Below, piece after piece: positions 1 through 64,000 of a DNA stretch of 64,000 bases. Origin of the DNA: Yuukianura sp. NJ FZ-2021. Lineage: Eukaryota. The position numbers and the translations under genes were made by a program. Below the pieces are notes generated by a model. That model saw nothing but the letters and a program-made list of their open reading frames with translations, did no database searches and was not told the DNA's origin. The first letter of the stretch is position 1. The number at the start of each line of letters is the position of its first letter. Where the stretch lies: the NCBI GenBank assembly GCA_046563655.1, contig CM102286.1:4092001-4156000 (forward strand), read 5' to 3'.

Positions 1-3000
1 ATTTGTTGTCAAGGCTTATATTAGATTTTGCTTGAGTTGTCGTTGTTCCAGAAGTGCTAAAAAAGTTAATTGTTTGACTTAGGGTTAAGAGTACTAGAAT
101 GTGAGTGGAATGTGATTAAGAACCTGCGGAAAAGCTGAACTCTCGTCGTGTGATGTTCGGAAGTGGTGGCGGTAAAAGTTGATTTAATTTCTGTCCCCAG
201 TGACTCCTAGTTCGTTTGTGTTGAGTGAATTAAATGACTCTGTTCCAATGGGTTAGCTGCTGGGGAAGAAGTTTAGGTTAGGTTACGACGTAGGAAGATG
301 CTCACTTTGATCTTGGAGAGTGTTTTGCAGAGAAGAGAAGGGGGATTTGAAGTGGAGTCGGAAGTCCAAGTTTTTTTAGATGTGATGAAGGGAGACTACA
401 ACTTTCCCCAGTAAAAGCTCGGAGCTACAACACTACAACTCCTCAGTAAAAGGCTGTCCCCAAGTCCTTCCTTACAAGGTTAGACTTTGTGTAGAACTAG
501 GGAGGATAGCGATGATGATAACATTTTGACGTCGTTTTCCCGCCGCAAGGCAAACATGGAGATGGAACTAACTTGGAGAGGAGAAAGTGGTCCAGGGACG
601 TAAGGAGGCTGGAAGATGAAAGTGGCGGCCCTCTTTTCCTCTGATTTATGTGACAGTGGTCTCCGTAGAAGTTCGTTTCCTCCTTATACTGAATGGATGT
701 CAATTCCTTGGGTAATGCCTAACTTTCATGTGCTTCAACGGAGGGCAGTGAAAGTCCAAATGGTTACGCTTCCTCCAAAAGAAGAGAAACTCCATTAAGT
801 TATGGGAAATCATGACTAAAAGGATTCGTCTCTTTGTAGAATTAGAAGAGCTAGAAGGAAAGCCTTACTTTCTACCTTTCAAAAAGAAAGTCAAGAGAGA
901 AAAAGACAAAGCGGGAAATTTGACAGTAGGAAATTGTTCGTTCCCTCTGGGGACAAGGCTGGTGCTGGAGATGAATCTGCCGCCATAATGGAATCCATGT
1001 CTATTCTCCCATATTTCAAAACACAAAGCCCTTTAAGTCTAAACTTACATTACAATGTCAGTCACCAACGAAAGTTATTACGTAAACTACAACTTTTACT
1101 GGAAATGAGAACAAAGGGAAACAGGAACTGATTTTTGAAAAGAACTTCAAAGTTGTTCAAATAAAGTTCTTCCCATTGTTCGTTGAGATAAACAAGTTTG
1201 AAGTTAATTTCTCAATAGATTGGATTTCCAAAAAAAAAATTAAATAAAATTAAAACTAGATCAAAATTCGTAAGAAAAATTCTTCCACCCAAAATCTATT
1301 TCTGTGCCCCACGCCTAAAGCAAATGCTCCGCGCAAGAGCAGCGTATCTCACATAGGGAAAATTTAGCATTTTCTCAAATACAGAAAAATTACTTTAAGT
1401 TGGCACTTTCGTTGTAATGACACTATTACGAGTCGACGTCTCCGCATCAGACAGAAAGTGAAAGACATTGGGCAATTGAGTGACAGGATTTGTGATTGCA
1501 TTATACTTGGCATCAGATTTTGCGAAAGATTTAATGTTTCAAATTTGTTTAGCCGAGGTTTTCTTTAAAGTATTTCAGTTTAGCCAGATGAAACTTTCTC
1601 GCATGGAAGGAAACGGATGAGCTGGAGAGTGATCTCCCGGTTTTTTTTTTCGGTTTTTTTCGGCTCGAAGGATATGGATGGGAAATGATGTGAAAAACAT
1701 GTTGGTTTCATGTATCTGGAGGATTAAGTCGACCACGTCAGACCAACAAATCCAAAGGCTTTTCCATGGAACATCCAAAATTCTTTCTCCATGGTTCCAG
1801 CGGTGCCTGGTTGTTGTGTAATGGCAGATAGCTCAAGCAGGACTTGTCTATTAGTTGTGAAGATTTTGAGGAAGGATAAGACCAGGCGGGAAGTTTTAAA
1901 AGGAAGAAGGAGAACAGTACTTTGACTCCTTGGCTTTCCTTTCATTTCCAGTTGGCAGCCCAATCTGGAAGGAGTAATTGACTCATTTCCATCCAACTGG
2001 ATGGGAATAGCTTCCAGGAGAAAAAAAGAAGACACACGCTACAAATAAATCGTTTTATTTTTCCAAAAATAAAGTTTCAGCGAGAAAACCAATTGGTTCA
2101 TGGAGAAGATTTTTGATTTTGGCGGAGGAGAGAATTTCTGTGCGTGCCGTTAGGTTTTTTTTTTCTTGCTTTTCCGAAAACGCTTTTCCGAAACTAACTC
2201 AGCTTTTCCATTACGGAATATTAAATTTGCCTCTGGTGCAATTACTGTAGAGATCCTGTCAGTTGAAATCAAATTTTGTAGCGCAGTGCATTTCCCGCTT
2301 GACTGTATTTTATAAGCACCGTTTCTGAATCTTCCCTGCTGAGATTGGAACATGATTCGTTTTAAAGTTTTCCATCCATCAGGGTCTGTTTTTTTTTGGG
2401 AAAGTGATTTTTTGAAAATTTCGATGATTGCTTTTCTAATTTAATGTTCGAATTTCTGTGAACCTCTCTTTGGGCGTTTCCGCTTCTACGCTAACATTTC
2501 CAGGTTTCAACTTTTATTTTTATTGAACTTTTAACACAAATTTGATTTTGAGTTACCGCCCCATTTTTTCTGGGTTTATTGGACTTTTAACTGGTATTTG
2601 ATTTTTAGTGGCAGGAAAAGTTCAAGTTGCATCACTTATGGCGCTACTTTTTGGTATCAGCTTGTGCGCACCCCATGCATCGTTTCCAGGTCTCCTAATT
2701 TTGCAATTCTTTTTCTGAAGTACAGGGCGCCATCCGCTTACACCATACACAAAGTGCTTTCGCGAATAAATTTTCACGCGCGCAAAAAAAAAGAAAGTTT
2801 ATCTCAAATCAAATGAGTCTTATGTTCAATTCAGATGCCAAAAAAGTAGGAAAAGAAGGGAGCCTTCTGCCAAATTTTGAAAAGAGGGGGAAAGGTCATG
2901 CGTGAGGTGAATCAGTGAACTGTTCTCCATCATTTCCATATCTCCTTTTCCCCTTCTAACTTCAACCAACTAAAACTTCTCAGAAACTAACCTAACCGCT

Positions 3001-6000
3001 CCTTTTCTCCGCAACTTTTACTTTTACCACCAGCGGCAGAAAGCAGACGATCAACTTCATAATTTTGAAAATTCCTAGCAGCTAGAAACTAAATTTTGAA
3101 GGCTTACATCTCTCTTTTTTGGAAATGTCTTCGACCTAAGCCGTATTATGCCTTCAGGTTCCCGGAAAATCAGCATGACTAAAGCTCTCTAATGCTCTAA
3201 TGCTCCTAAAGGCTTATTCCTGCCAAGAATGAATGGAAATCTATTTCCTTAACCGCATTGCTGCAGCTACCAGAATTTCAGAATTTTGAGCGAGGGAAAG
3301 CAGTAAGGCAGGGGAAGCTTGAAACGGATGGCAGAAGCTACGGGAAAAAGATTTTTGAAACATGATTTAGTGCATGTAAGTCATTTTCTTTGAGGATTCT
3401 ATTTTCATTGAAAAGATTTTTGCTTTCAAATGAGTAAGGTTGGAGCTACTGAGTTTCCACTTGACTTTTCCCAATTCTTTTTCATTTCTGTTATTGATTT
3501 TGGACGACTCTGTACTATTTCATTCTTCAGAGAGAGGAAGAGAGGGGAGCCAAGGCGGGGAGAGAAAGTGAGTGGATAAGACTTTATTGATTCTGCTATC
3601 CAAGTTAGCTTGTCTTCTTTCTGAAGAAAAAAATCCTAGGGCATTTCAATTTCTTAAGATGAACTCTAGTCGTAAGAAAAATGTTCCCAATGGATTTCAT
3701 TCTGTCATTTCAGTACGTTTCATTTGAGTACTTGGGGGTAATTTGGTTCAAAATGATCATTTTCTTCTGAAAGTGCAAGGCTCTAAGGTTCCTAGGGACC
3801 TGAAGTGAATCTTTGACCTTTCATGACCTTTGAAAACACTTTAGGTAGAGTACCTAATATAGTAGCTCGCATTTCAATTCAATGCATAACGATTACTCGA
3901 GGCGTAAAATTTCAAATTCTCAAATTTAGTTTCTGAACATAAAATTTTGTCTACGAATTTCAATTTTTTATGTAAGTACTATATCAAATTCAAGAAGAAA
4001 GTGAAAGCATATTTGGAGAGTAAACGTTCCAATACTGCAATTGTATGAACAAAGAGCTGTTGCCAAGCTCAGGAAATATTTTAATCTCGACTTACCCCAG
4101 TTTTCATTGACTTTAAAATTTGACTCCATTTTGTGTGTGAACTTCTCGACCTGTGAACAAGCAGCACTTTCTACTCCTTTCCTCTTTTGCAAAATCTTTT
4201 GCCATTTCTAAATTCCTGTTTCAGAGATTCCATCTATTGTTGGATCCGTTTTTCGTTTGTCGTTCCTGAATGTTAAGTGGAGTGGAATGGGTTGTCAGGG
4301 GCTTAAGACTCTGTTGGAACCTTCATCAGACTCACAGTGAAAGTCTTCGTCAGAGCCAGAGAAAGTGGTTCATTGGGATGTATTCAGAAGGGCCATCAAG
4401 TTAGTAATTAGCATAAGAGAGGCTCAGCGAAAAAGCTTACCTCCCCTCGTTCCGCTCTTCCGACTAAAAGAGAAGTGACGGAATTGAATGAACAGAGGAG
4501 AGGCGAAAGCACGGAATTGAAATATTCCAACGCCTTTCCCCGGAAAACCTCCAATTCACAGTTTTCTTTCCAAATCTTTTCTTTCTGTACACTAAGAACT
4601 GACTTCTGCAGAAAATCCTTAGGATTTCTTTAGGCGCCTTTTCTGTACGCCAATACCTCGTGTAAACATGGAGAAAGTGGAAGCTTTTGTTGTGATTGCT
4701 CTTTTCAAGATTTTCGTTGGTGGTGACATGGCGTATGCAAATAACGCTCCGCCTTCACAATTCTAGTTCAAATTTACAAAATCCGGGAATTCAGGTTTAA
4801 AATATTTTCTCTGGAAAGATGTTTTGTGCAACCTCAAAAAATGGAAGAACGCAGTGAGCAGATAAGAAGATAGAACGAAAATGCTGTTTTCTCACTTCTT
4901 GTTGACTGATTTTTTGAAAAATGACTTTTCCCCTACGCATGAACAGGTTCATCCTTGACTCTGTTGAAGGTTCAGCATCAAAGGTATTACTCTTTTCCTG
5001 TAACTAATTACGTTTCCACGCTTTGGAACATTTCCAGTTTTTCCTACTTCCAGTTCTGACATTTCCAAGAAAAAATAATTTTTTGAAAACTTGAACTGAT
5101 GATTTTACACCAAAAAAGGCTCGTTTTAAACAAAAAATAGAACCGTAAAACATTTTTGAAAAAGTTTAAAAAAAAGAAGTACGAAACTGAAAATTTCAAA
5201 ACCCAACCTCTAATCAGTTTCTGCTGACAAAGCATAACGCTTCTGTTCAAACAAAATCCATGTTCACGCATGAACTAATCCAATCCATCTTCATACCGAA
5301 AATTAACAACCGTTAATACTTTTTAAGTAATTGAGATACTACAAAACTAGGTTAAACATGGATTATTCCAGTCTACTTCATTTTATCTTACGTTTTTATT
5401 CCAGTTAGGTCAGATTAGGTTCAAGCTAAGGGTTGTAAAAAGTTCTGTCTCAAATGCACAATTCAACAACCTGGCACCCTCTCAAGTTTTTTTGCAAAGA
5501 GTTAATTACAAGGAACAAGTAAGTTTCGTAATCTCAAAAATCTAAGAGTTCCTTTTTTATGTTGTTTCGTAATTAAGTGCGGGACTTGGAACAGCCTTGT
5601 ATGGAGGATCCTCAGAGATCATTAGTCCATCTCAACGCTAAAAGTATAGTTACTTCCTCTGGAGCTTTTCTTCGATGAGGTTCATCAGGCAGCCCAAAGT
5701 TGTACTGAAACACTGGAAAACAGGGACCTCCAAATGACTTTAAATGTCAATTTAATGAAAGAGCATCATTAAGGCCCCACGAATCACCTCACCCAAACTT
5801 CAATCTTCGACACAAAAGTGGCAGGGAATGTCTTGTACACACTCTAGAGGCAAACGGGTTGCTTGCTGTTCTAAAACTAACGATCTCATCGTTTTACATT
5901 TTTATCTCATTGTATCTTCCAAATGATCTTAGTGTAACATCTTGTCATCTGTTCAGACGCCTTCGCTTTTCTACTGAAACAAAAATAATGCTAGGATATG

Positions 6001-9000
6001 TGAATGGTTTTTGAAATGAATTCTTCTGAAGTTTTTTAAAATTCCACGTGCTAGAGTCAGAATTTCTTTTTTTCTATGATTTGATGATGAGAGTGGGATG
6101 GAAAGCGTGTGCCTTTGACGGTTTTCCTTGTCAAAGCAAAGAGAAAATCAAAAGTCTTATATAAATGTAAAAATCTCAAATTTTTGTTTCGTTTGTGGAA
6201 ATGGGATTAAAAGTTGACGGTGGTGCCGGTAGTTGTGTAGAAAAAGAAAGCGTGGGAGGAAAAAACGAAACAGGAAAAAAATAAATGGATTTTCACATCG
6301 TTATTTTTATTTTGTTCAGGAGACATAAAAAATGCGCTAGACATAGTCACGTCATAAAAATACTTTTGTCACATTCAGTTTGTATGGAACTACTCACCAC
6401 TTCAAGTTTTCCAAAAATCGATCAAACTAGAAATCAATATTGTTAAAAAGTTGTTAAACCTTAACAGTACCCTTAGAGCTAATCCGAAATAAATTGCAAC
6501 TAGCGGGAAAGATTAGGTTTTGTGTGAAGACTTTCTGTCAATACTTGAACTTTTGCAATAACACATAAACCTCCTCTGCTACTTGTGCTACTTATGACTT
6601 ATTAATTGCCGATTTAAATTGTTCTCTTCAAAATAATCGACATGAAAGCTCTTGGCTCTTAGAAACTAACCAGAGAAATAAACCTAACCGAACGTAGGTT
6701 TCTAGTGGTAGCATAAACAGTAAGCTGGCTTACTATTTCCCGGAGAAAGTCAATTTTTGGTGGATGATGGGTGGTGGTGGTAGTGTGGGTTCAAAAGCCT
6801 TTTGAAATGATTAATTTGGAGAGCAGGAAATCTTGTGAATTAAAATCCAAATGTAATGAAATTTTGGAAAACCCTATGAACAAGGCGGAACTATTTTGCT
6901 TACGTTAGTCAGAAATTGTGTGTCTAGGTTGGTGAAATCTAGTGAAAGCAGGAAAGCAAAGACCGGGGCTACTCTGGTTGCTTTACCAACGTTGCTGGAA
7001 CCTGAAGTGATGTCCAGAACTTTTAGAATGAACAAGAAGCATATAAGAATTGTGTAGTGAAAAGCAAGTCCTTCCGCTTAGATTTTGAAAAGGAACGAAA
7101 ATGAGAAGGTCTTCAAAAGAATCCATATGAATCATTCATTAGCCCATATTCTTTTGCTCTCTTTTTCTTTTTGCTCTGATTTTCCAAGCACCTAAATTTG
7201 AAACCATGTCAGCCAAAAGCAACGAGCAGGGATTATAAAAAACTCACAAGGAATAGTTACTCCCTGCGAATTTTTTTTCCGTAGGAATAGTTACTCCAGC
7301 CTCTAACTAGAACTTTTTTCTCCTTTCTCTTTTGGTTTTTTTTAGAATTGAGCAAAATCAGGCCCTCCAACCTTTCTCCTTTAATGAACTCATCTTCGGG
7401 GATTAGAAGTCTTAAGTCCCTCTCGGCTTTAGTGAAGGAGAAAGTAGGTGAAGCCCTTGTAATCCCCGCTGCTCTTTTCTTTTCAAAGGCTACGCAGGAT
7501 TTAGAACAGTATAACATATCAAATTTCAGAAAAAAAAAGTTCCTAAAAAAAGAGAAGAGGCTGCATATGCACCTCCCCGCAAACAGGAAATTGTTGAACA
7601 TCATAATAAAACAGAGAAGTAACATAGTAAATGGGACACTCGTGAGTGGTGAAGCATAAATCCGTCTCAACTTGAGTTAAGGTGAGGTGAGTAGAATTGT
7701 AATTTATGTTCTTCCAGTTTATGGCTCTTGTTTTATAGCAGATTCAGGCATGGAGGTGAAAGTGACTGCGGAGATACAGAACCAGACCGGAGAAAACAGG
7801 AACTTTCGGTTTTTGGATATGTTTATTTACATCTTGTTTCCGTGCGGCCATTCAACCTATTCAGTTTGTGCTGAGCCGAGAAGGCGGGTGGGTTGTAAAG
7901 TTCCATAAATAAATAACGAGAGGATTAGGTTTCTATTGGAATAATTTAGGGGGCGGTGACTGTTGGCGTAGCAAAAGTTAACCAGGAACAGTGGTTAGCC
8001 GTTGGCCACAGCACGAAACGACGGCAAAAGTCATGAAACGCCTTTCGGCGGCGTATAAACTATAATGGCTCGAAATCTTTCAACTTTCACTTCCAGCCTG
8101 GTCCGAAACGGCTTTCCGTTTCTGCCAATGGCCTTTTCACCTCATCTTTCATCTTTTTTTCTTCTTCCAAAAGATGAAGCTTTGCCCTACTTCAAATGGA
8201 AAGGAAAATCTTTACTTTTTCCTCTTCATTGATTGGAATCTGGATTCCCGAAATTCGGATTTTGGCTTTTCAGAAAACCAGAAAAAGTCTACACAATACG
8301 GCTAAACTCTACGAAATTCTATTTACGGTTGACCTAAAATATTAAGTAATTAAATGAAAAAATGTTCCCTTAAGCGCAAAAGTGTGTCATTTTGCTCGAA
8401 AAAGTTTCAAGTGAAGTTGATGGATGAGGTTTGGATTGCTGGAAAAGTGGCTATAAGTACGGAAACAACTTGAAGTTGAAAGTGGTCCTCGTTCAAGTAT
8501 ATGTTTTGAAGTGGTTATAGGAAGAAGGAAATTAGTAAACTGGATACAAGTAGCATAAGAAAAATAAATACTTGGCTTGCTTAGCTTCAAATTGATAAAA
8601 TTTAGATTGAAATCTGAAACTTGATATTAAACAACTCAAAGATAACTTTATTAGCAAACGCTTGAAGAGCAGGTCTTTGCTGTTTAGTTTGTGTCACTTC
8701 AGTCTCCACCACAAAAGCTCAAATGTCATTTCCAATTGTTTCAGTGTATTTGATGTAGCGTAAAAGTTGGCGGGAGTCTCTTGGAAGTGGACACTTGGGA
8801 CCCCGTGAACCTCTTGCTTCTTCTGATCTTGAGTGGAAGGTATTGGATTATCAGTGGCGGTGAGAAAGTTGAAGGGAATTGGTAGCATTTTGGTAGCGAA
8901 ATCCAGGAATTTGAAGGAAAGTGGAGAGTTAGCCAAGGAGAAAAGCTGGGAAAGAAATCGATGAAGGCGAACCTAACGTAGAGATCTGAGTCAGTAGTAC

Positions 9001-12000
9001 GGTAGAGGAGGCATTTTGCTTTCCATTTCCAGTAGACAGAGAAGTTTCCCCAATCCCAATAACTCTCTGGGAAAGGAGACTTTAGGACGCGAAGAGCTGC
9101 CGCCGCCACGGTGGGGAAACTCATCTGACCCACATAATCCCACACGCCCCACCACTCGGCGCCCTTGGACATCCACCACGATTCTTTGGGTTCCAGGGCC
9201 TAACCTAGGAGCTCTGCATGGGGAAAGGCCTGTCTTTGGAGAGCTTTTGCCAGGCCGACTCGTGGGAGACTTTGAAGCTCAAGTTTTATCACCCCCGTCG
9301 TAACAAGCAGGGTTCTGTTTTTGTTAGGATACTGTGCAAGTATAAGGCAGTACTAAAGAAACTCCTTGAAAATGGAAACGTTGATTGTAAAATTGAGGGA
9401 GATTGCTTTATGACGTGTGTAATGGAACACCTTTCCCGGTTTCCTCTCTTTTTTCGGTTTTTTGGAGATCCAGAAACTAAATCTACTCCCTGCGGGTACA
9501 CATTTGAGAGAGTCTAAACGGGTTCCCTGTTCAAGTTAGTTGGGATAACAATAGGAAAACTAGCTCTCCAGATTCCAGAAACCTAATACTTACTGTTAGG
9601 ATACTAAATCCAAGCTGAAAATGACGTTGGCAAACACAAACAAGAAGAAAAAAGAAAGGAAATGATTCTGTAACGAAAATTATTGTGATGAAAAAATTCA
9701 GTTCAGTAGAAACAAAATCAGTTGATCAAAGCACTGTGATAATAAAGCAAAAAATTGAAAGTTGTGATTACTCTGTGAATTAAAATAACGCGACGTAACT
9801 AACTAACAAACGTAACATTTTTTCCTAACAAAACTACTTCTTAACACTTTCCCCAAAAAATATGTTTTCTTTAGATAAGCACCTTCGTTAACACATCAAA
9901 AGATTTGCAAGGCTTTAATGAATTCCGTTGAAATCTGCGCTAAATCTGGATTTTTATTGCGTAATTGCGATAAGCGATAATCTTAACAAGGTTCGTAGAA
10001 GATACGCACACGAAAACGTACATAATCCAACATTCTTTATTTTCAAAAATCGAAGCCATACCAATAGCTACATAAACGATGAATGAAAATCGTAACTTCA
10101 AAAGAACTTGTCCAGTTGCTAAGGAGCCGTTTATTCCAACTTTGCTACAAGATTTGAAAAGGTGGCGGCATTTTTGAATTGAGTTTGCAAAAAAAATCGG
10201 GGACTAAGGAAATCATCCGAGGACTTTCACCGGAACCACTGCTTATCGGCTTTCGCTTTTCACTTTCCAATTTTCCTCCAATTTCAAGCAGGCACTGGAA
10301 GTTTGGAGGAGTAACTTCTCTGGAAGGAATCATTTCTACTGCAAAAAAAAAAACTGGTCATAGGTCTGACTCTATTTTTTCTATATGCCTGATGGCCATT
10401 TGCCATAAAGTTAGAGTGGTACGGAAACGTTAGTCCTTATCTTGCCATACACCCTCAACTGTCACCTCTGCTTTCTCCTTTCTTCACCTCTTTCTGGACA
10501 ATGAAAAGAAAGCGGCAAGGCGACAGCTTGGATCTCACTTTCAGTGACAGTTCAGACAGAGGCTACATTCCGTTCTCTAGATCCATAGGTTTGCTACAAA
10601 TGCTTTGCCAAGAACTGGCCTTCCAGTAAGGTCAAAATGAGAGACTTTCACTCCATTTTCTTATTATTAGGAAAGTCCCGTTCGCTCCTTCACCGGTAGG
10701 AACATTTGAAACGACGTGGAGAAAAGCAATTGTTCAAATTCAGTAGGGATAAGGACCGCTGAGGTCGTTTTTCCTTCATAATTTCAGGTCTTTCTCTTTT
10801 GCGAAAATGGGCTTCAATAGGGGAATTATTTGCAGGACCCAAGAACTACTTTTGAAAACCAATGGAGAAAGTATAATGGACCTTCATCCACTGCTGCTAC
10901 TGATGCTGATCCTGCTGGCTGGTTTTCTTGGGATTGGCTTGGAGCCAACTGAACACTGGCTGCCCACTCGCTCATCATAAATAATTTGGTGGCTCAGTGG
11001 CCACTGGGGAAGTAGAACTGCGGTGAAAGTCCAGTCTCCTGAACCACCGGAAAAGCCTTTTATACTTGCGGTTTAGTTGGGAACTACTCTGATGAATGCT
11101 ATTGTTACAGAAGTCCAATCATTTAGTTTCATATATACTTTTTTGTATATTTTGTGGATTAGGTATATTAACCTAAACAGAAATTGTGAAGTTACAGCTA
11201 GTAGCAGTCATGATTCTGGTGAGATTTAACTTCCAAATTTTGTAGTTTCCTTCTTGTTAATTTATTCTAGCAGAAGGTTGGGATTCAATTAGAAGATTTT
11301 TGTGAAGCGGAAGAAAGTGTATGGGATTAGCTGCCTAAGCCCCTACTTTCTCTCTACTTTCAAAAGTTCCAAATTTAGAATCCAATGGAACGAATTTAAA
11401 AATAAGTTTGAAGAAAAACAAAGTACTTCACTCTCCGTGTTCGCTCTGATTGCAATGAACAGAAAACTGAATTTAGAGGCTAAAGTTTACAAAAGTTATA
11501 CAGTTCTTCGTGAACAAACTTTTTTTTTAAACTGAAGAAAAGAAAAGAAAGTTTTCTTCAAAATTTCGATTTCGTTACTTATTACTAACTAAAGAAACTA
11601 GTTCCAGTTTTTAGTAAGGGAAAGTTTCGACTCAAATTGCTTATGGCATTGTAAATAATTTATTGAAACGCCGACGACGCAGTTCGCGTTTCATATGACT
11701 CAATTACCACTCAAGTTTTAACTTTAATTTGAATGTTTGAAATTGGGATTAATTACAGTCGTCTTCTAAATTTTAATACAAATTACATCGTCTAAAAAGT
11801 AATAACAGCTTCTTTAAATGAATTAAAACCTACTCACTACAATTTCATTTTAATTTCCTTTTAGTCCACTGCTTCCCCTGCGAGAAACGAACCCGCGGCC
11901 ACTCGTGGAACTTTAACTAAAAGGGCAACGTGTTTCGTTGTTTATGACTCAGATATAAATTTTCACACTTTTCATCACGCCTGAAGCCCTAGTAACTTCA

Positions 12001-15000
12001 AGTCACACCAAAATTCACTTCGCGTGAAATTGGTAATTAAAGTACTTTGTTGCCTACCTGAGGGCTCCTTGACCGTCATAAGGCCAAGTTCTGTTTCTCG
12101 TTTTTGGTTCTCTCACAGTCATAGCGTTTTTGAGTTTCCATAACTGCTTGGAATTGGTTAATTAAAAAGTTCCCGCCCCAGCATTTTCCCTTTTGTCAGT
12201 TTTAGATGCAATTTTCCTAGCGAAAACGAGAAAGTTGCCGCACACGCTCCCCGCCTTCTCATTTGTAGATGACTTTTAAAGTCTCTTTTTGCTTTTACAG
12301 AAAATTGGGGCGCGTGGGAACTAGTGAAAATACAAACTTGAAGTGAATTATATTTTGCGGTTTGTTTGCCACTTTCGAACAAGTCCAACTGCAGAACTAT
12401 CGTTAAAGTCCAAGGACTAAACTGGGCATCGACTTCAAATAGAAAGTCAGTCCTTCGTTTCTAGTTTTGTTCAGAACCCTTAAGGCCTTTGGCTCAATAG
12501 TTTGCAAAGTAGGCCAACGAACGAAACGGCCCTCTGACCGTTTTCGACAAAGACTTTCTATACTGGCGGGAAAAAGTGATTCAGAGACACAGAAAACTGG
12601 AATTTGGCCTCTCGGCATTCCCGTACTTGTTCACGTCAGTCCAAATTGTGAAGGAGGGCAAGTCAAGTGTCTCCCAGCTTCAGAAAAAGCCTTCGTGGAG
12701 GCTTGGAAAATTTTGTTCCATTTGACTGAGTGAAAGTCTCTTTGGAATCCGAACACGTTTCCTTTGGACTGAAAGGAAAGTTTGAACAAAAGTCGTACGC
12801 ACTATGCCATAAACTATGCTTGGAGAAGCTAAGGTTAGGTTAGGACCCATTCCTAGCCTAGGCCTCCAAGAATAATATTAAGATAGACTAGGATTATTGG
12901 ACGAAGAGAAATCAGCCCACTTTCTCCTGTCAGTCTTCCCCTGTCTTTATGGAAATTCACTTGTCCTCTTTTCTTCCCGCTTTTCTCTGTCTAATCTATC
13001 ATAGCCAAATGAGAGAGTTACCCGGGAAAAGTGACATGTGGATTTTAGTGGAAAAGGGGATGAAAAGCCGCAATATTTCAAATGTAAGTTACGACTGTTA
13101 TGAGATCGGGTAGAGGAGAAAGTTGGATGAGAGTCGATCGACATGTCTCAGAGATGAAATATTCTCCACAGTTGTAAATAGAGTAGGAGACTGGTAGTAG
13201 CGAAAGAGAAAATGGCGGGTATTTTCGGTTCGTTTCGCCAAAAGATTATTAAAGTAGGTTCTACTATAAGTCTGAGAACGTTAGGGCATGGTAGCGTTAT
13301 TATTTGAGAGAATAAATCAGAGAAAACAAATTAAGGCGCGGGTTGTCACCTGCGGTCCGCAACTCTGCTCCCGCCCGCGCCTTCTCAATTCCAGGTTTTT
13401 GGGGCAATCAAGTTTGTTGAAACCTCGAGGACTCAGAAAACTGGGTTCCTTGTAGAAAACTTTCAACTTTCCCGGGTACTTTCCCCGGTACTTTGCTCAG
13501 GGTTAGAAAACTAAAAATCTTGAGAGAAGGAACTTTTACTTTTGGTTCGACTAGAACAGAAAGTAAAAGACTTTAGCCTCTGCCTCTTGGACAACTTTGT
13601 TCTGGAAGGAATTCCAACATTCGTACCCGCCGCCGCGGCCGTAAGTATTTGTGAGGGAAGATAAGACTTGTCAAAGTCTCGGGCCAAAAGATTAAGGGGC
13701 CGAGGCCAGGAACATGTGCCCATGGAGACACTTGCCAAAGGAAGAAAACGAACCGCCGGAAGTTTATGACCCCTCTCACTTTCATTATGCTCCAGGAACA
13801 CTATGGAAAATGACCTTTGGAGGGAAGGGAGAAGGCGTGACCTCGCCAACACATATCGAAACAACTTCTCGTGTACTGCCAACTACTTTTTATACTTTTG
13901 TTCGATTTTATAGGAACATAAAAAGAGGAGTAGATTTCTATGATCGTAGTAAAAACCAACTTTATTTATTCTATCGGCTACTTTACGGCCCAACGACTAT
14001 GCAAAAACTTCATCCCATCAAAACTGTCTTTATATCTTTTCTCTTTTTTCGTTTTGCCATTCCAAGCTGATCTTTAAATCTTAAAAAATGGGTTAAGAGC
14101 TATCAACTTTTGCCAACTTTCAATCGTTTCAGATCAAAACGCATTCGTTTTTTTATAACTTGAATTTAACTTCAAACGGAAACTAAAACGTTGCAATTAA
14201 CTGTAATGTTGCTTTAATTTAATGAAATGCTAATTGAAATGTAAGGGAAAAGTGGTACAGGATAAAAGGAAAAGACTTTTTGGCAACGGAAATAATTTTG
14301 TTATTCCTTCCAGTTTTGTACGAGAGAAAGTTGAATTTCCCGCCAAGCCGCTTGACAGCCTCATCTTATAGAATTAATCAGACAAAGAAATGAAATTAGA
14401 GGGCGCTGTTTAGCAGGCGTTTTCCTTTGCTTTGGCTCTTGTTAGACTCCTACGGTATAATAAGCCTGTGTTGAGAAAAGAAAGACAAGATGAAAGTCAG
14501 AGAAAATAGAAGAGAGAAAGGCTTTTCCCTTTAGTCTGACAGTCTGGAAATTTTCATTAAGACAATTCAGACTCCAGTGGCAGCCTTGCTGCAACTTTCT
14601 CACCATGAATGAATAGTTTCTGCAAATATCTTCCAAGGGGAACATCATCATCACTCCATTCCCGCCCTTTTCTTTCAGAATAAACTTAAAATGCATTTTC
14701 AAATGTGACTAGGAGCCGAAAAGTTTATAAGCCGTGAAGGTCATTTCCATTTTCATACTTTTTCAAAGAAAGTTTAAATTTTATGCTGCATTGTTTATGA
14801 GTATACAACCCTGAAGAGAGAAAAAATTAAAATTGTTGTAGCACTAAAACTATTATACACTTTCAACACACAAAATAAAAGTTGCATTTTGTTACACAGT
14901 CAGGTTTTTAATGATTTTGTTTTTAAATTTTGGTTACGCGAGTACGAAGAGAAAATTATTTGAGCAAGCGTTGCACAGAAACAACAAAAAAATGTGATGA

Positions 15001-15924
15001 AAAGGCCTAGAGTAAAGCAAACTTTGAATTAGGATGCGGATTAGAGAAAGTCCGGACTGCAAATGAGGTTATCAAATTAGCATTTTTATAAACAGCAATT
15101 TTAAGCAGCTTTTTGAAATGTTTCCAAACAGAGGCATAGTAGTAGCGAGTGTTTGCCTTGTAAAGTTATGCAGTGCGCGTTAATTCGCTAAGGATTTGTC
15201 AGGAACGGGTGCTGTTGACACACTTAGGCAGAAACTAACCTAGGCGAATTTGTTTTAAAATTCAGCCTAAATCTACAGAAAGATTTTTAAACCCAAAAAG
15301 CAAACATCGAATACTCCAGCTTTTACCGTACTCAATTTTTGCCTCCAAAGTGATAAAAAACTCCACTGTACATTAAAGGGAGTTACACTTATCTTGAGCT
15401 ACGAAAGTTATTTTGAATTAACGAAACAGTTTAAGGTTCATAGGCAGTTAAAAAGCAATTCTGTAACTTTTGGGCGGAAGGTGGAGAAAATTGGAATGCT
15501 TCGGCGGGAGGAGAGATCACTTTCAAAGGATCATTTGACCAAAGATGATTCCCAATTTATCATTTTGATGGCTCTCCATTATCCGTCCCACCTACCAATT
15601 TTTTCGCGTCAGAGGTTAGAAATTATCCACTCTCTGCTTTCTATTTCAGAGAAATTAAGTTTCTCCGTGTTGGTGCGGAAGATGGAGTAAAAGGAAGAGG
15701 CAGAACGTGATCTGAAAGCAACTAACTTCCACACCTTCCAAAACCCACCCTGATTTTCAACCCGCTTTACCAAAAACACACACTTTTTCCATTTTCCCAT
15801 CAACTCAAAGTGCGAGGAAGCAAAAGGAAGAGGAAATACCACTTTGCTGGAACTGAATCTCCTAAGAACTGGCGGTGCTCAAGAGGAAATGATTCTTAGG
15901 AACAAATAGTACTTTATATAGAGA

Positions 15925-18900
15925 ATGGAAGAACTCGAATTGGCGGGAAAACCAAAACTCAAAATGGAAACTGAGTTCGGAGGTGGAAAACTGAAATTCT
16001 TCCCACTGATTTTGACTTTTCTTTTTTTCTGTTCTTCGGTGGGAGTTGAAGCATGTCCCACCGACTGTTCCTGTAAATGGAAGGGTGGGAAGCAAACAGT
16101 GGAGTGCTTCAATAGAAGTCTGCGTACTTTTCCAGGACCGATCGACCCAGGAACACAGGTAAAATTTTCAATTTCCGCCGGAAACGATATTTTTTCTTGG
16201 AAAAAATGACAATAGGATCTGAGTTCAAAAAGAAATAGTTCACATACATACTTTTTTTTACAAACATAACTCTTCAAAAATCTCGGAATTCTAAAAAAAG
16301 ACCGGATTTTGAAACACATTTGTTCTGGAACGAAAGAAAAACACGAAATGGTTTGAGAAGTTTTTGAATCTCAGTGAAAGTTTAGGGAACTACCCAGGAC
16401 AAATAAATCTAGAAATTAGTATTCACCCAGCGTGTAGCTTGTGGAAAGATTGGAATTTGTTAAAGTTTGTGGCAGGCCTGAGCAGAAGCGGGAAGAAATA
16501 ATTTGAATCCTGAGATTAGGAAAGCGTGCAGTGCGGGTTGTGGGGTGTGAAAGTGGGCCGAGCGGGACAATTCAAATGGGCCAAGATAGACAAGATTTAT
16601 TGTTTTGCCCATATCAGGAAGAGAAATGTCATTGGAATTCATAAATCTTAATAGAATTCTCTCAAATACAGTTGCTTATGCTTTTGTGTAGGTTCTGGAT
16701 CTTGGCGGAAACAGTTTTGAAACATTGCCATCTGATCACTTTATGCGCCTCAGTCTTATTAACCTCCAAAAAGTTTACTTGGCCAGATGTCGCCTCAGTC
16801 ACATCAATGCCCGGGCATTTCGCGGACTGTCGAACCTAGTTGACCTTGACCTGTCCAACAATGCTTTACGTGAAGTTCCTACAAGTTCATTTGCAGACTG
16901 CGATGGACTCATGCGCCTCGTCCTCAGTGGAAATCCAATTGGCCAAGTCTTGTCAAAAGGCTTTGTGGGTCTCCGGAGTCTAACTACGTTAGAAATGAGT
17001 CATTGTGGAACTGAAGTCATTGAGAAGGTAATTTCTAAAAGTTTTGTATTTTTTGAAACTCTAGTTCTAAGTTTCTAAAACTTTTTGGTAAAAAAGAGAG
17101 CAAAAGTGAAAGTAAAAGATCGAGTGAAAGTGACAAAATGGAATAATAGGTCTCGAGGAGGGCTAAAAGTTGACTGTTGATGGAGTCAAGGGATTGACTA
17201 CACCGGGGTAGACTTGCTTCATGAAAATTTAATTTTAAAGGACTTGAGCAAGTAGTAGATCCCATCAAAGATCTATAGAGTCTTCCTAAATTATTCAAAT
17301 AGAAATTCACTATAGCAGTCGAAAACTTAAGCAACAAAACGGGATTTACTCAAGTTCTGGAAAAAGTTTCAAACAAGAGAAAAAAGTAACTCCTCTTTCT
17401 TGCTTCTGGCACTTGAGATTTCAGAAACTAAGCAACATTTTTTAGGCTTCCTTGAGCACATTTCGAATTTTCTCTCGAAAATTTAGTGAGAAAAAAGGGA
17501 GTGGTTGACTATTTTTAACAATTTTGTTATCTGACATCAGATTTTAGGGAGCAAAAGTCGTAGTTTATTTTGCTTTTTCCCTCTCTTCCAAGAATTGAGG
17601 CAGAACTGTAACTCTCTTAAGAAGTTTAACAGCCTTGTGTTCAAATAAATTAGTATGGCGCAAGGCCTCTGACATTTAGGCACCAACCAAGTGCTGGCTA
17701 ACCACTCTTCAGAGCCGCTGCTGCGCTGGGACTTTTTGGGAAAAAAAAGTTTCTTTTTTTTAGGCTGTCTCTAGTCGTAGAGTGGTAAATTCTGTTAAAT
17801 TGTGGAGAGCGGGAGTCGTTTCCCATTTTTATGAAATATTGGCGTAATAAAAGCGTAATTCCTTGTGATTCTCCAGGGAGGGTTTGCAGGGCTGGATCGA
17901 CTGGAGTGGCTGAAACTCGAAGGGAACAAGCTCCGAAGGCTCGACGGCCTTCAGTTGTTGCCGCACTCCCTTAAAGGGATCTGGCTCGAAGACAATCCCT
18001 GGGAATGTGACTGTCGAATTTTGGAACTTAGAATTTGGATAGCAGAGGCCAAAGTGGGTACTTCAGCGGACCCACGCTGTCGTTCCCCGGCGAGACTTGT
18101 CAATTCGACGCTCAAGGAACTGAAGCTGGATGCTTTTGCTTGTCCTCCTGAAATTTCTCCTAGCACAATGTACCAAAAAATAGGTAAGCAACATAAACAC
18201 CTTCGACATGACATTGGAAAAGTTCTTAACATGAAGGGATGGGGCCCTTTTACTAAAAAAATTCTTCCTAGGGGAAACATAGCTATGATTCATTTTTACA
18301 CAAGGAATGTTAGTTTGTAATTCTATGAAAGAAAAATGTGCAGTGAACTTCTTTTTTGTATTAAACTAATGCAAGAGAAAGTCGGTTTTAGTTTTGAGAT
18401 TCCATCGCATCCATAATTCTGTCGAAAAAAAGTTGGAAGCAAACCTTTAAAAATATTTATGTCAAAGATTGATGCAAAAATCTTTGACAATTGCCATTCT
18501 TTTATCCAATTCCGCAAGAAAGAAAAGAGAAAGTTGAAACGAACTTTGAAATTTTTCAAGAGTGAAAGTGAAGACGTTTGTCTGTGAAAGAAGAAATAAA
18601 TTGTGACGGATTCAATGCTCCCTATAAAAGGAACTTTTTTTTTATTTCTTGATCCATTTCCTCCGAGTTGGTGGATTTTCATGTCCTTTGAATTGTATCA
18701 AGGGGATTTGGTAGTCTCCCGCCTCCACTGAAACCCGATGACACAAAACTTGGATTTATGTGTCCATTTCGTTTTTATTTTACGACGAAGTGGAACTGGA
18801 ACCTAAGAAAGTGAGACATACTTTTACCAAAGTACAATCACAATTTGACCTCTCCAAGTTCATAGGAGTGGCTGGGTGAAAATAAGTTTTGAGTCAGGGG

Positions 18901-20394
18901 TTTTGAAACTAAACCATAAGAATTAAGGGCCCCCAACACTCTTGGGTTAAGGGCATGGGCCTTAGGCTTTTGAGCCAGTTGAGGAAAAGTTTTGTCCCAA
19001 ATGGGTCAATTTAGAGCCCGGGTAATTTCAATCACCATTTTCAAAACTTTTTTTTTCTTAGTGCCGTTTACGTAGAGTGAAATGGTCTCATTTTGTTTTC
19101 CTTGTCGTAAATTTCAGGTGAAGGTCGCAACGTTTCATTGGTCTGCAAAGTTACTTCAACACCAGAGTCTACACTTGAGTGGTGGTTTAACAACCAACCA
19201 ATCGGAAACGCCTCACTCAACATCTTAGTCGAAACGACGACGAGTCGCGACGTTTCGTCGCCGGGAATTTTGAAAAAGAGTGAACTCCTAGTTCTCAATG
19301 CTACTTCGGAAGAAAATGGAACTTTTCTCTGCGTTGCTAAAAATGCTGCCGGTACTGTAATGGCCAACTTTACTCTTCGCGTTCTGTCTACCGTTGACCC
19401 CGAGTCGTATGCCGAGAACGTGACATCTTTCGTCGGAGCATACCCGAACCTGTTCCTAATAGTGCTCAGCGCAGTCGCTGTTGTTGGTTTCGTGATAATT
19501 TTGCTAGGAATGTCCCTCCTTCTGTGTAAGTGCTCAAGGGCCCTTAGTGGGCGTGGTCGAAGGACTCGACAGAGCTTGGCCAATGGTCGCAGCAAGACTG
19601 ACTGCTCTACCTCATCAGATCAGAAAGACGGAAACAAAGGTGCTGGGAGTGGAAGTGGTGCGCATGGACCGAAAATGGAGCGCCATCTATCCGAAACAAG
19701 TACGATCACAACACAAACCAAGTCCAACGGTTCAGTCTTTCTGCTCAGTACGAGTTCCGAACTGGGAGATTCGAACCCCGACATCATCGAAGGCGTCAAG
19801 CGGGTAGAAGCCGATGGACACGAAATCGACACAGCATCTTGCCCACACCAAGGTCACAAGGGCCCAGGTCAACCTTACCTTCTTCCTTCCAACGGAAGTG
19901 CACAAGGGCAAGGCTCTCACGTAGATTCATTTCCTGTTGACTACGGTCTTCCCAAGGGACTCAATGTACAAACTCTAGTAAACACCAACAGACCTTCAGG
20001 CCCTTACACGCTCAACGACAGTGTTAGTCAAACGGTTCCCACAACGTACGATCTAGCCAAGTACCCCAAAGAGTACATAAGTCCATCACCTTTCCCCACA
20101 AACACGTACATTTATGCCTATCCCGCTGGATTACCAGAGGCTTTTCAACAGCCCCTTTATACTTATGTACATGGACCTGCCTATGCTGTTTATGGTGGCC
20201 CTGAATATGTTACTTACGCCCCCGCCCCTTCTTCCTCATGTACATGCATTCTTGAAGAGACTGAACCGACTACGATCGACAAAAAACCGAAAATGGATCC
20301 CGTCAAGCCCAAATCCCGCTTTCAACGACAACTGACGACAACTATTAACGAAAGTCCTGATGAAGGTTACGAAGATGAAGGAGCCGAAGTGTAA
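15925..20394 (+). CDS. kek2: Kekkon-family LRR-Ig single-pass membrane protein, kek2-like (~717 aa); exons 15925-16158, 16692-17027, 17877-18183, 19118-20394
   Basis: Signal peptide, then LRR-NT CPTDCSCKWKGGKQTVEC...DPGTQ|VLDLGGN, LRRs (LINLQKVYLARC, FRGLSNLVDLDLSNN, LMRLVLSGNPI, LEWLKLEGN), LRR-CT NPWECDCR, one Ig domain (NVSLVCK...WWFNN...GTFLCVAKNAAG), TM helix, and cytoplasmic Kekkon-type motifs DYGLP and SPDEGY. All introns are GT-AG and phases are consistent. The start could alternatively be the Met at 15964. The kek2 assignment is from remembered similarity to Drosophila Kek2. Confidence 0.88.
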
Positions 20395-23300
20395 AAAAGT
20401 TTAATAACGAAGAAATTTTTATAACTTTAGTTTTAGTATCCACCCGAGACCAACATGTATTTCCACAAATAGTAAACTTGTCATTACTGGCGCCGTTTTT
20501 GAATGGACGTTTCGATTCGTATAAATTTGAAAAAAATATAAGAACGTCTGAGTTTGATTTCAGTTTAAGTTTATGTAAGATTTAAGTTAAAAAAATTGAA
20601 TTTTGAAGTTACTGTGTAAGAATTCCCGTTAGATCCAGACTTATATTGTTACACGACAAATAAAAGCCCTTACCAAACCCTTACTTTAAAGTTATGCGTG
20701 CACACGGTTCTTGTTCCAGTTCAAATCTACCCGTGAAGCCTTTCGTTTCTGAACCAAAAAGTTTTGAGAAGTGTATACCTGACTGCCGGATCTGTCACCA
20801 CCAGATGACGAGAATGGGACACTCGAGTGACACTTTCCGAGTCACTTGAACGGACCAAATTCGTATAATTTTATGCTCAACTTCCAAGGGAATGGAAACT
20901 TTGAGTGGCATTGCTCTTAAGGAGAAAGCCTCCCTTAAACATCTACAGCGATTCTCTCAAATTTTCCACCAAACTTTCTCTTTTCATCACAACTAAACAT
21001 TTTTGCTCTCTCCAGGATTTGTATTTTTCTCAAAAAGGAAACCAGCCAAAGTGTGACTTAAATGCTTTCACTGTAGAAAAAGGTTGAAGAGGGAAGTGGC
21101 CCAAGTTATAACTCCCCAGAAAATAACTTTTGTACTTTTGCCTGTCTTTTCTTCCGGAGAAACGAGAAAAAAGAATCTAATACTCTTTTGGCATGACATG
21201 CTTAGGTACAGTAGACCTTTCTCCTTCTTTAGCTAAGAACTTGGACCATAATTTCCCTTGTATGTCTAGAAAGCTGTTTTCTAGTTAAGAGACTTGGAAA
21301 AGCTTTAGACAAAAGGAAGCTCCTGAAATCAATTCTCTTTGTTTCCCTTTCCGAATGACCTCTAGTTGTCTCTGAGGACTTTTGGTCAAAAGCTGACCAA
21401 AAACCCATGCTTCACGAGTGGTACGTAGAAAACAAGTGAGTGAAAGTACGGGAAAGTAGTTGGGACTGACTCGCAGAGGATGAACTTAAGTTGGAATTGA
21501 ATTTGGGGAAATGGCCAAAGTTTAAGGAGATCACGTTCACTTTCTTTCCCGTCCAATTTCTATTCCATCTTCTTAGGGTGAGCCACCACAAGAAAACCCA
21601 CCATCACCAAAACGGGACCACCTCCCGAGCCACCTTCAACTTCAGCTCAACATCATCCGTCATCCCCCTCCATCGGCCAAATCAAACCCTCATCTTTCTA
21701 ATCTTTCCAACATCAGAGGAAACCTAAACTTATGGGAACTGCTGACGCTCAATTGCTGAATCGTCGGTGATTGCCATTGGAGGAGTGATGTTGATACACT
21801 GTGGACTTGGGGAGCTGAACTTACTGAAGCCTGAGATCAAACACTTTTGGTTGTTGAATACTGTTCAAAGACTTGAGTTATTCCTTGTCCGGATTTTGGA
21901 AAGCTGCGGAGTTTGTCAAGATCCGAAGCCAAGACGAAGTTGATTTTGATTCTATCTTGGGTGTCAAACGCCGAATCCAAGAAAAGAGAAGGAGAAAAGT
22001 TTTCTTGGTTCTTCAGGGGGTTTACTGTTTGAAAAGAAGTAAAGTGAGTAATGGATGTGGGTGAGGTAATTTTAAGGGAACAAAGTTTAACTTTCTCCTT
22101 TACTTTTACCCCATCTGAAGTCTCAAGGATTCTGGATACTTTCACTTTCTTATTGATTTCTGTCATCAATTGGTATGGAAGAAAGATCCTTTCACTGATT
22201 GCCAACCAACCAAATAGAGCACACAGGAGCCAAGATCCTGCTGAATTTTCTTGGATCAACCAAAGTGCTTTTCCAAGTTGCGTTCTGACTCCTGCCAGTT
22301 TACGCTCATTTTTCAGTTCAACTCAAATTCACTTTCGAGAAGCCAAAATTTACTAACAGCATTTTGACACTATTTAAAAAACTGAAAAAAAAATGAAAAA
22401 TGGCTTGAGCATAAGAAATAAATTTGTTGCATATTTCAAGAAATGCATTGACTTTTAGTACAAAAATTGTTTCAGCAATAAAAGTTTTGTATACAAGTTA
22501 ATTGCCATTTTTTGGCGGCAAAATTTTGAAACTTTTCTACCTTACACTTGTACTACAACATACCAGGTTTTGCGATGTTATTGGGAAAACGTTATACTGA
22601 AATTGTTGTACAATTTGGGGCAATTTGCTACGATTTGCTGTTTTTGAAGATAACGAGGACCTAAAAGTATAAGAGACCATTGGCAATGTCAATGGTCCCA
22701 TTAAATTGAGTTAACTTTGTTGTTACTTTTGTTAGCAATTTGGCTCAGTAGAACATTTTCTTCAATGTTTTGGCTTCTCTGGCTGATATTTTTCATTTAA
22801 CTTCTTGTCTAAAAACCAAGGGAGGGGAAACACATAGATTGAGAAGAATGAATGGGTGACATTAAGTCTTTTGGAACTCTAGGACCATAGGACCTTGTAG
22901 CTTTACACAGCGTTCCTAGTTTGAGTTTTCGCGCTCATTTCAAGAAATTGGACTTTTTTCTTTCTCTTTTCTGGAAAGTTGTAGAAGGGAGCGGGAAGAT
23001 TAAAACTTATGTTGACGATTATGTGTCTCTCTCCATTTGAAGAAACAGGACAACAAGAGCCGACGAGGGAAACAAACTGGTCCATGGATCTTTTACTTTC
23101 TTTCATCATCTCCTGCCGCACGCAAAGACACGGAGAAGGAAAACGAAAAATTATGGAGAAAGTTAACTTTCTTTTTGCTCCTTTTTCAAAAAGTAAGCAG
23201 GGAAAAATCCATTTTCAAAAAAGAAAAGCGTGGAAAATTTTTGTAACCAATTACTTCTCAACTGTTGTGTAAAATTACAAAAAATTTTAGGAACCAACCT

Positions 23301-26300
23301 TTCAAAATTCATTTCCTAACTATACTTTTTCCTGTTCAAAGTAAAAGAAACGCTCAAGGGTACTAAATTACACGATTTTGCTTCAATTACCCATCCTAAT
23401 TTAACAGACAAAAAACTATTTCTGCTTAATGGTTCCATACAACCTAAATTTAACGTGACCTGAAACAAAACGACGCAGTTTTAACTTAGCTTTGCACCTA
23501 ATGCAATAAACTTTAGTTTAAAGCATGATGCACAAATGTTTTGCTGTCATGTAAAACAAAAACGTCCAAAACATGTCAACTGTTCTAAAAACTACTCTTT
23601 TCATGTTCTAACTTTAAAAAAAACTGGTAGTAAGTACAAAATACAAATAAAGTTAGGATAACATTGTGTTAGGTCTTGTGGGTTTTGGGATTTGTAAAAC
23701 TTAGGTTCAGACGTGCCGTTGCAGATGAATAAAAATTGGAAGTTTTCCGTCTTCCCGCCAAATCTGATTCCAAAGATTCCGTGAATTTTTTCATCCTAGT
23801 TTGAAAAGAGTTTGTGAGGGAACTTTTAGGGCGCGTGGACAGATTCCCTCAGGATGTCTAAAAACGGCGGGAAAGTTTGTAAATGGAAATAGATTGATCA
23901 TTACTCATGTGTGTGTGGAAAAGTCTCATAGTGTGGGCGGGGGGCTAGGTGAGACATAAATCCTTGTTGTCTGTTTTCTCCAACAGCTCCAGCATCATTA
24001 GAAAGCAGGAGAAACTGCCGTGGAAAAAGGTGCAAACTGTACAACTTACATGATACTGAAAAATGAGCACAGGGTTCACAAACTTTCACTTTTTTAATAC
24101 GACTCTCCCCGTGTTTTCCTCTTCGGTTGTTGAAGTTTCCTAGCATTAACTTTCTCCTTTCTCTTTTTTTTTTTGCTAAACCTACAAACGGACTTTCTAC
24201 ATTATTTTTAACTTTAGAAAATAGAGTTTGCTGGGCTCCTTTTTAGGTGAACTTTTTGTAATGAAGATTCCACATTAACCAGCAGCTTTCTCTGAAAGTT
24301 TCCTGGACTCAAATGGGCCATTCTTTTAAATTACGCTCTTAAGGCCAAAAAATGCATTAATTCCCATACTACACACTTCCCTTCAAAAGGCTTTTGGGTG
24401 TCTTCTGAGACTTTAAAGCGGTTGCATCTTCTGGGTATTACGTTGATGAAGCGCTCAAATTCTAAGGTCTTGCCACAATATTAACATCAAGCGTATTTCC
24501 GTTAACGTAGCCTCAAAGCAATTAATGAGGGAAAACTTTTTTCGAGTTTTGCGATCAATCAAAATGATAAACTGCGTTTTCTGAAACTTACTTTGAAAAA
24601 AAAAGAATCTTAAACAAACTTTTGTGATTAAAGCCGATGCAGTAGCATAGTTTTCCTCAATTTCTGTGGTATTATTTCGACCGTTGAACTCAAACAAATT
24701 ATTGTTTTACAAAAGTTGAATAAGAAATGCCGTTGAATTTGTAAAATTCTAATTTACTCAACATTTTTAAAAATCAAAAATCAAGCTTTTCACAATTCCT
24801 TAAATATGAAACTTGCTTGCCAGTTTTGCCCAAAATTTTAAATATTCTAGAAAAATAGTGAGATAAAAAGGAACCAAAATTATACAAGACCAAGAACGGA
24901 CAGAATTTTGAGTTCCTTTTTTTGTTTTAGTTGGAAAGCCAAGATGTTTCAATACTTTTGGTACTGCGATATGAGTTCCACTTCTGATCCAATTTTTGTG
25001 GCTCCGTCGGGTAGCATAAAGCAGAAATGAAAAGGATGCAGAGTTGACAGGAGAACGAGAACTGTGACAAATCCTGGGCGTCTCTTCATATCTCTTTCTG
25101 CAGGAACTTTCTCTGGGCGGTGGTGACGGAAGGCTGGAAGCTGCAGAGTGAGCCCCAGAGGCTTCTTTCCAACCAACCAGAGGACATAAATAAATGTATG
25201 TAATTCAATATGTAAGTCTAATGTGAATGTGTTCCTTCCTGTCTCTCTACAGGACTTATGGAGTACTCTTGGTGTCGCAGCTTTCCGCATTTTCAAATGA
25301 GATTCGAATTGGCTTTCACTTTCAAACAATCCAAAAGTGTGGAAGGAAGCACTTGCCCAAAATTTCAGTTTCTCCAAGCTCAAACGCAGTAAAACTCAAA
25401 ACAATAAAATTTTGAACAAAGAGAAAATCTATCTCTATGATTTCTACAGTAGTAACTCAAAGCGTCCTTAAATTAAGCTTTTCTAGCTAAATTTAGAACA
25501 GTTGAAATTTTGGATTTCGAATTTTCTAAACTTTGTGTTACTGCTATGTTGGTAGTAAGAAAATTGACTTCTTCGGTTGGAGAAACAGAGACTTTTAATT
25601 GCTTGGCTGATTGATTGAAAAGTTGAAAGTTTTTGGCGGGAGAGGCTGCCAGCTTCCTTCGAATTTGAAAATTCCGAGGTCTGATTTGATTGTCTTCTAA
25701 GTTTTGTATAGCGTAGTGTACGAAAGTTGTTGAATCCGAGTAGCTCCTGTCAACAAGTTCCGGAGAATTAGTCATTAAAAGACAATGGGAGAAAGAGGCT
25801 TAATTAGAAAACTTTCTGTTTAAGTTTCTCTGTCGAAGTCTGGAGTGATTTCTTGTGTTGCGAAGTCCACCGCGCGGCTCTGATTTCTAATTCTCAAGGC
25901 TCTCAAAAGTATAAGAGTCCTACGTTTTAGCGGAAGTACGGCTCAAGACTAACCTTAAAACTCTTGCACAAAAAGTTAGTGAAAGAGGTGGAGGGGGCGT
26001 GGGGTGGAGGGTGGGTGAAAGTGATGGTAAGGAATTTGAGAGTGGTGGTTTTATGCATTCATTCATTTGGCAAGATGAACTACATAGATATAATACTTCT
26101 AAGGGCTGGAAGAAAAGTTGCCCGGTTCTTTTCAAATGTTACGAACGACCGCGTTCCTTGCTTGTTCGCTACTCTCGTGTACTACGCTTCTTATTGGCAA
26201 GTCTTTATGAGGGGACATGATGTTAAAGGAAGTCTTGACTCAGCACACTCCACTTCCTACCCTATTGAATATCTTTTAATAAAAGTTTTACGGCACTTTT

Positions 26301-28548
26301 ACATTCTTCAAAGATGGCCTCCGTCGGCATTCCACAGAGCACTTGCAACATTGAACAAATTCAATTTTTTTCTCTTTTTACTGAAAAGTATCACAGTAGA
26401 ACGGAAGTGGAGTTTGTAATTTCATGGATTCCCGGAGTTTCTTGTGCTAAAGAGTCCTATAAATGTATTTAATGAACCAGCTCAATGACATGGTTTTTGA
26501 AATTTTTAAAATTGAAACTAGACGCATCTGAAGAACGACTTTTTTGAAAACTTTGCTGCTATTTTCAGTTTTTGCTAGTTGCGAAGCAATAATGACGTGG
26601 AGTAACACAAAAACGGGAATCCTGTAGCTGTCAGAATGTTATGAGCCGTTCTGCGGTTACTTGATATGTAATCCCGTCGCGTAGTTACACATTTCATAAA
26701 AACCGCAAAAGAACCTTAACCTCTGCTAAGATGAAAGCACAACGCATCATCCGGTTTTCAAAAGCAGATTACGTTTCTAGTTCGAAATGGCTTAGCTTCA
26801 TTTACTTCCAGTCGTAATGATCCGGTTTAATGTCGGATTCAAACAACGCAATTCCTGGTAAACAACTAAATCTCTTTGAAATCATTCCATAATTAGCAGA
26901 AGCAAATACATAGTAAAGAAAACAAAATGTGGTGTACAAATACACTAGGATTAGCCAGGAGAAAGTGAAAGGTTATTGGAGTATTTGGATTCAAAATGAA
27001 AAATAAGTTGACAGGAGATTTTTCTTTGTGGAGCAATCCATCATAATCGTGGTGAGGGCTGTTGAGGAAGAGTGACGTAAATGGGAGAGAACAAAGTTTG
27101 CTACATGGAGAAATTGGAGAAAAGTAAGTTTTTCTTAACCCAACCGTGGAAAGACCATGAAGGGAAAGAGTTTTAGTGCCAGAAAAGAAAGTGAAAGGTG
27201 AATTGTTGGGGTTGAAGGAATTCCTTTTGTTCTTTTTTCTGTTTACTCAATAATCCAACATTTGACTTTGTTCAGAAGAAGAACAGAGTCTGACAGTGAC
27301 TGGGGAAACGCGGTCATTCCAAGTCTCATTTTAAGTTTGGTTTGGGATTTGGGCCAGGAGAGGCTGATCCGGCCCTGCCAAGGTCCCTGTCAGTTTGGTT
27401 TAGAGGGTGGTGGGGCTGTAGATGTCTAGGGGGTGTCGTTAGGACTGAAGTGGCTATTGATTAGAAACAACAACCGCCAACACTCTGTTCAAGTGATTCC
27501 AGTTCCAAAGGATTTTGTTTTTTACAACACAACATGCATTACTTTCTTCGGATTCAAGAATTCGTAAAAAAGTGAAAGTTTTTTTTAAAGCAGTTGCACA
27601 TAGTGGAAATGTTGAAATTAAGCCTCCTTGAGCTTTTTCAGAGTTTCTTAACAAACCAGACTGATAAAAATTGCAACAGACATCTTCTTAACTTTCAAAT
27701 CAAGTTCGTGCTTGGTTGAGGAATGTTGCATTTCGGTTGTAGCATTTTCAGACAACTTCAAACTGAAATTATATTATTATTTACAATTAATTCGATACGA
27801 TAATTTGTCCATTTTTTGTTTCCGAGAAAAAAAACGGGGTTTTTTAAAATAGAGTCGAAACTCCATTCAATGGCATGCGGGAGCCAGTTTCCTTGAAACG
27901 CACATCGCGACAGAGCAAAAATTGCACATAAAAGATTAACGCATCATTGGCAGATGCTGTTTCCAAAAGGAAAAGGAAAGTCTGAAGTATATTATGCATA
28001 TTATTGGAGCCATTTTTCAAATGTGACCAATTCCAAAGGCCTCTTAACGTTATTTGTGTCCCAGTTGTTTCCAAAAGTTTAGAGATGATCATCCTCCAAG
28101 CGTTTAGAGGAATAAAATGGAAAAAGTGCTGGAAGTGGCCTTGCTCTCCTGCGCACCATCATACCATAAATTTGAACGTGGTGAGAATTCTTTTGGAGGT
28201 TTTCAGCTTCAAAGACGGTTTTGAAGCACAAAGGAATGCCGAACAGAAAGGGAAAAGGGCGACCAAAGAAAACGCGCCAAATTCTATTCTTTGGATTTGG
28301 ATTTTGCCGGATGGGGAGTTTGGCTAATGAAGCGTAAAGGAAGAAATTGGTGGATTTGTCTCTAGTTTACTTTCTACGAAAGGGACGACGTCTTATTTTT
28401 TACCCGGGAAAAGTTCATTCCAACAACTTCCCAATTTATGTCGTTTCCTTCTACCTTGTTACCCGCTTAAAGGAATTCCGGAAGTTGAACAAGCGATTTC
28501 AAAGTAGGGGAAAGTGAGCTGACTCAATTTTCAATAAATGAAGAAGCG

Positions 28549-29090
28549 GTTAGGGTTAGGTTGTAGATGGAAACGTTTGCGGTTGAGGCCATAGGCTATT
28601 TGTTAGGTTAGGCTAGGTTAGCTAAAGAACGGCCTCTGATTGGTTACTTTTTGTCCACGGACTCCGCTTTTTCTAAAAGGCACTTGGAGTCAAAGGAAAT
28701 GCAGCAGGAAAGTCATTGTATGGTGAAAATGTATTTTCATTTCTATTGTTCCCGTCCTGTCAAAGCCAAATAGCAAACAAGACAGCGGAAGAACATGGTT
28801 CACTTTCTGAAATTGGGAAAATGAAACTTTTTTTTTGTGTGTTTCCACTACAAGGAAAATGCGTTAATAAACTATGACGTGTTGGTGAGAGGTTTGGAAT
28901 GAGATTTTGGCGTGACGTATAATTCTGGTTTTCGATTGTCAGATACGTGGGTGCGGGACATGGTGACAAAATGGAACCAAGGCGAGGTATGATTTGAACT
29001 TAGAGATTGATTTAGCCACTGATGCAGGGAATAGGACGAAGAAAGTCCATTGATTCCATAAAGCCCTTGGCTAGGTTAGGTTAGGTAACC
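28549..29090 (+). repeat. Short degenerate interstitial (TTAGG)n tracts
   Basis: ttagggttaggtt (~28549), ttaggttaggctaggttag (~28603), ctaggttaggttaggt (~29071); similar short tracts at ~273 and ~12832. Confidence 0.4.
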
Positions 29091-32000
29091 TTCGCTTTCC
29101 CTCATATAACTCCTTTTCCAATCAGATTTCCAATTTGTTCTGGAAGAACGTGGGAAAGCACAATTGGAAACTAACAGCAGGACCACTAGTGCTTTTGTCG
29201 ACGAATACTTCAAAATTTTGCGTAGAAAGTGCGAATTCAAGGAACTCAATAACAAGGTTCTATATTTGGAAGAAACCACGTTTCTAGTTTCCCGAAACAC
29301 CACCGAGGAGAAAGTTTGCCACCAAAAATCCAAAGAATTTCTCTTCGGTGAGGATATGAAACTTTTCACACAAAATATTAGTATGACTGTTGGAAATTTT
29401 CAATAATTTTTTAATTAAAATCATAAAATGCTAGACCTAGTGCGCGTTTTGGTTGAAAGGTGAAAAGGAAATTGAAAATTCGGCTACTGTGGGTCGCTGA
29501 TCCGGAAATTTTTAGTGGTGCACGCAGTACTACCAATTCTTAGAAAAAAAAGTTGAAAGGAGTGCTGTTTTTTTCAAAAACTGCAAAAGTAAAAGAAATG
29601 GTTGGGTAGTTTTCTTGACTTTCCCCGAATCAGCATTCATTGGCTAGTTTTATGGGCTCAGGAAGAGGGTGCGGCAATTTGACTCCATTGTTCTCACTTC
29701 TCTAAAATGATCTCTATAAAACTTTATGTAAAATACTCTCCACGGACATGTATGTGTGCTAAGATGTTCAAGCAGCGCCTTCTACAACTCTAAAAACTTT
29801 CTTGAAAACAAAACCATTTGGTTTTGTTGTGAGTGTGACTAAAATTGCCTTACTTGTGGTGTCGGCTGCAACCGGAAGCAAAGTTCAAACTAATTCTGCT
29901 TAGTTTTTCAAAAAAGCGGAAGCTCGGATAAGAAAAAAAACAGAACCTTCATCAATACTGCGGTGATACTTTTAATGCTTAAAATCAAGCAAAAATGAAT
30001 GTTTTCAAAATTTGTAACAGTATTCTAAATCAGTTGTGCTTTTTTTGAGAAAAGCGAAGAATTTATTTTTAACAGAAGTGAAAGGAGCAGCAAAAGTGTT
30101 TGGAAATACTTAAAATTATGTGGGATACCTCTGGAAATTGGTCCCTTTTAGATTTGTTTTTCCCCTCCCGGGGTTTAGTTTTGAAAATCGAGTAAAGACT
30201 AGAGGTACTTAAAATCAGTTTATGGACTGGAAACGGGAATTTGAAAGTCAGTAATCAAGAGTGAGCGGAGTCTCATCCAATCAACTTGAGGCCGATGAAA
30301 CAGTCGATTAAGTCAGGGAAATGATTCCACTTCCAATTGTTCTCTTTAAGAAGACTTTGGACCAACTTTGGGAAGACTTTCTCCATAAAGTCCTTGTTAT
30401 TTGCCATTATGATCACAAGGAATAAATGTCCAAGTCAGAACAGCACAAAAGACTTTATTTCACTCCTTCCATGGCTTCTAGTGTGCGCCTGCTTTAAAAC
30501 ACTTTCTTTACAAAGTTTTAAAAACCTCAAATTTTAAATTCAACTTTTCACTAGAAAATATTTTTGGATAAAGTCTTGGCCAGTTTAAAATGAAGTTTTC
30601 AATATTCAGAAACTGAAAGGTTTCAAAATCCATGTCGCGAAGAATGAATTGCAAAGTTTAGCTTTAGATGTTGAAGTGGAAACTTATTTCAATCGGGGAA
30701 TCACTTTGGAAATAATAGAAAGACGTTATTTCTGGGTTGCGTTGAAGGGCCGGACAGAAACTGGTGGAATGATTAATGATACTTTGAGAGCTCCAATATT
30801 GGAAAGTCTTTCCATAAATCATCGCAAAATTTCGGACAGTAAGTCACTCAATCTGTTTACCCGAAATGGAAAAAAATAATAAGTAAAGTGTGATGTGATG
30901 TAAATCTGTCAAGAGGAAAGGCAGGCAGTAAGTGACGCTCAACTTCAAATCACAGCGGGAATTTTTTCAAAGCCTAACAACTTTGAATTTCAAAAATGCT
31001 GATCATGGGGTTTAGTTCATAGATGGGCATCATTTGTAGCATGTAAGGCTTTAGAGCAGTTACATTCTGCGAAAGATTAATTTTAGTAGGATATATTAAT
31101 TTTGCCTACCGAAACTTGTTAGTCGAATTTGAAGGGAGAAAGTCCTTAGGTTGTATGTGTTGATTTGAGTGTGCAGTGAAAGCATATTGCTAAATTACAT
31201 AAGACTCTTCTGTACACAGACAAATTTTCTGGTGGTTTCATCAAAGCTAACAAAATCAGTAAATCAGGATAGAAAGCTCATCAGAAAATTCAACGATGCT
31301 TAAACCTACTAATCTCATCAGCTAACTCGTCTGCTGCCTACCACACGGAACCGCATCACGACTCGTCTGCTTACTCTCTGTAAAGTTTTCTAATTCAGCA
31401 GCTATTTAGGACTAAGTCTAGGACTTGTAACGTTATTTGCTCACATAAAAAATATGAAATCCTTGCACAATGTATTAATACTGAATCAATAATTTTCAGT
31501 AAAGAATGGAATTCAACATTTACTTTGGCTGGAGGACGCAGACAGTGAGCAGGACAAATAGTTTGATTAATTTTCACAGCAAGATGATGAAAACAAGAGG
31601 TTTAATTAAGCAGAGCCAGGCAAAGCAAACAAACACCTACGACGTTGGGTAGCTTCATCATGTCAAATGAATATTTGATTTCTAAAAGTGAATTTTTTAT
31701 TCGAAGTTAGGAACGCACTTTCACTTTCCGGAGTTTCTGCCATCTTTTGAGTTTGCCAGCAAAAAAGTCGGAAAGAGAAAGCACTACACTTTCAATTGCT
31801 CAAACTGCTCCGAGAGTGTAAAAAAAAGTAAGTAAAGTAAGTACATAAAAGATGTCAATGCTTGTTGAAAAGTATTTTTTTCTACTCGCAATAACTTCAA
31901 TCACGTTTTTAGGTAAAATCATACAAGCGGTGCCCAACTTCTGTCTCTTTTGACCTGATCTTGGTCTGAAATCTGAAACATTTTATTTGCAGACACAAAA

Positions 32001-32187
32001 CCTGAAACTTTTGCTGTGGAAGAATTGGGTTTCTCTTAATATATTTAAAGTTCATTTTTGAAAAACAGACAATGGGTGATTGACACTTCGGGTTATGAAA
32101 TCATGTCGATAAGATGAAACGATAAGTACTATGCAAGTTATCAAGAAAACAGTTTTTTGAACTGACAGTATATTTTTTGTTTAAAAA

Positions 32188-34706
32188 ATGGATTTGTTCA
32201 ACTTTGTCTTAGGTTCGGTGACGCTTCTCGTAAATTTGTATGCAGATCAATATCAAAAGGAAGACCTTGAACTCACCTTGAAGGAACTTGAAAATGACGC
32301 TGGAATTGTAAAAATTAAAACATACGACTACATCATTGGTATTTAAACTTGATCAACTTGTTTTAAATCTCTTTTACTTCACAACATATTTAGTGTAAAA
32401 CTTATCTGAACTAAAACCCATATTCTTAAATTACTCTATCTGTATGTATTTGCGGGTTGAAGTTGGAGGCGGCGGCGCAGGATGCGTTTTAGCAAAACGC
32501 TTGTCCAAAATACATAATGTCTTGCTACTGGAAGCCGGTGGCGACCCCGTCCCACCGACGGATGCTTTGGTGTATTACGCAGAATATTCGACCAATCCAC
32601 GAATCAACTATGCTTACCCAACAGTACGATCGGATAAAGCGGGTTTAGCACGCGGAGGTGTTGGTGAACATTAAAACTTTTCCAAACAAATATGTTCAAT
32701 GTGTCCAAATATGTTTAAACGATGTTTCTTTGTTTAGGTGTTTGTAGAGCACACGGGAAAAATGCTGGGCGGCTCCATGTCCCACAATGGGTTAGTATTC
32801 AACCGCGGTCATCCAATGGACTTCGAAAAATGGGCGGAAATCACAAACGATTCGTCGTGGCGCTATGAAAATGTTTTGAAGTATTTCAAGAAGGCTGAAA
32901 AGTATATTGGGAAATATGACAGTATATGTAAGAATTTGAGTGGTAACAGATTACAAAACATTGTAGTTAAACATGCTGATTTAATGAATTTGTGTTAGAC
33001 GATAGAACACAACACGGATTTCATGGTCCAATGACAATTGATACTGCCGTAGCACCGTTACTTCCAATTTGGCTCAAAGCAGGTTCAGAACTTGGTTTCA
33101 ACACGAGTTATGATCCGAATAAACCTCAACAAGAAGGTGGCCAAACTGAATTTTGATATAAAATTGCAATTTTTCTACAAATTTTGAAAATTCTAAAACA
33201 GGATTTGTGGCTGAGGCTGTGTCACAACGTCGAGGACGCCGAGTGAGTACCTACACAGCTTATATCAAAGGAGGTTCAGCAGATGACTTACCACTCATTC
33301 CAAAATTAGGAAAGTTAAAAATTGAAAGATACTCGGTTGTTTCTGAGGTAATTTTGTTTCATTTTCAAACACATTTATAAAAAGTCAGAAGGATATGATA
33401 TACATAATATTTTGTTTTCAGATTCTTATTAAGAAGGGTGAAGCCTACGGCGCTTTGTACAGAAGACATGGAATTCCACAAATCGCGCATGCTACTAAAC
33501 AAGTTATCATCAGCGCAGGAACAGTCGGAACACCAATACTTCTCATGAACTCTGGAATTGGACCTGCAAATGTACTTAAAGAAGCTGGGGTAAGCAGTAT
33601 TAGCTGGATTTGGTGTTTTGTAGTTCCAAATTTCTGATAAGTAATTTACCAGATTCGCCCAGTGAAAGATCTTCCAGTAGGAATTGGAGTTGGCGAACAT
33701 CCACTGGCCTTTCTGCCTCCTTACACAATCAACTCAAATGCAAAGCACTTGTTTATTAATTTGAAGAAACAATTAACTGAAGAAGTGTTGAATCAGTTTC
33801 ATGATGAAGGAAGGGGGCCCTTGGTTGTGTCACTTGACGGACAAGCCTTTGTGGTGTCATCGCAGGCAAAAGCACAAGGTGAATCCAATTGGCCTGACCT
33901 CCTCCTGCAAATCGGTCAACCAGTATATTTTTTTGATGGTCCACCATCTTACTTTCTGGGGATCTACTTAGCGAGGTCAAAAACAGTCAACACTGGAAGT
34001 GTGGGATTCAACACAGACGCTTACAAACGTGGTAAAAGCAGGACCAAATTTAAGTTCAATTACTAGTTTAGCATTTTAAAAAATATGAATTTTTCTAGGG
34101 CTAAGAGATAGTGAAAGTCTCGCAATTCTGGACATAAATGTGCTTTCGACGGATGCTGACGTCGAATTGCTTCTGGAAGGTTAAGTCCTTAGGTCAATAC
34201 AAATTACACAAATTTTTCAGTTTTGTTTTTCAATGCTTTAGGCATCAAGTTTTATTTGAAAATCTTGGAAGGAACTACTGCGTTTAGAAAGATTGGTCTC
34301 AAAATTCAGGATCCAAAAATACCAGGGTGCTCTGACTATAAGTTCCGAACGGACGAGTACTGGAAATGCTACATCCGTCAAACCGCTGGAATCAGCTACC
34401 ATTTGACAGCGGGATGTCGCTTGGGGTTTGGCACTCAAGATTCCGGTGCCGTACTGGATTCCAAATTCAAGTACTAGCTTACTAAAAGCAATCAAAGCTA
34501 CCTTCATTTAGCGTAGCATAAATTTTCACAGAACTACTCCAATTCATATTTTTTAAATGAAATTTTTTCCTAGTGTTCTGGGTGTAAGCGGATTGAAAGT
34601 AGTCGATGCTTCGGCAATGCCGTTAACCGTAAACGCCAACACTGCAGCGACTGTTGTGATGATGGCAGAGAAAGCCGCTGCAGAAATTTTGGGAACCTTC
34701 GACTAA
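32188..34706 (+). CDS. Glucose-methanol-choline (GMC) oxidoreductase / glucose dehydrogenase-like, multi-exon
   Basis: ATG at 32188; FAD-binding YDYII|VGGGGAGCVLAKRLS...LLLEAG, GKMLGGSMSHNGLVFNRG, VIISAGTVGTPILLMNSGIGP, active-site region SYHLTAGCRLG, C-terminal VVDASAMP...NANTAATVVMMAEKAA, stop TAA 34704-34706. Short GT-AG introns link the ORF-track fragments; some exon borders are approximate. Confidence 0.92.
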
Positions 34707-34892
34707 ACATTTTTCGAACCAACTTAAGTCCTTGATGAAACATTTGTAGTTGTCATTCGTATAATTTATTAAAAAATATTTTAATGTGAAATATAAAGCA
34801 AAAAGTGTCAAAAACGGCAATTCAAATATTAAACACCTACAAATACTAAATTCGATTCTTGTAAAGAACTGAACAATTTTGGGTTCACACAT

Positions 34893-37800
34893 TTAGAGCA
34901 ACTCAATTTCCAAATTTTCATAGGCCGATTTGAAATAATCGTGCAAAGTCGAAAACGCTGGACGACTTTTGGGTGCTGGATACCAACACTGGACCATTTG
35001 TGCGTAGCTGGAAAGAGAAAGTTAAAAATGAAAACTTTCGTATTTTCAAAATTTGTGTTAAAAAGTTTTATTAGGCAAACTCGCTCCACTTACATTTCGT
35101 CTGTCGCAAACTTGGGCTTGCTCATCCTCAGTCCATTTTCCAAATCAGTCACAAAATCAACGTTCCAGGAAAGCCCTGGAAATGGCATATCTCCCAAAGT
35201 AAATATTTCCCACAGCAGAACTCCGTAGGCCCAAACATCCGAGTATGTAGAAAATGTCATATTTTTTAAAGATTCAATGGCCATCCATCGCCAAGGGAGT
35301 GGCTCTTGACTTGACTTGACATATTGCGTGTACTCATACAAACGACGAGACAGGCCAAAATCTGAAATTTTTGCAACCCCTTCAGATGTCAGTAACACAT
35401 TTCTGGCAGCCAAGTCAGCATGGACAATCTACAACGAAAAAAAATACGTATAAGTTACACATTTTTAAAATTCATAAATTAAAAGCGTTTAATGGAAGAT
35501 TTTCACCTTTTTGGTTCCCAAGTAGTTCATTCCATTCGCAATTTCGTAAGCCCACCGCAGCAGGCTTGCCGTTGGAGGTTTTCGACCTGGGGCGTTGGCA
35601 TAGTCAATTGATTTCCTTCAAAATGAAACATTTTGCAAAATTATTGCAAAGTTAACGAGTCTGAAGTTTCTTTGGATACAAAATGTTTTGGTCTTACCAA
35701 ACATGATTGACGTATCTGTCTGAAAGTTCCTCGTTTTCCACATTGGTTTCATTTCCAGAGGTATCCACAACCACAAATGTTCTTGGAATTCCGCGTAAAT
35801 GACTCTCCAGACTTCCCATACCGCAACACTCGGAAGCAATGTACAAATGACCTACATATTTCCAAGAATTTGTGTTGAGACGGGATAATAATTATTAATC
35901 ACAATTACAATTAAGTCAGCGTAACGTAATTTCAGGCTTGGTTTCAGCATTTTAAACAAAACTTTTAATAAGAAAAGGTCTTACCATCTCTGAGGCCTTG
36001 CGTACTAGCTCCCACTAAGCGCAGAACATTTTCATGTCTTCCAATGTAGATCATGATTTTGATTTCAGCAAGAAGATTTTTTAGTTGCTTAGCAGTAGCA
36101 TTGGAATTCGGTCTCTTGAATGCAATGGGTTCATCCATTCCTTTAATTTTCCCTTTGTACACTGCACCAAATGCACCTTCTCCAAGAAGTTCAAGCTCAT
36201 CTAATTTCAAAAGTAAAGCATTGAATTAATGCAACGTAAAATTTTTTAGATCAAAACGTAGTTTTGAAGTAAAATTTTTAGTTATATTCTAAATACCTAT
36301 TTGAATTGAATCTGATGGCAATTCAAATGACTGATCGTAGGGAAGATCAAGAGCATTTTGTACTGTATCGTCGCTGTTTCCACCGCCAGTTTTTTTAACA
36401 CCGTCAAAAAATTCGCGAATTTCTTTTTCACTAAGTCTATCAATTTGTTTCTGTAACCACCAAGCAAGGCGTTAATTCACTTTCAAAAAATTTCCACTTC
36501 GTGCAAATTTTTTTTTGAAATTGCCGTTACCTTAGCCAGTTTCAATTTCCACAGGAGTACGCCAATGATTACCACGAGTACTGTAAGTATTATTCCAGCA
36601 AACGCGACAATCGAGAGTCCTTCGGATACTTCTGGTTCTAAAATTTAGAAAATTCAGACCATAATTCTTCAAATTTTCTTTCTAGACTATATACTGCTTC
36701 AAACTTTACCTGGAATTTTTTCTTTGATTGATTCAATGTTATCGTTATTCTCTAAATACCACCAGCCAAAATGTGATTCACCACCATTTGGGCCTTCTGG
36801 ATCCGTCAGATCCTTGGTGCTATTTGGATTTGTTCTCCATGGTTCGTCAAAAGCTCCGCGCATATAGACGCGTCGTTTCGTCTTGGACGTCCAAATATTC
36901 ATTTGTCTCCAGAATTTTTGTAAATTGCGTACGGTATTGTTAGAACCGAATCTGCTCACGCCTGCGCTAGGCCAACCCGTCTCCCATGTAACTTCTATGC
37001 TTGGATTGACTCTTTTGAATGCCGCTTCCTGTTCTAGCATCAACGTTCCAAGAGCAGTCACTGTAGCTTCAACTCCATTTCCAACTGCGTTTGCTGGTGG
37101 CATTAAGACGCAGATGAGAAAGTCCGAATTTTCAGCAATCCGTTGAATGTCACTTACTATTTCGCCTTGCGTTTCAGCATCTTTGTTGATTGATGGAGAT
37201 AAATTTTCAATTCTGAATAAAAGATTAACATCAAGTTCAATTTCAATTCAGTTTGATTTCAATTAGTTCAACTAAAGTAAAATTTTACCCTACTGCTGGA
37301 ACTTTCTTTTGCGTAATTTGTTCGCAAATATCCAATCGGATTCCAATTTTTAAACCTTGCGCATGAACCGTTGGACGAAATTCAAATAAAAATGTTGCGG
37401 CGTCTTTCCAACTGCGGTAGTAATCCATCCAGCTCAAACTCGTCAAAACCAATCCCCAAACAGTGTTTGGATAAATTTCATTTGCGATTCGGGCCGCATC
37501 TAGTCCGTTTTCAGCCTCTTTTTGAAAAAGATTGGAAGTACTGGAATGCCAAAATCCTTCGGCTAAGGTAATCAGAGGTTGGTTTGCTTCTGCGTTGATT
37601 TGAGCAGCAGCAACAGCAGTTAGGCCTTGAACGTCGCCAGTATTCCAGCTTTCGTTTGCACCTTTGATTAACCACATTCAAATTACTCTTCAATTCAATT
37701 TGGTAATGTAATTTTTTATTTCTAAAAAATGTTTAAGCTTACGTCCTGCACCCATACTATGCGTTGTCATATGTCCAAACTTTGTTGAAACAACACGTAA

Positions 37801-38063
37801 AAAGTACTTCACGTCCTCAAAGGTATAGTTTTTCCAATTTGGAATTGTGCCATCCTGGTTCCATCTCTTGATGTACGGAGTGAAAACTACGCCGGTATAT
37901 TCTCGATTGAATTCGTCCGATGTTGAATTTGTTGGCATAGATTCCTTTATTTAAAAGCAAATTTTTAAAATTTGATTAGAATTTTTTGATATTGAATTAA
38001 ACTTTTCGAAAGTCAGCTTACAGTTAAATGGACCAAGAGTAGTATTACGGCGTAAGTACGCAT
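34893..38063 (-). CDS. Receptor tyrosine kinase (PVR/VEGFR-like kinase domain) with GH17 glucanase-like ectodomain (~769 aa); exons 38063-38022, 37944-37743, 37661-37289, 37212-36710, 36637-36531, 36450-36297, 36200-35985, 35851-35698, 35615-35507, 35428-35094, 35007-34893
   Basis: Spliced 2310-nt frame without stops. Signal peptide MRTYAVILLLVHLT|ES; ectodomain motifs GVVFTPY, ETGWPSAG, AFDEPWR, ESHFGWW (GH17-like); TM LSIVAFAGIILTVLVVIIGVLLW; juxtamembrane LPYDQSFELP; kinase motifs LGEGAFG, AFK, EIKIM, HADLAARN, DFGLSR, LPWRWMAIES, SDVWAYG, CW..P..RP.F. Confidence 0.88.
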
Positions 38064-38186
38064 ATTGTACCCAAAATCCACTAATTAGTAATTTATTATG
38101 AATGTAAACTTCCACTGTCTTAAACTTTGTAGTAACGAAAAAGACGTAGAACGTTGAAGTGCTGATTAATTGTGAATGAAAAAGCA

Positions 38187-38250
38187 ATTTATCATCGAAA
38201 TCGACGTTGAAAACCAAAACGATGACGTACATTTTGTCAAAAAAATCCCC
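38187..38250 (-). promoter_or_regulatory. Candidate kappaB site (GGGGATTTTT, 38250-38241) and nearby GATA motif (TGATAA, ~38194-38189) upstream of the GH17-RTK start
   Basis: Motif match only, about 130-190 bp upstream of the ATG at 38063; short motifs can occur by chance. Confidence 0.3.
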
Positions 38251-40070
38251 GCTTTGTTCTAAGATTTTAGTTTCCTTTGGCGTTACTAAAAGTTTTCCGC
38301 AAGGGCCATTCCAGAATGCAGCCTTTTCCAGCCTGTTTTCCAGGAAATCTTTATTAATAAATTCACCATGAGGGAATTTACTTTTATATGCACTGGTTCT
38401 GTAGCTATTTACTAAACCCATTCTTGTAATTGTGACTCAAAGGTTTTTAAAAGCTGTAAATCCCAAATTAGCTAAGGCCATCAACCGAACTTTATTGGGA
38501 ATAACAATAGAATATACGAAGCAAAAAAAGTGTATTTTCTGACATCAATATTTTCATGTGAATCGAAAATTGGAAGCTGCTCGTCCGTTTTACCTTTCGA
38601 TAGTTGTTTATAAACATAGTTGTTTATAGTTAAGTCGAATTCAAAATTGTGTCTGCGATGTGCAATTTAAATCCAGACTTTGCTCTTTTTGCGCTCAAAT
38701 TATTTTTGGAAAACGCTAACCATTAATTGCATTTTGCATTGAAACACATGGTCATACTTGAGTGGTTTTTGAAATAAAATATTTGAGTACTTTTGCGAAA
38801 AAAATGCCAAGTTTATAAAAATGCTAAAAGGTTGTAGGAGAAACCCAAAAGAAAGTGCAAGTAGCAATGTCGCCGCTAGCTTTTAACTACCTAGATAGTA
38901 TAACAGAACGGTTTTGCGCAATAAACTTGAAGCCGAGTAAGGAAACAACAAGGTCAGAGGTCATTGGTCGTAAACTAAAATAGCGAAGGTACTGCATTAC
39001 TCTAGTCCTATTTAGCCTTGATTCGAACCCATAAAATCAAGGAAATGATTTCATAAACAAAGCAAAAACTAGTGACGCATTCGGCAACAAAGGAAAAACG
39101 TCGATTCTAAAAGGCGATTCCAGCAGTCTAGTCCCATTCTGGTACACATTAGAGTAAATTACAATTCAATATGCACATAACATGCACACAGGAATTTGCA
39201 AAGGCAACCTGCGTGCCTAAACAACGGACTCGATGACTTTGACCTTTGGCATTTTCGAGTATTTCGCCAGACAAGTTAAAATGTGAATTGCAATTTGGAG
39301 GCATCGTTTATATATTAGAGTCTCGCACAAAAAATGATGAATAACTGAAACCACATAATTGAGTATTACAGGCTCCAACACAAGAAAACTTGTTTTAAAA
39401 AACTTGAAGTCTTAATAAGTTACTTTACAATTCACACGCACGATGTTCACGTTTCCAAGCGTCCGACTGTCCAAAATTCCATTGCATCCTCCATAAGCTA
39501 CTCGAAAGTCAAAATTTAAGTTGACTTCAGTCGCTTACTTCTCGAGACAAAGTGAGCTTGAGACACGTTGAAAATGAAGGTTATTAGGAAACGTTGTACG
39601 TTGTACCAAGTAACCATATTATTTTTACTCGTGTTGTGACTCAAACCGATTGTATTCAAATGTAAATAAATACCTCGTGTATGAATCTTCTGACCCGTTA
39701 ATCACGGTTCAGCTGCAGCGAATCAAAACACACATCGAAATTTCATTTGTATAACAAACAGTTAACCTCAAGGGAGTGCATTGGGGTTGTTCAGTGCCAA
39801 AAGCTACTGTAGCACTGTACTACGGTTTGACGCTTCAGAGTTTTAAAAAACACTGAAGAAAAATCTGGTACTATTCAAAAGACGCCGACCTTTTAAGGAT
39901 TATTGAATACTTGAGACTTACTTCTCTTGTCATGGGTCAGAGAGATCACTTATGACAGATAATGAATTTATTTTGAGGCCTTCACTCAAAATAGAAGATT
40001 TCCAGAATCCGCAGATCCACGGTTTTTAGTTTCAAATAAGTGATTGGAGTGAACGAAAGAATTCGGACAG

Positions 40071-41750
40071 ATGAAATACTTCAGTATTTGTGTTTTTCTG
40101 TTGGTGTTTTTTCTGGAAGTCAAACTTTCAAACCCGTTAGTGGTTAGAATTCAAATTTAATATTAATAATAATATTACAAATATAATATTACAATTCAAA
40201 TAGAATTTATAAAAAACGAAACCAAAAGTAATCCAACTCGACTTTGCACAATTCTTTTTAGTATTCGACTTCTGTCAACCGGTGCACCGTGGAACACTTA
40301 CGCAGGCGCATTCCCAGAAAAGCAATTTCTCCTTCAGTCGTTTTTGATGAAAACCAAAAAACTTTGAAATGGAGTTCACAAAACGTAACATACAGAATCA
40401 GCGACTACACGAATCAATTAACCAAAGAATTTGTAGATGAACAAGTTGAAAGGGCCTTTGAACTTTGGGCGGAACACACGGATCTCATTTTTATTAGAAA
40501 AAATGGAACTGAAGAGGTACGCAGGACAAAGTTGTTGAAGTTTCGTTACAAAATTGTGAATTTTGAAATTTAACAGGCAGACATTGAGATCAAATTCGGC
40601 CGGGGAAGTCATGGGGACTCGTCGCCATTTAGAAGTTTTGACATCGCACATGCCTTTGCTCCAGACGAAGGAATAGGCGGAGATATCCATTTGAATGACA
40701 ACTACACACACTGGGCTGTAGGCACGACTTTTCTGCATAGCATGACCCATGAAATCGGCAAGCCCTCACTTATTTTCGTTGACCTAGTTTGACGTGTTAT
40801 TTGAATTTTCGCTCTAATTGCAAAGGTCACGCTATTGGTCTAAATCACGTGCCCTTGAAGTACTCCATTATGAGTCCATACCAAGGACATGCAGAGTTTC
40901 CAGTCAGTTTGGCCCTTGAAGACGTCCAAGCTGTCCAGGTAAGAAGTTTACAACTAAAATTTTTAAAATTTTTAAAACTTTGGTGTGAAAAATCGAAATT
41001 AAATGTTAACTACTCTGCGGTCTTGGTCAAGAATTGATAAAGCAACGTATGATTTTACATTTTATGCGATACGGCGGTTAGCAGTTAGCTATTAAATTTT
41101 TTACTGAAATTTTGTAACAGGCTTTGTACGGAAAGAAAAAAGCGACTTGCCGTCAACAACCTAAGAAATTGGCCCCATCAATCATCCTTGAAGCAGTAAA
41201 GGCAAGAGAAAGGCCAAAGGTTACCACAAACTCCCCTAAGATATTTGTAGAAAAAGATACGACCGAAGACAGAATGTCACCAAAAAGCAGAAACCGCACG
41301 AAACAAGGAAGCGTGGACGAGGTTGACGGTATCTTTAGGTTTGGCACGACCTTGCCCCCTACTTTTATGCCGGCATCAGTCGAAACCGTAACCATAGCGG
41401 GGTCTACCGAAAGGAAACAAGGAAAGCCGCCTCCTCAAGACGACACTGAAGGTTCGGGTGGCATAGAAATTTCAAATTTTGACATTGACGATGAATTGAT
41501 TGAAAACAAACTTCATTCATCAGACGATGGTTCAGGAGAATCTGATGAAAAAGTGATCAAGTCCACCGAATCAGATTTAATTTTTGACAACGCTTCTGAT
41601 ACTACTCCCGATGAAACAGAAGTATTGACCAAGACAGTCGATACAATGGTAGGCAGAGGCAGTACTGCTCCTGTGTCTTGTTCGCGTATCAAGCTCTACT
41701 TATTAATGTTAATCGTATCGTTACGATACGTTTTAGGAATAAAAATTTGA
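40071..41750 (+). CDS. Matrix metalloproteinase (M10A), no hemopexin domain, acidic Ser/Thr stalk and hydrophobic C-terminus (~416 aa); exons 40071-40142, 40262-40516, 40577-40757, 40826-40938, 41121-41750
   Basis: Signal peptide MKYFSICVFLLVFFLEVKLS; catalytic domain KWSSQNVTYRI, AFELWAEHTDLIF, ADIEIKF...HGD, AHAF, GGDIHL, zinc motif HEIGHAIGLNH, Met-turn SIMSPY, EDVQAVQ|ALYG. Confidence 0.87.
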
Positions 41751-41868
41751 AACACCTACAAAATGTTTTTGAAAGATTTTCTTTTCGACAAAATATTCGA
41801 TGATGAGCACAATATTCTTCGATAGATCAATTTGCTAATATTTATTTCATCACAGACCAGTTAAAAAA

Positions 41869-44093
41869 TTACAGCGGGCAGCAGAGGAGGGCGACGTTGT
41901 TCAAAGCAGTGTCGTCATCTAGAGAAAACAAAAATGGAAATTAGTTACATAAGCTAAAATTCGATCTGCAAGCGAAACGAAACCGAAACGTTTGGAATAT
42001 GAAAATACAGATGAGTCTCTAACTTAGAAACTGGGAAAAATACAAAACAAATGGCAATTCAGAATACAAAACTGGAAAGATAAACATTATTAAGGTAGGA
42101 CAAAATGAAACCAAAATGTACGAAAAGGACATCAGAGTAAGGAAATTTCCTATTCCCGTTTGTGCAATTGCCATTTGTTTTGTATTTTGCCCAGTTTCTA
42201 AGTTGCAGACTCCTCTGTAATCTGCTCGTGGGAAGCTATGGTTATATATCGCAAATGTTGTGTAACGAAATGTAACGTAATAAAAAAAAACGAAATCAGG
42301 TAATTTGGGCAGCGGATTTCGATTTTGTATTGAAGAGACAGTACTTACTGATGGAGTTTTGTGGAGGCTGAACTTGTGTCTTGAGACCGCAAATGGCGAA
42401 ACCTTCGTTACAAGTAAAGATGCTCTGCCAATCTCCCCAGCCATTGCCGTCTCCTTCGATAGCTTCAGTTGGATTTTCTGAACAAAACATTCGAATGTTG
42501 TTAGCAGCAGTGTTGTCAATGTGACCGCCTGCCTCCTGGCGAAGTTGGAAGCCAGTGATAAGTCCGCCATTTTGGCAGTAGTAGTAGTTTCCCCAACTGC
42601 CCCAGTTTCCTTCTTTGCTTTGCACAGTCGTACCCCATGTTGAGCAAACCAGTTTGAGGCCGTTCATGGAAGTATCATCGGATGCCAATTGATTTGACTC
42701 TGTCTTGACTTGGAATCCATTGGCCCATGATCCTTCTGGGCATCTGTCCACTTCGTTCGGATATGATCCCCAATCCGTAATGGCCTCAGAGTACATCAAG
42801 TAAGATCCATCTTTTAAAAAAACACTTTTTAAAATTTCAATTTTTCAAAAATTGTTAAAATCCAAAAGTCATCGAATAGCTCCAAAAATTACCGTCAGGT
42901 TCAGGAGTAGGTGCTGGTGGGCAGATTCCGGCGCCTGTAGAAATCAAATCTTTTGCTTCGTTTTTCAATTGTTGGTGGACAAGCTGATACCCAAGGCTAA
43001 TACAGGAGACTATAAGTTTTGAAAGAAAATTAATTTTTTCGTACTTAATCTTGAAAAATCACGACGTTCGCGTTTTATCAAAATTACGAAACTTACGGTC
43101 ACCACCAGCCATGATGTAAAGGTTACAATCCTGCGTCAAAAAATTGACTGGGTTAAAATCTAATTTCAGCACGAAATATTTTTAAAGCTAAAGATCTTAA
43201 TGTATAAGTGAATTTTTCTTTTGTAGGTACCTTGAAAATTTCATTGGAAATATTTAGGACTTGTTGATCCACAATTGGTTTGATTTTTGGCCAAACCAAG
43301 TCGAAGATTATTTTAATTGCAGGGTTAAAATCTTCCCAAATGAGTTCTCCGCCGTTGAGGAGCGTCTCGGTAGTGTTGAGCTCCAAGGCGTCAAATTGGA
43401 CGTGCGTTGAGGCTGCAGTTATTTCAAATGCTCCATCAAGTTTAACGTCCACGTCGAGATCCAAAGTGACAGCTCCATTGGTCAAGTCAACAGTGTAGTC
43501 GTCTCGTGATTGTACTTCAACTGCACCACCAAACAAAAGTACGTCAGCTTCATGCTTTCCTTCAATATGAAGCTTTGGAGCAACGAGCCAGTAGTGAACT
43601 TTAGCGAGAATTCCGACTTCAAAGGTCAAGTCATCAGTAATGTTTGAAGTTCCGGTGGCAACAGAGTGACTAAATTTAAAACAAGAAATTCAATTTCCCA
43701 TTTTTTAAATGAATTTCTGAAATTTCAAAAAAACTTACCAGAATGTTATGTTTCCAGCTCCATCTGGCAGAGTAATGTACACGTCATTGAGTTCAGCAGG
43801 ATCAGGCAGTTGTGGAATCACTGGAAAAAGTGGGTTGGACCTCTCAGTAATTTCTCCAAACAAAGCAAGGGCGAAGAGCCGTGCAAGCTTTTCTAAAAAC
43901 GAAAAAAAATAAAAATAAAAATAAAAATTTTGAAAAATAAAATAAAAGTTTACAAAATGATCAAATACTGTGACGCTTATGTCTTACGTTCTACTTCCGG
44001 TTCAAGTCCTGTAGTGTAGTCCTCCGGAAACGGGATGCTGATTGCACCACATACCGCCACCAAAAAAACGAGAATGCCAAAATGTTTCATCAT
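41869..44093 (-). CDS. Secreted two-domain protein: JHBP/takeout-like N-terminal domain + vitelline membrane outer layer protein I (VMO-I, beta-prism I) domain (~453 aa); exons 44093-43988, 43892-43739, 43669-43231, 43130-43097, 43009-42893, 42810-42349, 41918-41869
   Basis: Phase-consistent 1362-nt spliced frame. Signal peptide MMKHFGILVFLVAVCGA; Pro-rich linker CPPAPTPEPD; VMO-I repeats (WGSY..CPEGSWANGFQVK..DDTSMNGLKLVC; WGSWG..C..GFQLR..DNTAANNIRMFC; WGDW..C..AICGLKTQVQ..DDTALNNVALLCC*). The VMO-I call is strong; the JHBP-like call for the N-domain is weaker (IPQLPDP, GTSN, beta-rich core, long C-terminal helix). Confidence 0.78.
42006..42219. mobile_element. MITE-like element with ~54-bp inverted arms (TA|CAG...CTG|TA) in the last intron of the VMO-I gene
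   Basis: 42006-42059 is the reverse complement of 42166-42219 with about 4 mismatches; termini are TA-CAG and CTG-TA, as in Tc1/mariner-type elements; no transposase. Confidence 0.65.
43906..43947 (+). repeat. A-rich (AAAAT/AAAAAT)n simple repeat in an intron
   Basis: Several tandem A4-5T units directly visible. Confidence 0.6.
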
Positions 44094-45963
44094 TTTCTGC
44101 AAATTTCGTTTCTATGAACTTTGACTGAGGGAAGAACAGTAAAGAAGAGTAATTGGAAAATCTTTGCAGCCTGGTTTTCTAGCTGCGCATAATCAATAGG
44201 TCAAATCAGTAAATCAGTTTTAGTTAGAAGAGGACATCTTCAAATAATTTTGAGATCTAATCAGTACATGACATTCAATTGATTGTCGCAGACTTTAAAC
44301 TTCCCTATGTCAAAGTACATGCAAAACGTAATTTTTGAAGTACTTTGCAAAATTGTCACCTGTCAACACGGCATCATCAGAAGATAAGTCCATCTCAATT
44401 GTTCTCAGGTGGAAAAAATTAGCTAGAAATTTTCAATTTTTGCAAATTGCAATTGGTTCATGGCTAAATGAGACCATCCGCAAAAATTTAGCTTCTGCAA
44501 ACAGAAAATACCTACGCGATAATCGCTGGAAAAAATTCACTTAACTGCACATTTAAAAAGAACATGCTATTTTTTTTATTGGTTTTTATTCGATTTAAAT
44601 CAGCTACGTTTCACTCTAATTACCGGTATCACTTGGGGAAATTGCTCTCACGTACTCCGTTAAGGCAGAAGGTTGGGTTTTGGTTTTATTCAGAGTATTA
44701 ATCAACGGTCTACCAAATCTACGTGTTTTATTTCATTTTCTTTCACTGATTTCTCTCGGACTCGAACGTTAAAGTATTGATTAATTGGAGTTTTGATCGA
44801 GTAATTGAGTCGAGAGTTGGGAGTTGACATTTACCAGCCGGGGGTCAACGGAGGTCAAAGACATTGGGTCAATTTGGAAGGAGGTCACTGCACTGCACAA
44901 ATTCTCAGGTCATCAGCCTATCTGTCAACTAGGAGTCCTTCTATCGGCCCTTAGAAGCGAAGAAACCCGCTTTTAAGGTGAAACTGTCTGGGGCCCGTTA
45001 ATTAAGCGTAAGGGTAGCGATCGGAAAGGGCGGGTTATCAAATTAGAGCCGGATTTGTAGCCCTTAATTGGCTACTGGAAAATCGTATCCTTACAAAGTG
45101 GATTTTTTACAAAGGGGTTTTTTCTAAATAAAAAATTAGATTCCACAACTGGTGTATATCCGAAAAATGCAAACTAATGCTATTTTTTTTTTCACTGACA
45201 CAACAATAGCTGAGATCGCTTTAAATTTATTTGCAGCACTTAAAATATATAGTATGAACAGAATATTGCATACATATGCAACAAGGCATATAGTCTTAAC
45301 TCTTAAATAACAAATTAATTGTAATTAACTTACTTTAGCATAACAATTAACTAATATTGTTTAACAAAGCTCTTCCGAAATTAAAATACTTTTAAGGTTA
45401 AGTAGTAGTCTAAGGTTTGCTTTCCTATTTTTAAAAAATCTCATCGTTCATGCAAACCTTGAAGTCAGTAATGAAACAAAGTACTTTAAAAAAAAAGTTT
45501 TCCATTTTCAATATAAACAGAAACGCTTGGAAATGTTCGACTTTTTTTTTCTGTTTTCCCTGACTAGTTTCTTGATGCAATTTTGCAACATCAGGAATCA
45601 AGTTACCATCTTAAAAAAACTGGAAAAATTCTATTCCATATATCTTTTGTGCGTGAAGCTAAAAAGCTGTTTAAAACATCGGCTATTTAGTGAAGGCGGG
45701 AACAAGGAATTTACTGGAATTGGTCAGTTTTGGTAAATGATTATCGTTGTGCTTGGAATGGGAGTTTATCAGTCTTTCCTTTTTCGGTTTCTAATATTAC
45801 TTAAAATGGCAGCGGAATACTCGTTTCTGGAAGTGACGTTGCTGTATATCCAGAGTGAACACACTGATCGGATTGGATTGAAGGTGGAAAGTCGGTGAGA
45901 AGAGCAGTTTTTGGGATAACTTATTGTTTTGAATTGGCAATTAGATTGTGAATCACATTAGTT

Positions 45964-48900
45964 TCACCGCCACGTTCCATGGGCACCTTCGTCGTCACTG
46001 GAATCTCCACCGTAGATGTCGGCCAATTTCTTAAACCTTGGTCCAAAGTTTGGAAGATAGTCAAAGTCCAGATCTTCGTCGTCAGTTCCAGAGGCAAGAG
46101 AAGACAAGGAACCAATGGAATTTCCGTCGCCTTCATAAGCATAGTTCCGAAGGTCGTCAAACGGAAGTCCTTCTGGAGCATCGTCAATTCGATTCTTGTT
46201 TCCCTTCAGGAAGTTGCCCATGTCGGAACCATCAATTCCATCTTTAAAATCAAAGATAGTGAAATTAGTTCATCGCTTAGCAATAACCTTAGCATTTCTT
46301 ATTTCTTACTTGGCTGCGGTTGTTGCTGTTGTAGCTTATCATTCTCCTTTGTGACGTGTGGAAGTGCTGCATTAAAAAATACCGAGAGATCGTATCCACC
46401 GTGATCACCTTCGCCGCCACCTTCGTCCGAGTAGTTGATAATGTTTTCTCGAATGTCATCAGTGGGCTCGCCCTTAACTTCTTCGTATCGCCTCCTCCTT
46501 CGGTAGAAAACGAAGGCTGCAATGAGTAGGAAGAATAGGAGCAGACAGACGATCACAATGATGATCAAGTTTAGGCCCAAGCCTACTTTGGCTACTTGCA
46601 CACCAAAAATCGGCACATCACAGCTTGACACATTCCCTTTTGCGAAACTTGGTTCTCCGAGATCGTAATACTGTAAACAAAAAAGTTTAGTTACACAAAA
46701 GAAAATCATTCAGTTTTATATTTTTACTACTATCTATCCCGAATAAGGTGTTCACTAGTTTGGAGTAGCAGAGGGGTGCGCCCGCGTGCAAAAAAGGGGC
46801 GCGGGGGCGGGTGCGGCATAATTAATTTAAATTTGGTAAAAAAAATGGCAAACGTGAAAAATAAATGATTCTTGTTAAAAATCAATACTTTTAATAATAC
46901 AATTAATTAATTTTAATTAATATTTAAATAATTAATATGGAAAATTGGTTTTCTCTTTTTGTTTTTAGTTTTACGTTATACAAACAAGTAATTAAGTAAA
47001 ACTTGTTAAAACGTGTAATAATATAATATAATTAATGAATTTTAATTAATTAATTAATAATTAACATAAAAAATTGATTTCGCTGGATAATTGTTGAATT
47101 ACTAACTACAACTAATGAATCAAATTATTAATTGTTTTGAACTGTCATTTAACTAGTTACTCATATTAATTGAAACAAAAAAAAATCCAGCGAAATCAAT
47201 TTTTTATGTTAATTATTAATTAATTAATTAAAATTCATTAATTATATTATATTATTACACGTTTTAACAAGTTTTACTTAATTACTTGTTTGTATAACGT
47301 AAAACTAAAAAAACACAAAAAAACCAATTTTCCATATTAATTATTTAAATATTAATTAAAATTAATTAATTGTATTATTAAAAGTATTGATTTTTAACAA
47401 GAATCATTTATTTTTCACGTTTGCCATTTTTTTTACCAAATTTAAATTAATTATGCCGCACTCGCCCCCGCGCCCCTTTTTTGCACGCGGGCGCACCCCT
47501 CTGCTACTCCAAACTAGTGAACACCTTATTCGGGATAGATAATAGTAAAACATACTTCTCCATTGAGCGTGAAATTGGATATACATCCAACGAATCCTTT
47601 GTTTGTAGGAACAAAGTTCCAGTTATTATGTGATTGTAAAAATTTGGGGTCCGTTGAAACACCACCCAACTGCAGTGGTCCATTAACGTTAAGGGCAGAG
47701 TGGTCTCCAATTTTGGATCCAAATGTGAAACAACTGGGCTCTTTCTTGGAACAACCATCGATGCTCATAGAGATTTCCTAACAACACAATAGAAAAAAAA
47801 ATTAGTCACGAATTGAAGAATAAGAATCGTTTAATATCTTAATCGCAAACTTACGGAAGGATTCCAAGCCAGTGTTACTAAATGGTCTTTTCCATCTGAA
47901 AGATTCGGGGCATTGGGAAGCTGCAATCGAAGAACTCCGGAACCATAATCCAATAGGAATACTGGTCGACCTTCTCTGAGTTCAAGCGATACAAAATCTG
48001 CAAAAGAAAATTTTGATGAATTTGATTCTTCAATTTTTGCTCAATACCGGAAGAAGTAAAAAGTTACCTGATACGTTATTGGTCGTTTTGTAGGTGGGTC
48101 CATTGTACAACAGAAGGCCATTGGGTGAATGAGTGCTAAAATAGAATTGAAGAACGGAGTCTGAGCAGACAGACAGCGGCGGATACCAGGCAAATCCTGT
48201 TCCTTCAAACGATATTGTTGTCGCTTCACAACGACTTCCTCGATAGCCTTCCGTACATTCACAACTGAAATTAAAATTGCTTTAATTTTCCATTTTTCAG
48301 CACAATACTTTCTCTTCAGTGAAAGTTAGCATACCTAAATCCTTCTATGTTCGGCCCACTGTGGCAAATTCCTCCATGAAGACAGGGATTCGGTTGGCAC
48401 GAATTTCGTCTCAGATCTGCTTTACACTTGCATTGAGGAGTTATAGATGCAGTGACGCCAACGAAGGAGGATGTATTGGTCATAATGCGATGGGCAGCAG
48501 TGCTCTTCACTAAATCATTGTAGCAACTATGTTCACAGTGCAGATTCTCTCGTAAACATTCGTCGACACGAATCATAAGAATTTCCGCGTTCAGCACGTT
48601 TTGCAACTGCAAAGAAACGTCAATTATCAAAACTTGTGTCAACAAAACTTAAAAAAAAACAGCGTCGAAATAATTTTATATTTTGAATTCCACTTACGCT
48701 ATCTTTTTCCATCGCCAAAAGCCCTTCCATTTTTTCAGCCTTGTAAATTGGAGAGTTATGCGCAGAGAATCGTACGTCGATAACATTCAAATCGCTAACA
48801 ATATCCGGATGTAGAACAGTGAACACATCAACGTTCTTTTCAGGAACGTTCAATATCCTTGCAATTTCAGCTCGCAGTCGCTCGTGTCGACTTTTCCCTC

Positions 48901-51900
48901 CCTGTTGAGCATTTTTGGAAGTTAGCACAAAAAATTCAAAAGTTCAAAATTGCTGTTTCGGTTGTTGCATAAAATTCTTACCGGCGTTTCAGGTGCTATG
49001 AATTCCTCTTCAGTGACTCCGCTAAGTCGAATTGACCCTGAGTTGTCAACTGCCTCGTCCGTAATTTGCTTCACAGTCACGATTACTTTGGCCGTTGCGT
49101 GTTCATTACGAAATACGTCAGATACTTTGATCATAAGCTCATGGTCTCCTTCTGAAACTGATGGTCTCATGCTAATGGTACCATCGGCATAGTTCAGAAC
49201 AAAGTCAGGATGAGATGTGGACTCCCAAGCGAAAGACTTGTCAGGCAAATCCCAGTCGTCGAGGTCATTGACATATGCTCGTCCAATTGGAAATAAGTTC
49301 GTTTCCTTGTATTTGTAAACTAGGATACGACTTTCCCCATTAGTCATTGGATTGTCATTCAAATCCCCGATTACAATCGTCAAAATACTCGTTCCTGTTT
49401 GCTGCGGGCTTCCCGAATCACTAATTTCGATTGGAACTTGATAAATCTTGCGAGCTTCTCTGTCTATGTTTTCTCGGATAGCTCTCACAGTATTCCCTAA
49501 TCAAAATAAAAATCACAGGTATGACTTCGGTGACCTCACAAATTAAACCAGACTTCCTTTGCGGGCTTACCGACAACTTCGAACGTTCTTTTGGTCTCTT
49601 CGTCAGCAAGTTTTGAAAGACGAAAGGTGAAAGGCCCGCCATTAGTGTCATCGTCGTAATCAAGAGCCGTGAGATGAGTCACAACTCCAGTACCTTGGTT
49701 TTCGTTCCAAACAACTGGGTTTGTCTGCAAAAAGAAATTCCACAGTTTAACTAACATAACAATAACAATTAACACAACACTTGTAAAATATTCAAAGAAA
49801 ACGATCTTACCGAGTTCAGCAACGGCGGGTTATCATTAATATCCTGCAAAGAAAAAGACATTCAGCACATTTTAGTTTTTTGAAATACACCGCCGAGAAC
49901 TTTACGCATGCTTAACCACATCTAATTTTTAAATGGTTTTCTTAAACTACTCACCGTCAAGCTGACAATGAGTTCAACCAGGGTGGACAGTTTCGTTGGT
50001 GTGCTGCCATTTTCGTCAGAAGCTCCAATAAAGGCTTGGTGATATGGTACACCATTAGGAGGGTCTCGGTCTAACGGCTGAAATTTGCAATTCAAAGTTT
50101 AAAACACGCGTAAAGAGAAGTGCGACAATTATCATCACGCATGCACAATTGAAATTTTAGTATTCCGCATGGCTCACCTTCTTCACCCTGACACATCCTG
50201 TAGTTGGATGTACCGAAAAAGATTCTTGTGCCTTCTTGTCAACAAAGTAAAAAATTTGTTGTGGCAAGCTTCTGTCACCAATGTCAGGATCAAAGGCAGT
50301 GACTGTAAATATGCATCGGTCCGGCACCATTTCCTCCTGGATTGTCACTTTCTTATTCATTTCTTCAAAAACTGGCGGATTGTCGTTCACGTCTAAAAAA
50401 TATTTCAATAATTACTTACAAATATCTATGTATAGCTGAATTGCTCAATTAACTGAAAATGTAATTACTTGTTATGGCAATTAGCACTGTCGTGGTGACG
50501 TCATGGAACGAGTCAGAGGCTCTAACAGTCAACTTGTAGTTTCTCACTTTTTCGTAGTCAAGTGCCCTCTGGACAGTAATTATACCAGTCGTAGAGGTAC
50601 TTTTAATAAGAAAATGCCCTTCAGGATCTCCGTCTTCAATTGAGTACGTAATCACCGATTCTAAGACACAAAATATTCAAAATATTACAGTTTGCGTGCT
50701 TGCCAACAATCACGAAAACAGAAATACTTACCCGTATCAGGGTCTGTTGCCTTCACTTCAATGACAGTATTTCCAATGTCAGCATTCTCTGGAATTTCAG
50801 CCTTGTACCCGCCGTTAGGAACTTCAAACCTTGGGGAGTTGTCATTCTTGTCTGCGATCTCAATCTTAATCTGTTCTCTTCGTTCGTTCGGCAATCCTTG
50901 GGGATTGGGCTTCAAAATTGCAGAGGGAGCTCCGTCTCTAGCGATGACTTCCAGTTGAAAAATATCTTGGTTCTCTCGATCAAATGCTTTTCGAGTTTTG
51001 ATTTCGCCAGTGACGGAGTCGATGCTAAAGTCTTCTAAGAAATCCGCTCCCAATGAGTAGCTTACCTAAAACGCATTTTGATAATGAAAGAAAACAGTTT
51101 CATGGTACCCAAATTTCCTAAAAATCGAAAGTATTTCGGACTTACCAAGTTGTTTGGTGGAGTTCCGTCCTTATCAATTGCTTGAACACGCATGACAGAG
51201 GTACCTGGTGCTTCGTTCTCAAGTACACTTCCTTGCTTGACATCCGTGAAAAATGGACGCTCATCGTTCTCATCCTCTACTTCAATTCGCAGAACAGTTG
51301 TCACAGCCAAGTCATGTTTGTTCTACCAAAAAATAAATTGGACACATTAGTTTTCACAAGTTTTAAAGTCCAAAAATTTTTCGAACTTACCGATACACGG
51401 ACGGTGAGTAAGTACTGGTTGACCAATTCATAGTCCAACTGCTTCTCAACTCTAATTGACACTTTGTTCCCAGATGCTTCAGACGTGAAAATAGAATCCT
51501 TATTTGTTGCCTGTGTCTGTCCATTGAGCAATTCGAAGAAGACGAGAGAACTGTTGGGGATTCCTGAATTGGCTTCCAGGACGGCCACTGGAGTTCTTGG
51601 ATCATGACTCAGTTCCTTGATGTAAATTGGCTCAAGATGCTCGACCAGGAAGAACGGTGGCTTCTGGTTGGGTTCGACCACTCGAATAATAAGGTTTGTA
51701 CTGGATGTCTCTGGTGGATTCCCTCTGTCCGAAGCTTCAGCAACAACAGTGTAGATCCGTTCAGAGTCTCTGGAATCGGGGAATTTCCTTTTCAGTCGAA
51801 CTTCTCCAGTATCGATATTTACTTCAAAGTATTCCAAATCCTGGATGGAGCTTTGGAATGGATGAAGTCTGTATTGAACTGTCCCATTATTTCCGTCGTC

Positions 51901-54900
51901 AATGTCAGTCGCAGAAATTCTCATTACAACTCCACCTACGGCCATGTCACGTGGAATTGATTCCCGATATTCCTAGAAACAGAACATTAAATCATAAACA
52001 GCCGTAACGATTATCAAAACAATTTTAAAAATCAACACAGTCTCTCGATCTGTGGTCAGTTTACCTTACGTCTACCATATGCCTTTGTAAGCAGCATTTT
52101 AAAAAATACTCAATTTTATTCCATCATTGCCAAGTAATTTTTAATTCCACTTACGAATTTATCAAACATTGGTCGATTGTCATTGACATCCCGAATTGTA
52201 ACTTTGAGATTGCAAACATCATCAAGTTGTGGACGGCCGTTGTCAGTAGCTCGGACGGAAACATACGCCACTTTCTCTCGAGCTGGCTCGTCACGATCAA
52301 AGATCTAAAAAATACAGGAATCATATCACGCTTTCTTTCTTCAATCAAAACCGAATCGTTTTTGATTTACGACGTATAAAATACCTTATTGGTTCGAATC
52401 AATCCCGTTTGGCTGTCGACTACAAAATCGTCCGTCGTCTCTACAATGGAGTAAGTAACTCTTCCGCCAGCATTGGGCGGGTCAAGATCCTCTGCATGAA
52501 CTTGGATCACGGAAGTGTTGATTGGCTGTCCTTCGTACACGGCCGGAGCGTAGGATGAGCATAAAGTAAAAGTCGGCTTGTGGGCATTTCCCACAGTAGT
52601 ACCAAGCGTATTCACAACCTAAAACAAAATTCCCAAAAAACATTTAAAATTTTCCATTTCCGAAACATTTTTGAAGACAATCTTTGACCACAATTTACCG
52701 TGTAAGTTGCTGCCGAATGTGGACTTGTTGTGATGCCCGTGAAGCTCTCCATTCTAGGAGGCATTTCTCTGTCGGACCGACTGTGTCTGCGGTGGTGTCT
52801 GTGCATTGAGCCTGAAAAAAAAACCAAGAAAAATTAAATTTTTAGACTTTAGTTGTTTCATTCCCAAAATGAAGGTCTTGGTAATACACTAAATTATGCA
52901 TTAACATCCAATTCCAAATGCTCTCTTCGTTTCCCATTCACTTTTCCAGGGGGAATTTTCAAAAAACGTGGCTTTTCTACCCTCTTTCCCAGTTTGACAG
53001 ATTGCCAAAGTCCCCCTAAACTCATATTTATGATCTTTGGGGTGGAATATAGCGGTTAAAAGGAAACAAAGGCTTTTGGAGTCAGTCCATTCTGATTGAA
53101 TTTGAGTTTCTTTTTTCCATTTTCCAGCATCATTGACACTCCTGGCTGCTTTTCCCTCCAGTCAGTAGTCAACTTGATATTCAAAACCCGCTCCCGACTT
53201 TCTGGTGGTGTGAGAAAGAAATGAAAAAGCCACATTCGTGGATCTTTGGCTAGGGTAAGTCATAACCAGACACTCATGAACGGTAACTCATGAACCGCCA
53301 TTCTTAAGGACGTCAGTTTTTGACGTTATGCTTACGGACGGTTAGATTTGGATACTTTTAGGTTAAGTTGCTTAGCTTCTGTGTTTACAACACACAGTCC
53401 ATAATAATACATGTCCAGAAGTTACCGTACATGAGAGTCCCGGAATCGGAGAAGCGGAAGGGACAAAGGATCCCAAGTGGACTTAAGTGGAGAAGATCCT
53501 GCTGAGGGAAAGTGCGGGTTTCCATTTGAAAACGGTGAAAGCAGCGCCTGAATGATAATGCCCCTGACTTTCACTTCCTCCTCATCTTTGCTTCCAGTTC
53601 ACGTCCTGCCTAACTCCTTTCCCTCCAGTTCAAATCCTCCCTCCCTGCATAATCCCATCCACTTCATAAACCTCACAGATATCATTGAATCTAGAACAAT
53701 GACGACGAGAGAGTCGCTTCATCGAAGACGGAAAACAATCAGCCGGAGGGACAGCGCTAGAAACACTGTTAGTTTCAGAGATGAACGACATTTATGACAC
53801 TATCGCCATTCTCCATGTCCAAACTGTTCCAGAGCCTTTCTGTCAAAATCAGTTCTGGACACAATCCGAAATAGGCCAACTTTGCCACTTTCGGTTTTCG
53901 TTGTCGCTGACTCATTAACCTAACATAAACATAACCTGGAGATACTGAATTAGGTTGAAGGTGATTGATCCATGATCTGGTAATTAATCTCAGGGCAAAC
54001 AAGAAGCAACACAAAATGGAGATCCATTTAGAGCAGGAAGAAGGTTTTGATGGATGATTTTTTTCTGGCTATAAGAAAGAAAGAAAGGCAACCGGAAACT
54101 ACCCGCCATTTTCTTGAAGCTACCCGGCAAAAAATCTTGGGTAAACTAAAACTTCGTCCTCCCTCATCATTCCAAAGTTTACTTTAAATCAGAATGTGTC
54201 TCTCTCCTTCTGACGTTCTTGGAATAGTTTTTTCAAATTACCCGCCAGAGAAAAGAGGGGTGAAAAAAGAAAAGAGAGGAATTTTCGGGTAATTGGGAAA
54301 CGAGGGAATTCTTTTCTGAAAACAGAAAACTTTCGAAAAACCATGGAGATAGTTTACATTTCTACCCTCCGGTTGGCATGTTTTCTAAAAATTTGAAATT
54401 GAGAGGGAGGTTGCTCAGTTTTCATAAAAGCATGAAACGCTCTTTTAGAAAAAGATCTTCTGATTTATTGAAAACATTTCTTTTGATTTGTCTCTGGAGG
54501 ACAGATTGAAAGAAGTTTTCAAGTATCTTGACAACCATGACTTGGAAAAATTAAAAGAAATTTTTTCCTTTCAACTTTTTGAATTTGAACTCTCTTTAAT
54601 GTCAACTGGGCGAGATCCATGAGAATGAAAATGGCAATGACATATTCTGCCTCAGAGGCTTATGGTTTAAAACCCTTCACTTTAAAATAAAGTGATGATC
54701 CATATCTAAAGGACTCATCTACCCGAGGATTGTCAGGGATGATGACCTCGGACTTAGTGATTCCACGGTTCACAAAGTCACCAAGTCACAAAAATGCTAA
54801 AGTTAATGGCGACCCCCTTACACGCAACGGCTCTTTCTAGATCCGATTTCCCTTGCCATCGTTTCACTGGACTGGAATCCGTAATTCGAGATCTCGGAAA

Positions 54901-57818
54901 CTGCCATCCTCCGGCGGACTCCATTAGTCCACCTCCGCTTCACTTCCCGCCCCAGAAAAACCACAGTCAAGAGAACAACGACCAAAGTTTTTGGCAAATA
55001 TAGGCTTAGGTTCAGATGAAAAGCGACATGTCAAAAGATCACTTTCGAGTAGAGAGAGACACTACAGAATTTGGACCGTGACAAAAGAAGACTTCGGGCA
55101 TCGTGGAGCCAAATCCACCAAAATCCACTTCAAAACATCCAACCAAGTCAAAAAAGCAGGATTCAAGTAACTGACAAAAAATCAACCTCGTCCATGCAAA
55201 TAAAACACATAGACAGTGTGTGTCTTTGGGAAAAATATAAAAAACGGCAGTTTCAAAGCAAGAAAGGCTAGTCGTCGTAACAATAAGAGGTTTTAGTACC
55301 TCAAATCTCTCTCAGAAGTCAACGACCGGAAAGAAGGTGATGCTCTTCTTCTGAGAGGTGCAAATCTGGGGGTCTAAAAGCCAGCTTGTAATACGCAACC
55401 TCTAAACAGAAACAACATAAACTCCTCATACTTTTTCCTGAGAAAAATATAAGTTTTACAAACCAATTTTTAAACTCATTTTCTCAAGTTCTGACTCGGA
55501 AAAATGAAAAACTGTCGAGTTAAAATTGAAATTGGTTCCTACTTCCAAGAAACTTGGTAATTTTTTTCTTCTCAAAAAGTTGATTACATCATTCTGGCTT
55601 TCCTCAAGAAGATCTCAACTTCGTAAAGAGCCCTTCACTTTTTAGCTCTTCCAAGTCCTCCCCTGTCCCTTTCGTAATTGAAGCTTTTCTGTGTTTTTAC
55701 GACCGTATTCACAGGCAAAAAAGCTCTAAAAAATCCGAATCTGATTTGCTGGCTTGAAATAATGGAGTCAAAGTCATACCAGCCAAGGTACATTGGCAGG
55801 ATTTGCGAGTCTGGAATTAGATGCTTTCCGTTCACACCTCGTCATGTCATCCATGTCAGTGGGATTTGTTTCTGAACGAAGTTTATGAGGGTACCCATGG
55901 TACCCTGAGGATGTCTCTCTCCAACTAACCTTATATGTATTTTTGGGGTGTTGGCGAGGCGACGTTTACTGACATTTCTATTTGCAGACAAGGCAGAGTG
56001 AACCTAAAGTTTCCAAAGTTTGTGAGGGAAGTAGGAAACAGCAGGGAGAAGGAAATGGCGGCAATCCTTCCCTTGGGAATCAGGTGACTCTGATGAGGGC
56101 TAAGGCCAAGGCGTCTCTTCCATTGTGTTAAGGATTCCCAGGGAGCGTCTAAGGATATTCAGAAGGGCTTAAGACACACGGAAAAAGACGTGTAGGGGAG
56201 ACTTTACTGTAGTTTCCAAGGAAAATCTTCTGAACAGGGATTTTCTCTGTTCACCAAGGGAGCATAGAGCAGATGTGACAATTCCATCTTCTTCAGTCTG
56301 CACTCCAATGACCTCAAATGCTTGAGGCAGTCAGATTCAATCTCGTCTTCTTCGTAGTACTGCTGTTTCGTGAAGATACAATTCCAATTTATCCTATTCT
56401 CACTCGATTATTCGTGCTCTGAGTCAGACCAAATTAATAACAAAAGTTATAAAACCCAAAGAGATCGTGAACTAAAGTAAATCATGGTCGCCTCACAAAA
56501 TAATGAGCTGCCAGATTTCATTTTCCGATCAAGTTCAACCAAGTGATGATGAATCATTTACATTAATCTCCTCCGAGAAAGCCGCCTTTCCAACCAAACT
56601 TCTTTGAAATTTTTGACACCTAACCTATAGCTCGCAGGCTATTGACTCTCGAGAATGCATTTGTAACGCTAGAACTCAATTGAGTTTTGAGTTCAAAGGG
56701 AATACAGAATAATAACTTATATACAAAAACGAAAAAAAAAATGAAATAACGCTCCCCTTCCTTCCGAAAAAAAAAATCGTGCTTTTTACACGGGAAACGA
56801 GGGCTACAGAAGAAGTCTTTTCTCTCTTTGACTTCGTTTGTTCCGCTTCAAGGGAGAGGAAATCCTTCATGAAGCCTTCGTCATTAGACTCTTAAGTGCA
56901 ATGTAAAAGCTATTTCTTTAAGGGTACGGCCCTGCAGGTTTGTCCATAACTTTGACGTTTGAAGGGTGTGTTCAGTTCAGCGCTGAAAAAAACCAAGCAT
57001 ATTGTCTATTTACCCCCAGAAAACTCAAATACAGTAGAACCTCTCATTATGCAACTTGTAGCTCCGCCTCTTCTGACAGCGGGTTACCTAAAACGTAAAC
57101 ATTTTTGAGGAATTTACATGTAAACAAATCAAAACACAACCGCTTTTGCGTGGTCCAGTCCAACATGTATATCAGTTATGTTGGAATTTGAAGCTGTATG
57201 TTTTATGTTAGCAAAGAACTAGACTTGCCGAATCAGGGTGTGTTGCACAATGAGGGGTTCCACTGTATATGTTATATGTTTTCATCAATTCAGTGCGTAA
57301 AGGGCTCCCTCCCTTGATTCCGGTGACAGAAGTTTTTAACTGTCAGTTCAGTAGCAGTGTTATCTGCTCCTGGATCCCTCTTGACATGGCTCAAGAGGGG
57401 CCCTTTACTTCGTGACATGAACATACTGCTTCTATAGTAAGGTTGGGAGGTCTCAATTAAGGCTGAGGTCACGGAGCTCTAGCAAGTGAAGTGTATATAA
57501 AAAACTGACTGACTCACCTGCATTTGTTTCTGGAAGAACCACGAAGGTGAGAAAGATGAAAAGGAAAATGGAGGGGACTGAAGTCCCCGAGGCACTTCCA
57601 AACACTTTTCGAGACATTCTGAATAAGGCAAGGGACGATGCTGCTGCTGACGAGAAGCTACTTGGAAGGTAGGACGACGATGATGCCTTGGCGATGTTAG
57701 GATTTTCCGTTACGGGTACTTTAACGTCTCTGAATGTTTCTTGCTCCGTGGTTTGAAAAACTGGTCTTCTGGGATCCCTTTGGACTTGGAGTACTTGAGG
57801 CTGTTTAAGTGGGAGCAT
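45964..57818 (-). CDS. shg: Classical cadherin, DE-cadherin/Shotgun-like (about 20 coding exons; start at 57818 or 57617)
   Basis: Signal exon 57518-57818 (IFLFIFLTFVVLPETNAG); EC1 HKPTFTLCSSYAPAVYEGQP...FDRDEPAREK...ATDNGRPQLDDVC...DVNDNRP resembling DE-cadherin; further EC repeats (DENDERP, DKNDNSP, DVNDNPP, DLNDNP); nonchordate domain (SGSIRLSG, DVRFSAH); EGF (CQPNPCLHGG); LamG (GPLQLGG, GFVGCI); TM; cytoplasmic DDIRENIINYSDEGGGEGD and YAYEGDGNSIGSLSSL...GPRFKKLADIYG; stop at 45964. Confidence 0.92.
46722..47550. mobile_element. Foldback/MITE-like palindromic element (~366-bp inverted arms, ~96-bp spacer) filling most of a cadherin intron
   Basis: 46722-47088 is the near-perfect reverse complement of 47185-47550; the arms have a GC-rich outer block (GGGGTGCGCCCGCGTGC...) and an extremely AT-rich inner part; it lies in intron 46671-47555, much longer than neighbouring introns. 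Confidence 0.8.
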
Positions 57819-60800
57819 TTTCTCTGCTCTTCTGCTGCTGGATTGAAACTTCCCGCCTGGAAAAAAAAAGAAACAACATTAATTAAGGGGCCTTCATTTT
57901 TCTGGTTCATGTTTATAAATAATTCGTATGCAGGGCAGGTTTACGCTGAAAACAGAAATTAAAGTTAAATACTTTCTGAACCGCTGCACTTCTTTTAAAC
58001 GGGAAGCTTTTCTTTTTCAAGGAAACCTTAAAAGATTGCTAAAGCGTTAAAGGCAGATACACGCAGTTCCCCGGGGAAAAGTCAAACTCCGGGGAAATAG
58101 GGGGAAAGGAAACTGGAAATTGAAACCGATTTAGATAATTGAAGCTGCATGTCCAATGCTTTCTATTTTACTGCACTTACTGGAAAACAATGAATCTAAA
58201 TTGAAATTAAAGTTCAATAATTTCGTAAACGTGACTTTAACTTTTAAGTTCGTTTCGTTATCCAAGGTAAAGGAATTACAATTTTTCAGTGTTTTCCAGA
58301 TAGTTAAATCCCCTGGCTGGCAGTAAAAACTGGAACATATCCAATGTTTTCACCGAAATTCGGTGAAAGTAGAATCCGTTCCGTTACTGGCCTATGTTTC
58401 AGAAAGTTTTCATTTCATTATGAATTCTTTGAATTAATCATACAACTACTTAATTTAAATTCAGCAGTAGTAAGACACGAGCATGGGAGTCCCGCTGAGA
58501 GAACCACAAGTATACGTAACTTTAAGTTTACCACTTGGCTGGGTATTCAAGCTTCCTACGCTTCGTGTTGAAGAAAAGAAGCGCGACCTATTTTGTCATT
58601 GTGATTTGAATGATTCACTCTACGTAGGCTCCAATATCATAAAAGTTATGGTTCGATAATTGATTTCACTGGAAACTTTTTTATATTCGCAATTCACAGG
58701 CAATGCAATCATCCAAAACTACATTCACTATACCTTACCACCTTATTTTTACAACTTAACATTTCTATTTCTGCATTTTGATTGCTTCATCATCATCATC
58801 ACGCCGGAAACCATTTCAATCAAACGAACCAATGATTCCTAACGTTTCTACGAATGAGTGACAGCTTTTGTTTTTACCCCGTCAGTCAGACTTTGACTCT
58901 TCGACTATTTTTTTAAACTATAAGCACATAAGTACTCGGTAAAAAACAAAATTTTATCCGGACATGTTTTGTATGGGCGGAGATAACAGGCTTTGCCTTT
59001 TATCTTATGTTTGATTTGTAACCACTTCGTCCAAGGATATTAGGAACAGAAATGACGGTTTGCTCATGGCGTATGACTGAGCAGCGCTTAAAACGCTGAC
59101 TGGGTATGTACTGAGAACCAACACACCTAACCGGCTTATCCTCATCTCCTACGGAATTCGAAAAGATGACATTTCTTCCCAAGAGATTAAAAGTCCACTA
59201 TGCCGCCATTTTGTGACTTAAAACCCGAACTGGCCTGTAAAACTGTAGTCATAAGTGATAAGTGCGTTCCTTTAAGTACATAGTTTTGAGTAAAGTATTG
59301 TAAAGAACCTTCCTTATCCTGCCTTGTGTTAAGAATAGGAATGATGAAGTGTGCACGTCTCGTCGTGACACACAATGGCAACGTCAAGTGTGACTCATCT
59401 GCTGGCTCCTTGGTAAGAATCTGCAGAAGGAAGATGTGACTCTCACAGTAGAGATTTATGAACTACTCCAAAAAGACACATTCCGTTGAGACGACGTCAT
59501 CAAACAATGGAACTGAGACTCAAACTTTAAAAAATTACTCAAAACGGGATGATTTCGTGGAGCCGGAAGTGAAGACCTCAAAAACAATGCAATTGTCATT
59601 CCAAGTATCACGAGACACGGGCCGTTTTGACTTTCCGGATGAAACAACACCAAATGCTAAAAGCTTTCTTCTTTCTGTCAATGACCCTTTGTCCTACTGA
59701 AAATCAACTGTCAATTGCCACATCACTGCCATGTCACACCCCATTGTTACAAACCAAGAGTAATCGTATTCTTTACGACTAAAACATTAAGTTAATGACA
59801 GTTCTTACCTGGTTTATTTCCCAGGGGAAGATGAAGTGACGATTGATTGATTCCGGAATTCGATCTGTATCACCTGTTGAGATTTCTAAATTCACCTTGT
59901 CTCCATACAGTAGTTTCAAGAATGAAATCAGACGACGGCAATTTACACTCCACTCACAACTTTGTTCAGGTGATCAGAAAGGAATAATGTGGTGATTTTG
60001 TATTAACGTTTTTAAATGTCTGCACTTTTAAAAATCCCACTTTTTTTTAGAAAGAAACTATGCACATGTTACGCTGTCACTGAGAGTAACATTTGTTTTG
60101 GTGTCGACGATGCGGCTTCTCTTGGTAAACTGAACTTGTGAACTGCCGGAAACCTTTCCCCCTACCTCACTCCCTATGAAATCCAACCTGTTGCTTTGCT
60201 ATGCCAAACAAGAAGCTTTTAGTCGTTAAGGAAGGGATGATTCCGATGCTGATGTAGGGTGTGTTGTTCCCCCTTGTGCTCTTTGGACAACTTGTACAGT
60301 GTTCTACATAAGTGTTATAAGCAGTTTCACCGGGTTGGTGTGAAGAGAGAGAACAATTGAATTGCTAAATACTACAAAGAACTGTAGCTCCAAGGTAGTT
60401 CAGAACGTTGGTTCTATTGCCCAGTCTCCCATTTCTATTGAAATTGACTCTTGAAATGCAGCGTCATACTCAACAAATGCATCATTTCTATGTTCAGTGA
60501 CTACTCATGCACTATGCGTCACTTTTGACATACTGTTGGTTTTGACTTTGGGGTTTGGTATTTGGCTTTGTTAGAAAATGGGGATGAATAACCTTCGATA
60601 ATCAATTTTGGAGGAAATGAAGATGACGTAAGATGTGCACAGACCACTTCCGGAGCCAGAAATAAGTTGTACCCCAAGAATGCTTTCACTTTGTTGTCAT
60701 GTCGCCGCTACCATGTTTGGTAGACGGTACTTGCTCAAAACTGACTGCTAATTCAGTAGTTGCACCATAACGAAAAACATAACCAAAAATAACAATTGTT

Positions 60801-61132
60801 GAGAAAAATTGCCGACGTATGCATAAATTTAATGCCCGAATGTTAACTTGTAACAGGGTTACAATTTCAAGGCTCGAGTTTGTGTTTGGTTTATTAGGTC
60901 ATAAAACTTTTACTGAAAATGGTGACATGGCTGGAAATTTCATTTCACCGTTTTATGACAATTGTAAAGTTTAGCAAGAAAAGAATAAGTCAAGCCACAG
61001 AAATGTTTTTATCAAAGTCGTGCCTTGATTTGATAACAAAAGTGCTTGTTTAGCGTTTTTGTTATTTAACTAAGCCGAATCACTTCGGCTGAACAGTCGT
61101 TCATGATAGTAAACGTATCTAGGCCATTTAGG

Positions 61133-63790
61133 TTACATTCTGGATTGTGTACATAACTTTGTCCATGATGAAACCAGCATATTCTTAAATTCTGTTCTAA
61201 ATTTAGTAGCCATCATGTAATACAAGAGGAAATTTGTGGCAGAGTTAAAAATTATTGGTAAACAGGCTACGGTTTCAGCAACTTCCGGTTCTATGCCTTT
61301 CGAAATAAAAACCCAGTGAATTGTAGCACTAATGGAATTGCAAATGAAGAAGATTAGAACAATTGAAAGTAAAACTCTAGAGAGGGAATGGCCGCCATCT
61401 GTAGTATTTGAAGTACTAGAGATTAGTCGTCGTTTTTCTGCAGCTTTTGTGACCTGCAAATTCAAAAAAATTCAATGTTTTCATTCATTTTGACTTTTTA
61501 GCAACAAATTATCATGTTTTTGCTAATTACTTCTATCCAGATGAGTAAGTTGAGAATAGGAATAGACGCCAAGGGTATGGCGAAGACAAAGAAGTACCAC
61601 ATTCCCTTCTGATAGACGCTTTCATATATGGGGAATCTGTGAAGTTGGCGCGGAAAGTGGGAACTCCAATTTGGCGAGTCGGCGCGATAACTCCATTGAA
61701 TGAATTCAAACCATCGCGGTATGTTTAGTATCACTGAAAAAGCTAAAACAGAGAAGATGTAGCGTGTTGTGTTTTGAATTTTGAAAATTTGAGGAGCTCG
61801 AAACGGGTAGCAAATGGCTATGAAGCGTTCTACTGTGATTAAGAGTGTGATGTAGACAGATCCAGTGTAAGCTGAAATTTTCAAGTAAAAGAAATTTAGA
61901 ATTTCAAAATTTGGATGTCAAAATTTCAATTAATGATTTCGAACCTATTTGGTTCAATGGATAAGCAAAATAGCCATTGAAAGCCGAACGTACGAAGTCG
62001 TAACTAAACAAAAGTTGGAATTCTTCCACACTGACGAACGATGTAAGCAAATAGAGCGAATCGAACATCAAGAGACTCAGCATCAGAAAAGTCGTAGAAG
62101 TGCGCATTGTTCTGCGCATATATACAAGTACACTTAGACTATTAAACACTAGTCCAATTGTACACAATGTGTACACAAATGTTGTGTAGGAATAGTACAG
62201 TAAATCCAATGTTTCCAGTGTTATGTCCATTGTGGACACTCCAAGTGCCTGGAGCAGTTTGATTATCCTGGTCAACTGATCAACCTTGAAAACGTTAACT
62301 TCATAAGTCCAACCATTTTCGGTTCTGCTAAATAAAACTTGTTTCCCGCCAGCATAGATGTCTTCTGGAAGTGACACGTTCAAATAATTTTGAATTTGGC
62401 GCTGAAATTCGTTTCGAGTCCGCCGCCTTACGTCAGGTACAATGCTAACATGGAGCCTTTGCAGTTGTTGTACCACTTTATCCAAAACTCCCGGGCGTAA
62501 AACGTCATCAATTGAGAGGAGTAGGTTGTGTACATTTGGAAATAATTTCAGAAAATTTGGAATGATCTTATGAAATCCTTTACAATTCCACAGACCAAGT
62601 GAACCCAACATTGGAAATGGACGTATGTTGTGCACAGAAACGTCAATTTTTGATAGAATCAAAGCTTCTAAGGATGTTGGCAGCGAGTCCAGCACTACAC
62701 TAGGACAAATGCCTTCGAAGAAGTGACAACCAATGGACAGGATTGAAAGATTTCCCAACTGTTTGATGTCTTCTACATCTGAATTCCAGAAATACATGTG
62801 GTCGAGCCACAAAGTTTGAAAGTTTTCAGAAACCTTGAACTGCTTGATGTCAACATCACCGTAGGTCATGTTCAAAACAACCAGATTCGGAAATAGAACA
62901 GGATTCAGCGTTGACGTCCATCGTAAACTGAGGCGCCAACTAGTGAATTGCTCAAGCGTTCTATTTGGCAGTATCGAAATGTCAATTGCTTCATCTTGTA
63001 GCAAACTCACTTTCAGCTTTGTTGCAACTTTTGTTGTTTTCAAAATGTCCGCAACTTTTCCATTTAAATATTCATTGTTGTCTAAATCCACGTCAATCAT
63101 GGATCCCATCTTCAGCTGACGCACGTCCAATAAGCAGTAATACGCCGAAAATTTTGTAAAGTCAGACCAGATTCCAAAAATTAGTTTCCAGACACTCTGG
63201 TCCTTGATGTCAACTGCGTCAATTTCGGAATTGGTAAATTTCAACCTACCTTCCGTCGTATTTCCAGCAATTGAAAAGTTGACGTTTCTCAGTTCGGACA
63301 AACCGTTGCTTGTGATGGAAGTTTTGTAAAAGAAGATGATTGATTTCAATGATTTTACGGAATTCCAGTTTGAAGTTTTTAAAGTCGGGTTCAGTTGAAA
63401 TTCAAAGACGTTCAAATTTGGCAAGTAGACTTTCTTTGCCCGTGTTTTAGAATTTGAATCTGAGTCCCAGATGATATTTTGCAAATACACGGATTGCAAA
63501 TTTTGACAGTTCTGGAGAATATTCAGAAGCGTCTTTCGGTTGACCGTGGCGTATTTGACCTTAAACGTCGTCCATGTACAAAGGTTATGAAATATTCCAT
63601 CGCTTGTCAAGGTCTTTAGGTGTGTTGAATTTCCTTCAAGTTTGTATTCACTCTCCTAAGGAATTTGAGAACAAAATTTTGTTAACAAATTGGTAAGACG
63701 AATTGATATAATGTTAAAAAAACTTACAGACTGGAGGATTTCCCCTGAAGAAAATGTTAGGAATAACAGTAACAATTGAACACAACCCAT
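61133..63790 (-). CDS. Class A GPCR (FMRFamide/myosuppressin-receptor-like 7TM) with signal peptide and long LRR-like ectodomain (~811 aa); exons 63790-63728, 63655-61945, 61871-61531, 61453-61133
   Basis: Signal exon MGCVQLLLLFLTFSSG; LxxLxL-type repeats; then in the same exon TM1 GLVFNSLSVLVY and TM2 LLMFDSLYL; TM3 YTGSVYITLLITVERFIAICYPFRA; TM4 NIPRWFE; TM5 FAIPLASIPILN; TM6 IVLIFFICN; TM7 FNSATNFLLY; helix 8 KFRTEF. The 2436-nt spliced frame is phase-consistent. Confidence 0.82.
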
Positions 63791-64000
63791 TTTCGTAAAG
63801 TTTTTCAATTTATAAGAAAATGTGTCGATATATGACTTGAATTATTGGTGAAAATGTAAAGTGTAATGAAGCTTTTTTGACCGTGAAGTAAACTTGTAGT
63901 TAATTTTTTATTTCAATTCATAATGAAGTTTTAAATTAACTACACTGTAGTTCCGCCTTGGAGGTTGAATTTCTGCGGTAAATTTTTTCAAGGAAATCCA

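What the first reader, a model, noticed from the sequence alone, without database searches (positions are those of the whole stretch)
34893..38063. Receptor tyrosine kinase with a GH17 glucanase-like ectodomain: candidate beta-glucan-sensing receptor
Seen: one phase-consistent 11-exon frame joins a signal peptide, a ~360-aa ectodomain with GH17-like motifs (GVVFTPY, A.RIANEIYPNTV, SDFLIC, VTWETGWPSAG, AFDEPWR, GESHFGWW), a TM helix and an intact PVR/VEGFR-like tyrosine kinase. Established: GH17 beta-1,3-glucanases (Bgl2/Scw-type) are typical of fungi, plants and bacteria, and canonical animal RTK ectodomains are Ig, FN3, LRR, cadherin, kringle or similar, not TIM-barrel glycosidases. Inference: a carbohydrate-binding domain, possibly acquired horizontally, has been coupled to an animal kinase, giving a receptor for fungal or algal beta-1,3-glucan. 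It would parallel plant chitinase-like receptor kinases. I know of no characterised animal example.
Basis: partly seen in the sequence, partly recalled or inferred. Interest (0 to 1): 0.92.

Follow-up and report, generated by a model that had tools for sequence, protein, structure and literature searches.

The report
Receptor kinase with glucanase-like ectodomain
This arthropod gene joins an outer domain derived from a bacterial-type sugar-cutting enzyme, which has lost a key catalytic residue, to a growth-factor-receptor-type tyrosine kinase, an apparently undescribed receptor design also found in springtails and possibly used to sense microbial or dietary glycans.

Summary
Window 34893-38063 (minus strand) carries a clean 11-exon gene (10 GT-AG introns of 72-133 nt, 769 codons). 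It encodes a signal peptide, a ~360-aa GH17-family TIM-barrel ectodomain, one TM helix, a Kit/VEGFR-like juxtamembrane segment and an intact tyrosine kinase nearest VEGFR/PDGFR.

The fusion is not a reading artefact:
- A metagenome contig (L001) carries an orthologue with the same 11 exons and phases, under purifying selection.
- Three annotated Orchesella proteins are collinear with it end to end.
- Two assembly contigs run ectodomain, TM and juxtamembrane in one open frame.

- The cited "RIANEIYPNTV" is not the catalytic NE. The true acid/base pair is Ser156-Leu157, so the domain is probably a pseudo-enzyme. The nucleophile Glu283 is kept, and 28 of 44 enzyme-invariant positions are kept.
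- The design is not unique. It is a diversified family in springtails, auto-named "VEGFR1" or "Kit". My literature searches found no description of it.

Its nearest non-arthropod relatives are bacterial (cyanobacteria, Nitrospira, Planctomycetota), which fits horizontal acquisition. Beta-1,3-glucan sensing is plausible but unproven. No transcript data could be obtained.

The parts
38022..38063 (-). Exon 1: ATG and a hydrophobic N-terminus (MRTYAVILLLVHLT), taken to be the signal peptide.
   Evidence: The donor is gtaagc, phase 0. L001 also opens with a hydrophobic first exon. The signal-peptide role is inferred from sequence; no predictor was run.
36710..37944 (-). Exons 2-4 (37944-37743, 37661-37289, 37212-36710): GH17-family (beta/alpha)8 ectodomain, residues ~15-374, with 6 N-x-S/T sites.
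   Evidence: PF00332 at E=0.0069 on exon 4; full-length alignment to P0002 and to Nitrospira P0019; family profile hits GH17 structures; folds of two relatives. N-glycosylation sequons.
37435..37440 (-). Codons for Ser156-Leu157. They occupy the columns of the clan GH-A 'N-E' general acid/base motif, so the acid/base is missing.
   Evidence: In one search the family's NE column aligns to GNE of 6fcg and GSE of 4wtp. L001 has the same S-L.
36981..36983 (-). Codon for Glu283 in WETGWPS. This is the catalytic-nucleophile position, and it is retained.
   Evidence: In one search this column is the Glu that is replaced by Ala in the active-site mutant 4wtr.
36531..36637 (-). Exon 5: stalk and a single transmembrane helix (about residues 381-403), followed by KLKLAKK.
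   Evidence: hydrophobic-window scan. The AF2 model of relative P0028 has a helix at 360-391 in the equivalent place.
36297..36450 (-). Exon 6: juxtamembrane segment with LPYDQSFELP.
   Evidence: The motif recurs in 11 of the 12 family members checked. Its likeness to the Kit/VEGFR 'LPYD..WEFPR' motif is recalled, not tested.
34893..36200 (-). Exons 7-11: tyrosine kinase domain with GEGAFG, Lys489, Glu506, His623-Ala624-Asp625 (HADLAARN, lacking the Arg of HRD), DFG 643-645, a ~45-aa insert, and the stop codon at 34893-34895.
   Evidence: PF07714 on exons 7, 9, 10 and 11. VEGFR1 1.6e-33, PDGFR, VEGFR2, RET, FLT3, KIT; motifs.

Best explanation
This is one gene for a type-I membrane receptor tyrosine kinase. 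Its ligand-binding ectodomain is a GH17-family TIM barrel that has lost the general acid/base, so it probably no longer hydrolyses anything.

It belongs to a diversified family in springtail-like soil hexapods. In that family a bacterial-type GH17 domain became attached, probably once, to the TM, juxtamembrane and kinase module of a PDGFR/VEGFR (Pvr)-like receptor.

Proposed mechanism, which is inferred: a ligand sits in the former substrate groove. The best guess is a polymeric glycan such as fungal beta-1,3-glucan. A multivalent ligand brings receptors together, the kinases phosphorylate each other, and the cell responds, either as immune defence or as sensing of fungal food.

Shown here: the gene structure, the homology of both halves, the missing acid/base, conservation in relatives, and purifying selection. 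Inferred: the signal peptide, ligand identity, dimerisation, downstream pathway, and horizontal origin.
For: Gene model:
- 11 exons and 10 GT-AG introns give a 769-aa frame with no internal stop.
- The neighbours are ordinary animal genes: GMC oxidoreductase, Ig, VOMI, JHBP and DE-cadherin. Contamination is therefore unlikely.

Fusion is real:
- Metagenome contig L001 has the same 11 exons. Lengths for exons 3-10 (L001/window) are 373/373, 503/503, 113/107, 157/154, 219/216, 154/154, 112/109 and 335/335.
- L001 is 67.7% identical in the ectodomain with pN 0.22 against pS 0.79. The kinase is 67% identical.
- The spliced protein is collinear with Orchesella cincta P0018 (residues 24-762, 4e-137) and with O. 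dallaii P0092 and P0067.
- P0133 and P0140 carry the GH17 part, TM, juxtamembrane and kinase N-lobe in one open frame.

GH17 homology:
- The family profile hits 6fcg at 1.4e-17 across profile positions 11-319 of 365, and 4wtp at 1.4e-12.
- AF2 models reach pLDDT 94.1 (P0002) and 88.9 (P0028). The top four Foldseek PDB hits for both are GH17 structures.

Pseudo-enzyme:
- The acid/base NE is S-L in the window and in L001.
- NE is absent in 16 of 16 TM- or kinase-bearing rows that have those columns.
- NE is present in 14 rows without TM or kinase. Among these, P0019 and its cluster mates are Nitrospira, four carry bacterial-type extra domains, one is Allacma, and the rest are unnamed.
- The window keeps 28 of the 44 positions that are invariant in enzyme-type members.

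Kinase is intact: G-loop, Lys, Glu, H-x-D, DFG and PF07714.

Origin:
- 540 of 581 matched stretches in prokaryote genomes encode relatives. The closest are cyanobacteria, Nitrospira and Planctomycetota.
- All 16 RTK-type rows fall in one 22-row clade with SH-aLRT 89.
- A single arthropod clade is not rejected (p-AU 0.71).
Against: - No transcript evidence was obtained, so the splice junctions are predicted.
- The window's own ectodomain could not be folded because it is spliced. The folds shown are of relatives at 39% and 31% identity.
- The direct Pfam hit is below the gathering score (16.5 against 28.2 bits).
- The ligand is unknown. The 16 changed invariant positions are scattered along the domain. 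They include Q102H, N138S, E139L, N201V, Y203M and F284R. Assigning them to the sugar groove rests on recalled GH-A topology; I did not map them onto the models. These positions also differ among paralogues, so the ancestral glucan specificity may be lost.
- The free tree did not recover arthropod monophyly, and the group for the AU test was defined after I had seen the tree. Both trees are 'quick' searches with long branches.
- No fungal or plant GH17 sequences were in the trees.
- The origin of P0002, the nearest full-domain relative, is unknown.
Confidence: 0.6

Rival explanations
1. It is a signalling receptor, but the ligand is not a microbial beta-glucan. The degenerate barrel has been re-used as a scaffold for an endogenous ligand, such as a protein growth factor or a self glycan, or for another environmental molecule. 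The family would then serve development or chemosensing.
For: 16 of 44 enzyme-invariant positions are changed, and the changes differ among paralogues. The kinase and juxtamembrane module is of the growth-factor-receptor type. The family has diversified into several deep clades, as ligand-diversified receptor families do.
Against: The nucleophile Glu, the ETGWPS strand, the FDEPW(K/R) stretch and the HFGWW stretch are kept. These are typical GH17 stretches, and their place in the groove is recalled. Springtails live among and feed on fungi (general knowledge). No candidate endogenous ligand is known.
Confidence: 0.25
2. The ectodomain is still an enzyme: a membrane-anchored beta-1,3-glucanase or transglycosylase that uses another residue or a cofactor as acid/base. 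The kinase would then report or regulate catalysis.
For: The nucleophile Glu283 is kept in the window, in L001 and in 12 of 16 TM- or kinase-bearing rows. Some glycosidases work without the canonical acid/base; myrosinase is a recalled example.
Against: NE is absent in 16 of 16 TM- or kinase-bearing rows. The replacing residues vary (L, Q, I, W, R, D, K, N), so no alternative catalytic residue is conserved at that site. Four rows have also lost the nucleophile, E to Q. Further invariant positions are lost.
Confidence: 0.1
3. It is a gene-model artefact: a secreted or anchored GH17-like gene and a separate kinase gene happen to lie head to tail.
For: There is no RNA evidence for the window. Some database relatives stop after the juxtamembrane segment (P0020, P0028, P0053, P0082).
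Against: The same order, strand and phases occur in L001. Three annotated Orchesella proteins are collinear with it. Single open frames span the ectodomain through to the kinase N-lobe in P0133 and P0140. The introns flanking the TM exon are only 72 and 80 nt. A kinase gene starting at exon 5 or 6 would lack a start codon and signal sequence of its own in frame.
Confidence: 0.04

Closest known systems
Orchesella cincta ODM95569.1 ('Vascular endothelial growth factor receptor 1') and O. dallaii CAL8121113.1 / CAL8121490.1 (unnamed)
   Same: Same architecture and order: GH17-like barrel, TM, LPYD-type juxtamembrane segment, tyrosine kinase. They are collinear with the window protein over ~730 residues, and the acid/base NE is missing in all of them.
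   Different: Only 32-34% identical. They fall in other clades of the family. Their names are automatic and taken from the kinase half. Pfam's GH17 model did not reach E<=0.001 on any of the 7 kinase-bearing members scanned.
Bacterial GH17 endo-beta-1,3-glucanases, e.g. the Formosa endo-laminarinase (PDB 6fcg), and the cyanobacterial, Nitrospira and Planctomycetota homologues
   Same: Same fold and family. 31% identity to Nitrospira P0019 over the whole ectodomain. The ETGWPS nucleophile strand and the FDEPWK and HFG stretches are shared.
   Different: The bacterial proteins keep N-E and all 44 invariant positions, and they are soluble or cell-surface enzymes. The window protein has S-L, a remodelled set of invariant positions, introns, a TM helix and a kinase.
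PDGFR/VEGFR-class receptor tyrosine kinases (insect Pvr; vertebrate VEGFR1/2, PDGFR, KIT, FLT3)
   Same: These are the best PDB matches of the kinase C-lobe exon (VEGFR1 1.6e-33, PDGFR ~7e-30). It has a kinase insert, an LPYD juxtamembrane motif, and a single-pass type-I topology.
   Different: There is no Ig-domain ectodomain. HRD is HAD (a non-RD kinase). The C-terminal tail is very short.
Arthropod beta-glucan recognition proteins (betaGRP/GNBP) (recalled knowledge)
   Same: The same idea: a glucanase-derived domain that has lost its catalytic residues is kept as a recognition module for microbial glycans.
   Different: Those derive from GH16 (beta-jelly-roll). They are soluble and act through protease cascades and Toll, not as the ectodomain of a kinase. 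Their membership was not tested here.
Plant chitinase-related receptor-like kinase CHRK1 (search listing only) and Hydra Sweet Tooth RTK (passages of PMC3531485, which cites Reidling 2000)
   Same: A carbohydrate-enzyme-like or lectin-like ectodomain is fused to a transmembrane kinase. Sweet Tooth shows that animal RTKs can carry lectin-like ectodomains.
   Different: CHRK1 is a GH18-like domain on a Ser/Thr RLK in plants. Sweet Tooth uses C-type lectin-like domains. Neither has a GH17 barrel.

Membership tests
Glycoside hydrolase family 17 (Pfam PF00332, clan GH-A) | Significant sequence match to the family model | tested here: inconclusive
   Window exon 4 scores E=0.0069, 16.5 bits, against a 28.2-bit cut-off. 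In the family, 13 of 41 members match at E<=0.01. A profile of the family hits the GH17 structures 6fcg (1.4e-17) and 4wtp (1.4e-12).
Glycoside hydrolase family 17 (Pfam PF00332, clan GH-A) | (beta/alpha)8 TIM-barrel fold like solved GH17 enzymes | tested here: met
   Tested on relatives, not on the window protein itself. The P0002 model (pLDDT 94.1) and the P0028 model (88.9) have 6fcg, 4wtr, 4wtp and 8akp as their top four Foldseek hits, with E from 6.6e-15 to 2.9e-10.
Glycoside hydrolase family 17 (Pfam PF00332, clan GH-A) | Catalytic nucleophile Glu at the end of strand 7 (E-T-G-W-P-S) | tested here: met
   Glu283 lies in WETGWPS. This column is the residue changed to Ala in the 4wtr active-site mutant.
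Glycoside hydrolase family 17 (Pfam PF00332, clan GH-A) | General acid/base Glu in the N-E motif at the end of strand 4 | tested here: not met
   Ser156-Leu157 occupy the columns that align to GNE of 6fcg and GSE of 4wtp. The window protein is therefore a homologue of GH17, not a predicted working member.
Glycoside hydrolase family 17 (Pfam PF00332, clan GH-A) | Hydrolysis or transglycosylation of beta-1,3-glucan | not testable with these tools
   This needs an enzyme assay.
Receptor tyrosine kinase, PDGFR/VEGFR (Pvr) class | Tyrosine-kinase catalytic domain with the catalytic motifs | tested here: met
   PF07714 on exons 7, 9, 10 and 11. GEGAFG, Lys489, Glu506, H-A-D-L-A-A-R-N and DFG are present. 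The Arg of HRD is replaced by Ala.
Receptor tyrosine kinase, PDGFR/VEGFR (Pvr) class | Kinase nearest to class III/V RTKs, with a kinase insert and an LPYD juxtamembrane motif | tested here: met
   The PDB ranking for exon 10 is VEGFR1, PDGFRA/B, VEGFR2, RET, FLT3, KIT, CSF1R. Most of exon 8 has no Pfam match between profile positions 72 and 96, which fits an insert. No tree of the kinase domain was made.
Receptor tyrosine kinase, PDGFR/VEGFR (Pvr) class | Ectodomain of 5-7 immunoglobulin-like domains | tested here: not met
   No Ig hit on any ectodomain exon. The ectodomain is a GH17-type barrel. It is therefore not a canonical class III/V member.
Receptor tyrosine kinase, PDGFR/VEGFR (Pvr) class | Type-I topology: signal peptide, one TM helix, cytoplasmic kinase | tested here: met
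   Hydrophobic exon 1, six N-x-S/T sites in the ectodomain, a TM at ~381-403 followed by KLKLAKK. This was read from the sequence; no dedicated predictor was run.

The most novel reading that the evidence does not exclude
Springtail-like soil hexapods carry an expanded family of receptor tyrosine kinases that act as pattern-recognition receptors. The family would have been built by capturing a bacterial GH17 glucanase, disabling it, and wiring it by exon shuffling to a Pvr-type kinase. Different paralogues would have diversified groove residues to read different microbial or dietary glycans. That would be a direct glycan-to-tyrosine-kinase sensing route in an animal, analogous to plant receptor-like-kinase immunity and independent of the GNBP/Toll route.
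Probability: 0.3. Interest if true: 0.9.

Novelty: new variant of a known kind. Interest (0 to 1): 0.75.

Why it matters
Animal RTK ectodomains are drawn from a small, well-known set of modules. A glycoside-hydrolase barrel is not among them.

[quoted passage not shown] Here the domain is present in an animal, is conserved under purifying selection, and has diversified into a family fused to a kinase.

If the ligand proves to be a microbial glycan, this would be three things at once:
- a compact, testable case of horizontal transfer followed by domain shuffling that created a new receptor class;
- an animal parallel to plant receptor-kinase immunity;
- a route into how fungus-feeding soil animals sense fungi.

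It also exposes a systematic annotation error. These proteins are auto-named VEGFR1 or Kit because Pfam's GH17 model does not reach their ectodomains.

Tried and rejected
- **Word-index search, exon 4, 'longer' proteins:** none scored.
- **Whole genome:** none is held for this window.
- **Earlier findings:** nothing to show.
- **Sequencing runs for RNA:** none was listed, so read laying could not be used.
- **First metagenome scan with exon 4 alone:** 83 pattern matches, none a relative. The second scan, with alignment A1, found L001.
- **Genome-contig scan with A2:** It was redone with the narrower alignment A4.
- **Profile word search with A3:** This added two members but no new taxa.
- **ESM Atlas:** GH17 leads only, with feature scores 0.85-0.87 and structure TM 0.63-0.67. 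No new architecture or taxon came out.
- **First tree without an outgroup:** the backbone was weak.
- **Rooted free tree:** it placed the bacterial clade beside the secreted springtail forms rather than outside all arthropod rows, so the direction of transfer cannot be read from it. The AU test (after one unfinished and one lost) shows only that a single arthropod clade is not rejected.
- **Rejected reading:** that Glu143 in 'RIANEIY' is the acid/base. It lies in the conserved AN.I.PGTV stretch upstream of the true N-E columns.
- **O. cincta genome paper supplements (HGT gene lists):** they could not be read. Whether those authors listed these genes as foreign remains open.
- **Non-RD kinases:** I saw only a search listing. 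The link to pattern-recognition receptors is recalled.
Full report
**The gene**

Reading the minus strand of 34500-38500 and its three frames, I built an 11-exon model and checked every junction.
- The exons are 38063-38022, 37944-37743, 37661-37289, 37212-36710, 36637-36531, 36450-36297, 36200-35985, 35851-35698, 35615-35507, 35428-35094 and 35007-34893.
- All 10 introns begin GT and end AG and are 72-133 nt long.
- The CDS is 2310 nt and gives 769 residues with only the terminal stop.
- tblastn of the model against the whole window finds no second copy.

The neighbouring genes are ordinary animal genes, so this is genomic DNA of an animal and not a contaminant:
- a GMC oxidoreductase converging on the 3' end;
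- an Ig-domain membrane protein, a VOMI protein, a JHBP-like protein and a cadherin.

The cadherin exon's best named match is DE-cadherin of the springtail Allacma fusca at 43%, followed by insects at 30-42%. From this and from the family's distribution below, I infer a hexapod, probably a springtail. The species was not determined.

**What the two halves are**

Per-exon Pfam results:
- PF07714 (tyrosine kinase) hits exons 7, 9, 10 and 11, with exon 10 at 4e-39.
- PF00332 (GH17) hits exon 4 only weakly: E=0.0069, 16.5 bits against a 28.2-bit cut-off, profile positions 229-294 of 306.

The kinase C-lobe exon matches VEGFR1 (1.6e-33), then PDGFR alpha/beta, VEGFR2, RET, FLT3, KIT and CSF1R in the PDB. 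One odd EGFR-labelled chain with no single matched stretch ranks first. The kinase has GEGAFG, Lys489, Glu506, HADLAARN and DFG, so it looks active. The Arg of HRD is replaced by Ala.

An exhaustive HMMER search of 1.84 billion representatives with exon 4 gave 98 relatives. Of the 43 I scanned with Pfam:
- 15 carry PF00332;
- 7 carry PF07714;
- none of those 7 reached PF00332 at E<=0.001. This explains why automatic annotation never flagged the combination.

The spliced window protein aligns over its whole ectodomain to P0002 (residues 23-363, 39%, 2.5e-66) and to a Nitrospira protein, P0019 (17-360, 31%, 6.6e-44). A profile of 32 family rows (A2) hits three solved structures:
- the GH17 endo-laminarinase 6fcg at 1.4e-17, over profile positions 11-319 of 365;
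- the Rhizomucor GH17 transferase 4wtp at 1.4e-12;
- a potato GH17 at 5.8e-4.

AlphaFold models of P0002 (pLDDT 94.1) and of the TM-bearing O. dallaii member P0028 (pLDDT 88.9, helix at 360-391) both have 6fcg, 4wtr, 4wtp and 8akp as their top four Foldseek hits, followed by plant GH17 and GH157 laminarinases. The window's own ectodomain could not be folded because it is spliced.

**Is the fusion real?**

No RNA run was listed for this stretch, so the evidence is comparative.

1. A 4783-bp metagenome contig, L001, encodes the same protein on one strand.
   - I could lay out the same 11 exons on it, with exon 1 and exon 11 placed by eye from the sequence.
   - Exon lengths for exons 3-10 are equal or differ by multiples of three: 373/373, 503/503, 113/107, 157/154, 219/216, 154/154, 112/109, 335/335.
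   - The ectodomain is 67.7% identical (pN 0.22, pS 0.79, saturated), the same level as the kinase at 67%. Both halves are therefore under similar purifying selection.
2. Three annotated proteins are collinear with the window protein from ectodomain to kinase C-lobe (names): O. cincta ODM95569.1, and O. dallaii CAL8121113.1 and CAL8121490.1.
3. P0133 and P0140, from assembly contigs, carry the GH17 part, TM, juxtamembrane segment and, after what looks like a read-through in-frame intron, the kinase N-lobe in one open frame.

I put the two-genes artefact at about 4%.

**Catalytic state**

In alignment A2 the enzyme-type members read ...PGTVxGLxFTNEY. This N-E aligns to GNE of 6fcg and GSE of 4wtp. 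By recalled knowledge, that is the clan GH-A acid/base position.
- The window reads VWGLVLTSLSW, so Ser156-Leu157 replace N-E. L001 has the same.
- The nucleophile Glu283 (WETGWPS) is kept. That column is the residue mutated to Ala in 4wtr.

Across the family:
- 0 of 16 TM- or kinase-bearing rows with those columns have N-E, and the replacing residues vary.
- 12 of those 16 keep the nucleophile Glu, and 4 have Gln.
- 14 rows without TM or kinase keep both N-E and the nucleophile. Among these, P0019 and its cluster mates are Nitrospira, four carry bacterial-type extra domains, one is Allacma, and the rest are unnamed.

Of the 44 positions invariant in 11 enzyme-type sequences (A4), the window keeps 28 and the other RTK-type members keep 20-28. 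Core positions are kept. The 16 changes are Y56H, Q102H, F136L, N138S, E139L, G176E, N201V, Y203M, G242W, F253R, N254F, Y266F, F284R, K292R, S293T and G311S. Most of these positions also differ between paralogues. I did not map them onto the models.

The most economical reading is a pseudo-enzyme kept as a binding module whose pocket has been remodelled.

**Distribution and origin**

Among the 30 proteins looked up by name, the named sources are:
- springtails: Orchesella cincta, O. dallaii with at least ten different proteins (some sharing a contig length and so probably clustered), Allacma fusca and Folsomia candida;
- one oribatid mite record, Medioppia, which is an odd GH17 + tetraspanin + RING model;
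- Nitrospira.

A scan of one genome per prokaryote species found 540 relatives among 581 pattern matches.
- The nearest to P0002 are filamentous cyanobacteria (44-50%), Nitrospira defluvii (45%), a Hyphomicrobiaceae MAG and Planctomycetota.
- Rhodanobacteraceae and Pseudomonas are distant (21-27%), and I used them as the outgroup.

In the rooted quick tree of 56 rows:
- the cyanobacteria/Nitrospira/Planctomycetota rows form one clade (SH-aLRT 100);
- all 16 RTK-type rows lie in one 22-row clade (SH-aLRT 89);
- the Folsomia, Allacma, P0007 and P0002 rows sit beside the bacterial clade (86-87).

Holding all 28 non-bacterial rows together gives a tree 5.96 log-likelihood units better than the free search found (p-AU 0.71). 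The group was defined after I had seen the tree.

The data therefore fit one acquisition from a bacterium and one fusion to a kinase, followed by loss of N-E and diversification. The direction and number of events are inferred from the patchy distribution in animals, not proven. No fungal or plant GH17 was in the tree. They are more distant by every score seen.

**Literature**

Four full-text searches found no paper that links a GH17 domain with an animal tyrosine kinase.
[quoted passage not shown] That paper reports plant-derived secreted GH17 enzymes in a whitefly.
- In the O. cincta genome paper I read passages on 253 horizontally acquired genes rich in carbohydrate enzymes, including 'beta-glucanase'. 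There was no mention of tyrosine kinases, and its supplements were unreadable.
- In PMC3531485 I read passages stating that the Hydra 'sweet tooth' domain was first found in the ectodomain of a receptor tyrosine kinase. Its reference list cites Reidling 2000.
- CHRK1 and non-RD kinases were seen as search listings only. The comparison with betaGRP/GNBP is recalled.

**Verdict**

- It is best described as a lineage-specific receptor tyrosine kinase with a GH17-derived, probably non-catalytic ectodomain.
- It is a new variant of a known kind. It already exists in public proteomes under wrong names, but my searches found no description of it.
- The glycan-sensor function is the leading hypothesis: about 0.5 for some glycan and about 0.35 for beta-1,3-glucan. 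It needs the binding and phosphorylation experiments listed above.

Noticed in passing
window 32399-34700 (+): A multi-exon GMC oxidoreductase gene (PF00732 1.1e-08 and 2e-08; PF05199 2.8e-07) converges on the 3' end of the receptor gene. Its last exon ends about 200 nt from the receptor's stop codon.
   Followed up: partly
window 42296-42844 (-) and 43153-43689 (-): A VOMI-domain ORF (PF03762, 2.6e-39) lies next to a weak JHBP-like ORF (PF06585, 1.4e-05, below cut-off).
   Followed up: no
window 48922-51972 (-): Cadherin-repeat exons of a DE-cadherin-like gene. The best match overall is an unnamed metagenome protein at 61%. The best named match is Allacma fusca at 43%. The window's species therefore has no close annotated relative in the collection.
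   Followed up: partly
window 61904-63655 (-): A 583-aa open frame with no Pfam match at E<=0.001. The sequence looks leucine-rich, with hydrophobic stretches near its C-terminal end. Unexplained.
   Followed up: no
window 17859-20394 (+): An ORF with an 'NPWECDC' LRR C-terminal-like stretch (no Pfam hit) is followed by a 427-aa ORF with one Ig domain (PF07679, 1.6e-09), a hydrophobic segment and a long low-complexity tail. This may be an LRR-Ig membrane protein.
   Followed up: no
P0003 (Medioppia subpectinata CAG2110695.1, 822 aa): This oribatid-mite record joins an enzyme-type GH17 C-terminal half (VMIGETGWPS) to a tetraspanin and a RING finger. It is probably a merged gene model. It hints that the GH17 subfamily also occurs in mites, or that the assembly is contaminated.
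   Followed up: no
P0020, P0028, P0053, P0082 (family members ending after the juxtamembrane motif): Several relatives stop exactly where the window's exon 6 ends (…Y.KSYEI.KD.L.I). They may be truncated gene models or short contigs. Alternatively they could be real kinase-less decoy receptors.
   Followed up: no
P0025 (734 aa, metagenome): This GH17 domain plus an Ig-like domain falls inside the bacterial clade. It is a bacterial multidomain enzyme with D and A at the acid/base and nucleophile columns, not an animal receptor.
   Followed up: partly
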